A stretch of DNA of 64,000 nucleotides from Podarcis muralis (lineage: Eukaryota), in assembly GCF_964188315.1 (NCBI RefSeq), contig NC_135667.1, positions 26,598,001-26,662,000 on the forward strand. The letters run 5' to 3'. Each line of letters starts with the position of its first letter. Positions within the stretch are counted from its first letter, which is position 1. The notes under the pieces were generated by a model. That model saw nothing but the letters and a program-made list of their open reading frames with translations. It did no database searches and was not told the origin of the DNA. Position numbers and translations under genes: made by a program. This document shows, piece after piece, positions 1 to 64,000 of this stretch.

Positions 1-119
1 CGTCTGCACATGCGTGAGCGGCAAAATCCGGAAGTAATGCACTCCATTACTTCCAGCTCACCGCAGCACGCAACCTGAAAATACTCATCCCAAAGCTACT
101 TTAACCCGAGGTATGAAAG
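1..119. mobile_element. 3' part of a Tc1/mariner-type MITE cut by the window edge (duplicate of 17260-17517)
   Basis: Matches 17399-17517 and ends in degenerate TIR gaggtatgaaag followed by TA. Confidence 0.7.
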
Positions 120-284
120 TATTGACCACTTAGCTTTTGCTTAACGGTTGCCATCAATTTGATTTTAATTAATTTTTATAATGAAATATTTTTAGAATGT
201 TGGATTATTTGATTGTTTGATTATTTGATTGTTGTTAGCCGCCCTGAGCCCGGCTTCGGCTGGAGAGGGCGGGATATAAATAAA

Positions 285-343
<59 letters not shown>
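120..343 (+). mobile_element. LINE 3' tail (L2-like) ending in an (ATT)n microsatellite
   Basis: gttagccgccctgagcc...gggcgggatataaat followed by (att)n; duplicate at 17518-17729; family assignment from recall. Confidence 0.6.
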
Positions 344-1237
344 GCTGTGGTTTACTTAGGTGTTCTACTGAGTCACAACAGGAAAAAGCTTGGTGTAATC
401 TGTTGCCATGTGTTAAATGTGTTTACAGATGGCAGCTATGTGCTGCCACCTGGCAGTTTGAGTGTTGGGTCATGCTGCCACTACCACTACTGCATAGGGA
501 GATAAACCTGTCTCTTTTTGCTCTTTTACTTCTGTTTTTGTTTGCCTCATCGTGTTGTTTGTTGCTTTCTAATTCGTGATAATTCACGAATTAAGAACAA
601 CATCAACAACCTCAGATATTTTCCCACAGGAGATACTATGCAGAATATGCTGCTCTGTAACATTTAGCAGGGAATGGAGCAAGGGGTTATGTGTAGGCAG
701 CATGTTGGCATTATAATGCTGTTCTTATTTATCTTTGTTGTCTGCAGCTCTTGGGACACACAATTGAAAGTTGAGTTCTTTCTTGGCAAAACACTCAATT
801 GCATTAGCTCCTAAGGTGTGAGAATCACATGTGCCACCCCTGCTAAATAGCTAGATGGGCATCTCCTTCTTCACACCTGTGCTCCATCCCAGAAGTTGGA
901 ACAACGGCATGCCATGCCCACATCTACTCCAGCACATTTAAACCCCCTCTTCTGGCGTGGTGCATGCAAGAGACTGGCAATTTCACTTGTGTGCATTTCC
1001 AGCTGATCCTCTCAGCCCGACTCTCTCTGGCACTGTGTCATCCACCTCTTGCCCTACCTCCGCTTCTCCTATCTCTAACTGCACAGCCTCTACCTCTTTC
1101 CCCTGCTTTGCAAGTTGCACAGACCCCCACAAATCACTGGTCCCTTCCCCTGAAAAGTCTCCTGAGCCTCTGCCACCTCTGCCCACCCTTCAGACTCTTG
1201 CCTTTCCCTCCTGTCCAACAATGAAGATAAAGGTAAA

Positions 1238-1625
1238 GGGATGCAGGTGGTGCTGTGGTCTAAACCATGGAGCCTCTTGAGCTTGCCAATTGGAAGGTCA
1301 GCGGTTCGAAACTGTGTGACGGGGTAACCCCCCTTTGCTCTGTCCCAGCTCCTGCCAACTTAGCAGTTCGAAAGCATACCAGTGCAAGTAGATAAATAGG
1401 TACTGCTGTGGCGGGAAGGTAAACAGTGTTTCAATGCGCTCTGGCACTCGCCATGGTATCCCATTGTTCCAGAAGCAGTTTAGCCATGCTGGCCACATGA
1501 CCTGGAAAGCTGTCTGTGGACAAATGCTGGCTCCCTCGGCCTGAAAGTGAGATGAGCGCCGCAACTCTATAGTCACCTTTGACTGGACTTAACCATCATG
1601 GGGTCCTTGACCTTGACCTTTTACC
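1238..1625 (+). mobile_element. Sauria (Squam1-type) SINE
   Basis: gggatgcaggtggtgctgtgg head, gttcgaa B-box-like motif, gcaagtagataaataggtac core, (gacctt)n tail. Confidence 0.9.
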
Positions 1626-2210
1626 TCCAGCAATGACTCACCTGAATGGAGGTTATGTAAGCTTCTCCACTACACTGCACCATGTCATCTGCTACTGCTA
1701 TTAAGAGTAGCAGTAAAAAGAGTAGCAGTAAAACTTTAAAAGTATCCCTGAATGGTCAAAACTAATCCCAAATTAATTTCCAAAAGCCTATACAGAAAAC
1801 AGACAGCAAAACTAGGAGCCTGTGAAATTCATCAAGCAATATGCGTGTGTGTGTGAGCATGCACGCACACCCAAAGCAATAATGCAATATGATTACAAAT
1901 AAGGAGTATTAAGGTTCCAAGATACAACAAAGACACTAGTGGGTTTCTGTGTGAGATAATGAGGGAGTCCGGTGCGCTTCTGCTGCCACTCAGCTTGCCA
2001 GACTTGTTGCAGAGTAAAACACAGTGTGTGCTCTGTGTGCAAGCATGCAGAAAAGAGAGTCTGTACTCAGCTTCTTCACTAATCTAATGAAGCTTTATTT
2101 GTACAGCAGCGATAAATCAACATCTCCAGGAGACGGCATAATTCCTCCCTTCTCCGTCAAAACCGAAACTAGGCTGAACACAAAGAACAGATTTCAAGAT
2201 GAGGGAACCA

Positions 2211-2214
2211 CACA

Positions 2215-2245
<31 letters not shown>
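2211..2245. repeat. (CA)n microsatellite
   Basis: Direct reading; length differs in the paralogue at ~19597-19641. Confidence 0.95.
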
Positions 2246-2247
<2 letters not shown>

Positions 2248-2941
2248 CAGTGGGCTTCACGCATACCCTGTGCCGTTTAACCCTATAAGCTGGGATTCTC
2301 CTCACACTCTGCCCCTCCCTTTTGTTGTCCCTCAGAGGGGAAAGGGAGCAAGGAAGATAGACATAATTTGGTGTTTTGCTAATTAAAGGAGGGCCTGGGG
2401 TGATTAGGAAGAGGAAAGAGAAAGACTCCAGCAAAGAGTTCCATTCTGAAGAGCTTAAAACATCAAACAGTGCAAGAAGGGTAGAAAGAGAGAATGGAAA
2501 GGAGGAAGGGAAATCCAGTGCAGGGCAATGTGTTTCTGTGGTAGGGAGTTAAAGAAGCAAGGGGAAGGATGGAGAAATGTTGCTAGTTCTCTGCAGAATT
2601 CAGAGATTCTGGTATTGAAGGAATGGGTTGCCTCTAAAGTAAAAAAAACTGGACTTGGTGGGTGGTTTGTAGTTCATGTTCCCCAAAATGTTTGCAACTC
2701 TGTGAATCCAGAAAGTCCACTTTGCATGGGGCCATCTCCACTAACTCAAATTAGTCTGAGGACAATCACATTCAGTCAATGAAGGAAGTGTTCTGCTTGC
2801 GGAAATCTGCTGAATAGAGATTTATTAGGCCAATGTGGGCCCACATCTGCAAAGTCACACATACAATCAAGCTGAAAGCATAGTTATGACTTGCCATGGA
2901 CCTGGCACAATTCAGCAGAATCAACATAAATATATGTGTGA

Positions 2942-2942
2942 A

Positions 2943-3002
<60 letters not shown>

Positions 3003-3075
3003 TTATTTATACCCCGCCCTCCCCAGCCAAGGCCGGGCTCAGGGCGGCTAACAAGCAATAATAAAAACAAGTTGA
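2942..3075 (-). mobile_element. LINE 3' tail (L2-like) with (AAT)n microsatellite
   Basis: Reverse complement of the tail at 120-343; absent from the homologous flanks at ~9470 and ~28480; duplicate at ~20338-20460. Confidence 0.65.
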
Positions 3076-3300
3076 ATAACTAAAATGTTTCAACTCTGTT
3101 ATAGAGCATAAAAATGATAAGATCCATTGTTGAACCTATATAACAGTTTATGAATTGTTATAAATTAGCATGTGTGTTCTCCAATATCTGCGTCAGACAT
3201 GAAAATAGTGATTTCAAAATCATTAGATTTTATCTTTATTATAAATGATTTAAAATATTTTCAATTGTTTTACTATTTTTGCGCAGAAAGAGAAACGTAA

Positions 3301-4260
3301 TCAATGCTGTAGACGTTGCAAATTGGGGAAGAATAGGGTGAATAGATTTGCCGTCATCTTCCACAATGCCGATTTCAGTTGCCTATTCCGTATACTATAG
3401 ATTATTGGGTTCATAACTGGAGGAAACATGCAATAGAACATAGAAAGCACAAGATCCATGACTGATGGGGACCCAGAAGTTGGCTTTAGATAGGCAAATG
3501 AACCACTGGCAAGAAATAAGGATATTACAATAAGATGTGGCAAGCAAGTTGAGAAGGCTTTTTCCTTCCCCTGGGCAGAAGGAATTCTTAGAACTGCCCT
3601 GAAGATCTGAACATAAGAATAAACTATCAGAGCAAAGTATGTAAAACCCAGAGACGCACCAACACAAATAACCCAAAATGCGATGAGATATGAATCAGAA
3701 CAAGCAATTTTAAATAACTGTGGGATTTCACAGAATAACTGGTTGATTTCATTGGAACAGAACTCAAGTGTGAATGTGCTTCCAGTGTATATTGTAGAAT
3801 ACAGAAGCCCACCAACCCATGCACAGATTGCCAGTTGGACGCATGTCTTTCTATTCATGATAGTCTCATAGTGCAGTGGACAGCAGATGGCAATGTAGCG
3901 GTCATATGCCATAATACCAAGGATGAACAAGTGAGATCCAATAAAAAGAATGAGAAAGAAAACCTGGCAGATGCATCCACTGTATGAAATAGTCTTGGTG
4001 TTCATCAGGGAATTTGACAAGGATTTGGGGACTGTGACAGATATTGAGCCAATGTCTTGGAATGCAAGATTGGCCAAAAAGAAGTACATGGGTTTGTGAA
4101 GCTGAGGACTGCAAGAGATGACTGTGATGATGAGAAGGTTTTCAATGAGAGCCAACAAATAAATAAGCAGAAAAGCAATGAAACGGAATGTCTCCATCTC
4201 CTGAGTATCAGAGAATGCATGCAAAATGAATTCCATCAGTCCTGATGATTGGTTGAACAT
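3301..4260 (-). CDS. Olfactory receptor, OR14-like, gene A (319 aa from first ATG)
   Basis: LHKPMYFFLANL, MAYDRYIAIC, KAFSTCLPHL and PVMNPIIYSIRN motifs; the ORF-track TTG start at 4284 lies in the polypyrimidine tract of the acceptor tttgcag, first ATG is at 4260. Confidence 0.95.
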   Translation of the reverse strand: MFNQSSGLMEFILHAFSDTQEMETFRFIAFLLIYLLALIENLLIITVISCSPQLHKPMYFFLANLAFQDIGSISVTVPKSLSNSLMNTKTISYSGCICQVFFLILFIGSHLFILGIMAYDRYIAICCPLHYETIMNRKTCVQLAICAWVGGLLYSTIYTGSTFTLEFCSNEINQLFCEIPQLFKIACSDSYLIAFWVICVGASLGFTYFALIVYSYVQIFRAVLRIPSAQGKEKAFSTCLPHLIVISLFLASGSFAYLKPTSGSPSVMDLVLSMFYCMFPPVMNPIIYSIRNRQLKSALWKMTANLFTLFFPNLQRLQH

Positions 4261-5170
4261 TGTGTAGGTATTTGGTACCTGCAAAGAGAAAACAAACCCA
4301 TTTTAGAAAGGAGAAGAGTATCAGAGGCTTTCATGCAGGTTCCCCATGTGATCAAATAGATTGACCTAGGTAAGCCAGAAACCATTGCTCTTTCAATAAA
4401 CATTTGTTTGTTGTTCATCTTAAAATTAAAAAGTATACACCTTTAAAAATGTTAAATCTCTAAGTGGTTAGTATTACATATTATAAAAATATTTCATATT
4501 GTTCAATGTTTCGTATATATATATAATATATAATATATAATCTATATTATATAAAGAGTTTATATTGATATTGCATTATTGTACTTGATCATTGTGTTGC
4601 CTTGGATATTACTGATGACTGTTGGAAAGAAACAGAGGAACTGAGGTGAGAGGGAATAGAAGGCAGCTGCTGCTTCCCTGAGCAGAAACCCTCCACAAGC
4701 CATCTTGTTGCAGGACTTTACCTGCTGAATACAGTGCCAAAAACATTCAAACATTATTCTCAAGACATTTAACTGAATCAGATTGTTTGTCTCAGGCTTC
4801 AGTGAGCGTTTCCTGCAACAACCATTCAGTAGAGATGGTCTAAGTTAACCAGTCTAACACTACAAAAGTGGCAACTAATCATTCTGTTTCTGCCACTGGA
4901 GCATTGTTATACTTTGGTGCAGCTTCGAGTGCGGATGACATCTGAAATCATTCCTCCCAGTATAATGCAGTTAGAAAATTTGCAACTCCACTAAGTGTCT
5001 TAAGGGGTGGAGCTCTTGATATGGTATATTGACCTCTAAGAGTGGTGCATCAGTCCTGGCTGGGGTGCTGGTTTTGGGGGGAGAGAGGGTGCTTATGCTG
5101 AGTGGAAGCATGAAATTCTGACCTGAAAACCTGCTTGTTTAGTAGTACTGTCCTTTTCCACTGCCAGAAG

Positions 5171-5203
5171 TGTGTGTGTCTCTGTGTGTGTGTGTGTGTG
5201 TGT
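5171..5203. repeat. (GT)n microsatellite
   Basis: Direct reading; longer in the paralogue at ~22519-22571. Confidence 0.9.
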
Positions 5204-5350
5204 AAAGCAGGCATTAATTCTCATCATAATCCAAAAGACCACGATGATCCCCATCATTCAATGATGCCTTTTTCCATGTCACGGGTTTCCAGCATGCACC
5301 AGCAAAGAGAATCTGCAGCTGACACATTCTCTTCAGTGCCTCATGCAAAT

Positions 5351-6886
5351 CACTGGGCAACAATTTTTTACTTTTTGAATGTTGTTTAGATTTCTACAAC
5401 TGATTTAGGGTATTTTTGCACTGCTGAATCAGGAAGTGGCATCCGTTTCTCTCCATCAGGTCAGGTTTATTGTAAACGGAATGGTGGGCATTGATAAAGG
5501 TAAGTACACGTAAATTGCATGTTGCTTCACCATTTTTCAAACTTCAGGGCTTGAACTTCCGTTTCTTGGAACTCCTGGAATGCTCAGCGGCAGGGAGGTC
5601 TCTCTTCAGAGTCCAACAGTAGTCAGCCATCATGACTGCGTCCCAGCGTCCCAGCGACCCTGATACCTGGTCTCCATCTCTTTCATGTCCTGATGGAATC
5701 TCTCCCCCTGCTCGTCACTCATTGAACCCAGGTTCTCAGGAAACCGGTCCATATGTGAAAATAGGTAGTGCATCTTGACGCTCATGTTGCAGCCCAGGTT
5801 TCTGAAAGCAGTCAGCATGTTGTTGACAAGTTCTGCGTAGTTTCTGGCCTTATTGTTGCCAAGAAAGTTATTCACTACCAGAACAAATGCCTTCCACGCT
5901 TCCAGTTCCACTTCGTTCATTGAGTTTCCGAACTCTGGATCTCTGATGAGCTGACGGATCTGAAGACCGTCAAAGATGCCACTTTCAACTTCTCCATGGT
6001 CAATCCTGGAAAAGCCTGGCACAAGTAAGTGAAGCAGTCACCATCCTTGTCCAGAGCCTTGGTGAACTGCTTGATTAAGCCGAGCTTGATGTGCAGCAGT
6101 GGGAAGAGTATTCTGTCTCTGTCCACCAGAGGGTCGTTGATGATGTTCCTTTTTTTGCAAGGCACCAATTCCTCCCGCACAGGCCAGTCCTTATTTGTGT
6201 AATGCTGAGCACGGTCCCTACTATCCCACATGCACAGAAAACATGGGTACTTGGTGAAGCCAGACTGTTGTCCCAACAAAAAGTTCACCATCTTCAGGTC
6301 AACACAAATAAACCACTTATGCTGATCATAACCAATTTTCTCCAGCACATACTTCACCTCTTCATAGTTCTCCTTCAGTGTACTCGAGTAAGCCAGGGGT
6401 ATAGAGGCAATCTGGTTGCTGTTGTGTAGCAGAACACATTTCAGTGATCGCTTGCTGCTGTCAATGAACAGTCTCCAATCTTTGGGTTCGTACTGTGGCA
6501 CTCCAAGCTTGAGCAGAAGCTGCGCAATATCTGCACAGTACACCAAGTCCTTCTCTTCCGAGAAAAAAAGGAGGTTTTATGACTTCAAACTGATCCCTTG
6601 TCGACATAATCACCCAGAACTATCAGACCTGAATACTTCTTGTCATTAAAATAATCATTTCCAATCAAAACAATTATTCAACATGGCATTTTACCCCCAC
6701 CAACTTCTTCTAAAATGCTCCACGCAAGTGTACATGTGAACAAAAACATAAAAAAACCGACATGTGGCCATAGCTCAAAAACATGACCTGATTGAGCAAA
6801 ACCAATGTGATCTTTGGATTCAGCGCATCAGATTCGTCCTAAAAAAACTGAAAAAACACAGACAACAAATTTGTTGTTGACCAGTG
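5351..6886 (-). mobile_element. Internally deleted Chapaev3/CMC-type DNA transposon with frameshifted transposase
   Basis: TIRs cactgggcaacaa / ttgttgaccagtg; overlapping ORFs 5917-6546 (WRLFIDSSKRSLK, LGQQSGFTKYPCFLC, LHIKLG) and 5630-6022 (KMHYLFSH, SDEQGERFHQD); family name from recall. Confidence 0.75.
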
Positions 6887-7050
6887 ATTGAAAATGTTAA
6901 AACAGATATTGGTAACATGTTAACTTCTCAGCACACCTGAACCTTAAAGTTTTGTCCAGAATTGCCCTCAGTATAATTAATTTGTGATAAATTGGTTTTT
7001 TATCAAGTTGATACTCAATAAGCCACTTGAGAAGTGATCCATAAAAACTG

Positions 7051-7068
7051 ACTCACCAAACTATTCAT
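7051..7068 (-). promoter_or_regulatory. Putative splice donor of the upstream exon of OR A (exon ends 7057, TTG|GTGAGT), with in-frame ATG at 7068
   Basis: Block gatctgccc-atg-aat-agt-ttg|gtgagt is homologous in all four OR14-like genes. Confidence 0.7.
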
Positions 7069-7303
7069 GGGCAGATCCTGTATAATTTAATACAATTTTA
7101 TGTGGTGGTATTTGTTGTTGTTGTTGTTGCTGCTGCTGCTTTATGTCTGCTCATTTTCTGCTTTTCTCTGATCACCCAGTATGATCTGTCACATCTTTAG
7201 CTCTCCATCACTGTTTAAGAGGTGATCTCCTTTACAGTTTTCCTCACTGACTAACAGAATAAGGAGATGTAGTAATTACTTTTATTTATATTTTGTTTCT
7301 CCA

Positions 7304-7327
7304 TTCCCAGGAGTCTAATAAACTCAG
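7304..7327. promoter_or_regulatory. O/E(EBF)-like site plus adjacent TAAT homeodomain core, putative OR A promoter
   Basis: ttcccaggagtctaataaactcag, conserved at 11941, 24666 and 31764. Confidence 0.6.
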
Positions 7328-7908
7328 AAGAAAATTCTCAGGTGTATGTGTGGAATGCATGTGTATTTTACTGTTTACATGTAAAAGTGTTCTATTAGAA
7401 TACCAAATGATAAAAGTTTCAAGCAAGAATCACTACGTCACATGGGATTTCACCTGATATACGTAGATTGAGTAGCAATATATGGAGGTACATACATCAC
7501 TTGGTTTCTTTTTCATTCATTTATAAATATTTCCATTATAACACTAAGATGCTTTAAAAATATTTCCTATAATATAATACTTAATATAATTAATATAATA
7601 TCTATCTATCATGTTCCAAGTTCTTTATTATTTTTTCTTAAAAATTGTAATAACATAATGAGGGTCAGTGTAACATTTGCTCCCAGCCTGTAATTCCCTT
7701 TTACAACTTTGAGAAACTTGTCTCCTGCTACTGCTATAAATCAGGGGGGCCCTTGTTCAGGAGAGAAGGAAGATAAACAACTGCCAAAGTACTTAGCCAG
7801 CTGGTTTCTGCCTGGCATGAAACATACAAACATTTGCAAATATATCTTTAAGGTCATTTTAAAATACAGGCCTTGATCAGATGCCTCAGTTCTAAATATA
7901 GTCGTACC

Positions 7909-8121
7909 TCGGTAGTCGAACAGAATCCATTCTGGAAGTCCGTTTGACTTCCAAAACTTTTGGAAACCAAGGCGCAGCTTCCGATTGCCTGCAGTAAGCT
8001 CCTGTAGCCAATCGAAAGTTGCGGAAGCCACGCCAGACATTCGGGTTCCACAGAACATTCACAAATGGGAACATTCATTTCCGGGTTGACTCCAAGGCAT
8101 TTGGGATCCAAGGTACAAATG
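7909..8121. mobile_element. Tc1/mariner-type MITE
   Basis: (c)agtcgtacct...aggtacaaatg termini with TA flanks; paralogue at 27338-27586. Confidence 0.7.
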
Positions 8122-8599
8122 TATCTGAGAAATCCGCTCACCTTTTTTTCTGGTGAGTGCTGTTGTGTCCAGGTATCGGGGGCCCTGCAGTGTTCTGGTG
8201 GAGGGGAGATTGACGACTCTCTTGTTGCTGTCTGGGCCACATCACTGGTGCTGGGCGGAACCCACCTAGGGGTGGCCCCGCTGTCCAATCAGGACCTGGG
8301 GGAGGCATGGCCGTGGGTAATTAAGACCACAGAGCATCTGGGGGGCCCTGTTCTCTTACCCTTCACCAGATCTCCCAATCCACCTGCCCTCTTTTTTATG
8401 CTTTGCTATGACTCAAAGCAAAAACTGGATTTGGTGGGTGGTTTGTAGCTCATGTTTCCCAGAATGTTTGCATTCTGTGAATACAGAAAGTCCACTTTCC
8501 ATGGTGCCATCTCCCCTAACTTACATGAGTCTGAGGACAATCACATTCTGTCAATCAAGGAAGTGTTCTGCTTGCAGAAATCTGCTGAATAGAGATTTA

Positions 8600-8992
8600 C
8601 CATATTGGCCCAAATATAAGGCGCACCCACAAATAAGCCACACCTTTCACATTCAATGGAGGGGAGTAAAAAAACAATACCCGAATAGAAGCCGCTCCCT
8701 TAAAATTCCGCAGGCACTCACAGCCGTAAATGGCAGATGTAGAAGAAAACCCTACTGGTACTAGAAAGGACCCACAAGTGAAAGCGATGAATGACATTAG
8801 AATTAATTCCACAACAGTCTCAAGCTCGCAAATCGGCAATAAAACATTTTTTTTGTTCTCTTTTACCATATGTCTGTTTCAGCAGCAATATCATAAAAGC
8901 CAATTTTTGTAAGGTTGCAAATTGAACCGCACTTTAACCTTTCACGGTCAGAATTTGGGGGGAAAGTGCAGCTTATATTCAGGCCAATACGG
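8600..8992. mobile_element. pogo/Tigger-type MITE
   Basis: TIRs ccatattggcccaaatataag / cttatattcaggccaatacgg with TA flanks; empty site gagatt-TA-ttaggcc at ~2818-2831. Confidence 0.75.
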
Positions 8993-8996
8993 TATT

Positions 8997-9355
8997 AAAA
9001 GGTAAAGGTACCCCTGCCCGTACGGGCCAGTCTTGCCAGACTCTAGGGTTGTGCGCTCATCTCACTCTATAGGCCGGGAGCCAGCGCTGTCCGCAGACAC
9101 TTCCGGGTCACGTGGCCAGCGTGACAAGCTGCATCTGGCGAGCCAGCGCAGCACACGGAACGCCGTTTACCTTCCCGCTGGTAAGCGGTCCCTATTTTAT
9201 CTACTTGCACCCGAAGGTGCTTTCGAACTGCTAGGTTGGCAGGCGCTGGGACCGAAAGACGGGAGCGCACCCCGCCGCGGGGATTCGAACCACCGACCTT
9301 TCGATCGGCAAGTCCTAGGCGCTGAGGCTTTGACCCACAGCGCCACCCGTGTCCC
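8997..9355 (-). mobile_element. Young Sauria SINE with 13-bp TSD
   Basis: Full length with CpGs intact; TSD ccaatacggtatt at 8984-8996 and 9357-9369; empty site at ~28372-28384. Confidence 0.95.
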
Positions 9356-9611
9356 ACCAATACGGTATTAGGCCAATACAATCACACATACAATCAAGCT
9401 GAAAGCATAGTTCTAACTTGCCATGGACCTGGCACAATTCAGCAGAATCAACATAAAAATATGTGTGAAAATAAGTACAAAACAAGTAAATTAACTAAAA
9501 AAAAATCCACTCTGCAACAGAGCATGAAAATAGTAAGAGCTATTGCTGAACCTATATAACAGTTTATTACTCTAATGGAGCACAGAAATTAAAGATCAAT
9601 CTCTGAATCTA

Positions 9612-10115
9612 TTAGACAGCATCTAAAAAAGCAGGGACATCACCTTCCCAACGAAGGTCCATATAGTTAAAGCTATGGTGTTCCCAGTAGTGATGTATGG
9701 AAGTGAGAGCTGGACCATAAAGAAGGCTGATCACCAAAGAATTGATGCTTTTGAATTATGGTGCTGGAGGAGACTCTTGAGAGTCCCATGGACTGCAAAA
9801 AGACCAAACCTATCCATTCTTAAGGAAATCAGCCCTGAGTGCTCACTGGAAGGACAGATCCTGAACCTGAGACTCCAATACTTTGGCCACCTCATGAGAA
9901 GAGAAGACTCCCTGGAAAAGACCTTGATGTTGGGAAAGATGGAGGGCACAAGGAGAAGGGGATGACAGAGGATGAGATGGTTGGATAGTGTTCTTGAAGC
10001 TACCAGCATGAGTTTGACGAAACTGCGGGAGGCAGTGGAAGACAGGAGTGCCTGGTGTGCTCTGGTCCATGGGGTCACGAAGAGACGGACACAACTAAGC
10101 AACTAAACAACAACA
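9612..10115 (+). mobile_element. BovB/RTE LINE, 5'-truncated 3' fragment
   Basis: MVFPVVMYGSESWTIKK...ELWCWRRLLR RT C-terminus and (caa)n tail. Confidence 0.95.
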
Positions 10116-10200
10116 TTTACTATTAATTAGCAAGTGTGTTCTCAAAAGATTTGCAACTGAAATGAAAATAAAGATTTCAACACAGGTTTTATCTCTATGT

Positions 10201-10436
10201 TTAAAAATGTTTTACTATATTTTTACAGGAAGAGAAACATATTGCAAATTGGGGAAGATAAATTGGGGTGAAAAATTTTGCAGTCAACTTCCACAATGCT
10301 GATTGCAGTTGCCTATTCCGAATACTACAGATTATTGGGTTTATAACTGGAGGCAACATGCAGTAGAACATAGAAGCCACAAGATCCATGGCTGATAGGG
10401 ACCCAGAAGTTGGCTTTAGATGAACCACTGGCAAAA
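10201..10436 (-). pseudogene. Truncated OR14-like 3' fragment (paralogue of gene C)
   Basis: Only TM7 and C-terminus remain (DLVASMFYCMLPPVINP); 8-bp deletion relative to 29742-29751; breaks off just before a MITE. Confidence 0.9.
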
Positions 10437-10442
10437 AGGATA

Positions 10443-10684
10443 CAGTGGTACCTCGGGTTAAGTACTTAATTCATTCCGGAGGTCCATACTTAACCTGAAA
10501 CTGTTCTTAATCTGAAGCACCACTTTAGCTATTGGGCCCTCCTGCTGCTGACGCGCCGCCGGAGCACGATTTCTGTTCTCATCCTGAAGCAAAGTTCTTA
10601 ACCCGAGGTAATATTTCTGGGTTAGTGGAGTCTGTAACCTGAATCGTATGTAACCTGAAGCGTATGTAACCCGAGGTACCACTG
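10443..10684. mobile_element. Tc1/mariner-type MITE (~242 bp family)
   Basis: TIR cagtggtacctcggg / cccgaggtaccactg with TA TSD; four copies in the window. Confidence 0.9.
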
Positions 10685-10914
10685 TATTGGATATTTGTTA
10701 TGTGGAAAGAAAATCAATAAAAACTATTTTTTTAAAAAAATTCTTTTATTGATTACTCTACACAGGTGATCAATAGCTGTTTCCCACCCTACAAAAGGTT
10801 ATGAGTCCAGATGGTAATAGAACACAGAATATGGGATATCTGAAAAATTTTCAAACTTGTTGAAGTGATTTTTCAAGCAGAGGTGGACAGGAATATGCTT
10901 CCTTCCTAGTAGAC

Positions 10915-11035
10915 AAAAAGCCGTTGCAGCCTTGAATAATATTAGCTTTTTTTGCTGCTGCTGCATAAAACTGTTGACTCATGTCATAGGAGCTAACTCT
11001 AGGGGCTGAAGTCCTGTCACACAAACACCCCAATA
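10915..11035 (-). mobile_element. CR1 LINE ORF2 fragment
   Basis: Reverse complement atgagtcaacag..tgcagcagcaaaaaaagctaat resembles CR1 RT (MSQQ..AAAKKAN). Confidence 0.7.
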
Positions 11036-11570
11036 AAATATGTGATCCCGTAGAAGAAGGGCAGATGAAGATGATGGAGTTTATGGAGCTGGCTGATCTC
11101 ACCGGGAGAATCCGCGACCAGAAAGAAGAGGAACACCAAGAAGACGGGAAGAAATTCAAAGACTATTTGAATAAATATTGTAATATTAAAGATATGTAAC
11201 GACTTGAAAGAATTAATTAGGCCTAGGACTAAATTAGGATTAAGTAATTAAATAAGAAAAAGTATGATAAGAAAAGTTAGGAAATATGATTATGACTGTG
11301 ATATGGTTTTATGAAATGATATTGAAAACTGCTATATATAATTACTAAGAAACTCAGATGGAAGAGATTAGAGGAAGTCAAGTAATATGTTGATGAAGAT
11401 GGATTTTAATTAATTAATTAAGTTTTAATTTATGTGGTGATTGGATGTATTTTATGTTTTATATTCTTTCTTCTTCTTTTCTTTTCTTTTCATTTTATTT
11501 CCCCCCCTCTTATTATTGTTTATTCTCTCTTTTGTTATGTTTTTGTATGAAAATAAGAAATATTATTGTG
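11036..11570 (+). mobile_element. L1/Tx1-like LINE 3' end
   Basis: MEFMELADLTGRIRDQKEE...KKFKDYL-type ORF2 end followed by a T-rich 3' UTR. Confidence 0.55.
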
Positions 11571-11940
11571 GGGGGGGATATGTGAGCCCCAAAAATTAAT
11601 GGGCACTGCCATTCAAAAGGTGTGTGCATGTTGTATCATGTGATTGATGTGGGGTGGGGCTTACGTGCCTTGCCCCCACAATACCTTATTCAAGTTGGAA
11701 CCCCTGACTCATGTGGAGTGAAGGAAATAAATATGGGTAAAATTAACTGGAGTATCTCTTTTTTTACTTCTGCCAATACAGAGAACAGTAAGAGAGAGAA
11801 GGATGTGATCCACAGAGAAAATGGCAAATCACACTGGTTGGCCAGAAATGACCTTTTATCAGTTGGTACTCCATGGAATGTTTCTATATGTAAACAGTGA
11901 AATACACATATATACCACAAATACCTGTGAGTGTATCCTT

Positions 11941-11964
11941 CTGAGTTTGATTAGACTCCTGGGA
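11941..11964. promoter_or_regulatory. Homeodomain core plus O/E-like site, putative OR D promoter
   Basis: ctgagtttgattagactcctggga is the reverse complement of the motif at 7304, 24666 and 31764. Confidence 0.6.
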
Positions 11965-12104
11965 GTGGTGGAAATAAATATTCATTGCAGCTTCTCCTTT
12001 ACATTTCTGCCAGTACAGAGAACAGCATCACCTCTCAAACGGCTGTGGAGAGAGAAGGATGTGATACATTGAAAGGGCAAATCACATCGGCTGCCCAGGA
12101 AAAA

Positions 12105-12182
12105 ATGCCACAGATCTTAATCAGGTATGAAAATGAAGCAGATAAAATTACCCAAGATCTGCCCCTGAACAGCATGGTAAGT
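12105..12182 (+). promoter_or_regulatory. Putative upstream exon end and splice donor of OR D (ATG|GTAAGT, intron 12177-14584)
   Basis: Strong donor; open frame MPQILIRYENEADKITQDLPLNSM would join the OR frame after splicing. Confidence 0.65.
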
Positions 12183-13003
12183 CAATTGCATGGGATACTT
12201 TTCCATTATTGGTGACCTACATAATAGAAATAAAGTTTTATCACAAGTTATTTATGGATTCTCTAGTCCAGAGTCTGCAAAGGTTAGGTGTGCAGAAGAG
12301 TCACCATGTCACCAAGAATGATACAATTTCATTCAATAAAGAGAATATTCTTGCCTGCACATAGAAGAGAACAGGCCAGAGTAAGTCCCTCTTTGGTTAT
12401 GGATGTTGGAAACATGGCATGGACAAAGACGGTTAAAGTTGACAGACGGGGTTACTTGGATTATGTTGGAAATTGATGTCTGCTTTGTATTCTTTCTATT
12501 CAGGTTTGGGAAGGCATGATTCTAGGCTTCCTGTTAGCAGAATGAGCAGAAGCACACATGCACACACTGGAAGAAGAAAATGGGGCACCTATCCCATGAA
12601 GTCCCACTTTGCTTGTGCATCTCAGAAACCTGATTTGGACAAAGATTGATGATCATTGGGGTTACTTGGATCATTTTGAGAACTGATGCCTGCTTTTCAT
12701 TCTTGCCTCTGGGAGTGAAAGGACCAGTGGTGGATTCGTATCAGGTCTGGGGGTAAGAATTTCAGACCTCCACTTAGATTAAGCAATAGCAAGACATTCA
12801 TACACCAAAAAAACTGGGACAGTACTGCTCTTGAAGATAAATAAAGTCAATGGTCCCCTAGTTTCTCTTCAAGCCTCTCAGATATTTCTCCTGGAAGGTA
12901 GATTGCAGGTTCATTTTCTGAAGTTCAATTTAGTGAAATTTTGGCGGCAGCTTTGAATTTCAAGGTGCTATAAATAGTATGTTAAGCCCTTTACAGCTTA
13001 GAA

Positions 13004-14014
13004 CTTGGATAGGAAAACTAAGGCCCAGGGGCTGGATCCGGCACAGTTGCCTTCTAAATCTGGCCTGCAGCTGGTCCGGGAATCAGTGTGTTTTTACATG
13101 AGTAGAATGTGTCCTTTAATTTAAAATGTACCTCTGGGTTATTTGTGGGGCCTGCCTGGTGTTTTTACATGAGTAGAATGTGTGCTTTTATTTTAAATGC
13201 ATCTCTAGGTTATTTGTGGGGCATTCGTTCTTTTTTTCTTTTTTTCAAAATATGGTCTAGGTCAGTGTTTCCCAACCGGTGTTCCGCGGCACACGAGTGT
13301 GCCGTGAGACGTTGCCTCGTGTGCCGCGAGATGCCTGGAGGGAGGCGGGCGAGTCGGGCGGCGAGAGGCGGGGCGGCGGCGGCGAGGAGAGGCCGCGCCT
13401 CCTGCTGTTGCCTGGCGCTCCTCCTCGCAGCCAGAAGCGCTGCCTGGGCGCCTCCGCGCGACTCTGCCTCGCTGGGTTTGGTCTCCCAGCAGAGACGGGT
13501 CACACGCGCCCCTCCCTCCCTCCCTCAGCCTGCGCGGAGGGAAAGCCAGAGAGAGGCATCGCTCCTGCGCGGCGGGAGAGGGAGCAGCCGGAGCGATGCC
13601 CCAAACGAACGCATGGGACCGGAGGGGAAATCCTCTCCGAGGCGGATTGAGCGCAGCTGAGAGAAGCCTTTCGAGGAGCTGCCGTGTCCCCTGGAAACCC
13701 CCTTCCCAGCTCTGCCTCAGCCGCCGCCGCCTCAGTTGCCGCCGTCCCTCAGTCCCTCGCTCTGCTGCCTCCTCCCACCCCCAAAGCTTGGAGGTTCCCC
13801 AGCAAGGGGGAGGGAAAAAACTTTCACTTTTGTGCGTCCCTCCCGGCGTGACGCTGCGCGCTGACGTCACGGGGCGGGGCTTTAATGGTGGTGTGCCGCG
13901 AGATTTTTTTTTTAGTAAACAGGTGTGCCGTTGCCCAAAAACATTTGGGAAACACTGGTCTAGGTCTGAGGGACAGTGGACTGGCCCCCTGTTGAAAAAG
14001 TTTGCTGACCCCTG
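13004..14014. mobile_element. hAT non-autonomous element (outer), split by a nested hAT MITE
   Basis: Ends aaaaagtttgctgacccctg; degenerate 8-bp flanks gcttagaa / gtttagag. Confidence 0.7.
13263..13957. mobile_element. GC/CpG-rich hAT MITE (inner)
   Basis: 13-bp TIR cagtgtttcccaa / ttgggaaacactg and perfect 8-bp TSD gtctaggt at 13255-13262 and 13958-13965. Confidence 0.92.
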
Positions 14015-14602
14015 GTTTAGAGCTTGTTTATTTGTTTACCAATACATGCCCACTCAACTATTTCAGTATGCAGAATTGGCCGTGTTACAGGTGACACATA
14101 ATATTCAATCTACACTTACAAAAACTGACTTTTACTGTGGTAGCCCCTACAGTTCTTTATTACATTAAGTTTCTATGTCCAAGAATCACTGGGCAGTTAT
14201 TAATTCCCTGCCTAATGACATAATTCTGGACAAGAGCCCTCAGTGGACTATTTTAAATGGCTTTTAAAACCATTTTATTTCAATGAAATATGCCTAGACT
14301 TGCTGTTTTAATGTTATATTTTGTAGATAAAAAAAGTTATTTTTGATGATTTTATCAGTGTTCCTTGAAAAAAGTATTTCACTATATTTCATACTGACTG
14401 CTTTACTATTTTGCAATTTAATGCCATTTAATTTTCTTTAAAACTAAAAAACCCCCGAACAATTGTTTATTAAACAATCAATTGTTTATTGCTTACTTAA
14501 GTCAATCCACACGATCATATTGGGGAACATGCATCAAAGCATTCTCCGCCTCCTTTCTAAAATAGCTTTGTCTTCTCCTTGCAGGTACCACACACTCACA
14601 CA

Positions 14603-15565
14603 ATGTTCAACCAGTCTTCAGGATTGGAGGAATTCATTCTGCATGGATTCTCTGATACTCAGGGATCAGAGATATATCAGTTCATTATATTTTTGATCAT
14701 ATATCTGATCGCTGTCACTGAAAACCTCATCATCATCACAGTCATCTCTTACAGTGCTCAGCTTCACAAACCCATGTACTTCTTTCTAGCCAATCTGGCA
14801 TTCCAAGACTTTGGCTCCATATCTGTCACAGTCCCCAAATCCATGGCAAATGCCCTGATGAACAGCAAGACCATTTCTTACAATGGATGCATCTGTCAGG
14901 TTTTCTTCTTTGTCCTTTTCTCTGGATCTCATTTTTACCTCCTTGGAATTATGGCATATGACCGCTACATTGCCATCTGCTGCCCGCTGCACTATGAGAC
15001 TGTCATGAATAGAAAGGCATGTATCCAAATGGCAATCGGTGCATGGATTGCTGGCCTTCTGTATTCTGCATCATACGCTGTTAGTACATTCACAATAGAG
15101 TTTTGTTCCAACAACATCAATCAGTTCTTCTGTGAAATTCCACAGTTAATCAAAATTGCTTGCTCTGAATCATATCTCATTGTATTTTGGAATACTTGTG
15201 TTATTGCTTCTCTGTCCTCCATTTATATTGTTCTAATAGTGTATTCTTATGTTCAGATCTTCAGGGCAGTTCTAAGAATTCCTTCTGCCCAGGGAAAGGA
15301 AAAAGCCTTCTCAACTTGCTTGCCACACCTTGTTGTAATATCATTATATTTTCTCATTGGTACATTAGCATATTTAAAGCCAATTTCTAAGTCTCTATCA
15401 TCAATAGATCTTGTACTTTCAGTGTTTTATTGCATGTTGCCACCAGTCATGAATCCCCTAATCTATAGCATTAGGAATAGGGAACTGAAATTGGCATTAT
15501 GGAAGCTTATTTCCAACGTTTTTGCTCATTTTTTCCCACAATCATCAATGCTTTTAAGGAAATAA
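14603..15565 (+). CDS. Olfactory receptor, OR14-like, gene D (320 aa from ATG)
   Basis: All OR motifs intact; acceptor tcttctccttgcag ends at 14584; the only + strand intact OR. Confidence 0.95.
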   Translation: MFNQSSGLEEFILHGFSDTQGSEIYQFIIFLIIYLIAVTENLIIITVISYSAQLHKPMYFFLANLAFQDFGSISVTVPKSMANALMNSKTISYNGCICQVFFFVLFSGSHFYLLGIMAYDRYIAICCPLHYETVMNRKACIQMAIGAWIAGLLYSASYAVSTFTIEFCSNNINQFFCEIPQLIKIACSESYLIVFWNTCVIASLSSIYIVLIVYSYVQIFRAVLRIPSAQGKEKAFSTCLPHLVVISLYFLIGTLAYLKPISKSLSSIDLVLSVFYCMLPPVMNPLIYSIRNRELKLALWKLISNVFAHFFPQSSMLLRK

Positions 15566-17259
15566 TAATGCAATTTTTCTCTTTTTAATTACCACTATGA
15601 AATCTTATGTCCTTACAAGAAAATACAGTATAAACCTTTAGCAACTTACATGCTAGTTTATCTCTATTTTATTATCTTCCAGTGAATCTCTTAACTTTCT
15701 TGTATTCTGAAACATATATTTAAAGTTTCTAAACTTCCAATTTTTCACTTTACACCAGTTTTCCCATATACATTTTTAAAGCACCCACCATCTGAAATCA
15801 TTTTCTCCAAATTAATATAAATGTTTAGAAAACACAGAAAGCAATTAGGAACGATGTCATGTTCTTCCAGATAATCTCTTTTTCCTAGCCACTTAAAGAA
15901 AATGTGGTTGTTTCGAATCTTCAAAATATAATGTAGGTTTCTGGCCACGCCCACGATCAATGGTGGTTGTTCGTCATAGCCCTGCAGGGGCTGCAGGAAA
16001 GTTCAGGCAGGGGAAAGAGAGGATTTATGAGACATCAATTCTTGCAATGCTCCCCAGTGGTGTCTGGGGAGTTCACTGCTACCCTTTGTGCCGCTCAAGC
16101 CCATGTCTGCCAAATTGAAAGGCAGAACAAGTGCGACCTGGGAGTGTGTCCCTGCCATGGACGAGCCTCCATTTCTGGCATGATTTGTGTTGGGTTCCTC
16201 CTTAATCTGGAATATTAACGTTAATCAGGAGGCTCCTGGAACAGCATAAGATAATGGGCTGCAATCAATCAGCTGCTAAAAAGACTGGGTCTGGTTCTTT
16301 GAAGGCATTTGAATGTTTGCTTTTCCCCCTGAAGCTTGAGAATCCTCCCACAGCTGGAAACAGAAGCAGGAGGAGAAGCTGCTCTGTGCTTTCATATGGT
16401 TTTCAAATGGTCTCCTTTTCCGCCTTGTTTTCCCCTGCAAAATGAAAGAGACGTGTGTAGCCATGGTGATGTGATTCTGTCTGTCACCATGGAAAGAGGT
16501 GGGAGGCTTTTGATTTATGCTCAACAAGGAATGTAACAAGATTTTATTATGCCCTCCCCCCTTGATCAATGTTGTGTGGACTTTATTTAAAATTATCTTT
16601 GGACTGGACCAGGAGTGTGAGGGAGCATTGCAGAGCAAGTCGAATGAATGGCTGCTGAAAGATCTGTCGAGAGGTTGAATTTGAGAAAGGAGTCTGTTTT
16701 TGGCTGTGCACTGAGGAAGAACTCCAGAGCCGAATTTTAATGGTGGAGACTGGACTTTGTGAGTTGTTTATTCCCGCAGCCTGTACGCTGGCTGGTGAAC
16801 AGTGAAAGGAATGGAATGTGACCTTGTAACATCTAGATAAACACTGCAAGAACTGAATGAAGGAAGAGAGTAATTAACTCTCCCAGGACACCAGGTCTGA
16901 AACATCAATGTATATGATGTGAAATGGATTTTATATTTACATATTTTATATTTATAAGACCTAACAGAGGTGTTGTTTGTAAGGAGAAGAATATGATCAG
17001 CTGTGAGAATGGACTAACAACAAGTGAAGGAACAAGTGGACAACAAAGAAGAGATGATGTGGCAACAGGAGGAAATGATTGACATATGTTAGCAACACAA
17101 GCAGGAAACCTGATTTTTTAAAAAAGAAATTGTATTAAATTAAAGTAATTTGGTTTGATTTGCAATAATTTGGAAAACTAATAAAAATAATTAAAAAAAC
17201 AAACTTCAAAATATAGTGTATACTTCCTGTAATAGAATTTTAAGATGTCTTGGCCTGTA

Positions 17260-17517
17260 CAGTGGTACCTCTGGATGCAAACAGGATCAGTTCCGGAGCC
17301 CCGTTCGCATCCTGAAGTGAACGCAATGCGTCCATGCATCTGCGCATGCGTGGGTCACGATCTGCTGCTTCTACGCATGCGTGTGATGTCATTTTGACCG
17401 TCTGCACATGCGTGAGCGGCAAAATCCGGAAGTAATGCACTCCATTACTTCCAGCTCACCGCAGCACGCAACCTGAAAATACTCATCCCAAAGCTACTTT
17501 AACCCGAGGTATGAAAG
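17260..17517. mobile_element. Tc1/mariner-type MITE
   Basis: TA-cagtggtacctc...gaggtatgaaag-TA. Confidence 0.75.
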
Positions 17518-17682
17518 TATTGACCACTTAGCTTTTGCTTAACGGTTGCCATCAATTTGATTTTAATTAATTTTTATAATGAAATATTTTTAGAATGTTG
17601 GATTATTTGATTGTTTGATTATTTGATTGTTGTTAGCCGCCCTGAGCCCGGCTTCGGCTGGAGAGGGCGGGATATAAATAAA

Positions 17683-17729
<47 letters not shown>

Positions 17730-18623
17730 GCTGTGGTTTACTTAGGTGTTCTACTGAGTCACAACAGGAAAAAGCTTGGTGTAATCTGTTGCCATGTGTT
17801 AAATGTGTTTACAGATGGCAGCTATGTGCTGCCACCTGGCAGTTTGAGTGTTGGGTCATGCTGCCACTACCACTACTGCATAGGGAGATAAACCTGTCTC
17901 TTTTTGCTCTTTTACTTCTGTTTTTGTTTGCCTCATCGTGTTGTTTGTTGCTTTCTAATTCGTGATAATTCACGAATTAAGAACAACATCAACAACCTCA
18001 GATATTTTCCCACAGGAGATACTATGCAGAATATGCTGCTCTGTAACATTTAGCAGGGAATGGAGCAAGGGGTTATGTGTAGGCAGCATGTTGGCATTAT
18101 AATGCTGTTCTTATTTATCTTTGTTGTCTGCAGCTCTTGGGACACACAATTGAAAGTTGAGTTCTTTCTTGGCAAAACACTCAATTGCATTAGCTCCTAA
18201 GGTGTGAGAATCACATGTGCCACCCCTGCTAAATAGCTAGATGGGCATCTCCTTCTTCACACCTGTGCTCCATCCCAGAAGTTGGAACAACGGCATGCCA
18301 TGCCCACATCTACTCCAGCACATTTAAACCCCCTCTTCTGGCGTGGTGCATGCAAGAGACTGGCAATTTCACTTGTGTGCATTTCCAGCTGATCCTCTCA
18401 GCCCGACTCTCTCTGGCACTGTGTCATCCACCTCTTGCCCTACCTCCGCTTCTCCTATCTCTAACTGCACAGCCTCTACCTCTTTCCCCTGCTTTGCAAG
18501 TTGCACAGACCCCCACAAATCACTGGTCCCTTCCCCTGAAAAGTCTCCTGAGCCTCTGCCACCTCTGCCCACCCTTCAGACTCTTGCCTTTCCCTCCTGT
18601 CCAACAATGAAGATAAAGGTAAA

Positions 18624-19011
18624 GGGATGCAGGTGGTGCTGTGGTCTAAACCATGGAGCCTCTTGAGCTTGCCAATTGGAAGGTCAGCGGTTCGAAACTG
18701 TGTGACGGGGTAACCCCCCTTTGCTCTGTCCCAGCTCCTGCCAACTTAGCAGTTCGAAAGCATACCAGTGCAAGTAGATAAATAGGTACTGCTGTGGCGG
18801 GAAGGTAAACAGTGTTTCAATGCGCTCTGGCACTCGCCATGGTATCCCATTGTTCCAGAAGCAGTTTAGCCATGCTGGCCACATGACCTGGAAAGCTGTC
18901 TGTGGACAAATGCTGGCTCCCTCGGCCTGAAAGTGAGATGAGCGCCGCAACTCTATAGTCACCTTTGACTGGACTTAACCATCATGGGGTCCTTGACCTT
19001 GACCTTTTACC
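18624..19011 (+). mobile_element. Sauria SINE (duplicate of 1238-1625)
   Basis: No difference seen from 1238-1625. Confidence 0.9.
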
Positions 19012-19600
19012 TCCAGCAATGACTCACCTGAATGGAGGTTATGTAAGCTTCTCCACTACACTGCACCATGTCATCTGCTACTGCTATTAAGAGTAGCAGT
19101 AAAAAGAGTAGCAGTAAAACTTTAAAAGTATCCCTGAATGGTCAAAACTAATCCCAAATTAATTTCCAAAAGCCTATACAGAAAACAGACAGCAAAACTA
19201 GGAGCCTGTGAAATTCATCAAGCAATATGCGTGTGTGTGTGAGCATGCACGCACACCCAAAGCAATAATGCAATATGATTACAAATAAGGAGTATTAAGG
19301 TTCCAAGATACAACAAAGACACTAGTGGGTTTCTGTGTGAGATAATGAGGGAGTCCGGTGCGCTTCTGCTGCCACTCAGCTTGCCAGACTTGTTGCAGAG
19401 TAAAACACAGTGTGTGCTCTGTGTGCAAGCATGCAGAAAAGAGAGTCTGTACTCAGCTTCTTCACTAATCTAATGAAGCTTTATTTGTACAGCAGCGATA
19501 AATCAACATCTCCAGGAGACGGCATAATTCCTCCCTTCTCCGTCAAAACCGAAACTAGGCTGAACACAAAGAACAGATTTCAAGATGAGGGAACCACACA

Positions 19601-19642
<42 letters not shown>

Positions 19643-20336
19643 AGTGGGCTTCACGCATACCCTGTGCCGTTTAACCCTATAAGCTGGGATTCTCCTCACA
19701 CTCTGCCCCTCCCTTTTGTTGTCCCTCAGACGGGAAAGGGAGCAAGGAAGATAGACATAATTTGGTGTTTTGCTAATTAAAGGAGGGCCTGGGGTGATTA
19801 GGAAGAGGAAAGAGAAAGACTCCAGCAAAGAGTTCCATTCTGAAGAGCTTAAAACATCAAACAGTGCAAGAAGGGTAGAAAGAGAGAATGGAAAGGAGGA
19901 AGGGAAATCCAGTGCAGGGCAATGTGTTTCTGTGGTAGGGAGTTAAAGAAGCAAGGGGAAGGATGGAGAAATGTTGCTAGTTCTCTGCAGAATTCAGAGA
20001 TTCTGGTATTGAAGGAATGGGTTGCCTCTAAAGTAAAAAAAACTGGACTTGGTGGGTGGTTTGTAGTTCATGTTCCCCAAAATGTTTGCAACTCTGTGAA
20101 TCCAGAAAGTCCACTTTGCATGGGGCCATCTCCACTAACTCAAATTAGTCTGAGGACAATCACATTCAGTCAATGAAGGAAGTGTTCTGCTTGCGGAAAT
20201 CTGCTGAATAGAGATTTATTAGGCCAATGTGGGCCCACATCTGCAAAGTCACACATACAATCAAGCTGAAAGCATAGTTATGACTTGCCATGGACCTGGC
20301 ACAATTCAGCAGAATCAACATAAATATATGTGTGAA

Positions 20337-20387
<51 letters not shown>

Positions 20388-20685
20388 TTATTTATACCCC
20401 GCCCTCCCCAGCCAAGGCCGGGCTCAGGGCGGCTAACAAGCAATAATAAAAACAAGTTGAATAACTAAAATGTTTCAACTCTGTTATAGAGCATAAAAAT
20501 GATAAGATCCATTGTTGAACCTATATAACAGTTTATGAATTGTTATAAATTAGCATGTGTGTTCTCCAATATCTGCGTCAGACATGAAAATAGTGATTTC
20601 AAAATCATTAGATTTTATCTTTATTATAAATGATTTAAAATATTTTCAATTGTTTTACTATTTTTGCGCAGAAAGAGAAACGTAA

Positions 20686-21645
20686 TCAATGCTGTAGACG
20701 TTGCAAATTGGGGAAGAATAGGGTGAATAGATTTGCCGTCATCTTCCACAATGCTGATTTCAGTTGCCTATTCCGTATACTATAGATTATTGGGTTCATA
20801 ACTGGAGGAAACATGCAATAGAACATAGAAAGCACAAGATCCATGACTGATGGGGACCCAGAAGTTGGCTTTAGATAGGCAAATGAACCACTGGCAAGAA
20901 ATAAGGATATTACAATAAGATGTGGCAAGCAAGTTGAGAAGGCTTTTTCCTTCCCCTGGGCAGAAGGAATTCTTAGAACTGCCCTGAAGATCTGAACATA
21001 AGAATAAACTATCAGAGCAACATAAGTAATGGCTAGAAATATACCAACACAAATAACCCGAAATGTGATGATATATGAATCAGAACAAGCAATTTTAAAT
21101 AACTGTGGGATTTCACAGAAGAACTGGTTGATTTCATTGGAACAGAACTCAAGTGTGAATGTGCTTCCAGTGTATATTGTAGAATACAGAAGCCCACCAA
21201 CCCATGCACAGATTGCCAGTTGGACGCATGTCTTTCTATTCATGATAGTCTCATAGTGCAGTGGACAGCAGATGGCAATGTAGCGGTCATATGCCATAAT
21301 ACCAAGGATGAACAAGTGAGATCCAATAAAAAGAATGAGAAAGAAAACCTGGCAGATGCATCCACTGTATGAAATAGTCTTGGTGTTCATCAGGGAATTT
21401 GACAAGGATTTGGGGACTGTGACAGATATTGAGCCAATGTCTTGGAATGCAAGATTGGCCAAAAAAAAGTACATGGGTTTGTGAAGCTGAGGACTGCAAG
21501 AGATGACTGTGATGATGAGAAGGTTTTCAATGAGAGCCAACAAATAAATAAGCAGAAAAGCAATGAAACGGAATGTCTCCATCTCCTGAGTATCAGAGAA
21601 TCCATGCAAAATGAATTCCATCAGTCCTGATGATTGGTTGAACAT
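20686..21645 (-). CDS. Olfactory receptor, OR14-like, gene B (319 aa), near-identical to A except TM5
   Basis: Intact OR motifs; acceptor AG at 21664-21665. Confidence 0.95.
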   Translation of the reverse strand: MFNQSSGLMEFILHGFSDTQEMETFRFIAFLLIYLLALIENLLIITVISCSPQLHKPMYFFLANLAFQDIGSISVTVPKSLSNSLMNTKTISYSGCICQVFFLILFIGSHLFILGIMAYDRYIAICCPLHYETIMNRKTCVQLAICAWVGGLLYSTIYTGSTFTLEFCSNEINQFFCEIPQLFKIACSDSYIITFRVICVGIFLAITYVALIVYSYVQIFRAVLRIPSAQGKEKAFSTCLPHLIVISLFLASGSFAYLKPTSGSPSVMDLVLSMFYCMFPPVMNPIIYSIRNRQLKSALWKMTANLFTLFFPNLQRLQH

Positions 21646-22525
21646 TGTGTAGGTATTTGGTACCTGCAAAGAGAAAACAAACCCATTTTAGAAAGGAGAA
21701 GAGTGTCAGAGGCTTTCATGCAGGTTCCCCATGTGATCAAATAGATTGACCTAGGTAAGCCAGAAACCATTGCTCTTTCAATAAACATTTGTTTGTTGTT
21801 CATCTTAAAATTAAAAAGTATACACCTTTAAAAATGTGAAATCTCTAGTATTACATATTATAAAAATATTTCATATTGTTCAATGTTTCGTATAGATTAT
21901 ATAAAGAGTTTATATTGATATTGCATTATTGTACTTGGTCATCGTGTTGCCTTGGATATTACTGATGACTGTTGGAAAGAAACAGAGGAACTGAGGTGAG
22001 AGGGAATAGAAGGCAGCTGCTGCTTCCCTGAGCAGAAACCCTCCACAAGCCATCTTGTTGCAGGACTTTACCTGCTGAATACAGTGCCCAAAACATTCAA
22101 ACATTATTCTCAAGACATTTAACTGAATCAGATTGTTTGTCTCAGGCTTCAGTGAGCGTTTCCTGCAACAACCATTCAGTAGAGATGGTCTAAGTTAACC
22201 AGTCTAACACTACAAAAGTGGCAACTAATCATTCTGTTTCTGCCACTGGAGCATTGTTCTACTTTGGTGCAGCTTCGAGTGCGGATGACATCTGAAATCA
22301 TTCCTCCCAGTATAATGCAGTTAGAAAATCTGCAACTCCACTAAGTGTCTTAAGGGGTGGAGCTCTTGATATGGTATATTGACCTCTAAGAGTGGTGCAT
22401 CAGTCCTGGCTGGGGTGCTGGTTTTGGGGGGAGGGAGGGTGCTTATGCTGAGTGGAAGCATGAAATTCTGACCTGAAAACCTGCTTGTTTAGTAGTACTG
22501 TCCTTTTCCACTGCCAGAAGTGTGT

Positions 22526-22574
<49 letters not shown>

Positions 22575-22718
22575 GCAGGCATTAATTCTCATCATAATCC
22601 AAAAGACCACGATGATCCCCATCATTCAATGATGCCTTTTCCCATGTCACGGGTTTCCAGCATGCACCAGCAAAGAGAATCTGCAGCTGACACATTCTCT
22701 TCAGTGCCTCATGCAAAT

Positions 22719-24248
22719 CACTGGGCAACAATTTTTTACTTTTTGAATGTTGTTTAGATTTCTACAACTGATTTAGGGTATTTTTGCACTGCTGAATCAG
22801 GAAGTGGCATCCGTTTCTCTCCATCAGGTCAGGTTTATTGTAAACGGAATGGTGGGCATTGATAAAGGTAAGTACACGTAAATTGCATGTTGCTTCACCA
22901 TTTTTCAAACTTCAGGGCTTGAACTTCCGTTTCTTGGAACTCCTGGGATGCTCAGCGGCAGGGAGGTCTCTCTTCAGAGTCCAACAGTAGTCAGCCATCA
23001 TGACTGCGTCCCAGAGACCCTGATACCTGGTCTCCATCTCTTTCATGTCCTGATGGAATCTCTCCCCCTGCTCGTCACTCATTGAACCCAGGTTCTCAGG
23101 AAACCGGTCCATATGTGAAAATAGGTAGTGCATCTTGACGCTCATGTTGCAGCCCAGGTTTCTGAAAGCAGTCAGCATGTTGTTGACAAGTTCTGCGTAG
23201 TTTCTGGCCTTATTGTTGCCAAGAAAGTTATTCACTACCAGAACAAATGCCTTCCACGCTTCCAGTTCCACTTCGTTCATTGAGTTTCCGAACTCTGGAT
23301 CTCTGATGAGCTGACGGATCTGAAGACCGTCAAAGATGCCACTTTCAACTTCTTCATGGTCAATCCTGGAAAAGCCTGGCACAAGTAAGTGAAGCAGTCA
23401 CCATCCTTGTCCAGAGCCTTGGTGAACTGCTTGATTAAGCCGAGCTTGATGTGCAGCGATGGGAAGAGTATTCTGTCTCTGTCCACCAGAGGGTCGTTGA
23501 TGATGTTCCTTTTTTTGCAAGGCACCAATTCCTCCCGCACAGGCCAGTCCTCCTTTGTGTAATGCTGAGCACGGTCCCTACTATCCCACATGCACAGAAA
23601 ACATGGGTACTTGGTGAAGCCAGACTGTTGTCCCAACAAAAAGTTCACCATCTTCAGGTCAACACAAATAAACCACTTATGCTGATCATAACCAATTTTC
23701 TCCAGCACATACTTCACCTCTTCATAGTTCTCCTTCAGTGTACTCGAGTGAGCCAGGGGTATAGAGGCAAACTGGTTGCCGTTGTGTAGCAGAACACATT
23801 TCAGTGATCGCTTGCTGCTATCAATGAACAGTCTCCAATCTTTGGGTTCGTACTGTGGCACTCCAAGCTTGAGCAGAAGCTGCACAATATCTGCACAGTA
23901 CACCAAGTCCTTCTCTTCCGAGAAAAAAAGGAGGTTTTATGACTTCAAACTGATCCCTTGTTGACATAATCACCCAGAACTATCGGACCTGAATACTTCT
24001 TGTCATTAAAATAATCATTTCCAATCAAAACAATTATTCGACATGGCATTTTACCCCCCACCAACTTCTTCTAAAATGCTCCACGCAAGCGTACATGTGA
24101 ACAAAAACGTTTAAAAAATGACATGTGGCCATAGCTCAAAAACTTGACCTGATTGAGCAAAACCAATGTGATTTTTGGATTCAGTGCATCAGATTCATCC
24201 TAAAAAAACTGAAAAAAATGCAGACAACAAATTTGTTGTTGCCCAGTG
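22719..24248 (-). mobile_element. Chapaev3/CMC-type DNA transposon (duplicate of 5351-6886)
   Basis: Perfect 13-bp TIRs cactgggcaacaa / ttgttgcccagtg; transposase fragments 23277-23906 and 22912-23382. Confidence 0.75.
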
Positions 24249-24412
24249 ATTGAAAATGTTAAACCAGATATTGGTAACATGTTAACTTCTCAGCACACCT
24301 GAACCTTAAAGTTTTGTCCAGAATTGCCCTCAGTGTAATTAACTTGTGATAAATTGGTTTTTTATCAAGTTGATACTCAATAAGCCACTTGAGAAGTGAT
24401 CCATAAAAACTG

Positions 24413-24430
24413 ACTCACCAAACTATTCAT
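24413..24430 (-). promoter_or_regulatory. Putative splice donor of the upstream exon of OR B (exon ends 24419), in-frame ATG at 24430
   Basis: Same block as 7051-7068. Confidence 0.7.
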
Positions 24431-24665
24431 GGGCAGATCCTGGATAATTTAATACAATTTTATGTGGTGGTATTTGTTGTTGTTGTTGTTGCTGCTGCTG
24501 CTTTATGTCTGCTCATTTTCTGCTTTTCTCTGATCACCCAGTATGATCTGTCACATCTTTAGCTCTCCATCACTGTTTAAGAGGTGATCTCGGTTACAGT
24601 TTTCCTCACTGACTAACAGAATAAGGAGATGCAGCAATTACTTTTATTTATATTTTGTTTCTCCA

Positions 24666-24689
24666 TTCCCAGGAGTCTAATAAACTCAG
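24666..24689. promoter_or_regulatory. O/E-like plus homeodomain motif, putative OR B promoter
   Basis: ttcccaggagtctaataaactcag. Confidence 0.6.
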
Positions 24690-25192
24690 AAGAAAATTCT
24701 CAGGCGTATGTGTGGAATGCATGTGTATTTTACTGTTTACATGTAAAAGTGTTCTATTAGAATACCAAATGATAAAGGTTTCAAGCAAGAATCACTACGT
24801 CACATGGGATTTCACCTGATATACGTAGATTGAGCAGCAATATATGGAGGTACATACATCACTTGGTTTCTTTTTCATTCATTTATAAATATTTCCATTA
24901 TAACACTAAGATGCTTTAAAAATATTTCCTATAATATAATACTCAATATAATTAATATAATATCTATCTATCATGTTCCAAGTTCTTTATTTTTTATTTT
25001 TCTTAAAAATTGTAATAACATAACAGCTATTGCTGATTCTTTTAATTTCAACTATTGTATAAAGAAGAGGACTGCTGGAAAATGTCTGTGAATGTTTTTT
25101 AAAATATGTTTGCTTCAAGAATCTCTCAGTAGAATAGGCCGCTGGATAATTTGTATACAGAATCAGCAAATAAGATACACAACATATAGACA

Positions 25193-25241
25193 GATCTTGT
25201 GGCGTCTATGTTTGTTGCATGTTGCCACCAGTTATGAACCC
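25193..25241 (+). pseudogene. Short OR14-like TM7 remnant
   Basis: gatcttgtggcgtctatgttt..tgcatgttgccaccagttatgaaccca, similar to DLVASMF(Y)CMLPPVMNP. Confidence 0.7.
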
Positions 25242-25514
25242 AGCAATGGGGAGGATATTTGGTGTGGATCACCAACTACACTTTGCTTGAACTACAGCAG
25301 CTATCTCTGTGTGACAGTACCATCCACACTGTTCAAAATAAAACAGTATGTGCAGAATTCCAGTGGGATAGAGTTCTTTACCAAAAAAAAAAAAGCCAAA
25401 TCAAGAAATTTGGGCACCTGAAGCAAAAACACACACCAGTATACCCTTTACAAATTCCTCTTCTGCACTCTGGCAATAATTTAAAATGAAATAAATAGCA
25501 TTTTGATGTCACTA

Positions 25515-25756
25515 CAATGGTACCTCGGGTTAAGTACTTAATTCATTCCGGAGATCTGTTCTTAACATGAAACTGTTCTTAACCTAAAGTACCACTTTAG
25601 CTAATGGGGCCTCCCGCTGCTGCCGCACCGCCGGAGCACGATTTCGGTTCTCATCCTGAAGCAAAGTTCTTAACCCAAGGTACTATTTCTGGGTTAGCAG
25701 AGTCTGTAACCTGAAGCGTATGTAACCTGAAGCATATGTAACCCGAGGTACCACTG
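25515..25756. mobile_element. Tc1/mariner-type MITE (~242 bp family)
   Basis: Same family as 10443-10684; TA flanks. Confidence 0.9.
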
Positions 25757-26551
25757 TATTTGACCAACAAAGCTGGAGTGGCCCCCTCAATTTGCCTAAT
25801 AAGAGTTCCAGCCCTGCTTCATATATAAATCCCTTAGGAAAATGTTTGCATCTATAAATCTTTTGTTTAGCTCCTTGCTCAACCTGTGTTATACTTCCCA
25901 AATAAACTTTGAATATTGTTGATCCGTGTCTGTTGCAGGCAGTCAGTGGACCAGGGAACTAGGCTTGTCCCCTCAATATTCCTGGTAAATGAGAGTATTA
26001 AAGTACTAAAGCCAGGCACTTCCTTCCCAAAGCTGGAGAAGCTTCTGTCCAGCTTAGGGAAGGAGGGGTGATGCTCACACACAGATGTTGCCCCTGCCCC
26101 AAATCACCCTTAAAAGCTGGCACCTCTGGCCCTAATGTATCCCCATAAAAAGATTCACTGCACGCCTCTGATCCATGTGGACAACATAAGTATACTCCTG
26201 CTAAAATCTAACACAATCCGTTCATTTTCTGACTTCATTGCTACCTGCAGCCATAGTGCCTTGTGAATCTTATAATATGACTTTTGTTATGGTTGTTCCG
26301 TTTAGCTTAATTTATTTTAGTAGCTTTCTTAATAGTGTTCTATAGAAGGTGGTTGTTATACTGGTGATTTGTAATTATTTTACTGATGATTTCTTAATTA
26401 TTCTATATAATTTATGCTGTGGTTGTGATGTTCAATTATCTGTTCAACCTCAGATTTGAGTGACCAGTTTATGAATGAGAAGGAAAGTGAGAAAAACAAC
26501 AAGTCTTACTACCTCACTTTGAAGGTTCTTCAGAGAGAGAAAACACCTTTT

Positions 26552-27108
26552 TGCTATGGCAAGAAACATTAGCTTTTATACCCAAGGTGTGTGGGATGTA
26601 ATCCACTGAGATCAGTCAAGTACAACATTCCTTGTTTTCCTAGAGTGGACATGCAAGAGAATGTTTGGTCGAGCCAGTCAAAACTTCCTGTTCCTCCTGC
26701 CCTGGAACACCTTTCCTTGCATGTAACTAGTGGGTGGGTGTGACCTTTCCAGACCTGGTAAAAGGACAAGGCATGCTGCCACTCTCTCTCTTTTCCATAT
26801 TCCTTTTGTCCTGCGAACGTCCTGGAATGAACTGCTGGCTGCCAGCCAAGCAGTCCCTCAGGTCACCTCCCTTATGGGGTAAACCTGTTTTTATACGTTT
26901 GTAACTTTAAGCCTAAAGCCTGCCTTCAGGGATCACACTGTGCTCTGCCTGATCGTGAGTAAACTTTCTTTTTATTGCTTATGAATAAGACTGTCGTGTC
27001 TTTATTCTTTAAGGAGGGATTTAAAAGGGGATCTTACCAGGAACATACAGTTCAATCTGAGGCAGATTGAATTGCATAATACTAAGAGGTTCTAACGAGC
27101 CTGCAACA
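26552..27108. mobile_element. Possible solo LTR
   Basis: TG...CA termini (tgctatgg...ctgcaaca) and LTR-like composition, but no matching TSD. Confidence 0.35.
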
Positions 27109-27337
27109 AGTTTTCTGCTGTGTAAAGGGGAATGCACTCTGCTAAGTAAAGGAACATGCTAGCACAAGTTAGGAAGGATATTAATAAATAATATATCCTC
27201 TATTGCCACCCTGAACATTCCCTGAAGGTGAGGCTAAATTATTTTTAAAAAAACATTAAATATCCTTTCTTTTTGATAGCTACAGGGTGTTAAAAGATTT
27301 GGAAAAGGTGCAAGTCTTAAGAAGCTTGTTCTAAATA

Positions 27338-27586
27338 CAGTCGTACCTCAGAAGTCGAACAGAATCCATTCTGGAAGTCCGTTTGACTTCCAAAACTTTT
27401 GGAAACCTAGGCGCAGCTTCCGATTGCCTGCAGTAAGCTCCTGTAGCCAATCGAAAGTTGCGGAAGCCACGCCAGACGTTCGGGTTCCACAGAACATTCA
27501 CAAATGGGAACATTCATTTCCGGGTTTGCGGAGTTCAGGAGCCAAAATATTCGACTCCAAGGCATTTGGGATCCAAGGTACAAATG
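27338..27586. mobile_element. Tc1/mariner-type MITE (paralogue of 7909-8121)
   Basis: cagtcgtacct...aggtacaaatg with TA flanks; carries an internal segment missing from copy 1. Confidence 0.7.
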
Positions 27587-28614
27587 TATCTGAGAAATCC
27601 GCTCACCTTTTTTCTGGTGGGCGCTGTTGTGTCCAGGTATCGTGGGCCCTGCAGTGCTCTGGTGGAGGGGAGATTGACGCCTCTCTTGTTGCCGTCTGGG
27701 CCACATCACTGGTGCTGGGTGGAACCCACCTAGGGGTGGCCCCGCTGTCCAATCAGGACCTGTGGGAGGCATGGCCGTGGGTAATTAAGACCACAGAGCA
27801 TCTGGGGAGCCCTGTTCTCTTACCCTTCACCAGATCTCCCAATCCACCTGCCCTCTTTTTTATGCTTTGCTATGACTCAAAGCAAAAACTGGACTTGGTG
27901 GGTGGTTTGTAGCTCATCTTTCCCAGAATGTTTGCAACTCTGTGAATACAGAAAGTCCACTTTCCATGGGGCCATCTCCCCTAACTTACACGAGTCTGAG
28001 GACAATCACATTCTGTCAATGAAGGAAGTGTTCTGCTTGCAGAAATCTGCTTGCAGAAATCTGCTTGCAGAAATCTGCGCCCTTAAAATTCCGCAGGCAC
28101 TCACAGCCGTAAATGGCAGATGTAGAAGAAAACCCTACTGGTACTAGAGAGGACCCACAAGTGAAAGCGATGAATGACATTAGAATTAATTCCACAACAG
28201 TCTCAAGCTTGCAAATCGGCAATAAAACATTTTTTTGTGTGTGTTCCCTTTTACCATATGTCTGTTTCAGCAGCAATATCATAAAAGCCAATTTTTGTAA
28301 GGTTGCAAATTGAACTGCACTGTAACCTTTCATGGTCAGAATTTGGGGGGAAAGTGCAGCTTATATTCAGGCCAATACGGTATTAGGCCAATACAATCAC
28401 ACATACAATCAAGCTGAAAGCATAGTTCTAACTTGCCATAGACCTGGCACAATTCAGCAGAAACAAAAATATGTGTGAAAATAAGTACAAAACAAGTAAA
28501 TTAACTAAAAAAAAAATCCACTCTGCAACAGAGCATGAAAATAGTAAGAGCTATTGCTGAACCTATATAACAGTTTATATAGGCACAGAAATTAAAGATC
28601 AATTTCTGAATCTA

Positions 28615-28678
28615 TTAGACAGCATCTTAAAAAGCAAAGACATCACCTTGCCAACAAAGGTCTGTATAGTTAAAGCTA
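28615..28678 (+). mobile_element. Short BovB/RTE fragment
   Basis: ttagacagcatcttaaaaagc...gttaaagcta, a direct repeat of the start of the 28932 fragment. Confidence 0.8.
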
Positions 28679-28699
28679 AATCTAAACAGAAGGAAAAAT

Positions 28700-28920
28700 G
28701 ATTAGAACAAGAACATTCCACAGACCCACCAATTCAGACAACACATAATAACAACTGTGGTATTCCATAGACTATTATTGACACAGATTTTTTTTCAGAC
28801 TATTTCCCATGTATGCTGTGGAATAGAGCTCTGCAGTCCACACAGTGATTGCATTCACCTATGTGCAGAAGGAATTCTTTGAACTATCCTTAAGATCTGG
28901 ACATAACAGCAACTATTAAA
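28700..28920 (-). pseudogene. Degraded, rearranged OR14-like remnant
   Basis: gcagaaggaattctttgaactatccttaagatctggacataa resembles the IC3/TM5 end; tgtatgctgtggaatagag resembles TM4. Confidence 0.6.
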
Positions 28921-28931
28921 GAAGGAGAACA

Positions 28932-29438
28932 AACCTAGACAGCATCTTAAAAAGCAGAGACATCACCTTGCCGACAAAGGTCCGCATGGTTAAAGCTATG
29001 GTGTTCCCAGTAGTGATGTATGGAAGTGAGAGCTGGACTATAAAGAAGGCTGATCACTGAAGAATTTATGCTTTCGAATTATGGTGTTGGAGGAGACTCT
29101 TGAGAGTCCCATGGACTGCAAAAAGACCAAACCTATCCATTCTTAAGGAAATCAGCCCTGAGTGCTCACTGGAAGGACAGATCCTGAAGCTGAGACTCCA
29201 ATACTTTGGACACCTCATGAGAAGAGAAGACTCCCTGGAAAAGACCCTGATGTTGGGAAAGATGGAGGGCACAAGGAGAAGGGGACGACAGAGGACGAGA
29301 TGGTTGGATAGTGTTCTCGAAGCTACCAGCATGAGTTTGACCAAACTGCAGGAGGCAGTGGAAGACAGGAGTGCCTGGTGTGCTCTGGTGCATGGGGTCA
29401 CGAAGAGACGGACACGACTAAACGACTAAACAACAACA
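28932..29438 (+). mobile_element. BovB/RTE LINE 3' fragment
   Basis: RT C-terminus (RWLDSVLEATSMSL) and (caa)n tail. Confidence 0.95.
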
Positions 29439-29523
29439 ATTACTATTAATTAGCAAGTGTGTTCTCAAAAGATTTGCAACTGAAATGACAATAAAGATTT
29501 CAACACAGGTTTTATCTGTATGT

Positions 29524-30513
29524 TTAAAAATGTTTTACTATATTTTTACAGGAAGAGAAACATATTGCAAATTGGGGAAGATAAATTGGGGTGAAAAATT
29601 TTGCAGTCAACTTCCACAATGCTGATTTCAGTTGCCTATTCCGAATACTATAGATTATTGGGTTTATAACTGGAGGAAACATGCAGTAGAACATAGAAGC
29701 CACAAGATCCATGGCTGATAGGGACCCAGAAGCTGGCTTTAGATAGGCAAATGAACCACTGGCAAAATATACAGATATTACAATAAGGTGTGGCAGGCAA
29801 GTTGAGAAGGCCTTTTCCTTTCCCTGGGCAGAAGGAATTCTGAGAACTGCCCTGAAGATCTGAACATAAGAATAAACTATCAGAGCAAAGTATGTAAAAG
29901 CCAGAGACGCACCAACACAAATAACCCAAAATGCGATGAGATATGAATCAGAGCAAGCAAGTTTGAATAGCTGTGGAATTTCACAGAAGAACATATTAAT
30001 GTCATTCGAACAGAACTCAATTGTAAATGTACTTCCAGTGTATACTGTGGAATAGAGAAGCCCACAAATCCATGAACTGATCACCAGTTGGACGCATGCT
30101 TTCTTGTTCATCACAGTCTCATAGTGCAGTGGATTGCAGATTGCAATGTAGCGGTCATACGCCATGATGCCAAGGAGGAAAAAATGAGATATACTAAAGA
30201 ACAGAAGGTAGGACACTTGACAGATGCATCCATTGTATGATATGGTATTGGTGTTCATCAGGGAATTTGCTAAGGATTTGGGGACTGAGACAGATATGGA
30301 GCCAAGGTCTTGTAATGCCAGATTGGCTAGAAAGAAGTACATGGGTTTGTGAAGCTGAGGACTGCAGGTGATGACTGTGATGATGAGAAGGTTTTCAGTG
30401 ACAGCCATCAGATAAATGACCAGGAAAGTAATGAAATGAAATGTCTCCCATTCCTGAGTATCAGAGAATCCATGCAGAAGGAATTCCACCATTCCAGATG
30501 ACTGGTTGAACAT
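29524..30513 (-). CDS. Olfactory receptor, OR14-like, gene C (329 aa from ATG)
   Basis: Intact OR motifs; acceptor ctctttgcag with AG at 30532-30533. Confidence 0.95.
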   Translation of the reverse strand: MFNQSSGMVEFLLHGFSDTQEWETFHFITFLVIYLMAVTENLLIITVITCSPQLHKPMYFFLANLALQDLGSISVSVPKSLANSLMNTNTISYNGCICQVSYLLFFSISHFFLLGIMAYDRYIAICNPLHYETVMNKKACVQLVISSWICGLLYSTVYTGSTFTIEFCSNDINMFFCEIPQLFKLACSDSYLIAFWVICVGASLAFTYFALIVYSYVQIFRAVLRIPSAQGKEKAFSTCLPHLIVISVYFASGSFAYLKPASGSLSAMDLVASMFYCMFPPVINPIIYSIRNRQLKSALWKLTAKFFTPIYLPQFAICFSSCKNIVKHF

Positions 30514-30556
30514 AGTGCTTGTGTGTGGTTCCTGCAAAGAGGAGCAAACACATTTA

Positions 30557-30936
30557 AGAAAGGTAAAGTAAAAGGTAAAGGACCCCTGGACAGTTAAGTC
30601 CAGTCAAAGGTGACTACAGTATGGGGTTGCACAGTTCATCTCGCTTTCAGGTGGAGGGAGCTGGTGTTTGTCCACAGACAGCTTTCTGGGTCATGTGGCC
30701 AGCATGACTAAACCACTTCTGACGCAATGGAACACCATGACGGAAGCCAGAGTGCCTACCTGCTGCTGCAGTACCTATTTATCCACTTGCACTGGCATGC
30801 TTTCAAACTGCTAGGTTGGCAGGAGCTGGGACAGAGCAACGGGAGCTCACTCCATTGCAGGGATTCGAACCACCGACCTTCCGATTGACAAATCCAAGAG
30901 GCTTAGTGGTTTAGACCACAGCACCACCCATGTCCC
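30557..30936 (-). mobile_element. Sauria SINE in the putative 5' intron of OR C
   Basis: aaggtaaaggacccct tail through caccacccatgtccc head. Confidence 0.9.
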
Positions 30937-31535
30937 TATTTTATTTAAATATTTACCTTTATAAACCTTTATTTAAGAAAAGAGGCACAATTAGTTATCT
31001 CCATGTTACATGGAATTTCATGTGATAGAGATTTAACAGTTTTTGTCCATGTCACATTTCCAGTATGCATTTGCTAAGACCGACATAGGCTGACCTGGCC
31101 TCTTCTATGTGGAATGAGGATGTGCAGGCCAGAATATTTCTCTTTAATGAATGAAAATGTATAATTCTTGGTGACATGGTGGCTATTCTGCACATCTGAC
31201 CTTTGCAGATTTCTTACTAGGAAACCCATAAATATATTTAACTTGTGATAAAACTTGCTTTTTATCCAGTAGGTCTGTTATGCCTTCAAGGTTCTGCTTC
31301 TAGATGTTTCATTAGGTTCACTGAATTCATAAATCACTTCTCACAATAAAAGAGACCCCCAAGGAATTTACAATCATAAAATATGTGAGATGTCTTCTAT
31401 TCCTAGCCATTAACCCTGGCTGGGACAAACTGAGCATGGGCTTTTGCATTGTAAAACTCTGGTTTCTAGATCTTCCTGAACAGTTTATCCAGGAGGTCAT
31501 AAATAAAATAATTGAAAAGTCATCTATTCAAATAG

Positions 31536-31570
31536 ACTTACCAAGCTGTTTGTGGGCAGATCTTGGGTGA
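31536..31570 (-). promoter_or_regulatory. Putative splice donor of the upstream exon of OR C (exon ends 31542, TTG|GTAAGT)
   Basis: atcacccaagatctgcccacaaacagcttg|gtaagt, homologous to 12150-12182. Confidence 0.7.
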
Positions 31571-31763
31571 TTTCATGAAAGTGTTTACATGCATCGTTTT
31601 CATGCCTGGTTGCGATCTGTGTTGTTTTTCTGGGCAGCCAATGTGATTTGCCTTTTCAATGTATCACACCATTCTCTCCCCATAGCTGTTTGGGAGGCAA
31701 TTTCTCTTACTGCTCTCTATACTGAGATGCTGCACTGGATTTTATCCATATTTACTTCCATTA

Positions 31764-31788
31764 CTCCCAGGAGTCTAATCAAACTCAG
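31764..31788. promoter_or_regulatory. O/E-like plus homeodomain motif, putative OR C promoter
   Basis: ctcccaggagtctaatcaaactcag. Confidence 0.6.
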
Positions 31789-32916
31789 AAGAAAAGACTC
31801 ATGGGAATGTGTGGTATGTGTTTGTATTTTTACATGTAAAAACATTCTATAGCGTACCAAATGATAAACAGTTCAAGCAATAATCACCATGTCACATGCA
31901 ATTTCATGTGATACGGAATGAGTGCCAATATACATTGGAATATACATCACTTGATTCCTTTTTTTTACTTATTCGTTAATTTATAAGTATTCATATTATA
32001 ACACAAAGGTCTGTTTCCAAGCTTTTCACAATATTACACATGTACAATGATAGATTCCCCTCAATTCTGAAATGTCTCCCTGAAGCCATACTAAAACACC
32101 CAAAAATCCTAACAGAGTAAAAGAAAAGAAAGAGGAGTTCAAAGAAGGACCATCTAGATTGGAAAAGGAATATTAGCCTAGGTAAGATGTGTTCTACAAG
32201 TTCGTTTCTTCTTAGATTTGAGTGCAGAGTACTTGCAAGGGAAAGAAAGTGTGAGAAGCAATGAGTCTTACAACCTCGGTGTGGATTTTATGCCAGCGAT
32301 TCTCCCCAAACTGAGGTCAGTTGTTTTTTTTTAGAAGGCTAAATGCCCTGTCTTCCTGAAAGATATTAGCCCTTTAGGGCTTTTGAAATGCCATGGGGAG
32401 CCATGAAGATATTGTAAATCTCTGAGAAATGGATCTTTTACCATGGATCTTCTTCCTGCTATCTACATGGGAGGGGGAGCAGATGTTCTTGGTTTCCCTC
32501 TAGGTTACCTCTGGCCTTCCAAACTTTGAAGCTAGTTTCTATACAAAGTGGGAGGAATGATGGAGAGGAATTTTCATTAATACAATATGTGACTTTCTCC
32601 TTGCGTAACACTTCCAGAAGTATGTTTTACTGTGGTCTTCAAACAACAACAAAACCTGCCTCCTCAGTAATGACATGGTCTGGTCTTAGCATAACTCCTC
32701 CTACCCATGATCACTGAGATTGGGTGTCCCAGTGTGTCCCAGTGCAGAGATTGTGTGTGTCCCCCATGGAACCTGCCCCAACCATTCTGTTGGCTGGGGC
32801 CTACTCCCAGGCAGTCCTGACTCTCTCCCCTTAAGAACAGAATACAAACTATATAAAACAATGAAAACTAATTAAAAAACAAAAAATCACAGTTCTACTA
32901 AAAATTAAACTAATTT

Positions 32917-33614
32917 TGTTGTTTAGTCGTTTAGTCGTGTCCGTCTCTTAGTGACCCCATGGACCAGAGCACGCCAGGCACCTCTGTCCTCCACTACCTC
33001 CCACAGTTTGGTCAAACTCATGCTGGTAACCTCGAAAACACTATCCAACCATCTTGTCCTCTGTCGCCCCCTTCTCCTTGTGCCCTCAATCTTTCCCAGC
33101 ATCAGTGTCTTCTCCAGGGAGTCTTCTCTTCTCATGAGGTGGCCAAAGTACTGGAGCCTCAGCTTCACGATCTGTCCTTCCAGTGAGCCCTCAGGGCTGA
33201 TTTCCTTAAGAATGGATGTGTTTGATCTTCTTGCAGTCGATGGGACTCTCAAGAGTCTTCTCCAGCACCATAATTCAAAAGCATCAATTCTTCGGCGATC
33301 AGCCTTCTTTATGGTCCAGCTCTCACTTCCATACATCACTACTGGGAAAACCATGGCTTTAACTATACGGACCTTTGTTGGCAAGGTGACGTCTCTACTT
33401 CTCAAGATGCTGTCTAGGCCTGTCATTGCCCTTCTCCCAAGAAGCAGGCGTCTTTTAATTTCGTGGCTGCTGTCACCATCTGCAGTGATCATGGAGCCCA
33501 AGAAAGTAAAATCTCTCACTGCCTCCATTTCTTCCCCTTCTATTTGCCAGGAGGTGATGGGACCAGTGGCCATGATCTTCGGGGGTTTTTTGATGTTGAG
33601 CTTCAGACCATATT
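32917..33614 (-). mobile_element. BovB/RTE LINE, 5'-truncated, with open RT C-terminal frame
   Basis: GLKLNIKK..KIMA, FTFLGS, EIKRRLLLG, YGSESWT, RWLD; (caa)n tail. Confidence 0.95.
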
Positions 33615-33616
33615 CA

Positions 33617-34060
33617 TCATGGAACTTTGGAGTGTCAGGCATAGCCCTACTGGCTTTAGCCCAAACGTAGCAGAGTTTTCCTGCACAGCAAGGAAGCTAG
33701 TTGCGGCAGTAATGACAAGTCAGCTAGACTCAGAATAACTATTTACAGGATTTATTAAAAGGAGAAAATAAAACCAGCAGAGTTTCTGCATACAAATCAA
33801 AGCAAAATAAATCCTCTCTTTCTCTCTCTCTCAAAACCATACACAGCACTTCTACTCCTAACAACACCTCACTTCAAACTGAGCTAGCAATCCCTTGATA
33901 ACAGAGCAGAGTGCTGGTTGTTAACCAATCAGAGTAAGTAGTTTCTAGGTCAAGCAGACCTAGGCTTTCTGCCAAGAGTAAATTGACACCAGCCTGAGTT
34001 AATTGTGAGAAGCTAGAATCTGCAAGTTTCCCACGAGAACCAATTAACAGAAACTGAACA
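33617..34060 (-). repeat. Copia 3' LTR
   Basis: 444 bp, about 2 mismatches to the 5' LTR; purine tract gaggggg (34061-34067) precedes it on the minus strand. Confidence 0.95.
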
Positions 34061-34113
34061 CCCCCTCACAGATTCTGCTGAACAATTAACACCAAATACA
34101 CCTATGTAGGAGA

Positions 34114-35169
34114 TCATTTTTCCAGCAAACCTAAACCCTTGCACATTCGCTTGTTCTTTATCTTTGCCAATGGTTTAGTTAATACATCTGCTACATTTTC
34201 TTCACTTGATACATAAGTACAGGTGATTACATTGTCTTGTACACAGCAACGTACATTTTGGTATTTTACAGAGATATGTTTGGAACGCGATTTGAAACCC
34301 TCTGTTTTACTTAATGTTATACAAGCTTGATTATCAATGTAAACTTGTACTGGTTCTCCACAATTTACATTTAAATCTGTTAACAAATGCTTGAAATAAA
34401 TCACCTCGTTGCACAATTCACTCAATGCGGCGTACTCTGATTCCGTTGATGACACACTTACAACGTCTTGCTTGCGTGACCGCCAGCTGATTAAAGCTCC
34501 ACCGACCATTATGACTAGTCCTGTGACAGATTTTCTATCCGGCAAATTTCCCCAGTCACTATCACAGTAGCAACTCAACATTTCATCCTCTGAAGAATTT
34601 AATTGTAACATATAGCCAATTGTCTGTTTGAGATATCTCAGAACTTGTTTTACCCCTTTCCAGGCATTTAGTGTGGGTTTTGAGACCAATCTACTTAATA
34701 TGCCTACTGCATAACTAATATCAGGTCTGGACCACTGTGCTAGATACAATAAACTTCCAATTACAGAGTGATATACATCAGGATGTTCAAATTCAGGACT
34801 CTCATCTATATGAAGTGTTTTTATGAAACCTGGATCCATAGGCACCACTGCCCCTTTGCAATCCTGCATCCTGTATGTAGTCAGTAGTTGTTTAACTTTG
34901 TTCTGCTGACTAATTAGGCAGCTGCCATCTTGGGCCCAGCACACTTCCAACCCTAGATATGTCCTAACCGGGCCTAAGTCTTTCACTTTGAACTTACTGG
35001 ACAATTGTTTGGCAAACCTTTTAGTTTGTTTATCTGTTTTGCATGCATACAAAACATCATCTACATAAATCAGACAAAACTCTTGATCACTGCCTGTACC
35101 ACGTACATAAACACAATTGTCAGCTGTACTCTGCTTGAAACCAAATGACACTAAGGCCTCATGGAAACA
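34114..35169 (-). CDS. pol: Copia polyprotein C-terminal part (RT YVDD and RNase H), 351 aa
   Basis: CLIYVDDVL, SRPDISYAVG, CDSDW, STESEY, ADVLTKPL; continues the 38968-41874 frame across the ERV. Confidence 0.93.
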   Translation of the reverse strand, partial: CFHEALVSFGFKQSTADNCVYVRGTGSDQEFCLIYVDDVLYACKTDKQTKRFAKQLSSKFKVKDLGPVRTYLGLEVCWAQDGSCLISQQNKVKQLLTTYRMQDCKGAVVPMDPGFIKTLHIDESPEFEHPDVYHSVIGSLLYLAQWSRPDISYAVGILSRLVSKPTLNAWKGVKQVLRYLKQTIGYMLQLNSSEDEMLSCYCDSDWGNLPDRKSVTGLVIMVGGALISWRSRKQDVVSVSSTESEYAALSELCNEVIYFKHLLTDLNVNCGEPVQVYIDNQACITLSKTEGFKSRSKHISVKYQNVRCCVQDNVITCTYVSSEENVADVLTKPLAKIKNKRMCKGLGLLEK

Positions 35170-35540
35170 TTTGTTTGTGGGAGTCATAAAGCCATGGTAA
35201 AGGCTTGCAATATTGCAGGGTGCCCCCTGACCTCGGCTGACCAGCACTCTGAGCTTTACAATGCATTGGAATGCATTGACCTTATAAGGAGTTATGTTCT
35301 CTCCCCCTCTGGGCAGTGTAACCCTATATCGTTTGTGGGTGGGTTAAAGCTTGACCGGATGAGGTAACGTGAGACATTGGAATGCAGCCATGCGGCTGGA
35401 CAGAACAAAGGATAATAAAAAGTGATCGGAGGAGAGGAGAAGTCTCAATGAGCTCTCTCTCTTATTATGGAATATTACTCGCTCTCTATGTCTTTATTTT
35501 ATATTAAAGAAGTGCCACTTGTAACGGCTGGCCCGACAAG

Positions 35541-35557
35541 TGGTGCCCCGTGTGAGG
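35541..35557 (+). promoter_or_regulatory. ERV primer binding site complementary to the elongator tRNA-Met 3' end
   Basis: tggtgccccgtgtgagg is the reverse complement of ...CCTCACACGGGGCACCA (vertebrate tRNA-Met(e), from recall). Confidence 0.85.
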
Positions 35558-35783
35558 CTGAATAAAAGAATACGACTGAGGTTTTTAAAAGAGAGCTAAG
35601 AAGCGATTTAAAGCAAACAGTCTGAGGCAGACTAAGAGAAACTGTGAGAGGATTTTCGATCCAAGCAGTGAATATCATCGGCTCACTACGTCCGGCAAGG
35701 ATTGCAAAGCGCTTTACATCTTTAAAAAAAGATCCCGGTGAGTCCGATCCCTTTTCTCCTTCTTTTATATTGATTTTAGAGAC

Positions 35784-36677
35784 ATGGGCAGCTCTTTGAC
35801 TTCTCCGCAACAGAAATTTTTAAAAGACTTAAAATTTCTCCTCTCCTCCAACAAATTGGAAGTTCCTGATGGTGATGTGATACAGCTCATTCTGGCTATT
35901 GATGAACATTGTCCCTGTTTCCCTGTGAATGGAACATGGGAAATAAAACATTGGGATATGATTGGGACTCATTTTCATGGGCTCCCCAGCAGTAGTGCTC
36001 GGATTTTAAATGCTTGGTGTAAAATTCGATATGCTATGGGTTCTTTATCACCAAAAAATATCTCCATGGCTGCATTGCCAACACAACCTCCAGCTTCTTT
36101 AATTCAGCCTGCTGTGCTGGCATCTGTTCCAATACTGGCTTTGCCTGCAGCCCCAGATCCCAAACCTCCAGACTACAGTTCCTCACCAGAGGACCCAATC
36201 CTGCAAAAATACAGTGGTCTGGCTGGGAATGACCCTGCTCTTTCAGCAGCACAACCAGCTACCCCTTTTCAACGTGCAGTCCTTGCCTGTTCCTTATCTC
36301 AGGATACCATGGCATTCCCTGGTGCTCCAGCAGGAACTCAAGCCCAGCACCAACCTTTTGACTTTAAAATCTTGAAAGAGCTGCAATTGTCAGTAAGGAC
36401 AAATGGACTGCAAGCTCCATTTAAACAAGCAAGAGGGAATAATCCTAATCTTACCCTCGCAGATGTGATGGATGCTATGATGGGGCATGGCCCCCTTGCT
36501 CAGGCTTCAGTACAAGCCACACTGCTGCAGATCTTATTGAGGGATACTGCTCTTGCTGCTCAACAAGCAATGAGAAAAATCCCGGAACCCACCAGTATCC
36601 AGTCTAGGTGGGGTTCAATCAGACAAGAACGGTGGCCTCCTCCAAAAGAAAAATCCGCAGCACCAGCTTGTTTCTGA
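35784..36677 (+). CDS. gag: Truncated Gag (MA, PPxY late domain, partial CA) fused to the start of RT, 297 aa
   Basis: MGSSLTS myristoylation-type start; IDEHCPCFP..GTW...W beta-type MA; PPDY; PFDFKILKEL; ends IRQ-ERWPPPKEK (RT QWPLxxEK-like). Confidence 0.85.
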   Translation: MGSSLTSPQQKFLKDLKFLLSSNKLEVPDGDVIQLILAIDEHCPCFPVNGTWEIKHWDMIGTHFHGLPSSSARILNAWCKIRYAMGSLSPKNISMAALPTQPPASLIQPAVLASVPILALPAAPDPKPPDYSSSPEDPILQKYSGLAGNDPALSAAQPATPFQRAVLACSLSQDTMAFPGAPAGTQAQHQPFDFKILKELQLSVRTNGLQAPFKQARGNNPNLTLADVMDAMMGHGPLAQASVQATLLQILLRDTALAAQQAMRKIPEPTSIQSRWGSIRQERWPPPKEKSAAPACF

Positions 36678-36703
36678 ACAGCTTATTTCTGAACAATTGA
36701 CTT

Positions 36704-37720
36704 TTGGCCACATTGAACCGTCTTCATCCCACTTCTGACACCAGCAGACAGGAACGGTTTGCTTTTATATTGCCAGTATTCTCAACCCACCAGCGATATC
36801 AGTGGATTGTCCTGCCTCACAGCATGTGGAACTCCCCTACACTTTGTCAGCATTTTATGGATGAAGCATCGAAACCTTTCCGCATGCACCACCTAGAGGT
36901 GCTGAACAACAGCTGCATCTGACAGTATTTGCTACACCATTGTTGCCAACAGGAATTTTATATGCTCAGACATTGTGATCAAAGGACATTCACGTGCTAT
37001 AGCTTTGAGCAGTTTTGATATTGCATCAATTTATTTGCCTTTTTCACAGACTGAACAGCAACATTTATTGATCACAAATGCTGCCGTGCAAATTGCTTTG
37101 GCAGATTTTATAGGTGTCATCATTTTTAACCCTCCAAAGGATGACCGTTTGACATTTCTGATGCAGGTCACCTATGTCTTGGCTATCCCCTTGTCTCTCA
37201 CACCTCTCCCCTCTGCACTGACCCTTTTCACGGATGGAACAAGGAGTAGGGGGGTGGTGACATGGGAGGAGGGAGGAAAATGGAAATGTTATTTACCCCT
37301 CCACAGTCTTCTGCCCAGCTTGCCTTTCAATCCTTTCCTACTCAACCTTTCAATCTTATTGTGGATATGACTCAGTATGTATATCGCCTTTTTGCTATTT
37401 TACCAGTATCTTATATAACTCCTTCCTTGGATTCTGACTTGTTTTCCTTGTTTCTTGCCCTGCAAGCTTTACTTCAGCACAGAGAGTTCCCTTATTATGT
37501 TGCACATCTTCGCTCCCACACATCGCACCCAGGGTATTTAGCAGAAGGCAATGCACAAGCAGATGCAGCATTGAGGGACATTTCTGCCTTTTCTCTCTTT
37601 TCTGATCCTATACTATGTCATAACACCCTTCATCTCCCTGCGAAAGCATTGGCTAAGCAGTTTTCTATTCCTTTGGCCCAAGCTAGGGATATTGTGTCCC
37701 AAGGTGCTTCTTGTTCCCAA
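36704..37720 (+). pseudogene. pol: Fragmented pol (RT, tether, RNase H, integrase zinc finger)
   Basis: RFAF..RYQWIVLPHSMWNSPTLCQ; LFTDG; HLRSHT..GNAQAD; H-x3-H..LAQARDIV..; no YMDD motif and no integrase core. Confidence 0.85.
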
Positions 37721-37735
37721 GGATGGCGTGCGGCC

Positions 37736-38563
37736 ATGGCGAGCATCTTCAACCGCAGAAGCGCCTTCCTAACCATTTGCCTTGCCATCCTTTCCTGCAC
37801 CGTTATACAAGGAAGAGAAGCAGATGATCCAGTCCAGTTGAAACCACCATATTTCACCTTATCAGCTGGCAAGCCGCTGTCATCAGAATCCTACTCTGGC
37901 TGGCAGCATCCACGGCTCAGCCACTCTCGAACTAGAAGAACAGTGTTGTTGAATAAGACTTTTAGGGGAGAAAATTATCATAAGATATGGAGGGATAATA
38001 TTTTTGTACAAGATATGATTAAGTTTACTAGTTTATTGCATGCTTCTAAATGTTGGTTATGTATGCACATGCCGCCCTTTGCCAGTCATTCAGGCATAAT
38101 GCTTCATGGTGTGCCTGTCAATGGATCTTTTCGATTTACAAATAGCATATCCCCTAAGCAAACCTTTTGGCCTCCAGTACAATTGACCCTCCATGAGCCT
38201 GCTCCCATTTGTTTTCAAATTAAAGAGGGGAAAGAATCATGGGGCATATATCCAAACTGTCAATATACATTGAAATTCATGTTTAATAGCTCTTGTTCTC
38301 TTACAGCGATACCAGTGCATGGTTATAAACCAGAAAGGAAGCCTACCATGCAGCTTGGAATCAGAATTCTTATATTCTTGGCTTCCGGATGGAAGTTGGC
38401 TTCGACATTTATTGATTATAGTGATTATTATAGTAGTTATTTGCATTATTTTGTGTTGCTATATACAATGTATTCCTTCTTTAATTTCTGTATGTACTGC
38501 ATGGTTCTCCAGTCCGCGGCCCGCTTCCGGTCTCACAAGAGTCGCCTATCAAGCTCGACATAA
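37736..38563 (+). CDS. env: Env-derived ORF (signal peptide plus SU N-terminal part), 275 aa
   Basis: gccATGG start; hydrophobic leader FLTICLAILSCTVIQG; RTRR; CWLC; sequons NKT, NGS, NSS; native TM anchor (SWLP..WLRHLLIIVIIIVVICIILCC) lies in another frame (38319-38585). Confidence 0.65.
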   Translation: MASIFNRRSAFLTICLAILSCTVIQGREADDPVQLKPPYFTLSAGKPLSSESYSGWQHPRLSHSRTRRTVLLNKTFRGENYHKIWRDNIFVQDMIKFTSLLHASKCWLCMHMPPFASHSGIMLHGVPVNGSFRFTNSISPKQTFWPPVQLTLHEPAPICFQIKEGKESWGIYPNCQYTLKFMFNSSCSLTAIPVHGYKPERKPTMQLGIRILIFLASGWKLASTFIDYSDYYSSYLHYFVLLYTMYSFFNFCMYCMVLQSAARFRSHKSRLSSST

Positions 38564-38967
38564 CCATATATATGGCTCTGATTAAAATATAAAGAAAGAG
38601 GGCATGTGGGAGTCATAAAGCCATGGTAAAGGCTTGCAATATTGCAGGGTGCCCCCTGACCTCGGCTGACCAGCACTCTGAGCTTTACAATGCATTGGAA
38701 TGCATTGACCTTATAAGGAGTTATGTTCTCTCCCCCTCTGGGCAGTGTAACCCTATATCGTTTGTGGGTGGGTTAAAGCTTGACCGGATGAGGTAACGTG
38801 AGACATTGGAATGCAGCCATGCGGCTGGACAGAACAAAGGATAATAAAAAGTGATCGGAGGAGAGGAGAAGTCTCAATGAGCTCTCTCTCTTATTATGGA
38901 ATATTACTCGCTCTCTATGTCTTTATTTTATATTAAAGAAGTGCCACTTGTAACGGCTGGCCCGACA

Positions 38968-41874
38968 TTTGTTCCAAGATCTTGCAGCCTGTTTGAGACC
39001 GTATAGAGCTTTGTTTAATTTCAACACTCTATTGGAACCTGTCTCATAACCAGGCGGTTCGGCAAGATACAGGTCTTCTGATATTGACGCATGTAAATAT
39101 GCAGTCTGAATGTCAAAATGGTTTAACAGGAGTTTTCTCTTTGCTCCAAGAGTTAAAATCAGCCTTACACTGTCCCCCTTGGCAGTAGGGGAAAAAGTCT
39201 CGTCATAATCTTTTCCAGGCCTCTGAGAGTATCCTTGAGCGACTAAACGAGCTTTGTATTTGTACTCTCCTGTCACCAGAGGTTTAAGTTTGTATACCCA
39301 CCTGCAGCCTACAATCTTTGCCCCCTCAGGCGCTGCTACTGGTGTAAAAACCTTGTGCTCATTCAGAGAGGACATCTCTTCCTCCATTGCCTGTTTCCAG
39401 CGCTCTGCCTCCTCTTTTGGTAACTTTAACACCTCCTGAAAACTCTTGGGTTCTGCAATCACACTAAACACATTTGCAGTATCTGGAGAAAAACGCACCG
39501 GAGGCACTCCTTTGTTTTGTCTTTTAGATCTTCTGGGAGAAAATTTTTCTTCTGACCCACTTTCCTCCTCAGAACTACGACCTCTCTTTTGTTGCTTAGC
39601 AACTGGTCTTTGGCTAACTCCACTTTCTTGAGAGCTCTTATCTGAACTTTCCTCCCCCTCAGACTCTGATTCTCTATGTTTACCTTCAGAGTCATGAAGC
39701 TCCTGGGAAGGTTCAAACCAAACCTCAGTATTGGCATGTAGTCTCTCCCAGCCACTATGTTCACAAAAACTGGCATTCCTGGAGATCACAATGCCATTTG
39801 TCCCTTCAGCAAAGCGGAAACCTTTTCCCAGCTCCTGGTAACCCACAAACACTAACTGTTTGGTCTTAGGATCTCCCTTCTTCCTCATTTGTTTTGGAAT
39901 TAATACCCAGGCTTTTGATCCAAACACATGCAAATGGTCAATTTTGGGTTTTTTCTGAAACAATTTAAAGTACGGGGTTGTACCTATAGTTTGATGAAAG
40001 AGCCTGTTTTGGAGATAACACGCGGTGAGCATGCTCTCCCCCCAATAAGACATGGGCAAATCAGCATCGTCAAGCATGGCAAACATCATATCTTGTAAAG
40101 ATCTGTTTTTTCGCTCTGCAACGCCATTCTCCTCTGGGGAAAAAACGTTCGTTTTCCTATGCCCAATGCCACGCTTTTGTAACCAATCTTTAAAGGCATT
40201 TGACATAAATTCGCCACCTCTGTCCGTCTGAATCCTTTTAAGTTTAATGGACAGAAATCTTTCCACAGATGCCACCCAGCCTTTAAACTTAGTGAACACG
40301 TCACCCTTATTCTTCATGGGAAAAACCCAAGAATAACGTGTGGCGTCATCCACAATTGTTAGTGAAAAGCGCGATCCACCCCTGCTTACAGCAAATGGAC
40401 CAATTACGTCCATGTGAACCAGCTGTAGCGGTGACTCACTAACTCTGTCACTTCTGGGGTAAGAGACTCTGTGGGTTTTAACCTTTTTACACACATTACA
40501 ATCAAGGTACTTGTTACAACTCTTTAAATTACCCCCATCAGCCAATTCAGACATTTTTAGTACACTTTTCCAGCAAGCATGCCCCATTTTCCTATGCAAT
40601 AAGTGCACACAGTTGTCATGTATAGCTTTGTTATTCACTGCAGGCTGAGATTTACTGACTACTGCTGCAACTTGAGATCCTGCTTTAAGCCAAAACAAGC
40701 CTCCCTCTGACTTAGCAGTGCCTAAAATCTCACCAGCCTTCTTAATAATGCAACTGTCTCCTTCAAAATGCACTTTAAACCCAGCTTTTAGCAAACAATC
40801 TACAGACATCAGATTGCTCCTTAATGAAGGCACACAAAGTACATTTTGCAGGCATTCACGAAGACAAGGAACAAAAACTGCACCCCCCGAAATCACTTCG
40901 GAAGTACTTCCGTCTGCTAGAGCCACCTGGCTGCGCTGTGCTGAGTTCTTGGAAACAAACAATTCATCTGAATTTACGATGTGGCGAGATGCTCCTGAAT
41001 CGACCACCCAGACCGCTTGTTTCTCATCAGCACTCTTGACCTCGCCGGTCACCAGCTGAGCCGACTGTTTTTGTTTGAAGAATTTCTTTTTACGCTGCTG
41101 CTGCTGCTGATCTCGTCTCTGCTCCTGCACCGGCAACTGAGACTTGACCAACTCCGGACATTGTCGTTTTAGATGCGCTGAAGACCCACATCGGAAACAA
41201 CGCCTAACAGCAAACGCTGACTCCTCACTGGTACGCTGCTTTTGCGTCACCTCTGGCACGGCATGAAAACTCCTTCCAAACCGCCCGCCTGTAGAAGCCT
41301 CTGCAGCCAACGACCTTTCTTGCCTCTTCTGCCATTCTTCAATCAAACGCCCAGTAACGTAACTGACTGATAAATCATGCTCCTGCATGCCTTCTAGAGA
41401 CAAAACTAAATTATCCCAGCTTTCCGGGAGAGAACTCAAAATAATAGCCACCTTCTCCTGCTGGTCTAACGCACAGTCTCTTTCCTGTAGCGCAACAAAC
41501 TTTAACTGTAAACTGTGTAGGTGTTCCTGCATTGTAACCCCAGGCTGTAACATTGCCTTGTACAATGCCTTGCGAATGAACAGCTTGGAAACCGCTGTCT
41601 CACGCACATGGAGTTCTTTAAGTGCTTGCCACACACCTCTAGCTGTCTTGATTCCCCTCACATACGGCAACTGGGAATCTTCCAGCCCCAAGACAATTGT
41701 GGCCCTTGCTCTTTGGTCTTTATCGAGGTCTTCATCATCAGGCTTCGCAGGAAACTTACTCACCACTTGCCAGAGATGATCCCTCTGCAGCACTGCCTGC
41801 ATGCGTTCCGACCACAGCAAGTAATTGGAGTCATTCAGACGCTCAAAAGCCATCTGAACTGGTTGTGAGGCCAT
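38968..41874 (-). CDS. gag-pol: Copia polyprotein N-terminal part (Gag, zinc knuckle, protease, integrase, start of RT), 969 aa
   Basis: CFRCGSSAHLKRQC; VVDSGAS; HRKMGH..C..C; VHMDVIGP, QTDRGGEF, NGVAERKNR; KARLVAQG; YGLKQAARSWNK. Confidence 0.95.
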
Positions 41875-42120
41875 CTTGAGAGCGATGTCCCTGGAACCCG
41901 GAACCAGCTACTCACGACCACCGAGAGAGAAAACAGGAACCACAGCACCCAGCACTCACACGCTGCAGCTGTTGTCCTTGTGCCCGCTGCGTCACCAGCT
42001 CACCACAGTCAGGAACCAGCCAGTGTCCATCTGCTGCACCAACAGGAACAACAACTTCTGGAACTACTGGAACCAACGCCGTTGATGCTGACACCACCGC
42101 AACTCAGGCTGGCAGCACAA

Positions 42121-42131
42121 TGCCCATAACC
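42121..42131 (-). promoter_or_regulatory. Copia PBS complementary to the anticodon stem-loop of initiator tRNA-Met
   Basis: ggttatgggc directly abuts the 5' LTR and matches the Drosophila copia-type PBS GGTTATGGGCCCA. Confidence 0.8.
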
Positions 42132-42575
42132 TCATGGAACTTTGGAGTGTCAGGCATAGCCCTACTGGCTTTAGCCCAAACGTAGCAGAGTTTTCCTGCA
42201 CAGCGAGGAAGCTAGTTGCGGCAGTAATGACAAGTCAGCTAGACTCAGAATAACTATTTACAGGATTTATTAAAAGGAGAAAATAAAACCAGCAGAGTTT
42301 CTGCATACAAATCAAAGCAAAATAAATCCTCTCTTTCTCTCTCTCTCAAAACCATACACAGCACTTCTACTCCTAACAACACCTCACTTCAAACTGAGCT
42401 AGCAATCCCTTGATAACAGAGCAGAGTGCTGGTTGTTAACCAATCAGAGTAAGTAGTTTCTAGGTCAAGCAGACCTGGGCTTTCTGCCAAGAGTAAATTG
42501 ACACCAGCCTGAGTTAATTGTGAGAAGCTAGAATCTGCAAGTTTCCCACGAGAACCAATTAACAGAAACTGAACA
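42132..42575 (-). repeat. Copia 5' LTR
   Basis: 444 bp, TGTTCAG...CCATGA in element orientation. Confidence 0.95.
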
Positions 42576-43135
42576 ATTCAGACCCAACTGCAACTAAATG
42601 TTAATCCCTCCCCCAACAAGCAAAAACCAAACCATAAAACCAAAATTTAAAACAGCACAAATTAAAAACTATTTAAAAACATTTTTGACATTTGACCCAA
42701 CCCCAGAGTTATTCCAGTGAGTCTGGGCTCTTCAGCACTCACAGCCAAGCAGTGTCTCTCCAGTGACGTCTTCTTCCTTCAACAAACGCATGTTGCACAG
42801 GGTTGCATGAAAAGAAACCCCTATGTCTAAGCTCCTGCTCAAAGGAAGATGCACTGCACAATCAGGAGAAATGCACAGTCAGGTGCCCCAGTCATGTGGT
42901 GCATCTACACACAGTCAGGATCTTGAATGTTGGGGATTCTTTACAGACAACAGCACACAATGCATGAGGTGGCTTGTAAAGCAGCCTGTAACTTCATGTG
43001 ACACAATGGTGCTGGAGGAAGAAGTAGCAGTGGGGATGAGTCTCCATGGCATTTTGCATTTGTTTTATGGGTGTAATTTTATTGTTGATGTGGTGCTGTT
43101 TACCACCATTATTATTTTTTTCTTAAGGTTGGCAG

Positions 43136-43454
43136 CAGACTCTAGGGTTGTGCGCCCATCTCACTCAAGAGGCCGGGGGCCAGCGCTGTCCGGAGACACT
43201 TCCGGGTCACGTGGCCAGCATGACGAAGCTGCTCTGGCGAGCCAGAGCTGCACACGGAAACGCCGTTTACCTTCCCGCTAGTAAGCGGTCCCTATTTATC
43301 TACTTGCACCCGAGGGTGCTTTCGAACTGCTAGGTTGGCAGGCGCTGGGACCGAACAATGGGAGCGCACCCCGCCGCAGGGATTCGAACCGCCGACCTTT
43401 CGATCGGCAAGCCCTAGGCGCTGAGGCTTTTACCCACAGCACCACCCACGTCCC
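43136..43454 (-). mobile_element. Sauria SINE lacking its 3' tail
   Basis: Same subfamily as 8997-9355. Confidence 0.9.
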
Positions 43455-43715
43455 CATATATATACACACATAAAATAAATGACCAAATGTAGCACAGCTC
43501 CAGAACCAACTTGATAGGAATTAGCATATGGATTTGAAAAGTGCTACCCAAATGCTCGCTGCTCCCAAGGCTACATGTTAGGAAGATCATTAATCACTGC
43601 TGTTTCTAAGTCTGGAGTAAAACCCCATTGACTTTAGTGTTTCAGATTTACATTGGAGTAAATGAGAATATTTTTGCTAGAATCGGGGGGGGGGGGGAGA
43701 GAAAGAAAACAGAAT

Positions 43716-44672
43716 TCAATGAACCCTTATACAGTTAGCGCATTTGTTGGCTGTTCTCCTTAAGGCCTCCTTCACTTCTTTATTCCTCAGGCTGTATATA
43801 AGGGGATTAAGCAGAGGTGTCAAGATGGTATAAAAGATAGAGAATACCTTATTGAGTGTTCTCAGTTGATTGTTGTCTTGTAAAAGATACACAATGGTGA
43901 GAGAGCCATAGAAAATGGTCACCACAATGAGATGGGAAGAGCAAGTGGAGAAAGCCTTTTGCCTTCCTGTGGTGGATGGGATGCCAAGAATGGCAGTGAT
44001 GATGCATACGTATGATGCTATAGTCAGAACGAATGGTGGCAGGGTAGAGATAGAAGTCAGAACAGCCGATACCAGTTTCACCTGACTTGCATCACTGCAG
44101 GCCAGGTTCATCATCGGAATGAAATCACAAAAGAAATGCTCAATCACATTGTGGCCACAGAAGGTTACCTGTAGTATAAAACCTAACAATATTGTATCTA
44201 TGACAAAACTGCCAATCCAAGACCCAGCTACCAGCTGGAGGCAAACCTTGAAATTCATAAGGACAGAATAATGCAAGGGGCGGCATATTGCTATGTAACG
44301 GTCATAAGACATTGCTGCCAGGAGATAGCACTCAGTTACTGCTAAGAACACAAATGCCCATAATTGCACAATGCAGCCATTAACGGATACACCTGGGTTT
44401 TTGCTTAATAAACTGGCCAGCATTCTGGGGAGGATGGTTGAGCTATAGCAGGTCTCCAGGCAAGACAAGTTGCCCAGGAAGAAATACATGGGGGTGTGGA
44501 GGTGCTGATCAGTCACAACCAATGTGACAATGATCAGGTTCCCAGCCATAGTCATGATGTAGATGATTAGAAACAGCACGAAGAGAAGAATATGTAACTC
44601 CTGGAGTTCTCCAAAGCCACGAAGGACAAATTCTGTAATGATGGTTTCATTTCTCCTCTCCAATGTCAACAT
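43716..44672 (-). CDS. Olfactory receptor, family 11/6-like, gene E (318 aa from ATG)
   Basis: NET sequon, LHTPMYFFLGNLS, MSYDRYIAIC, KAFSTCSSHL, PLLNPLIYSLRN; acceptor ccccttcagcag lies upstream. Confidence 0.95.
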   Translation of the reverse strand: MLTLERRNETIITEFVLRGFGELQELHILLFVLFLIIYIMTMAGNLIIVTLVVTDQHLHTPMYFFLGNLSCLETCYSSTILPRMLASLLSKNPGVSVNGCIVQLWAFVFLAVTECYLLAAMSYDRYIAICRPLHYSVLMNFKVCLQLVAGSWIGSFVIDTILLGFILQVTFCGHNVIEHFFCDFIPMMNLACSDASQVKLVSAVLTSISTLPPFVLTIASYVCIITAILGIPSTTGRQKAFSTCSSHLIVVTIFYGSLTIVYLLQDNNQLRTLNKVFSIFYTILTPLLNPLIYSLRNKEVKEALRRTANKCANCIRVH

Positions 44673-47178
44673 CCTTTTAATCTGCTGAAGGGGAAGAAGA
44701 ACAATTTGTGCAATCAATATTACTCTCCCCTCATGTTATTCTAGTATTTGCCCCCATCTGAATTAAAGGGATCTCACCCCAGATTCAAGTCTCCCAATAG
44801 TCCTATTCAGGTATTTGTTCCTCCAAGTCTCGCTTAAATTATTCCCATGATATAAGAAAAACAAGGACAAAGGTGAACTGTTTTGAATTTGAGTGCTTCG
44901 ATTAACCTGCCTGCTTTTTCTGGAAATACGGCACCCCTAGGTGAGCTTTATAAAATGGCTGAGGGAGCCATTCAGTGGATAGAAACCCGTAATGCAAAGA
45001 TTGCTGCCTTTCTGATATTGCAAGCGTGTTTTTGATTTTTTGCATAAAAGCTATACAGATGATATCATCCTACTTACTAATAAGGTAGCCTGAGACCAAC
45101 TTGAATGCTTTACAAAGTATCAACCAGGCAATCATGGCTCCAGAATTTTAGTGATCCCTCTCACCCTGGATCAGTCAGGAAATGCAACCATGCTGCCACA
45201 ACTAAAGAACATGAGAAACAAAATAACTTTGTCTTTTGGATGATTCCGAATTATGTCAGGGTGAAACCACATGAATTTATTGATGGAACAAACATGTCAA
45301 AATAATCTGTGGTTATAAATTGGGTTGGTCAAGTGAGGCAAGGTATTTATTATTTTATTTAACAGGTTTTATATACCATTTAATCATCAAAACCTCTAAG
45401 TGATAGCTGCAAGATATAGTTATCCTCTGAAATGCAATGCCATCAATAATCAGAATAATCAGAACATGCGTAAATGACCAACAGACACAGTGAAATAATT
45501 CAAATAACTCAAATATTTGCACTTGTAGATCAGTGAACTGTTAGCTGCTACCCAGCTTTAGCAAGGAGCTCTGTGACTATTAAAAGCTTGCACCCACATC
45601 AACATAGTTTTTATGCTATATAGCATCTACTTTCTCTCTTACCTTCCAGATATATCCCGATCCAGGTGTATCTAAGCAAAGGCTGCCTTATCATTTATCC
45701 ACTGAAATTTAGGTAACTGAAGAGGCAGATTGGATATTGGTCCATTATGGAAGGATAGGAATGGGGAACCTGTGATCCTCCAGATGTTGTTCACCTCCCA
45801 TCAGCTCCTACCAACATCAGCTTGATGGGAGCTGTAGATCATCAACATTGGAGACCCAAAGCTTTCCCATATCCTACCTTAGAGTGCCTAGATAGGAAGA
45901 GAACAAGGCTCTTGTAGCAATTGGGTGATTAACAAAGTCCCTCTATAAATCCTGGTGGTGCTCTGGGTTGGTTGTATACAAAGGAGTACAGGGCTCTTGC
46001 ATTTTCACAAGGTGTCAAGAAAGAAGGAATTATGATGCCACCACTGAGCATGTCACAATGCTGAATGGATGATCAAAGACACACCTGAGTCTGACAGCAA
46101 ACTAGTCATCATAGTAGACTTGCCTTTATATCACAGTGATGGGAATAATCATGCATTCAGCCTGTGTATGTAATTCTCACCTGAAATTCAAGGTAGTCAA
46201 AATCTTGGAATGCTCCCTTCTGCTTCCTAATATTTAATTTTAGGATTAGAAACACAAAGGTCTCTTGACTATGGCTGCTTGATTGCTTTTCAAAGTCATG
46301 TTCTGTAGGCATTGAGATTCTAAGATTCATCAGTCAATCTCATGGATCAGTTGAATTTAAAACCAGATCACTTTTTCATGCTCAAAGCTTATTATTTAGG
46401 CTACAACTGCCAAAGGGATGTGTGAGAAGCAGTGGGCATTATGCCGTAATTAGTCTCTTAAGAAAAACTTGTTTTTAAACACCGTGTTGATTGAATATCT
46501 CTTTGAGGAATAGCTCAATGAAGCACATCTCATCGGGAATAATAAGGGAAGCTGAACATTTCTTAGAACTGACCCAACATTTCTCAGAAGACATTTCTCT
46601 GAGAATTGTTTTGAACATTTTTTTTATCACATGCTGACTATCCAAAGAGGGGTTTTAAGCAAAATTACCTGAAATGTGGTATTCTTAGAAGAAAAAACTC
46701 TTCCAGTCATAGTCCGTTATGGTTTCAAATTGGGTGGAGGACTGCATGTTGTGATACCTGCATTGCAAGGGATTGAACTACATGACCTCTTCCAATTTTA
46801 TGATTCTATGTTTCATTTTGCTGGTCAGAACAGTAGTCCATTGAAGTCACACTACAGATGCTTAACAACCACCAGTTTAACCTCCATATAGCATGAAAGG
46901 AGTAACAATTAGTTCTAAGCAAGGTACACATGCAATGTTTAGAGGTTGCATAACATGTATTTTTCAACACTTAGAAAGATTTACATTCATATTGTTCTAT
47001 TTGGATCCAAATCTTTCCACAGAGAGCGGAAAGCTGAGTGCATGAGAGTCCCCTGAGTGTTCCATTCAGTTATTTCCAAGGCTTATACTTGTTTAGTTCA
47101 GAAGAAGACCTACATCCAGTACAAAATGATGCCTTTGTAATAGAAAAGGGCTTCATCATTCAGTTTGAAATCATGGCT

Positions 47179-48141
47179 TTAATAAACTCTTATATGTGCA
47201 TATTTGTAAGCTACTTTCCTCAAGGCCTCCTTCACCTCTTTGTTCCTCAGACTATATATTAGAGGATTAAGGAGAGGTGTCAATATTGTGTAAAAGACAG
47301 AGAAGACTTTGTTCAGCTCTCTCAGTTGGTTGGTGTCTGGCAAAATGTACACAGCGATGATGGTGCCATAGAAAATGGTCACCACAATGAGATGAGAAGA
47401 GCAGGTAGAGAAGGCCTTTTGTCTTCCTGTGGAGGACGGGATGCCAAGAATGGCATTAATGATGCACCCATAGGATGCTATTGTTATACTGAATGGTGGC
47501 AGTGTGCAGATGGAGGTCAGAGCAAATGACAGAACTTTTATTTGATGTGTGTCACTGCAGGCAACATTCACTATTGGAAGGAAATCACAAGAGAAATGAT
47601 CAATAACACTGTAGCCACAGAAGGTTAACTGCAGTGTAAAAATTAACAAGATCATGTTTACCACAAAACTGCCGATCCAAGAACCAGCCACCAGCTGGAG
47701 GCAGATTTTGAAATTCATAAGAAATGGATAATGCAAGGGCCTGCATATTGCGACATAGCGATCGTAGGACATTGCTGTCAGGAGGTAGCACTCTGCTGCT
47801 ATCAAGAAACCAAAAACCCACAATTGCACAATGCACCCATTCACCGAAACACTTTGGTTCTTGGTTAAGAAACTGGCCAGCATTCTAGGGAGGATGGTTG
47901 AACTGTAGCAGGTCTCCAAGCAAGACAGATTCCCAAGGAAGAAATACATGGGTGTGTGTAAGCTTTGATCAAGCACAACTAGTACAACAATGAGGATGTT
48001 CCCAACCATGGTCATAACGTATATAATTAGAAACAGCATGAATAGAAAAATCTGGAGTTCCTGGATGTCTCCAAAACCAAGAAGGATGAATTCTGCTATG
48101 TTGGTTTCATTTCTCTCCTCCTCTTTCTTAATGGTTTTCAT
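47179..48141 (-). CDS. Olfactory receptor, family 11/6-like, gene F (320 aa)
   Basis: Intact OR motifs; ATG directly after ctattccaccag. Confidence 0.95.
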   Translation of the reverse strand: MKTIKKEEERNETNIAEFILLGFGDIQELQIFLFMLFLIIYVMTMVGNILIVVLVVLDQSLHTPMYFFLGNLSCLETCYSSTILPRMLASFLTKNQSVSVNGCIVQLWVFGFLIAAECYLLTAMSYDRYVAICRPLHYPFLMNFKICLQLVAGSWIGSFVVNMILLIFTLQLTFCGYSVIDHFSCDFLPIVNVACSDTHQIKVLSFALTSICTLPPFSITIASYGCIINAILGIPSSTGRQKAFSTCSSHLIVVTIFYGTIIAVYILPDTNQLRELNKVFSVFYTILTPLLNPLIYSLRNKEVKEALRKVAYKYAHIRVY

Positions 48142-49946
48142 CTGGTGGAATAGAAGAGATGAGGTGGGGTGTGATCATTGTTTTCTTTGTTTTGCAAGTA
48201 CAAATACAAACAGGAAGAATCATCAGGAGAGTCAATATGACACATGCAAGGGCCACATAGCTGAAGTTATAATATCATTGCACAGGAGGGAATACAAGAG
48301 TCTTCTTTATTCACCAGGACCGTCTTTCTTATGCATCCATTATAGAATATACAGTTTGTGGAAACAATACAGGTATTAATTTTTCCCATCAGTTGTAAGC
48401 AACAGTCATTAAATCACAACCTCCAAGTTAAGAGGGTTGTGTACTGCCTTCAGAATCAAAGGCAGTATGCCTATGAGTACAAGTCACAGAGAAAGGACAA
48501 GAGGAGGTGACTGTTGCATTCATATGCTGTTTGTGAGCTTCCCAGAGACATCTTGTTGGGCATTATGGGAAACTAAACACTGACTAGATAGACCTTTAGT
48601 TGGATTCATCAGAGTTCTCCATGTGTTATTGTGCTCTTATTTAATCCCTCTGATGCTAGTTGGCAACCCAAAGCTCTCACTGCTAGACTTCACCATGAGC
48701 TAAAACAGTTTGCGTAGGGGATGAGGAGACATTGAAACTTAGATTTTTTTTAATATGTTATTATTAGCAGTGTTCAAGTTATACATTGAGAAGTTATGTA
48801 TAGAGTATAAATGTGTGTTCAAGCTTCTTGATTTGAGATAAAATAATGGTCCCTTTGTGGTCAACCTAAGATGTAAAAGAAGCAAGATATGGGCAAGACA
48901 AGTAAATTCAAAGGTTTCAATAGGTTATCTAGGGCCATTTCTGGAAGATAGCAATGTCAGGCATTTACCATAACCAACAAAGGGTCAATTCCCCAACAAT
49001 GTCCTATTCTTGTATGTAAACAGAGCCCCCAAGGTGGTCAGAAGGTGCAGGAGAGAACTCTTGATTTGCACACCACACTTCAAAGCCCACTCACCAGGTT
49101 TATGAGAGGTGGGACAAGTCGTCCTCCCATTCATGCCTCCCAGGTTCTTTCCTCCCTTGTGTGAGGCTCCCTTGAATTTCTTCTCCTGTGCCTTTTGAAC
49201 ACTCCTGCTTGCCAGTTTACCAGGTGGAGGGGACATACAGTGGCAGGATTTAGGGGCAAGTGGTAGGCATTATTGGAAGCACATTGTGGTGGGGTCATGC
49301 ATTGGATCCATCTTCCCAACACCTACATCACTTCAGCTAATCCAGATTGGGAGGAGACAGGGCAGCTCTAATGTTTGGGATGCACTGGCACATTGGCAGG
49401 AGCACTGCATTGGTTCCACCATTTCACTGACACATCCCCAACCTCACTGCCACCCTACATCACTCCATCCAATCCATGTAAGCTGCAGGGGCACAAGTGT
49501 TAGAAGGATGGATCTCTGGCACAGACTCAGCTGCCCTAGTGTTTCTCCTTTTACAGTTGGCCAAGTTGAAATTAAAAAAAAATAGTTGCATTGTCTTGTA
49601 CAGGATCATTTCCCTGTGCTCAGCAAGTCTTCCAGGTGGGCCCAAGCTACATCCTTTGTATGATCTCTGCAAAATCCTCTGCTTGTTAAGGATTAATAAG
49701 CATTCTCCACACAGGAATTGTTGTGACTCCTTTCCCACTGAATGCCTTGAAATGAAATTCTGTAAAGCTGTTTCACAAAGAGACATTTTGATATTTAAAA
49801 GTGCCAGGTGTAAGCTTAGAGAAGCCCCTATTAAAATCCCAACAGAGCTCCGATTGATTAGATGTGAAAGAGGGAAAGGTCACTTCTGCCATGAACATTT
49901 GTCAAAAAAAGAATTTGTAATGGGCACAACCAAGCATGTACAAATA

Positions 49947-50188
49947 CAGTGGTACCTCAGGTTAAGTACTTAATTCGTTCCGGAGGTCCGTTCTTAACCT
50001 GAAACTGTTCTTAACCTGAAGCACCATTTTAGCTAATGGGGCCTCCTGCTGCTGCCACGCTGCTGGAGCACGATTTCTGTTCTCATCCTGAAGCAAAGTT
50101 CTTAACCTGAAGCACTATTTCTGGGTTAGCGGAGTCTGTAACCTGAAGCGTATGTAACCTGAAGCGTATGTAACCCGAGGTACCACTG
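49947..50188. mobile_element. Tc1/mariner-type MITE (~242 bp family)
   Basis: TIRs and TA TSD. Confidence 0.9.
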
Positions 50189-50596
50189 TACTGAAATGTT
50201 GAGAGAAGACACAACACTGTTTCTATACAACAGTTAAGAGACATAAAAGCACTGCCCTCTTTTGCATTTAGTCACCATAGTAGAGTTGCTTTTATATCAC
50301 AATAATTGTGTATTCAGCATGTGCAGGAAATGCTATTCTGGAATCCAACACAGGGGAAAACTTCAACTACTTACCAGTGGTTTCTAATCTTTATACAGGA
50401 ACAGTATACGATTGATGTTTGCAAAGGCATTTTGCTATATTATGAAATTCACGTTCTTCAGGTAATAAGATGAAGATTTCGCTGATCATACTGATGGATC
50501 AGTTACAGTGACAATGGCTGATTCTCTGTCATAGTCAGTGCTTCTTATGTAGACTGTAATTACATATGAAGAAAGCAAGAAGAAGACACTCACTGG

Positions 50597-50614
50597 CTAA
50601 TTAACCTCTTGGGA
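50597..50614. promoter_or_regulatory. Homeodomain (TAATTA) plus O/E-like (cctcttggga) motif, putative OR F promoter
   Basis: Conserved at 55448, 61228 and 46447; donor-like ctg|gtaagt ~220 bp downstream on the minus strand (50373-50374). Confidence 0.55.
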
Positions 50615-50894
50615 TATGCCCATGTTGGAGTGGGGATAAGTTTGAAAAAGGAGGAGGAGGAGCATCACTAAACACTCAACTTCCAAAAAGTTCAAGAGAA
50701 ACCAACATTATTTATAATAACATTAGAAAAATGTCTCAAGGGTGGGGGAGCACCCCATCTCAAGGTTGTACTTGGATGGTGAGTTTGATGAGCTTCAATC
50801 CCAAAATACAAAATAAACAAACAAATAGAAAGGGAGAAGCAAATAGAAACAAATAGAAAGGGAGAAGAATAAGAAAATGCATTTCAAATATTTA

Positions 50895-51061
50895 GTCTCT
50901 CCTGTGGTGCAATGGGTCAGTGCATCTGACCATTAACCAGAAGGTTAGTGGTTCAAGTCCAACTAGTGACAGCTGTGGGCAGGAGTCCTGAATTGCAGTG
51001 GTTGGACTAGATGACCCTTGGAGTCCCTTCCAACTCTACAATTCTATGATTCTATGTTCTA
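50895..51061 (+). mobile_element. tRNA-Asn-derived SINE with CR1-type tail
   Basis: Head resembles tRNA-Asn (gtctct..gtggtgcaat..ttaacc..aaggtt.gtggttc); tail cccttccaactctacaattctatgattctatg. Confidence 0.75.
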
Positions 51062-52237
51062 TTTGAAATAGCTCTAACTTAACTGAGGTGGTGAATGTAA
51101 TTTAAACCTTTAAAGTTCTAAAGTGTTTGAGACCAAGACATTTGAAATAATATGTCATACTGGTCTAGTTTCCACCCCATTAATGGTGATCTTTACATCT
51201 GACCCACCTAATTTGGTCACTCAAGATTCCCTTGGTTCAGAGGTCAGAAGCTATGGTGCTCCTTACCAGTCGCTGGATGAGGGTCTGCTGGATCTGCATA
51301 TCCTCCAACCATCCCAATTTGACCGGGACACCCCAGAATTACAGAAGCCATCCCTGCTTCTGATTGGATCCCAGAATGTCCCATTTTTGGTACTCCATTC
51401 TCACACAAGTTACCTGCCTCCTGCAAGTGTGAGACCAAAAGATGTGTAGTTTTTTGTGCCACACTTGCCTTGTGCACCTCCTCCTCCTCCACAGTTTTCA
51501 CTTAAAAACCAGCATACTTGTTTCACACTTCCCAGATGCAAACTGAAACACAAATATCCTTTGAAACTCACATTTCACTGAATTTTATATAGCAGTTCTT
51601 CTGTGATCTAGTGTGTAAAAAAAACAACACCACAAAAATATGTGCATACATATGAATGTGAATATGTAGGTTTCGTGGTGGAGTGGAAATGACCACGTTC
51701 ATTTTGACCAAGCCTATATTTGCCTTGGTCACGTGAGTAAGGGGGCTTGGTCAATGGGGCTTGTGTGTGAGAAAGAAGGAGTAGCACTTGAGTCGGTGTG
51801 TGGAAAGGTTTAACATCGTATTTCGAGGGAATGGAGAGGGGTATGTAACTAGTAAGAAGAAGTGCATGTGGAAATGATATGCTATGTTGATGGGTTATAT
51901 GCATTACGTGAATGGGAAGTGTTGGACACCGGGGAGCATAACGTGCTTAGTGGCAGAGCAATGGGAATGTTAGAGAGGGTGTTGCATGAATGGTATGAGT
52001 ATGTGATTAATTGTGCAGACATTAGGAATGGCTACAAAAAGGTATTGCAATTGATTTGTCATATGTAGCTTACAGTGTTCACCTATAATGTTCATTAGCT
52101 ACAATACAGAGGGCTCTGTAACATGTCTCCAAGGTCTTAGAACATAGCCTAAATGACTTTTGAATGTTGCCTTTCTTAGTGTGTATGAGGTTCACAAACT
52201 CCATATCGTTCCCTTTTTTCTAGCTATGGAAGTCTAG

Positions 52238-53224
52238 TCACCTTATGCAACATCTAAAGATTTGAAGGCCAGAGTTGAATGCACATTTGCACATATGGCT
52301 GCCTGCTCTCCTCAAGGCTTCCTTCACCTCCTTGTTCCTCAGGCTGTATATGAGGGGATTGACTAGAGGTGTCAAAATAGTGTAAAAAACAGAGAATAAT
52401 TTGTTCAGCTCTTTCAGTTCATTGGTATCTGGCAAAACATATACAATGATGAGAGTGCCATAGAAAATGGTCACCACAATGAGGTGAGAAGAGCAAGTAG
52501 AGAAGGCCTTTTGCCTCCCTGTGGTGGATGGAATTTGAAGAATGGCTGCAATGATGTACATGTATGATGCTAAGGTCAGAATGAATGGTGGCAGGGTAGC
52601 TATTGAAGTCAGAACAGTCGATATGAGTTTAACCCGCCGTGTGTCACTGCAGGCCAGATTAATCAATGGAGTGAAATCACAAAAGAAATGTTGAATGACA
52701 TTGTGGCCACAGAATGTTAGCTGCAATACAAATATAAATACTGTTGTGTCCATCACAAAGCTGCTCATCCAAGATCCAACCACCAGCAGGAGGCAAACCT
52801 TTGCATTCATATGTGTGGAATAATGCAGTGGGCGACATATTGCCAAGCAGCGATCATAAGACATTGCTGCCAGGAGATAGCATTCTGTTCCTGCTAAAAC
52901 CCCAAAAGTCCAGAATTGGACCAAGCAGCTATGAATAGACACACTATCATTATGTGTTAATAAACTGGCCAGCATTCTGGGGAGGATGGTTGAGCTGTAA
53001 CAGGTCTCTAAGCAAGACAAATTCCCAAGGAAGAAATACATGGGTGTGTGTAAGTGCCGATCAGTCACAACTAGTCCAACAATGATCAAGTTCCCAACCA
53101 TGGTCATGATGTAGATCATGAGAAAAACAATGAAGAGAAGAATTTGTAGGTCATGGAAGTCTCCAAAGCCACGAAGGATGAATTCTGTAATGATGGTCTC
53201 ATTACGCCCAGCAGGTTTTTGCAT
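52238..53224 (-). CDS. Olfactory receptor, family 11/6-like, gene G (328 aa from ATG), DRY changed to DRC
   Basis: Intact frame and OR motifs; MSYDRCLAIC. Confidence 0.92.
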   Translation of the reverse strand: MQKPAGRNETIITEFILRGFGDFHDLQILLFIVFLMIYIMTMVGNLIIVGLVVTDRHLHTPMYFFLGNLSCLETCYSSTILPRMLASLLTHNDSVSIHSCLVQFWTFGVLAGTECYLLAAMSYDRCLAICRPLHYSTHMNAKVCLLLVVGSWMSSFVMDTTVFIFVLQLTFCGHNVIQHFFCDFTPLINLACSDTRRVKLISTVLTSIATLPPFILTLASYMYIIAAILQIPSTTGRQKAFSTCSSHLIVVTIFYGTLIIVYVLPDTNELKELNKLFSVFYTILTPLVNPLIYSLRNKEVKEALRRAGSHMCKCAFNSGLQIFRCCIR

Positions 53225-53599
53225 CTTTTTCAGTTGAAGGGGGGAATGGAATTTGTCCAATCAACAATAAAAAAAATTATCGCTTAAAGAAAGAAAGGAA
53301 AAAATAGGGAGGTAGTCAAGAGGAAGGAAGAATACAGTATATTTTATATTTTGCAATTTCTTAATTTAAAAGCAGAGCTTAAAATCATGAAAGTATCCTT
53401 ATAAGAGTATATAAAACAATGTAGGGGACTCAAGCACATAGAACTGTGTATAATCTTATGCATCAGGGAAAACCAGAGCATCGTGATACAGTAAGTCTTT
53501 ACAAGATATCTGAAGCAACTGATAGCTACTGCTTTACATATGGCACATAGTACAAGGGCAAGAGCAGAAAATGTCAATTTTTTTGTCTCTACCCTATAA

Positions 53600-53830
53600 T
53601 ACTGTGTAGGGTGCACTGCCATGACTAGAAGTTTCCTAGATGATCTAAGTGATCTTACTGGCCCATGCAGGAGCAAGCAGTCTTTCAGGTAACGCAGTCC
53701 TGAATTCTTCAAGGCTTTCTATGTTAACAACAAGATATTGAACAGGGCCCGGTAGCTGATTGTCAGGCATTGCAGTTCCTTCAACTCAAGTGCAATAGCA
53801 CCAGTTGCAGCTTCTGGAACAATTCCAGTG
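53600..53830 (-). mobile_element. Old L2-like LINE fragment
   Basis: aggcttt.tatgttaacaacaa.a.attgaac.gggcccgg resembles antisense L2 RT end; boundaries approximate. Confidence 0.45.
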
Positions 53831-55447
53831 AAAGTGCCACATAAAAGAGCATTACAATAATTGATGCATGAATCAGAGTGACCAAGGTAAGGGCATTGTT
53901 GGCATCCCACCCTAAGCCAATAATAAGTGCTGCATGTCACAGAGGTCATTTGGCCCTCCAGTAACAAAGCTGGATCAAGGCGTGAAACTTTGTGTCTCTA
54001 TCTTGACAAGATTCAGCTTTGGTTTGTTGGTTCTCATCCACCCAACCACTGCAGCTAGGCATCTTTGAAAATAGTCACAGACTCTCCTGCTTCAGATGTA
54101 ACAGAGAAATGGAGCTGGGAGTCCTCACCATACAGATGACGCCATGTTATGATCTGACAGCAGATCACTGCTCCAGCATTTCATGTCTTACCGAGAATAT
54201 TGTGTGTGGCCATGCAAAGTTGAAGTGCTGAAGTGTATGAACAGTTGTTTCCACAAGTCAGCTGGTGAGTGTATTGTTGGAATCGCATACCAAATAAGGC
54301 AGCTTTGTATGTTCATGTGATCACTGCATTCACAGAGCCCAGAATTAACTCTGTCCCAACTGCATTAGGAGGTTAGACTTCCCATAATTTACGACATAGT
54401 AAAGTGACATTATGACCTGTGACTGCCAAAAGAGCCCAATTCGTTCCATAGGTGTACCCTTTCAGCTCCAAACTCACTGCCACCATGTCCTTCCCCCGCC
54501 CCACTCAGATAAGCTGCAGTGACACCAGTGTTGGGAGGGCAGCCACCACAGCACTATACAAAACCATCAGCATCTACTGGTTTTTCTCCTTTCAGAACTG
54601 GCCACATTAAATTAACTCACTCTGTCTAGAAAAATTATCCCTGTGCCCACCAAGCTTGAAAATTGGGCCCAAACTGCTCTATAAACTCCCTATAAGCCTT
54701 CCTACTAGGTGGCTGGTTAATAAGCATTGGTCACCCAGTAAATGAGTGGCTGATTTCACACTGAATTTGTTCCACCAAAATTCTGCAAGCCAGTTGCACT
54801 AACATTTCCCTGCTTAAAGCTGAGAGATGAAAGAAGATCCTCTTTAATTTGTGACAGAGTTCTTGGCTGATTAGATGCAAATGAGGATAGGACTCCTGAC
54901 AAAAAAAGAAGTTATCTAATAAAAACAGCTGAGCATGTCACAGTAGTGTAGGCTGGAGAGAAGACAGAATGAGAGAATTAAAGGGCATGGAAGCCCTGTC
55001 CTCCTTTGCGTCTGGTCACCATAGGGGACTTGTTTTTATGGCAGGCTGTTTGGAATAATCATGTATTCAGTATGTGTGGAGAAGGAACTGGCAGACCACT
55101 CCAGTATTTTGTCAAGAAAACCGAGGTTATGCTCTGGTTCATGGGGTTACGGAGGGTCAAACAGGACTAAACAACAACAGTATGTGCAGAAAATTCAAAA
55201 CTGGGATCTAAAGCAATAGATAACTTGGACTACTCACCTTTGATTATAATCTAGAGTCGCTCTTTAGAACTGATCAGAAAAAGGTCTTTTGGTTTGTTAT
55301 CAATTCCATAATTTTAAGGGATGAAATGACGATTTCTCCAGTCATGTTGCTGGATCAGTTTCAGTGACAATGGCTGATTCCCCTTCATGCTCAGAACTTC
55401 TTATCCAGAATGTAATTTCTTATGAAGAAGAAACAGGCACTTATTGG

Positions 55448-55465
55448 CTAATTGACCTCTTGGGA
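55448..55465. promoter_or_regulatory. Homeodomain (TAATTG) plus O/E-like motif, putative OR G promoter
   Basis: ctaattgacctcttggga; donor-like aag|gtgagt at 55236-55237 on the minus strand. Confidence 0.55.
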
Positions 55466-55821
55466 TACTCTAGTGTTGTAGTGGAGTAATCTTTTAAAAA
55501 CATCACTGAGAATTTCAAGTGAAGCCCAAACAATTTATGATAGATAATATTAGAGAAATTACTCAAAGGGGACCCACACCATCTTAACCTTCAAAGTCCT
55601 AAAGAGCTTGTGATCAAGATTCATGAAGGAATATCTTACTCTGATCTAAGCTCCCACCCCATGGATGGTGCTCTTTCTACCTAACCCACTTAGCTTGTCA
55701 CCCAAGATTCCTTTGGCTCAGTGTGTATTTATTTCAAGAGCACTGTCACTCTTTTCATGCCTGCCATTCTCTTTATCACAAAAATATAATATTTTTAAGA
55801 TTTAGATGACAGTTAAATTTC

Positions 55822-56040
55822 TGTGGCCACAATGTCATTGAGCATTTCTTTTGTGATTTCATTCTAACTATGAACCTGGCCTGTAACGGTGCACATCAGG
55901 TAAAACTCCTATCAGCCGTTCTCACCTCTATTGCCCCCCTGCCACCATTCATTCTGACTATGACATCAAATGCGTACATAATGTCGGCCATTCTTGGCAT
56001 CCTGTCCACCACAGGGCTTCTCTACCTGCTCTTCCCATCA
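55822..56040 (+). pseudogene. Inverted internal OR fragment (ECL2 to IC3)
   Basis: CGHNVIEHFFCDF..NLAC..QVKLLSAVLTSI..LPPF..ILGILSTTG, then a deletion to FSTCSSH-like sequence. Confidence 0.85.
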
Positions 56041-56301
56041 GCATCTCAGTCAAGGGTCTTTTAAATAAAGAAATAAAAACATATACTTCAAAAGCATTTT
56101 CTTATTATTCCTGTCTACACATATGCCCCAAAGGTGACTGGAAGCATAGCAAAATGCATACGGGAGAGGAGTAACTAAGGTTGCAATCCTATGGACCAGG
56201 AGTGGGGAACAATTGACCAGTGGGCCAGATGCAATCTCTAGAATTTTCTCATTTGGCCTAAAGTGCCTCCCCACACCCAGAAAGAATCAAGTTTTTGACT
56301 A

Positions 56302-56526
56302 CAGTGGTACCTTGGGTTAAGAACTTAATTCGTTCTAGAGGTCTGTTCTTAGTCTGAAGCACCACTTTAGCTAATGGGGCCTCCTGCTGCCGCTGCACCG
56401 CCACTGCACGATTTCTGTTCTCATCCTGAAGCAAAGTTCTTAATCCAAGGTAATATTTCTGGGTTAGCGGAGTTTGTAACCTGAAGTGTATGTAACCTGA
56501 AGCGTATGTAACCCAAGGTACCACTG
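56302..56526. mobile_element. Tc1/mariner-type MITE (~242 bp family, small internal deletion)
   Basis: TIRs cagtggtaccttggg / cccaaggtaccactg. Confidence 0.88.
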
Positions 56527-57137
56527 TGTACATAAATGCTTCCCTCAAGCCTAATTGCAGGAGTGGGACTTTTTACAGGGTTCCAACTGGGAAGGGCACT
56601 GGGCACTGCAAGCTCTCCAAACCACAATTTGACTTGAAAAAAAAGCTTGCTACTGAAGTCTTGAGCCTAATGGCTATGGTTGGAGGCAATATTCTGAAGA
56701 AAGTAGCTGGGGAGGGTAGGGTTATTGTATGTGAGCATTTCTGTAATGTGGTTGTATCCATTTAAATTAAGGGACCTAAGTTGGTCATGTCCATTATTTA
56801 CTATGGGTTCATTCTGAGCACAACTAGCATATAGTACATCCCACAGAGCATGTGAATCTGTATCAATGGTCTATCTGAGTGTGTGATTTATATGAGGGTG
56901 GCTATACCCATCTAGTCTTGCCTGATTTTGTCTTGGCCATTCAAGTAATACATGAAAGGGGCTTGTGACCAAGAAGGGGGGGGGGGCAGCACTTTAACCA
57001 GCTGTGCAAGAAGTGTGTACATTGTATCTGTGTGAAACAGGGAGAGGGGTATGTAACTAGTAAGAAGAATATATGCCAAAGTCATGTGGCATGTTGATTT
57101 ATTATATGGAGAATATGGTGTGTTAGACACAGGGAAG

Positions 57138-57845
57138 AATTATTATTATTATTATTATTTATACTTTTTGTTTTATTAATATTATTATGGGTTAAATTTC
57201 TATACAGCCCTTCATCTGAGGGTTATAGGGCAGTTTACAATATAAAAACACAAAAATACATAACATAGTTAGAAACCAAAACAAGAACATCCACCCACAC
57301 GGTTTAAAAGGCCATAAATTGTTTAATTTGCCAAAGGTCTGGGAGAAGAGGAATAATAATATTTATTTATACATACATACATACCCCACCCATCTGGCTG
57401 GGTTTCCCCAGCCACTCTGGGCTGTTCACAACAGGATATTAAAAACACGATAAAACATCAAACATTAAAAACTTCCCTAAACAGGGCTGCCTTCAGATGT
57501 CTTTTAAAAGTCAGGTAGTTGTTTATTTCCTTGACATCTGATGGGAGGGCATTCCACAGGGTGGGCACCACTACCGAGAAGGCCCTCTGCCTGGTTCCCT
57601 GAAAGCTCACTTCTTGCAGTGAGGGAACCGCCAAAACACCCTCAGAGCTGGACCTCAGTGTCCGGGCTGAACGATGTGGGTGGAGATGCTCCTTCAGGTA
57701 CACTGGGCAGAGGTCATCCAGGGCTTTAAAGGTCAGTACCAACACTTTGAATTGTGCTCAGAAACGTACTGGGAGCCAATGTAGGTCTTTCAGTTATATG
57801 GTCTCGGCGGCCACTCCCAGTCACCAGTCTAGCTGCCAGGTTGTG
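57138..57845 (-). mobile_element. Two adjacent L2-type LINE 3' ends
   Basis: Tails at ~57138 and ~57352; the second has LVLTFKAL..HPHRSARTLRS..RAFSVVVPTLWNALP (L2 ORF2 end). Confidence 0.8.
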
Positions 57846-59666
57846 ATTGTTTTTGCCTGGTTCCTAAACATATGTTATGAAGGCGCCAGAGGAGCCTCCC
57901 TGGGGAGAGCATCCCGCAAGAGGGGATCCACTGCAGAAGAGGCACATTCTTGTGTTGCTGACCTCTCAAGGCACACGAAGAAGGAACTCAGGTGATGATT
58001 GCAGAGTCTGGGTTTTATACAAAATAGTCTTAAAGTGACTTAAGAAGACAAAATGCAAACAAGTAAAACCGTTAAAAAGCCATAAAATTAATGTACAATG
58101 CAAAATGTTCTAGATGGCCATCCAAGGATACAGCAAGGAGATATCCTATCCCACCAGATGAACACCACAGTAGAGGCTAGTTTCACTACCAAAGGCCTGG
58201 GTAAAAGTAAGTATCTTAGCCTGGCACCTAAAAAACACCAATGATGGAACCAGATGCACTTCCCTGGCCAGAATATTCCACAAATGGGGGTCCACTACTG
58301 AAAAGGCCTGTAATCACATGGCCAGCCACTGCATGAAATATACAACAAATGTGACAGAGTAATGTGATTCAGGACTGAGTGATGATAATATTTGTAGGGA
58401 TCAGATGGGATTACCATGAGGAATTATAAAATATACATCAAGCCATCGTGTCCACAATGAAAGCATTGTGTTGACTGGGTTCGATATATTGACGATAGTT
58501 TCTGATTAAATCCCATAAGATTCTACATTCATGCCCTTTCCATGCCCTTTTGCCTCTACTGTCCATCTCTCTTGCCTGAAAAGTCAGGTACACAGCCCAT
58601 TTGCTTCGCCAGGCAGGCATCCTTGGCCATAAAGATAGTGGGCAAGCTTCTTGGAAGTAGCTTTCTGATATGGTAATCTTAGGATGTTAATCTTAGGGCC
58701 AGGAAACAGATCTCACAGGAAGGTGATAATGATTGTTGTCCTCCTGGCCATCCTTCTTATCATATGTATTGCTTGTTTATCACCTCCGGGGTTGCCAAAT
58801 GCTCTTCTTTGTAGTTCTGTTCTTTGTTTACCCTGTGCTTAATTAGTTTTAGTAGTTCAACTTGTCCCCATGTGGGTTTGTGGAAATGCTCAGAAGAAAT
58901 CTGATTGTTTCTTCCGAACACTCTGTAAAAAGCTTTTTTGTGAATAAAACTACCTGGGCCAGGGGCTGCAGATGGACAAGCACAGAGAGACGATTATACG
59001 CACCTTTCCCAGAGTCTTGCTGGTTCAAGCCTCTGTGTGTATTCTTATTAATCAGAGTTCAATCCTTCCTTTACTTTACGAATGCAACAAATATTAAAAG
59101 AGGGATAGGTGGTAAGTGTGACTAAGTGTGAACATTAGGAGAAGGTATTGCAAAAAGAAAGTTGATTTGTTATATGTGATTCATGACATCCATCTCTGAT
59201 GTTCATTGGTCGAAATGTAGAGGGTACTGGAAGGAGTATCCCAGGTGTTCAATACAGCCAAAACAAAAGCAGAATCCTTTTAAATGTTTTGATTTCTTGA
59301 AGAAGAAGCCCTTTCATTCCTCATTACAATTCATCTTGAAACAAACACTGACATTCAAAATAATTGAACTGGAAACGACCAAGGAAAGTTAAGTACAGAA
59401 GTACCTGTACTTAGAACTTAGAACTTAGAAGTACCTGTAACTTAGAAGTTATGTATGTACAAGAAAAAATTCCAATTACCAATTTTCATCTATATTAATT
59501 TATATATTGTGGTTCCTCTGGAAAGCTCCAAATATGATATATGAGATTCACTATTAATCTCCAATCCAGATGGTACCCTGCTGTATCCCTCCTTAGCTAT
59601 ACAGGGAGAATATTCCAAGTGATATTAGAATTCAACATGATCAAGCCTCCTTGTTTAGAAACACCA

Positions 59667-60656
59667 TCATAAGAGCTGAAAACAAGACGTCAATGCACTC
59701 TTATGTGAATTACAAAATTGGCTACCTGACTTTCTCAGGGCTTCTTTCACTTCTTTGTTCCTCAGGCTGTATATGAGGGGATTGACCAAAGGTGTCAAGA
59801 TGGTGTAAAAAACAGAGAACACTTTGTTCAGTTCTTTCAGTTCATTGGTATCTGGCAAAACATACACAATGGTTAGGGTGCCATAGAAAATGGTCACCAC
59901 AATGAGGTGAGCAGAGCAGGTAGAGAAGGCCTTTTGCCTTCCTGTAGCGGAGGGGATTTGAAGAATGGCAGCAATGATATACACATATGATGTTACGGTC
60001 AGAATGAATGGTGGCAGGGTAGCAAAAGAAGCCAGAATGGCTGATACCAGTTTAACTTGTTGTGCGCCACTGCAGGCCAGATTAATCAATGGAGTGAGAT
60101 CACAAAAGAAATGCTCGATGATATTGTGGCCACAAAAGGATAACTGTGATATAAAGAGAAATGAGGCTGTGTTTATCACAAAGCTGCCAATCCAAGATCC
60201 AGCAACAAGCTGAAGGCAAATCTTGAGATTCATAAGTGTGGAGTAGTACAGGGGTCGGCAAATTGCCAAGTAGCGATCATAAGACATTGCTGCCAGGAGA
60301 TAGCATTCTACAGCCGCAAAAACCGCAAAAGCCCATAACTGAAGAAAACAGCTATAAATAGACACAGCTTGGTTCTGAGTTAAGAAACTGGCCAGCATTC
60401 TAGGGAGGATGGTTGAGCTGTAACAAATCTCCAAGCAAGACAAATTGCCCAAGAAGAAATACATGGGGGTATGGAGGTGCTGAACTCTCACAACTAGAAC
60501 AACAATGATCAGGTTCCCAACTATAGTCGTGATGTAAATAACTAGAAACACCACAAAGAGAGGAATTTGCAGATCACGTAGGTCTCCAAAGCCATGAAGG
60601 ATGAATTCTGTAATGATGGTTTCATTTCTCTCCTCTGGTTTCTGCATCCTTTCCAT
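59667..60656 (-). CDS. Olfactory receptor, family 11/6-like, gene H (329 aa)
   Basis: Intact OR motifs with a true ATG. Confidence 0.95.
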   Translation of the reverse strand: MERMQKPEERNETIITEFILHGFGDLRDLQIPLFVVFLVIYITTIVGNLIIVVLVVRVQHLHTPMYFFLGNLSCLEICYSSTILPRMLASFLTQNQAVSIYSCFLQLWAFAVFAAVECYLLAAMSYDRYLAICRPLYYSTLMNLKICLQLVAGSWIGSFVINTASFLFISQLSFCGHNIIEHFFCDLTPLINLACSGAQQVKLVSAILASFATLPPFILTVTSYVYIIAAILQIPSATGRQKAFSTCSAHLIVVTIFYGTLTIVYVLPDTNELKELNKVFSVFYTILTPLVNPLIYSLRNKEVKEALRKSGSQFCNSHKSALTSCFQLL

Positions 60657-61227
60657 CAGCTTAGCAGGAGAAATGCAATCTGTTTGATTAGCATTACATA
60701 AGAAGCATTACACGAGAAGCAGGCAAACAGGAAGGAGTGCACTCTGATTCGATAAAAGAATTGGGCAGCTTCTGGAGGAGTCAGGAGTTAATGTTCCATA
60801 AGGCAATACACAAACAGTTCATATCAACCCTGCAACAACAAACCCTGAAAATTTGCCACCTCTTTCAGAGTCTGAGCACAAGAGAAAGTATATTCCGTTT
60901 GTTAACTCACCTTCTGCAAATATCAGTAGACAAATAGTTTCCTATCCACTTAGGAGATGATAGGTTGAAGGTGATAAATGAAAACAGGTATCCAGGAAAA
61001 TATATCACAATATGCTTATATGGTAAGGTGTGTTCTGTGAGTAAAAACACAAAGCTGTATGTGGTCTGTTTTGATTTTTCAAAGTCTTATTCTTTAAGCA
61101 TAGATACGATGTTTCTTCATACATAGTCCTCTCAGGGATCAGTGCAGTGACAGTAAGTACATGACTCTCTCCTAACACCTTATATCGGGCATCAGAAGAA
61201 TGTGAGAAGCAGCAGGCATTCATGTCC

Positions 61228-61246
61228 TAATTAATGTCTTAGGAAA
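61228..61246. promoter_or_regulatory. Homeodomain plus degenerate O/E motif, putative OR H promoter
   Basis: ctaattaatgtcttagga, near the shared gatcagt..agtgaca block; donor-like aag|gtgagt at 60909-60910. Confidence 0.45.
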
Positions 61247-62426
61247 TGTTTGAGGGAATCTATGTTTCTGAGTAAGTAATAAAAAGTATTGCTTGTAAAT
61301 CTCTTTGGGGAATGTCTAAGTAGACAAAACAAAGGGTTTCAAGGGAAGACAAAAGTGTTTGACTACCAGAATTTCTCATGGGATTCCCACACCCTCCCTA
61401 GACTGCCACTGAATTTCAGCTGAAGTGAAATTCATGTGCGACCTCCTAAAAGCCGAAGTCAACAAGAGTAGGGTGTGTGGATGGGTATGCACATGTGCCT
61501 GCAATGTCCCCTGCATGCTGCACACCCAGTGTACCAACACAGAATGGGAATGTCTGCAGGCATTTTCTAAGTCCATTTTAGTGAATATGTTTAGACACCG
61601 CTGTGCAGTAAGGAAACATTCAAAGTAAGATGGTCAGTATGGAGCACAAAGGGAAGCCATGGTTACTATTCCCTATTCAGGCATAGCATCTGAACATGAT
61701 TAGTAAGTTGTATCAAACCCATTCACAATATTAATCATAATAAGAAGCACAAGAAAGCCAGAAAAACATGCAAATTACCGGGAGGGGGAGAGACTTCAAG
61801 AGAAACTGTGTGGATTTAAAAGTCAAAATAATAGGGCTGTGCACCTCCCCTCCACACCATCAACCCTCCCTGGGTCAACTTGGGGACCACCTGCTCCACC
61901 CTGAGTCCAGTCCCAAAGTAGTTTGGAGGGTGGTGTTTATGTTTAATGAATGCCTGATGCCTAATTAAACATACAGAAGAGAGGGGGAGGGAGAAGTAGA
62001 TGTTGCTCTCCACCCCACTCCCAACTGACAGCAGGGTGGCAAGCTCAATTTTGCAGGGGGCTCTTTGGAAATGGCTTCTTTGCAGAGGCAAGGAAAGAAG
62101 AGGGTGTGTGTACATTAAGCCTGCAACTTACGTGAGGGTTCAGTTCCCAGGAACAGCACACAGGCACAAAAACACATAAAACCAGGAAGGCTCAGATCAC
62201 CTCCTCTTCACTCAGATGACCTCTGCTTGTTCTCCATGCTCTTGCTAGGTCCTATCTTCCTCTCCAACTCTCTGACAATACCCGAATACTCTCCCAGGGT
62301 GAGTCCAATGGCTGATGGGATTACCAACGGTTGTTTCCCACTCCTCCACTTCCTTTTGGCATTTTTTCTACAACATGCTTTTATTTCCCCTGATTTTTCC
62401 AGTTTATCATTCTTATTCTTATTATT

Positions 62427-63109
62427 ACAGTGGTACCTTGGTTCCCAAAAGACTTGGTTCTCAAACGCTTTGGTTCTCAAACTCCAAAAACCCAGAAATA
62501 AATGTTCTGGTTTTCGAACAATTTTTGGAAGCCGAACGTCCGATGCAGTTGTCGGCTATTGTTTCTGGGATGCCTGCACCAATCAGAAGCTGTGCCTTGG
62601 TTTTTGAACATTTTGGAAGCCAAATGGACTTCCGGAATGGATTAAGTTTGGCGCTTTTGTCTTTGCTATTCATTTTGCATTTTTGTTTTTGAGGCTTTTT
62701 CAGTTCATTTGTTTTTGTGACTGTGTGGAACCCATTTCAGCTACTGATTGATTGATTGATTGATTGATTGTGTGACTGCGGAAATGGATAAAAGTCCTCC
62801 ATCCAAACTGACTATCATCAGTGCAGGGAAGAAAAAATAAATAAATTTTCATTTTTATCATCTACAATACTGTGTTATTTATTTTATAGTACAGTGCATT
62901 GATTATTGCTTTCATTTTATGGATCAATGGTGTTGTTAGATAGTAAAATTCATGTTAAATTGCTGTTTTAGGGGTTGTTTTTAAAAGTCTGGAACGGATT
63001 AATTTGTTTTGCATTACTTTCTATGGGAAAGCACGCCTTGGTTTTGGAACGCTTTGGTTTTGGAACGGACTTCCGGAAAAGATTACGTTTGAGAACCAAG
63101 GTACCACTG
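62427..63109. mobile_element. Tc1/mariner-type non-autonomous element with internal (GATT)n
   Basis: TIRs cagtggtaccttggttc / gaaccaaggtaccactg and TA TSD. Confidence 0.88.
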
Positions 63110-64000
63110 TATTTTATTGCTGATGTAAGGCAGGGTTGCCATACGTCCAAGAAATCCCAGACATGTCCTCTTTTGGGGGCGAACATGCCCATCCAGGAGG
63201 ATTTTTACCATTTTAAGGAAATGTCTGGGGTTTGGGGAGGGGTTAAATTTCTGTGTGTGGGTGTGCATGTGGGTGGGTGGTTCAGGTTCAGGTATGGGCT
63301 CTGGTGTGGGCAGCATGGGCTCAGCAGAAAAGCTCAGCATATTTTTTGCAATCGCGGGAATAAAAGCTCAACAACTTCTTTTGTCTGGATTTTTGCCTCT
63401 GGAAATAAACCCTAATGTAAGGTTGGGATCACATAAGAAATGTGAGCATAAGTTGAAAGCTTGGTGTACAAACCTCTGACTTCTGTGTGGCTGGAATGTA
63501 TTCTACCGAAAAAAATACATGAGCCACATCTATTGATCTGTCCACTTTTGTCTCTGTCTAGCTCTATCCACACATTCACACAGAGAGAGCTCCTAATACA
63601 AAAGTGAGGATGAGGTGCAGCTCTTAGCCCTTTGGCAGCGTGGCCATACTACCAGCACTTGCCTTTCAAAACCTGTACTTACCAATAAAATCTGACAACA
63701 TATGAAAGAACATTTAGGTGCTACCTTTATTAGATTCATTACATTCTACATATGACATTCATTACAGTGATCTTATTTTGTTTCTTCGTTTTATTCATAC
63801 TTTGACTGGATGTCTCATCTTTCAGAGAGGGCTTATTTTCTTGAGAAGCTGTGGATTCCAGTGAGATTGTTTTCCTTTGCAAAACTTTCCTTGTATATCA
63901 CATATTTATGATAGATTTAATTTGGGGTGGAAGAGCATGCATGTTGCAGGCAGGTTCAATCTCTGACAGTTCCAGGAAGGGCTGGGAGAGATCCTGGTCT

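Follow-up and report, generated by a model that had tools for sequence, protein, structure and literature searches.

Mosaic genes formed by gene conversion are established for mammalian olfactory receptor (OR) clusters (Sharon et al. 1999, Genomics 61:24; PMC1995454), and the interlocus conversion hotspots of human segmental duplications include the OR2T genes, RHD/RHCE and HLA (PMC4467073). In the avian and reptilian gamma-c (OR14-like) clade, concerted evolution is suspected (PMC2758906). The probable conversion described here, in the lizard Podarcis muralis, resembles the mammalian case as summarised in PMC1995454 in that a short coding segment was transferred non-reciprocally from one OR paralogue of a cluster to another, changing a putative odorant-binding segment. 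It differs in lying in a lizard OR14A16-like tandem array, with donor, recipient and boundaries within 22 to 110 nt placed by means of two outgroups, and also in that the recipient's private tract letter was found in one independent sequencing run, three other runs giving the other letter only. Like the events in human duplications (PMC4467073), it presents clustered paralogue-matching variants in near-identical duplicons and the signature of a short-tract non-crossover, but the lizard donor is an 87%-identical paralogue and not the twin gene, so that diversity is added and nothing is homogenised. It concerns the same OR family as the gamma-c work, with the same suspected gene conversion in species-specific expansions; unlike that work, where homogenisation was drawn from tree shape only (PMC2758906), it consists of one mapped tract diversifying two recent duplicates. 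Our literature search found no publication on OR gene conversion in Podarcis. Mosaic ORs made by gene conversion are already known, and the lizard case adds a well-resolved example and no new mechanism.

We analysed a window of 64,000 nt of P. muralis DNA, to which all positions refer unless an alignment column or another locus is named. ORF translations and the closest database proteins identified it as a tandem array of intact OR14A16-like genes; those closest proteins are P. muralis "olfactory receptor 14A16-like" entries with Pfam domain 7tm_4, on a chromosome record of 59.6 Mb. The protein of the first gene, A, is 97% identical to P. muralis OR14A16-like proteins carrying 7tm_4, all of its close matches are named OR14A16-like and carry Pfam 7tm_4 and 7tm_1, and it matched the solved consOR4 structure with E = 1.9e-77. 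The motifs MAYDRY, KAFSTC and NP..Y were seen in the translations of the array, whose genes are, as judged from their sequences, class II olfactory receptors of the OR14 (gamma-c-like) family. The gene order in P. muralis, given in the orientation of the window, is D2(+) E(-) D'(+) A(-) D(+) B(-) C(-), and the counterpart array of Podarcis raffonei consists of just C, one A/B-type gene and D. The outgroup loci used were the P. muralis E locus (L001) and the P. raffonei loci of the C and D orthologues. The genes compared are the following.

3301 to 4284, minus strand: gene A, main coding exon of an OR14A16-like receptor, an intact ORF whose sequence is that of XP_077774411; the putative conversion recipient
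20686 to 21669, minus strand: gene B, the tandem twin of A, with the sequence of XP_077774413
29524 to 30537, minus strand: gene C, the putative donor paralogue, on the same strand as A, 26.25 kb away and 87% identical to A overall
14579 to 15565, plus strand: gene D, a further OR14 paralogue with its own cluster of changes in transmembrane helix 5 (TM5) at 15183 to 15219
1 to 7658, no strand: the A duplicon, which matches the B duplicon at 17399 to 25023 and sets the background divergence
L001, 15436 to 16419, minus strand in array orientation: coding exon of copy E, a third P. muralis A/B-type gene (XP_077774409)
L003, 19436 to 20419, minus strand: the single intact A/B-type orthologue of P. 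raffonei, located between C and D

The two 7.6-kb A/B duplicons are 97.85% identical by BLAST when gaps are counted. Their mismatches are distributed unevenly, with two in 1-3369, four in the exon outside the tract described below and about 1.6% in 4320-7630. The 90%-identity protein cluster that includes A and B also has copy E and older-assembly proteins as members. Identity to the P. raffonei A/B-type orthologue is 96.9% for A and 97.4% for B. Alignment of the flanks showed that A and B are homologous to E and the P. raffonei copy only over the exon with about 186 nt on its upstream side and about 800 nt on its downstream side, and gave the unrooted grouping (A,B) versus (E, P. raffonei).

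Comparison of the exons of A and B, which are of equal length, showed that they differ at 18 of 984 nt and that 14 of these differences fall within the 52 nt at 3636-3687 (positions 3636, 3637, 3640, 3645-3647, 3649, 3653, 3655-3657, 3675, 3681 and 3687). The corresponding peptides, LIAFWVICVGASLGFTYF in A and IITFRVICVGIFLAITYV in B, differ at eight residues, and only two of the ten residue differences between the receptors lie outside TM5: an Ala/Gly difference near the N-terminus and a Leu/Phe difference just before TM5. An earlier note on this DNA, made from the sequence alone, had described A and B as almost identical genes differing at 14 of 52 nt and 8 residues in this segment, and our exact recount agrees. 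It had also reported that A matches the otherwise divergent gene C there with one mismatch; the comparison of 3636-3687 with 29889-29940 gave one mismatch for A (at 3647, the sole one, so that A equals C at 51 of 52 nt) and 13 for B. The diagnostic sites that it had placed at about 3590 and 3700, with a tract of at most about 110 bp between them, are borne out by positions 3589 (T, T and G in A, B and C) and 3700 (A, A and G). Since A is of the B type at both, a non-crossover tract of at most 110 nt is indicated. Over the whole of this block A and C differ at one position (109 of 110 matching) and B and C at 13. The segments concerned are as follows.

3636 to 3687, minus strand: the 52-nt tract flagged in the earlier note, covering TM5 positions 5x34 to 5x51 and holding 14 of the 18 A/B differences
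3590 to 3699, minus strand: the 110-nt block, maximal extent of the proposed conversion, bounded by 3589 and 3700, where A equals B and not C
29843 to 29952, minus strand: the proposed donor block in C, with the 52-nt counterpart at 29889 to 29940; its tract is identical to that of the P. raffonei C orthologue
21021 to 21072, minus strand: the version of the tract in B, with five derived sites at 21072, 21066, 21060, 21038 and 21022

When 18 differences were placed at random 200,000 times, no 52-nt window ever received more than nine of them, and finding at least 14 in 52 nt has an analytic bound of about 3e-12. The probability of at most one A-C mismatch in 110 nt, given a divergence of 14.6% elsewhere, was 5e-7. 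Recombination detection, which the earlier note had proposed as a check, was carried out with our own GENECONV-style implementation, in which the order of the 283 polymorphic sites was permuted. It picked out an A-C fragment at alignment columns 586-684 that was equalled in none of 5000 permutations, with P = 0.0014 when no mismatch was allowed. The distance between A and C in a sliding window fell to 1-2 per 60 nt at the tract only, and the B-C, E-C and P. raffonei pairs stayed at 8-12 per 60 nt with no dip there.

The use of E and the P. raffonei orthologue as outgroups made it possible to polarise these differences, and the 14 sites split into eight C-type and one private change on the A side and five changes on the B side. 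At columns 628-630, 636, 639, 640, 645 and 649, B, E and the P. raffonei copy share one state and A, C and the P. raffonei C orthologue share the other. Four of these matches between A and C are silent (columns 636, 639 and 645, and column 630, the third position of an Ala codon), and the C-type changes in A replace Ile by Ala at 5x44, Ile by Phe at 5x48 and Val by Phe at 5x51. Two further features can be placed on this basis.

3636 to 3657 (columns 628 to 649), minus strand: the minimal C-derived segment, with eight sites moved from the B/E/P. raffonei state to that of C
3647 (column 638), minus strand: the only A/C mismatch in the block, which gives a Gly codon (GGT) at 5x47 private to A

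Residue 5x47 is Gly in A alone and Ala in all nine other sequences examined. This one mismatch inside the tract was counted against a reading by conversion.

The tract of C is nucleotide-identical in its P. raffonei orthologue, there being no difference between the two C orthologues between columns 578 and 804, and the C orthologues of Lacerta agilis and Zootoca vivipara have, at the protein level, essentially the same helix. The C-type helix is therefore native to the C lineage, which makes C the donor and A the recipient. C as the recipient of sequence from A was considered and rejected, the P. raffonei, Lacerta and Zootoca orthologues all carrying the helix of C. The sequences of the two outgroups thus indicate a one-way transfer from C to A, and a direction that the earlier note had left unsettled is resolved. 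The "sequence swap" of that note holds as a short transfer between A and C, but what it called a swap reads as a one-way copy, and only eight of the 14 differences are demonstrably C-derived. Its proposal that a short conversion tract made a chimeric receptor is in line with the clustering, the identity to C, the flanks and the permutation test. We found in this tract the features by which interlocus (ectopic) gene conversion is recognised: clustered differences, near-identity to a donor, a return to type on both flanks, a significant permutation result, a consistent polarity and a haplotype that is real (see the independent reads below).

The explanation that we consider probable is a short and recent interlocus gene conversion without crossover, in which A received its TM5-coding sequence from C, 26 kb away. 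The A/B lineage would already have had its own diverged helix, which survives in B. A and B would first have existed as near-identical duplicates, and a break or heteroduplex in A within 3590-3699 would then have been repaired from C. A pre-conversion A, whether E-like or B-like, and C would have shared 42 and 46 identical bases on the two sides of 3636-3657, and the block is for this reason the best-matched stretch of A and C. A break or nick in A, followed by synthesis-dependent strand annealing from C and short-patch mismatch correction, could have left such a non-crossover patch, and gene B, which intervenes and is nearer to C, would have remained untouched. The overwritten length would be at least 22 nt (3636-3657) and at most 110 nt (3590-3699). 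The conversion would have replaced residues 5x44, 5x48 and 5x51 and, if the tract was long, also 5x34, 5x36, 5x38 and 5x45, and the Gly at 5x47 of A may be a later point change or may come from a donor allele.

The timing of the five B-type changes decides whether a single conversion covered all 52 nt. These changes, at columns 598, 604, 610, 632 and 648, replace Leu/Val by Ile, Ala by Thr, Trp by Arg and Ser by Phe, the fifth being silent. The state of B at columns 604, 610, 632 and 648 occurs in none of A, C, E and the P. raffonei copy, all four of which have one common letter. B also stands alone at column 598, and there the outgroups E and P. raffonei disagree, so that this site is ambiguous by a strict outgroup rule. 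The D-type copies have the letter of A at 604, 610 and 632 and that of B at the silent column 648. For the B branch, which otherwise has about three changes in 4248 nt, acquiring five within 52 nt gave a Poisson P of 5e-10, as against P = 1e-6 to 3e-4 if they arose earlier. This comparison favours an earlier origin followed by erasure in A through conversion from C. We accordingly lean, by a little over even chances, to one conversion of at least 52 nt, with the five B-type changes predating the A/B duplication and being erased in A, which explains 13 of the 14 differences.

A tract of only 22 to 40 nt, with the five B-type changes arising in B after the duplication, is the first alternative to be weighed and is in our judgement unlikely. 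Such late changes could stem from a burst of point mutations (for example by error-prone repair), from strong selection acting on this helix or from another micro-conversion whose donor is unannotated. The short tract agrees with the finding that none of the five states occurs in A, C, E or the P. raffonei copy and that four of them are missing from the D-type copies as well, and two of the five changes (columns 604 and 648) are CpG transitions. A protein of the older assembly (P0124) carries LIAFRVICVGIFLAITYV, in which the Arg and Phe are present and the Ile and Thr absent, so that the B-type changes look stepwise and polymorphic; the gene model in question is chimeric, its N-terminus being a spliced-on piece of gene C, and the evidence is weak. 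The D lineage has a similar cluster, with six of its 20 private changes inside the same 52 nt (P = 1.6e-4) and, in a region-limited search among annotated proteins, nothing nearer to it than the A and C clusters and hence no donor. Late changes in B are made difficult by the Poisson probability given above. They also lack a source to copy from: no donor for the tract of B was found in the window at up to three mismatches, and region-limited searches of 5.8 billion clustered annotated proteins found none for its helix that was closer than the A and C clusters. The five B-type changes remain an unexplained cluster under any timing.

Positions 3601, 3682, 3690 and 3699, which are columns 684, 603, 595 and 586 in that order, are C-like in both A and B, unlike E and the P. 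raffonei copy, and count against a single recent event. These shared states make an older conversion into the A/B ancestor possible.

An alternative built on this, which we hold to be improbable, places a conversion from C into the A/B ancestor over 3590-3699 and a later back-conversion from E into B over columns 628-649, A keeping the product of the first. It accounts for the sharing of C's state by A and B at columns 586, 595, 603 and 684, where E and P. raffonei differ (the D-type copies agreeing with E and P. raffonei at column 603), and for the identity of B and E at all eight sites of 628-649. However, it takes two events where one conversion and one point change suffice; the state of A, B and C at 586, 595 and 684 is also that of the D-type copies, so that changes derived in the E/P. 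raffonei lineage are the simplest reading of these columns; and columns 632 and 648, which lie within the supposed back-conversion, still distinguish B from E.

We also compared sequencing runs with 3301-4284 at 85% likeness, at which C-type and D-type contigs were recruited as well; the depth of the raw reads was about 1.3x. Run X1, which belongs to a different study, gave a contig of 108 nt identical to A over 3592-3699, including the A-private letter at 3647, and a contig of 241 nt identical to A over 3670-3910, including the A-private letter at 3736. At 3690 and 3699 the longer contig reads as A and B do, and at 3675, 3681 and 3687 its letters are not those of B. The two contigs share 30 nt, which is what neighbouring nodes of a 31-mer graph should show when the graph forks at 3700, a site at which C has another letter. 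Since no branch interrupts the 108-nt contig, a path that comes in from the A flank is forced through the whole C-type tract. These contigs support the presence of the A haplotype, phased by de Bruijn graph overlap and not by a single molecule, in an independent individual, and A is not an assembly chimera. In runs X14 and X5 and in two raw reads of X24, only a non-A letter was seen at 3647 among the matches listed, and contigs of this kind show presence and not absence. The cleanest X24 read has five other differences from A, and the X24 reads, differing from A elsewhere, could come from C as easily as from an allele of A.

The reads bear directly on an assembly artefact, in which the consensus or its polishing produced a chimera or A and B are haplotypes of one locus misplaced in tandem. 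Near-identical tandem copies such as A and B are hard to assemble, and the older assembly gave just one annotated protein of the A/B type. Such an artefact is nevertheless very improbable in view of the X1 contigs, which are identical to A through the tract with both private letters (3647 and 3736); a patch of 22 to 110 nt from a gene 26 kb off is, moreover, not a typical assembly error, and a C-type patch would be an interlocus conversion even if A and B were alleles. That A gained C-like residues by independent, selected point substitutions with no transfer deserves practically no credence: TM5 is a fast-changing segment in this array, but four silent positions (columns 630, 636, 639 and 645) match C too, which excludes convergence at the protein level, and eight changes would have to fall within 22 nt on a branch that is otherwise almost unchanged.

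The positions affected by the conversion of A by C were numbered by anchoring the SY motif at 5x57-5x58 through an alignment with consOR4. By this sequence alignment, the residues that differ between A and B lie at 5x34, 5x36, 5x38, 5x44, 5x45, 5x47, 5x48 and 5x51, while Val 5x39 and Gly 5x43 are unchanged between the two, and C likewise has Gly 5x43. Olfr412 is a class II receptor in which residues 5x39 and 5x47 contact the odorant and a small residue at 5x43 makes room for it; longer ligands also touch 5x40, 5x44 and 5x48 where TM5 meets TM6, and residue 5x51 packs against Y6x48 in the FYGx motif (PMC13025043). In OR1A1, F206 at 5x47 is essential (bioRxiv 10.1101/2023.11.16.567230). The lizard receptors are comparable with Olfr412 in that the contact positions 5x44, 5x47 and 5x48, together with 5x51, are among those that vary between A and B and that Gly 5x43 is kept as it is there; the positions in the lizard receptors are mapped by sequence alignment only. 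The description of the segment as part of a ligand-pocket helix in the earlier note is reasonable, 5x44, 5x47 and 5x48 being aligned with odorant contacts of a class II structure, with 5x51 in addition. As the converted residues are at or beside known contact positions, a change in the odorant tuning of A is plausible by analogy.

The conversion of A by C would document, at base resolution, diversifying and not homogenising conversion in a reptile OR14 expansion, where conversion was earlier inferred from tree shapes. Donor, recipient and ancestral forms coexist in one genome (C, A, B and E), along with a single-copy orthologue in the sister species. This set of genes would constitute a natural experiment on the part of 5x44, 5x47, 5x48 and 5x51 in class II odorant tuning, and it could show whether micro-conversion creates a new specificity in one step.

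A broader reading, in which TM5 of the lizard OR14 array is a recurrent, localised hot spot of diversification, seems to us doubtful. It rests on the conversion from C to A, on the donorless bursts of the A/B type (five changes) and of the D type (six of 20), and on a mosaic breakpoint in C. If it is true, recombination or repair would be concentrated where TM5 begins, and templated together with error-prone repair would there give cassette-like variants of the pocket, which might persist as polymorphisms under selection. The TM5 bursts comprise about nine amino-acid-changing and two silent changes, counts too small to claim positive selection. Columns 650-720, 3' of the tract, were considered as a sign of wider homogenisation and rejected, being equally conserved across all paralogue types in both species, which points to constraint and not to a recent event.

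Comparison of the P. muralis gene C with its P. raffonei orthologue showed that C is itself a mosaic, since 44 of their 50 differences fall in columns 225-577 and four in the last 430 columns. The breakpoint, at columns 577-584, adjoins the left edge of the tract. Five residues of C in the region of columns 225-577 are of the A/B type, at positions where the orthologues of P. raffonei, Lacerta and Zootoca have one common state, and this pattern in the sequences hints at an exchange in the opposite direction.

Comparison of the P. muralis array, including locus L001 upstream of the window, with the P. raffonei loci L002 and L003 showed that P. muralis carries three units, each made of a D-type and an A-type olfactory receptor gene (D2-E, D'-A and D-B, where D' and D2 are further D-type copies and E is a third A/B-type copy), followed by gene C; P. 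raffonei carries one such unit. The stretch 7658-14993 of the window is 99.6% identical to the D' unit.

The mismatch map of the duplicon pair that holds the near-identical genes A and B (1-7658 versus 17399-25023) showed a steep divergence gradient, with two mismatches in 1-3369, four in the exon outside the short TM5 conversion tract (3636-3687) and approximately 1.6% in 4320-7630. This gradient suggests that the gene and its 3' flank were recently homogenised along a long tract or were covered by an unequal crossover. Comparison of 9613-10421 with 28936-29744 showed a match of 95.9% that extends into gene C at its 3' end (29524-29744); judged from this match, positions ~10201-10421, which adjoin the A unit, would be a truncated C-like gene remnant.

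Gene C of P. muralis (29524-30537) showed a mosaic pattern when compared with its P. raffonei orthologue (L002:13749-14762), as 44 of the 50 differences between them are located in columns 225-577 of the coding-exon alignment and only 4 in the last 430 columns. The P. muralis gene has the A/B-type state at five residues of columns 225-577, whereas its orthologues in P. raffonei, Lacerta and Zootoca are alike, which hints at an exchange from the A/B type to C in P. muralis.

In the D/D' lineage, 6 of the 20 private substitutions were located within the TM5 segment that is also hit in A/B (P = 1.6e-4):

15183-15219, + strand: D-lineage TM5 cluster in gene D (alignment columns 605-641)

The residue changes of this cluster are Ala to Val, Ala to Ile, Ala to Ser and Phe to Ser, and no donor for it was found among the annotated proteins.

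The annotated A, B and E proteins begin with MNSL followed by VPNTYT (in A, 4260-4284 and upstream), and their start codon is therefore located in an upstream exon that is spliced to the main exon. Two proteins from the older P. muralis assembly, P0123 and P0124, are both chimeric gene models: P0123 has the N-terminus of the other OR subfamily, the one at 43716-44717, and in P0124 a TM3-TM4 piece of gene C forms the start and is spliced to the A/B-type exon. In P. raffonei, the A/B-type receptor ORF (L003:19436-20419, 984 nt) is intact and lies within a called gene. No Pfam hit is recorded for the 400-residue product of that gene, and the call looks like an annotation oddity.

Follow-up and report, generated by a model that had tools for sequence, protein, structure and literature searches.

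Mouse IAP 1-delta-1 is a non-autonomous class II endogenous retrovirus (ERV) in which an internal deletion fuses gag to pol in frame. The fusion protein is reported to act in cis, aiding retrotransposition, other proteins are needed in trans, and the element makes most new insertions of its group (PMC6466679). The question of why defective retroviruses keep a broken Gag has so far rested mainly on this one element. Insertion of one LTR element into another is also described in the mouse, where the non-agouti allele carries a VL30 into which an ERV-beta4 has inserted, with an effect on a gene (PMC6466679). Among squamates, the Python molurus ERV (PyERV) combines a betaretrovirus-like gag-pol with a gamma-type env (PMC3758190). 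Squamate copia elements belong mostly to the Mtanga clade (PMC11889832), an active copia is described in OCA2 and CLCN2 of the corn snake (PMC4657000, PMC11948899), and a wall lizard genome of comparable size is very rich in Bov-B LINEs (PMC13295347).

Elements resembling all of these meet in a 64,000-nt stretch of the lizard Podarcis muralis (GCF_964188315.1, NC_135667.1, positions 26,598,001-26,662,000, forward strand). This whole stretch is the window analysed here, and coordinates are relative to it. An initial annotation described a three-layer nest: a retrovirus inside an otherwise intact copia, at the 5' junction of a BovB LINE. The nest is real; target site duplications (TSDs) and LTR pairs confirm both its coordinates and its anatomy. 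The annotation missed that the retrovirus cannot move on its own and that its family, which is spreading, has retained a truncated gag. A search by title, with Repbase, Dfam and most subscription journals outside its scope, listed no paper whose title describes this ERV family. No paper treating Podarcis, an endogenous retrovirus and copia together was found either, again with most subscription journals outside scope.

Architecture of the nest

The outermost sequence is an old dispersed repeat with paralog matches, whose left half (32635..32914, no strand given) and right half (42583..42764, no strand given) are split by the LINE. In four of seven paralogs (L064, L065, L066 and L070) no more than 10 bases separate the end of the left-half match from the right-half match; the remaining three have a wider gap. 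The LINE (32917..33614, minus strand) is a 5'-truncated, putative RTE-clade element of which about 700 bp of the 3' end and a short-repeat tail are left. It is 98.1-98.4% identical to the seven closest copies examined, all of which extend upstream of the junction, and 2736 candidate matches occur in the genome. It is a putative BovB; Pfam returned no match. The tail type described for squamate Bov-B was also used in naming it, the likeness being that of an RTE-clade LINE with a (CAA)n-type tail; young squamate copies often have a TSD, whereas no clear one accompanies the window copy (PMC13295347). No TSD beyond ATT was found for the LINE, nor did any flank paralog within the window display the empty site.

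The copia (33617-42575, minus strand) adjoins the LINE and is flanked on both sides by ATTCA (plus-strand positions 33612..33616 and 42576..42580). The BovB match takes in the first three bases of the left copy and ends there, so the overlap of the copia TSD with the truncated LINE end stands as first described. Within the copia, and antisense to it as had been noted, lies the ERV (35176-38967, 3,792 bp, plus strand), with TTTGTT on both sides. The left copy is at 35170..35175 (plus strand), the right copy forms the last six bases of the upstream copia piece (38968..41874), and unbroken copia copies have the site once.

The order of insertion of the ERV into the copia is given by the TSDs. Divergence between LTRs had been offered as agreeing with this order, and we rejected it as evidence: 0 differences in 363 bp for the ERV and 2 in 444 bp for the copia do not differ significantly (Fisher p=0.50). 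The nesting order and the recency of the ERV insertion are nonetheless supported.

The nest would have arisen in three steps. A BovB probably entered the old repeat first and had its 5' end cut short; the split repeat and the truncated LINE are observed, and the place of BovB as first arrival is inferred. Next, a copy from a large and young copia family whose termini are TG...GA integrated across the 5' junction of the LINE, with the 5-bp TSD that is observed. Lastly, a class II ERV carrying internal deletions entered the copia reverse transcriptase (RT) in antisense, where it is seen with its 6-bp TSD; its RNA would have been copied into DNA with tRNA-Met as primer.

The copia element and its family

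The copia has a 3' LTR of 444 bp (33617..34060, minus strand) and a 5' LTR of the same length (42132..42575, minus strand) that differs from it by two substitutions. A G-rich run adjoining the 3' LTR, recognized by eye, is the polypurine tract (34061..34070, minus strand). The primer binding site (PBS; 42122..42131, minus strand) is complementary at 10 of 10 bases to the anticodon-arm segment of a tRNA-Met gene of the initiator type. Between them the polyprotein is in two pieces on the minus strand. The upstream piece (38968..41874, 969 codons) holds gag, protease, integrase and the first part of RT, and the downstream piece (34114..35169, 351 codons and a stop; RVT_2) holds the rest of RT and RNase H.

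Translated separately, the 969 and 351 codons contain no stops. They correspond exactly to residues 1-969 and 970-1320 in 10 of 15 unbroken copies, with boundaries displaced by one or two residues in the other five, and align without gaps to one natural copy at 98.9% and 99.55% identity. Removal of the ERV and one TSD copy thus rejoins a single 1320-codon frame, as had been proposed, with no stop or alignment gap in it; all 13 catalytic and structural motifs checked are present, and Pfam domains follow in the order Retrotran_gag_2, Pol_BBD, rve, RVT_2. The description of an otherwise intact, potentially active copia holds for frame and motifs; activity is a prediction, and two residues in the gag part are absent from all 15 unbroken copies.

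A gag-PR-IN-RT-RH order, RVT_2-type RT, paired LTRs, 5-bp TSD, PBS and polypurine tract place the element in Ty1/copia. Its termini depart from the canonical TG...CA: the window copy ends TG...GA, as do 20 of 20 family copies, all of them with 5-bp TSDs. This does not exclude copia membership because TG...GA is a known non-canonical type within copia; rice Tos17 ends TGGA, although that type is described in plants, the Podarcis family is a vertebrate one, and no kinship is implied (PMC9804982). Like other squamate copia elements, the family is abundant, young, about 5 kb long and recently inserting, with a single gag-PR-IN-RT-RH frame; the TG...GA termini are seen in the Podarcis family, the cited passages being silent on termini (PMC11889832, PMC4657000, PMC11948899). 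LTR finders that require TG...CA would miss or mis-trim this large, young vertebrate family.

The genome search for uninterrupted copies that had been suggested yielded one frame of 1318-1324 codons in 15 of the 20 copies fetched. Candidate RT matches number 325, and read depth in another individual gives about 120-180 copies. The disruption of the window copia had been given weight, but it matters little because the family exceeds 100 copies and most of those fetched are unbroken; the nest itself changes nothing for the family.

A deleted class II retrovirus

The ERV, on the plus strand throughout, has identical LTRs of 363 bp with TG...CA ends (5' LTR, 35176..35538; 3' LTR, 38605..38967, preceded by a polypurine tract). 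The PBS (35541..35558) is complementary at 18 of 18 bases to the 3' end, with CCA, of a host elongator tRNA-Met(CAT). Mapping on longer natural relatives identifies a truncated gag of 297 aa (35784..36677; Gag_p10, Gag_p24). It has a myristoylation-type start, matrix, PPxY and the N-terminal part of capsid minus about 50 residues, and ends in a short tail that begins as the start of RT; the capsid C-terminal domain and zinc knuckles are gone. Frameshifted pol remnants follow (36701..37725; RVT_1, weak, and Integrase_Zn), comprising an RT piece, the connection, RNase H and the integrase zinc finger, with the integrase core absent. The env remnant (37736..38582) consists of a signal peptide and the start of SU with CWLC, then, in another frame, the membrane-spanning end of TM.

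The insertion is retroviral, as first described, but the provirus is heavily deleted, as its longer relatives reveal. It cannot replicate alone: it has lost the protease, the integrase core and the greater part of both RT and env. A retained env product was considered but is not supported: the remnant is divided between two frames, some copies carry stops in it, and two of its three pieces have near-neutral ratios (0.72 and 1.32; the third is 0.21 on 8 variants).

Class II features include a Gag_p10 matrix, a p24 capsid, gag, pro and pol in frames of their own in longer relatives, the 6-bp TSD, TG...CA LTRs and the tRNA PBS. The pol domains of longer relatives are RVP, RVT_thumb, Integrase_Zn and IN_DBD_C. 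Their env is not that typical of betaretroviruses but gamma-type (TLV_coat, CWLC, ISD, CX6CC). On these domains the family is class II (betaretrovirus-like), with a gamma-type env in the longer relatives. The likeness to PyERV is one of domain layout and squamate host, and it belongs to the longer relatives (Gag_p10, separate gag/pro/pol, and CWLC, ISD and CX6CC in env), the window element being a deleted derivative (PMC3758190).

A young family probably mobilized in trans

One gag-RT junction is common to 31 of 61 gag matches, spread over 15 contigs, and the short-gag frame is open in 30 of these 31 loci (307-373 aa). The copies are young: LTR pairs lack substitutions in 15 of 17 paired copies, and TSDs are exact over 6 bp in 15 of 17, with five of six bases agreeing in the other two. 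The PBS of one copy fits a second tRNA-Met gene type, a mark of real reverse transcription. The copies are also mosaic, nearest neighbours switching between segments, as would be expected from co-packaging of different RNAs.

Since the ERV encodes no protease, working RT, integrase or envelope, a related virus or provirus very likely supplied these in trans; the missing enzymes, fresh TSDs and mosaic copies all point to mobilization of this kind. Searches of the assembly with the RT piece and the integrase core, which give lower bounds, found no close parent with an unbroken pol; among the 150 of 729 candidates scored, the nearest relatives that have a pol frame of 903 codons share 75-78% identity over the integrase core.

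Like mouse IAP 1-delta-1, the ERV most likely spreads with borrowed proteins. The two have in common a shared deletion, many young copies and a kept gag-derived frame. They differ in that pol contributes only about ten residues to the lizard fusion, which also lacks the capsid C-terminal domain and nucleocapsid, and in that env remnants are kept and the primer is tRNA-Met (PMC6466679).

Retention of the truncated Gag

All 11 distinct indel events in gag have lengths divisible by three; the same holds for 14 of 48 in the leader, pol and env remnants (p=1.6e-5) and for 4 of 19 in the pol remnant of the same copies. Several events share a site, so that not all are independent, and the tests ignore relatedness. 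Two separate gag deletions, of about 50 and about 105 residues, both preserve the frame. Gag variants are rich in synonymous changes (ratio 0.32), and among single-copy variants the synonymous to non-synonymous counts are 21:24 in gag versus 19:73 in the pol and env remnants (p=0.0025, relatedness ignored). We infer that the truncated gag has probably been under selection.

The family keeps one predicted product, a myristoylation-competent truncated Gag, whose most likely role would be to aid the entry of the element's RNA into helper particles. That it does so in cis, in the manner of IAP 1-delta-1, is plausible. Our tentative reading of the whole history is that a lizard lineage was whittled stepwise, with the gag frame kept, to a 3.8-kb parasite; its membrane-targeted Gag stump would have been selected for RNA entry into helper particles, and the version with the shortest gag would have spread by recombination over many LTR, leader and env backgrounds. 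If true, this would be a more reduced, independent reptile parallel of IAP 1-delta-1, with intermediates persisting in one genome. The family offers a natural deletion series on the retention of broken Gag.

It is also conceivable, if somewhat unlikely, that the short gag does nothing: the deletion would be in frame by chance and of single recent origin, and the rest of the frame refreshed by recombination with gag-coding relatives. Over the 300 bp beside the junction, the 18 copies aligned there share 98-100% identity, which fits one recent origin, and another thirty loci, whose gag frames are longer, could act as donors. In the connection and RNase H remnants, too, shared variants are rich in synonymous changes (0.29 and 0.38), and since these pol pieces are dead, recombination may have brought in much of the gag signal from ancestors that still coded. 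This account is opposed by the two separate frame-preserving deletions, by the contrast between gag and pol remnant indels, and by the single-copy variants, which are synonymous-rich in gag only.

A third reading, that the short Gag is kept to help the host or block rivals by poisoning the assembly of related viruses, is improbable. The transdominant Gag of enJSRV and Fv1 are models for a Gag that poisons or blocks the assembly of related viruses, and the lizard product would suit such a part in keeping its myristoylation motif, matrix and PPxY without what finishes assembly. The signal, however, comes from 31 loci that are young and dispersed and whose paired LTRs are nearly identical, rather than from one old fixed locus, and poisoning the helper would hinder the family's own spread. 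Selection on Gag for the benefit of the element's own RNA remains the reading we prefer.

Chance and cause in the formation of the nest

The nest is likely the product of three independent chance insertions in an intergenic region between olfactory receptor (OR) genes, the last by a non-autonomous ERV. For this copia and ERV family pair alone its probability is 0.04-0.07 (0.02-0.16 over a wider range of copy numbers), and we rejected the notion of a rare event needing a mechanism. Elsewhere, one of 20 ERV loci lies within a BovB.

The siting of the copia might be otherwise explained, by a target preference for the BovB 5' junction, by coupled repair, or by a BovB arriving second beside the copia. 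The TSD falls exactly across the junction, a small target, and the LINE has no clear TSD of its own. We nevertheless regard all this as very doubtful. With the 3' 2.2 kb adjoining one BovB copy as query, none of the other 20 copia copies proved to sit at a BovB 5' junction, and one of 20 lies in a BovB tail. The clean 5-bp TSD is integrase-made, sequencing run X15 has the site without the copia, and BovB is farther from its nearest copies (1.6-1.9%) than the copia interior from its own (about 1%).

That an assembly artefact joined three repeats is extremely improbable: no read or contig spanning the ERV-copia junctions was found among the matches listed for four runs, but both nested elements have exact family-length TSDs and the expected LTR pairs, and the ERV LTRs are 100% identical to each other versus at most 99% to any other copy.

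The mouse non-agouti allele resembles the nest in having a young ERV within another young LTR element in a vertebrate, although in the mouse it is the outer element that is non-autonomous, and no gene effect is known for the lizard nest (PMC6466679). The block does sit between two OR subfamilies, as first reported (genes 72-97% identical within each side, 35-41% across); no connection between the nest and this boundary was found.

Polymorphism at the locus

Run X1 has no piece across the right junction, and run X23 is too thin, its coverage of the unique flank being about 1-2 reads per base. In X15, which carries the same species label, a contig joins the right flank at a single ATTCA preceded by 24 letters that are not copia LTR. 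A copia-free allele, whether with the LINE or empty, therefore exists, as read from the right flank in this one run, and the locus is polymorphic for the copia. The uninterrupted copia allele that had been proposed may still segregate, but it did not emerge from these runs. The nest indicates that two LTR families have inserted very recently in this germ line, and is a good multi-allelic marker (empty, LINE, copia, and copia with ERV).

Anatomy and Order of the Insertions

The block between 32917 and 42580 holds three insertions: a 5'-truncated BovB LINE (32917-33614); a copia element on the minus strand (33617-42575), with ATTCA on either side and 444-bp LTRs that differ at two sites; and, inside it, an endogenous retrovirus (ERV) on the plus strand (35176-38967), flanked by TTTGTT at both ends and with no difference between its two 363-bp LTRs. 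LTR pairs, target site duplications (TSDs) and the LINE junction thus confirm the three-layer nest of the initial annotation. Translated separately, the copia pieces give 969 and 351 stop-free codons, which in alignments with natural unbroken copies cover residues 1-969 and 970-1320. The ERV is the sole interruption of this frame, and the rejoined ORF is, as had been claimed, otherwise intact in frame and motifs: 13 of 13 checked polyprotein motifs are present, Pfam domains run in the order gag, protease, integrase and RT, and two gag residues are found in no other copy compared. The ERV was also correctly placed after copia in time, because the six duplicated bases are single in unbroken copia copies. 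The LTR clock, offered earlier in support of this order, adds nothing: alignment returns the differences first reported (0/363 for the ERV vs. 2/444 for copia), and p = 0.50.

Of the LINE, 700 bp of the 3' end remain, 98.1-98.4% identical to the seven closest copies examined; these run on beyond its 5' junction. The LINE match ends in the same three bases that begin the copia TSD; no clear TSD was found at its own ends, and the outer flanks of the block are the two halves of a single old repeat. The 8-mer TTCAGACC lies in the LINE just within the 5' junction (33602-33609) and in the target just outside (42577-42584), and may reflect microhomology or slippage during joining of the LINE 5' end. 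No mechanism was found by which copia would land exactly on the LINE 5' junction, and this hit still counts as coincidence.

By chance, three insertions of known element kinds piled up here. For this family pair alone, 61 ERV loci and 180-325 copia copies in the 1.52-Gb genome give 0.04-0.07 expected ERV-in-copia nests. BovB hosts one of 20 ERV loci (L026), and a BovB tail one of 20 copia copies (L052). A 2.9-kb insert carrying identical 402-bp direct repeats, another nested LTR element, splits a further ERV-family copy (L099). A nested ERV, within VL30, is likewise reported for mouse non-agouti (PMC6466679).

The copia Family and Its Alleles

Inactivation of the window copia is a trivial loss, because the family is large and has many unbroken copies; of the initial interpretation, the ERV-in-copia order, the recency and polymorphism at the locus stand, whereas the importance of this loss and the LTR clock do not. 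Candidates number 669 by LTR and 325 by RT (40 of each scored). Read depth in run X23, from another individual, is ~230 over the copia interior against 1.25-2 over single-copy DNA, giving ~120-180 copies; solo LTRs are few, since LTR depth is ~420-450. Among the 20 copies fetched, which as top matches are biased toward close kin, uninterrupted copies are common: 15 hold a single frame of 1318-1324 codons, and 14 have an LTR pair without substitution. The primer binding site (PBS) matches the anticodon arm of an initiator-type tRNA-Met gene at 10/10 bases; internal tRNA priming of a similar kind operates in Drosophila copia. The window element and all 20 copies (L043-L062) have TG...GA termini and a 5-bp TSD, and LTR finders demanding TG...CA would overlook them. 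TGGA ends are known in plant copia such as Tos17 (PMC9804982), and copia elements are described as abundant and active in squamates (PMC11889832, PMC11948899, PMC4657000).

Reads of four of 24 listed runs were compared with window 38700-43100, which reveals a copia-free allele in X15. This run has species label A, which is also assumed for the assembly from word sharing (0.87 for X1). One of its contigs, 190 letters long, aligns with 42576-42741 starting at letter 25; the 24 letters ahead of the single ATTCA are not copia LTR, and the allele is therefore copia-free. That the contig ends so soon suggests that a high-copy repeat such as BovB lies beyond its end. One X5 contig (label B) starts to match at 42582, behind 92 letters of other sequence; neither X1 nor X23 is informative at the right copia junction. 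No ERV-copia junction is among the matches listed for the four runs, which is no evidence of absence, with 1346 pieces and 83 loose ends outside them.

A Deleted ERV Family

An ERV insertion is indeed present, but 'retrovirus' overstates an element of 3,792 bp that is heavily deleted. Longer natural relatives, which share 82-93% of nucleotides with this ERV across most pieces, show what is gone: the gag end, protease, most of RT, the integrase core and most of env. The relatives combine class II gag-pro-pol domains with a gamma-type env (CWLC, ISD, CX6CC), as reported for python PyERV (PMC3758190). The ERV PBS matches host elongator tRNA-Met at 18/18 bases; L027, unlike other copies, carries the sequence of a second host tRNA-Met gene type. 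Family members L089-L105 form a deletion series from ~7.6 kb to 2.8 kb with breakpoints in common, in which pol and env decay and a long gag frame is kept at most stages.

The exact capsid-RT junction recurs in 31 of 61 gag matches, on 15 contigs. Two of the 31, ~25 kb apart with equal scores and frame lengths (C3:7115460-7143431), may be, and probably are, a local duplication. Twenty loci fetched by LTR comprise 17 with two full LTRs, two with a cut second LTR and one solo LTR; among the 17, 15 show no LTR substitution and 15 an exact 6-bp TSD. Inside, however, the copies vary by 3-14% and carry many indels, and which of them is nearest to the window ERV depends on the segment (LTR, leader, matrix, linker, RNase H and SU). 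Such young insertions, diverse and mosaic in their interiors, suggest that there were many source copies and that templates were switched often.

Because protease, most of RT and the integrase core are missing, we infer that the enzymes must come from elsewhere, in trans. Searches of the genome with the RT piece and the integrase core (150 of 729 candidates scored for the latter) yielded no close kin whose pol is unbroken; close copies from the integrase-core search have frames of 372-474 codons. Two more distant proviruses (75-78% identity) have 903-codon frames and a PBS that begins with the same 14 bases. A 4.9-kb relative with a 472-aa gag frame gives thirteen equal-score matches, one on C35 and 12 on C20, a contig generally rich in class II ERVs, at 90-420 kb intervals over ~0.97-4.2 Mb. 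These look like a large segmental array, perhaps, at a guess, on a sex chromosome. The literature searched, repeat databases being outside its scope, yielded no description of the non-autonomous ERV family or of the TG...GA copia family.

Probable Selection on the Short Gag

The window ERV's truncated Gag product has 297 aa, with a myristoylation-type start, matrix and PPxY; from its capsid N-terminal domain ~50 residues are missing, the gag sequence ends where the major homology region begins, and a short tail opening as the RT start follows. The frame is open in 23 of 24 parsed copies (L027 left out) and 30 of 31 genome-wide. Each of the 11 distinct gag indels has a length divisible by three, compared with 2/12 in the leader, 4/19 in the pol remnant and 8/17 in the env remnant (p = 1.6e-5, ignoring relatedness and recombination). 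Selection probably acts on the short Gag. Gag variants are synonymous-rich (ratio 0.32), but so are those of the dead connection and RNase H remnants (0.29 and 0.38), so much of the variation is inherited from coding ancestors; a functionless frame, kept open through recent origin and recombination, is on this count possible, if doubtful. Against it, single-copy variants are synonymous-rich in gag (21 synonymous to 24 not) and not in the pol and env remnants (19:73; p = 0.0025, relatedness and recombination again ignored). That the short Gag is a host-protective blocker is improbable.

Directly established are three insertions and their structure, family sizes, absent ERV genes and a retained gag frame; beyond this, the ERV is probably mobilised in trans, and its Gag stump may serve in cis, helping its own element. 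Among described elements, mouse IAP 1-delta-1 comes closest: this deleted class II ERV encodes a gag-pol fusion protein reported to be cis-acting, and it is the reported source of most new IAP insertions (PMC6466679). The lizard ERV resembles it in structure and spread without belonging to the IAPs, and has almost no pol left in its fusion.

Olfactory Receptor Setting

The window has eight intact-looking olfactory receptor (OR) frames in two groups, and the nest lies between two OR subfamilies as annotated: identity is 72-97% inside a group vs. 35-41% across groups. In the left group, two stretches (3301-6576 and 20686-23936) each hold one of two OR genes that are 97% identical, followed by a decayed transposase-like frame, the two alike (5917-6576 and 23277-23936), which suggests a recent tandem duplication of ~17 kb.

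Follow-up and report, generated by a model that had tools for sequence, protein, structure and literature searches.

The window, a 64,000-nucleotide stretch of the Podarcis muralis genome, contains a Ty1/copia element into which a class II endogenous retrovirus (ERV) has inserted (Table 1). The copia LTRs, of 444 bp each (33617-34060 and 42132-42575), differ by two mismatches, the target site duplication (TSD) is ATTCA, and the two halves of the interrupted copia ORF are in register; the copia element hosting the ERV is young. The two LTRs of the ERV are the same at 363 of 363 bases, TTTGTT is found on both sides, and the interior measures 3066 bp, which confirms the apparently identical LTRs, the 6-bp TSD and the 3.07 kb interior of a preliminary description. 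That NC, protease, the YxDD segment and the integrase core are missing, as claimed there, is borne out by Pfam searches and by a deletion map.

Table 1. Features of the copia element and of the ERV inserted into it.
Feature	Position	Strand	Remarks
Ty1/copia element	33617..42575	-	split by the ERV inside copia RT
Left TSD	35170..35175	+	TTTGTT
5' LTR	35176..35538	+	363 bp, TG...CA; AATAAA at 35414, ATTAAA at 35503
Primer-binding site (PBS)	35541..35558	+	for tRNA-Met(CAT), 18/18 with CCA complement (19-nt match); starts 2 nt past 5' LTR
5' leader	35559..35783	+	splice donor G/GTGAGT at 35737/35738; presumed packaging region
Truncated gag ORF	35784..36677	+	297 aa
RT palm remnant	36701..36922	+	RVT_1 89-145, scoring under the curated Pfam cut-off; YxDD segment deleted; from Pfam and deletion map
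RT connection remnant	36906..37370	+	thumb deleted
RNase H and integrase zinc-finger remnant	37250..37720	+	integrase core deleted at about 37716-37724
env remnant	37736..38384	+	signal peptide and part of SU; 531-bp internal deletion
env TM tail	38385..38585	+	follows 633-bp deletion
Polypurine tract (PPT)	38589..38604	+	final 10 nt common to lineage B
3' LTR	38605..38967	+	same sequence as 5' LTR
Right TSD	38968..38973	+	TTTGTT

The interior is not empty of pol and env, since it keeps the Pfam domains Gag_p10, part of Gag_p24, an RT palm fragment and Integrase_Zn and, when aligned to longer copies, also pieces of the RT connection, RNase H, env signal/SU and TM tail. All cis signals of reverse transcription and integration are retained, that is LTR tips, Met PBS and PPT. 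The truncated gag ORF begins with a myristoylation-type start (MGSSLT), followed by matrix (Gag_p10), a PPDY late-domain motif (36165-36176) and an N-terminal capsid remnant, and it joins a short RT-derived tail at about 36625. The splice donor of the leader is found in 35 of 36 short copies of the family, and the equivalent of a splice acceptor seen in family RNA lies at about 37465, where the window copy differs from the long copy L044. Folding of the leader RNA gave no significant result (z -1.47), and the deletion junctions of the element have microhomologies of 0-5 nt without pattern.

Primer and classification

The match of the PBS to the 3' end of tRNA-Met(CAT), with CCA added, extends over 19 nt, covering the full 18-nt PBS, and it holds for both host tRNA-Met(CAT) genes found by ARAGORN (L098 and L099), so that the match of 17 nt described before is extended by two. 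This primer is presumably the elongator tRNA-Met, though ARAGORN reports Met(CAT) only; an assumed initiator-tRNA pattern, which is uninformative, had no match. The 17-nt PBS pattern has 64 matches genome-wide and its reversed control none. The typical betaretrovirus primer is tRNA-Lys. Met priming thus holds for the element, but the rarity ascribed to it does not, as 113 Met-type sites occur in this genome. At L053, a locus of the sister lineage B described below, 50 nt copied from the 3' end of tRNA-Met, CCA among them, come after the LTR. Because of this copy and of the 19-nt match, another tRNA is unlikely to be the primer, the comparison having been made with the tRNA-Met genes.

The named top matches of Pol are reptile, bird, SRV and HERV-K-like proteins, the closest being a turtle protein (53%), and the best PDB match is 7sr6 (E 9e-134), which we take to be HERV-K RT, well above HIV RT. 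In a Pol tree made by a quick method, with no class I/III outgroup and with long branches for several rows cut to the last 480 aa, the family of the window element (family A) and lineage B are sisters (SH-aLRT 97) inside a 17-row clade (SH-aLRT 99) whose named members come from turtle, cobra and tortoise. SRV1, SRV4 and prosimian RV1 fall outside this clade; MMTV, JSRV and HML are absent from the tree. Long copies of A and B encode Gag_p10/p24, two CCHC fingers, RVT_thumb and IN_DBD_C, with gag, pro and pol in three successive frames. A 6-bp TSD is typical of class II ERVs without defining them. Together, Pol clustering, domains, frames and TSD uphold the class II assignment. In the pro ORFs of L043, L044, L083 and L084 no dUTPase family is matched at E<=0.01, and env of both A and B has a TLV_coat match and CxxC/CX6CC motifs. 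The family is a reptile class II lineage with a gamma-type env and not a true betaretrovirus: there is no dUTPase match, it lies outside the SRV group and its primer is tRNA-Met.

Family A and its shared deletions

Family A comprises at least 51 proviral loci, whose sizes form a series from near full length (7.6 kb) down to 2.8-3.9 kb. Deletions were mapped with the natural copy L043 as ruler in 44 rows, equal to 43 distinct loci since L119 re-fetches L050. The YxDD deletion of about 145 bp is present in all 44 rows, a 427-bp thumb deletion and a 633-bp env deletion in 43 each, and protease is missing throughout, through a deletion of either 1218 bp (30 rows) or 893 bp (14 rows). These two alternatives combine with deletions of 653 or 1609 bp in all four possible pairings (window copy, L016, L077 and L048), indicating recombination between deleted genomes. 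Protease, the thumb, the integrase core, the active site of RT and the greater part of env were lost long ago, through deletions inherited step by step. Twenty-six of 30 short copies with two LTRs have at most one LTR mismatch (pooled 3/8913, a divergence of 0.03%), and 6-bp TSDs flank 32 of 39 rows. The window element is thus one recent germline insertion from a class II ERV family that is non-autonomous and present in many copies. Non-autonomy, recent mobilisation and deletions common to other copies, all proposed before, are confirmed by the missing enzymes, the near-identical LTRs and the junctions seen in up to 44 of 44 rows; deletions private to the window copy are ruled out by the same junctions. 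Copies ending in GACA, as B does, are younger than those with other endings (27 vs 9, p=2e-4), a link that concerns one base of the U5 tip, is confounded with subfamily succession and is not counted as support.

Some loci of family A are duplicates (L048 and L049 have one TSD in common, and an L071-type array lies on C20/C35), as would be expected if a single provirus had decayed after insertion or if copies had spread by segmental duplication or the L1 machinery. Such an origin is nevertheless hardly credible for the family, whose junctions recur on many contigs in copies with their own 6-bp TSDs, complete LTRs and near-zero LTR divergence, and shared junctions with separate TSDs refute it both for the window copy and for the dispersed ones.

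Family RNA with deletion junctions is present in host transcriptomes. In three RNA runs (X21, X23 and X24), with reads of low depth, mixed orientation and unspecified tissues, reads span the family deletion joints, and the A protease region is covered at a depth of 0-1.4. Contigs of another sample (X12) cover that region, which old broken copies explain too.

Candidate helpers and the truncated gag frame

Most likely the family obtains the missing enzymes from an intact relative among the retroviruses of its host genome. Particles built by such a class II provirus would package family A RNA, tRNA-Met would prime it, and the helper would carry out its reverse transcription and integration. Lineage B is Met-primed and about 65% identical to A in nucleotides (39% in the Gag matrix region and 46-50% in protease). 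At two of its loci, L083 and L084, all four frames are open, namely gag, pro, pol (903 aa, with YMDD) and env, the LTRs have no mismatches and the TSDs are 6 bp long. No other class II provirus with four open frames was found in this assembly. Every B copy that has both LTRs is flanked by a 6-bp TSD (16/16), and the pooled LTR divergence is 3/5823. Runs identical to L083 reach 1535 nt in B short copies, 8 of 15 having at least 200 nt, which marks a near-identical B genome as their working helper. A and B agree in 7 nt of the U3 tip, in 5 nt of the U5 tip and in 10 nt of the PPT. Because it includes the only four-open-frame proviruses, uses the same primer, matches in LTR tips and PPT and was active concurrently, B is the likeliest helper of family A, and we regard this role as somewhat probable. 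Compared with L083, the window element has only patches of 65-79% identity plus matches of 22-30 nt at PBS and PPT, and the alignment contains no recent B-derived patch, so that direct signs of A and B having been packaged together are absent. The active full-length helper postulated before thus has a counterpart in Met-primed proviruses with four open frames, but these belong to the sister lineage, all long copies of A being broken, and the role of B is inferred.

Alternatively, family A might be helped by an intact provirus of its own, or by an exogenous A virus, segregating among individuals but missing here, as with the C and D clades of cattle ERVK[2-1-LTR]. Homologous helpers are the rule in the IAP and cattle systems as described (PMC6466679, PMC10924933), and long A copies exist that are 77-98% identical to the short ones over common segments. 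The assembly probably represents one haplotype, from which a polymorphic intact A provirus could be absent. However, the long copies are older (LTR differences of 5/598 in L043 and 7/316 in L045; 98% identity in L100), and open gag, pro and pol occur together in none of the four protease-bearing loci or the three with the YxDD-thumb stretch. Searches with protease/RT DNA, RT-thumb DNA, B protease protein, PF06817 and PF00552 revealed no intact A copy in this assembly among the best-scoring candidates. None of the young short A copies among the aligned rows has got back protease, YxDD, thumb or the env segments of 531/633 bp. In 38 rows, runs identical to a protease-bearing A copy extend to 185 nt at most, against 1535 nt in B. 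RNA of the A protease region is almost nil in all three runs, although the X12 contigs might be read in favour of an A helper. Family C, a third class II family here with a Trp-type PBS, also has young short copies, but four full frames occur in none of the long ones examined, so the missing intact A copy does not force a foreign helper. On balance we consider an own-family helper unlikely, yet worth keeping in view.

Family C itself, or a class I ERV, could serve instead, with long copies of C on C20 perhaps complementing each other. An open pol of 901 aa (L088), open gag plus pro (L094/L096) and young derivatives would speak for C, and cross-class mobilisation does occur, as with VL30 by MLV. 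Its primer and LTR tips (TGAAGG or TAAAGG ... CTACA) differ, though, and it is far from A in the tree (C protease about 35% to B), making this source improbable. TSDs of C are 6 bp as well, so that TSD length is no pointer to B.

Evidence from the gag frame bears on what the family A RNA may contribute itself. The frame ends at one common stop in 32 of 36 short A copies. Indels are in frame in 17 of 20 cases in gag and 11 of 46 in pol/env (p=5.5e-6), and those common to several copies in 10 of 10 versus 6 of 20 (p=3e-4); with clustered events split, the direction is unchanged (25/53 vs 20/94, p=0.0015). Shared pN/pS is 0.26 in gag and 0.51 in pol/env (p=0.011). Taken by itself, the matrix region is no more constrained than the pol/env remnants (p=0.45) and shared pN/pS of the RT-connection remnant is low too (0.14), so that part of the gag signal is inherited from a functional ancestor. 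Open truncated gag frames, of 371-484 aa, also occur in all 14 B short copies examined. We conclude that the truncated frame (matrix, PPxY and capsid remnant) is held open by selection, the target of which may be translation rather than the protein. The parasite lacks enzymes, as had been proposed, but it is not a mere passenger of cis signals. Once translated, the short myristoylated protein might aid its own RNA in cis, bringing it to the assembly site or shielding it from decay as for IAP 1Δ1, and translation of truncated gag would thereby raise mobility.

Taken together, we favour, with a rough probability of 0.6, a young defective family with a selected gag frame that is mobilised in trans, lineage B being the likeliest helper. 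More tentatively, a lineage without autonomous members might spread through the approximately 35% diverged B, needing only LTR tips, PPT and the tRNA-Met primer, and the defectives of A and B might have converged independently on a 3-4 kb design with open gag. If true, the cis-translation effect of IAP 1Δ1 would be general and defective ERVs could outlive their helper by switching.

Relation to known helper and parasite systems

Mobile ERV systems of helper and parasite have so far been known mainly from mouse, cattle and koala, and the present case comes from a reptile, with tens of insertions at the pooled LTR divergence given above, a defective series from 7.6 kb to 2.8-3.9 kb and two lineages giving natural evidence of selection to keep translating a gag stub. 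The family is a likely source of new host mutations and polymorphic markers, and it lends itself to asking whether defectives kill their own helper, as the cattle model has it, and whether a change of helper lets them survive. Our literature search, to which subscription journals and Repbase/Dfam did not belong, returned nothing on this family or on a pair of active class II helper and parasite in a lizard; repeat libraries may contain an entry.

PyERV of Python molurus is described as joining a class II gag-pol to an env of gamma type in a reptile (PMC3758190) and resembles A and B in this combination, a likeness by description since PyERV is absent from our tree. HERV-K(HML-5) is a class II ERV stated to use tRNA-Met, and primer use is said to converge often and to be unfit for taxonomy (PMC6114882); HML-5 is an ancient inactive primate group that resembles A in being class II and in its Met primer. 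The mouse ETn is a non-autonomous class II element moved by its coding relative MusD (PMC6466679), yet ETn is non-coding and has LTR sequence in common with MusD, whereas A and B have only LTR tips, PBS and PPT.

IAP 1Δ1, reported to dominate new IAP insertions in the mouse, is a class II ERV in which a gag-pol deletion created a novel cis-acting fusion ORF, with Gag and Pol supplied in trans (PMC6466679, PMC7411935). Like family A it is a deleted class II ERV with an open truncated gag frame, but it has one 1.9-kb deletion and an own-family helper. In family A about eight deletions (about 3.9 kb) are stacked, recombining deletion sets coexist, the ORF stops just past the gag/RT junction and the sole intact candidates are about 35% diverged. 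For cattle ERVK[2-1-LTR], defective (D) copies are described as outnumbering competent (C) ones, with recombination after co-packaging; D copies may drive the polymorphic C copies extinct (PMC10924933). In cattle, intact ORFs are lacking from the D elements, which recombine with C, whereas family A has a selected gag frame and no patches of any intact genome. Family A may thus represent the stage after loss of the own helper that the cattle simulations predict.

Structure, setting and priming of the element

The element consists of two LTRs around an interior of 3066 bp, in which Pfam recognizes Gag_p10, part of Gag_p24, a piece of the RT palm below the cut-off and Integrase_Zn; NC, protease and integrase core were not found by this search. 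A minus-strand copia element carries the insertion within its RT; the copia LTRs (444 bp) differ from each other at 2 sites and the ORF halves continue in register on either side of the insertion, which makes the ERV the younger element. The PBS of the copia element directly adjoins its LTR and is similar to that of Drosophila copia, which is primed by half of an initiator tRNA-Met.

Features of the ERV and other observations in the window
Feature	Position	Description
LTRs	35176-35538 and 38605-38967	identical 363/363 bases; termini TG...CA
TSD		TTTGTT, flanks both LTRs
PBS	start 35541	match to tRNA-Met(CAT) + CCA, 19 nt
Truncated gag ORF	35784-36677	myristoylation-type MG start, matrix, PPDY motif, capsid remnant, short RT-derived tail
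Copia element	33617-42575 (-)	young; LTRs TG...GA instead of TG...CA; TSD 5 bp
Direct duplication	1-7658 and 17399-25023	7.6 kb, 97.9% identity, 17.4 kb apart; segmental duplication or large recent element
Unit of ~900 bp (x4)	43742-44655, 47202-48115, 52296-53229, 59719-60652	~80% identity; may be an old repeat or the exons of tandemly arranged members of one gene family

Priming by tRNA-Met, for which the preliminary description had noted 17 matching nt, gains two further nt against the host tRNA; we take the primer to be the elongator tRNA-Met. A pattern search finds three genomic sites with the matching tRNA end, two of them tRNA-Met(CAT) genes. At the third (L097/L053; G000:C4, ~26.84 Mb), 50 nt copied from the 3' end of tRNA-Met, CCA included, stand next to an LTR of the type of a sister lineage (B), with unrelated sequence beyond; as CCA is not encoded by tRNA-Met genes, this copy is a fossil of aberrant reverse transcriptase read-through into the primer. 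Genome-wide, the 17-nt PBS pattern has 64 matches (reversed control, 0) and a looser 15-nt pattern 113 (control, 3); Met priming is thus widespread here. Among the 58 of 64 matches examined, 51 belong to the element's own family (A) and 7 to other Met-primed families. Five older, decayed, class II-like Met-primed proviruses with other U5 ends (L054, L058, L060, L061, and L078) represent a further family. HERV-K(HML-5) is stated to use tRNA-Met (PMC6114882), and primer use is described in that paper as often convergent, so that Met priming alone carries little weight for classification.

Deletions, age and expression of family A

For the deletion map, 44 rows were aligned to the long natural copy L043, representing 43 loci (L119 repeats L050; L063 was left out because of its length). 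Protease and the RT start are missing in all rows, by a deletion of 1218 bp (30) or 893 bp (14), as is a ~145-bp segment with YxDD; a 427-bp thumb segment is missing in 43. The integrase core is lost by deletions of ~653 bp (27), ~1609 bp (12), or 1674 bp (1), whereas 4 rows retain it, and env lacks a 531-bp segment in all rows (once within a larger deletion) and a 633-bp segment in 43. Junctions agree to the single base in most rows, and thus copies with the same deletions, which the preliminary description had proposed to look for, abound; its term non-autonomous is borne out by the YxDD loss and by the domains absent from the element itself. All four combinations of the 1218/893 with the 653/1609 deletions occur, likewise those of optional 150- and 132-bp deletions, which requires recombination between defective genomes, i.e., co-packaging.

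Interiors of A copies are ~4-14% apart, with near-identical LTRs within each copy. Among short two-LTR copies, 26/30 have at most one LTR mismatch, and the pooled divergence (3/8913) corresponds to ~84 thousand years (17-246 thousand) at an assumed 2e-9 substitutions/site/year; the window copy alone would be younger than ~2.5 million years at the same assumed rate. Together with its identical LTRs, this upholds the proposed recent mobilisation. A 6-bp TSD is present in 32 of 39 rows, the seven misses including LTR ends mis-called by the script. On contigs G000:C20 (0.9-4.3 Mb) and C35, an array comprises ~13 duplicated intermediate copies (L071 type) in which capsid is retained and the RNase H-integrase frame is open. 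Besides about 20 large contigs, the 1.52-Gb genome has C20 (30 Mb), which is densely populated by class II proviruses, accounts for most class II pol matches, like a W-chromosome refuge, and may be a W chromosome.

Reads of three RNA runs (~2 Gb each), together with the contigs from a fourth run, were mapped at 86% likeness to L044, a long copy with broken frames; the three runs yielded 272, 327, and 1053 reads of mixed orientation. Deletion joints of family A (skips of 132, 150, 204, 430, 662, and 1601 bp) are spanned by reads, mostly in run X21, the 430-bp skip in all three; the deleted forms are therefore transcribed at a low level. The reads are not assignable to the window copy. Depth over the protease region is 0-1.4, one bin being 0 in all three runs. 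Splicing with GT-AG borders, from the donor of the leader to an acceptor within the RNase H region, is seen in five X21 reads. Over L044 3179-3636 (env TM region), reads of X23 and X24 reach a depth of 9-12, in the orientation opposite to most others and with many differences from L044.

Relatives and candidate helpers

Domains, three-frame layout and homologues agree in assigning the group to the class II ERVs, as had been proposed. Among named Pol proteins, those of turtle, cobra, tortoise, and monitor lizard come closest, and the host is probably a lizard, at any rate a likely reptile. As no dUTPase match was found in the pro ORFs of L043, L044, L083, and L084, env is gamma-type (TLV_coat, CxxC, CX6CC) and a quick tree places A and B in a clade with reptilian named members apart from SRV, we would not class it as Betaretrovirus. 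The same gag-pol/env mix is described for PyERV in part of PMC3758190; the likeness concerns this mix only, by description, and PyERV has no place in our tree.

Four A loci retain protease and three the YxDD-thumb stretch. In L043 and L044, gag and pol are broken by stops or frameshifts; most of pol is missing from L100, L051 is truncated, and L045 has no protease. The LTRs of these copies are 1-2% apart where measurable. A protease search ranks five B loci first, followed by four A loci (36-50%) and other families (mostly 28-36%). The intact relatives which the preliminary description had suggested seeking exist in lineage B: in both L083 and L084 the four frames gag, pro, pol, and env are open, with YMDD, no LTR mismatch, 6-bp TSDs, and a 15-nt Met PBS. 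Besides these, the sole stop-free ~900-aa frame among RVT_thumb + IN_DBD_C matches is that of L088. L088 belongs to a third family (C; L088, L094, L096, L121-L129), whose protease has stops, with a presumably Trp-type PBS, LTRs of 600-650 bp (in some, TA replaces TG at the start), and young gag-pro derivatives of ~4 kb; L088, L094, and L096 have common flanks and appear to be duplicates of one insertion.

A and B are sisters (SH-aLRT 97, quick tree) with ~65% DNA identity, and 7 nt of the U3 tip, 5 nt of the U5 tip, and 10 nt of the PPT in common. Short B derivatives contain runs of at least 200 nt identical to L083 in 8 of 15 cases (longest, 1535 nt), which demonstrates that B functions as helper of derivatives of its own. 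These young defectives (L086, L102-L115; 3.7-4.3 kb) show two alternative deletion sets and combine an open truncated gag with patches identical to L083; B-type LTR matches number at least 41, from the best 40 of 133 candidates scored. We consider lineage B the probable helper of family A as well (about 0.55-0.6); a helper from some other lineage seems improbable. Against B speaks the Gag matrix region, which is only 39% identical between A and B. A B-derived patch was sought in the window element against L083 and not found, as expected at such divergence, so this comparison provides no direct evidence of B help. An unseen intact family-A provirus is a possible but clearly less probable helper: a single assembly may miss a polymorphic helper, as reported for cattle (PMC10924933), and family C likewise has young short copies and no fully intact long copy among those examined. 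Runs identical between A shorts and any protease-bearing A copy do not exceed 185 nt (38 rows), and no young short copy among the aligned rows has regained a universally deleted segment. That family A outlived its own helper is a real possibility.

The truncated gag frame and known systems

In short A copies (L119 and L049 dropped as redundant), the gag ORF runs to the same stop in 32/36, at many different lengths, and PPxY is present in 28/36. Of 20 indel events in gag, 17 preserve the frame, against 11 of 46 in what remains of pol and env (p=5.5e-6); for events common to at least two copies, the counts are 10/10 versus 6/20 (p=3e-4). The reading frame is thus clearly under selection. Selection on the protein sequence is suggested less clearly: shared pN/pS is 0.26 in gag versus 0.51 in pol/env (p=0.011), matrix alone does not differ from pol/env (p=0.45), and a low value is likewise seen in the RT connection (0.14). 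Short B copies have an open truncated gag of 371-484 aa in all 14 examined, via other deletions than in A.

For mouse IAP 1Δ1, PMC6466679 and PMC7411935 report that a deletion-made gag-pol fusion aids retrotransposition in cis, with Gag and Pol required in trans. By analogy, the A gag stub might aid its own retrotransposition in cis while Gag and Pol are supplied in trans. No description of this system was found in the literature searched, a search that did not extend to repeat libraries. Trans-mobilised defective ERVs of this sort are already known from mouse and cattle; new are the occurrence of a young system of this kind in a reptile, a complete series of deletions accompanied by recombination, and an open gag stub maintained by selection in both A and its sister lineage B.
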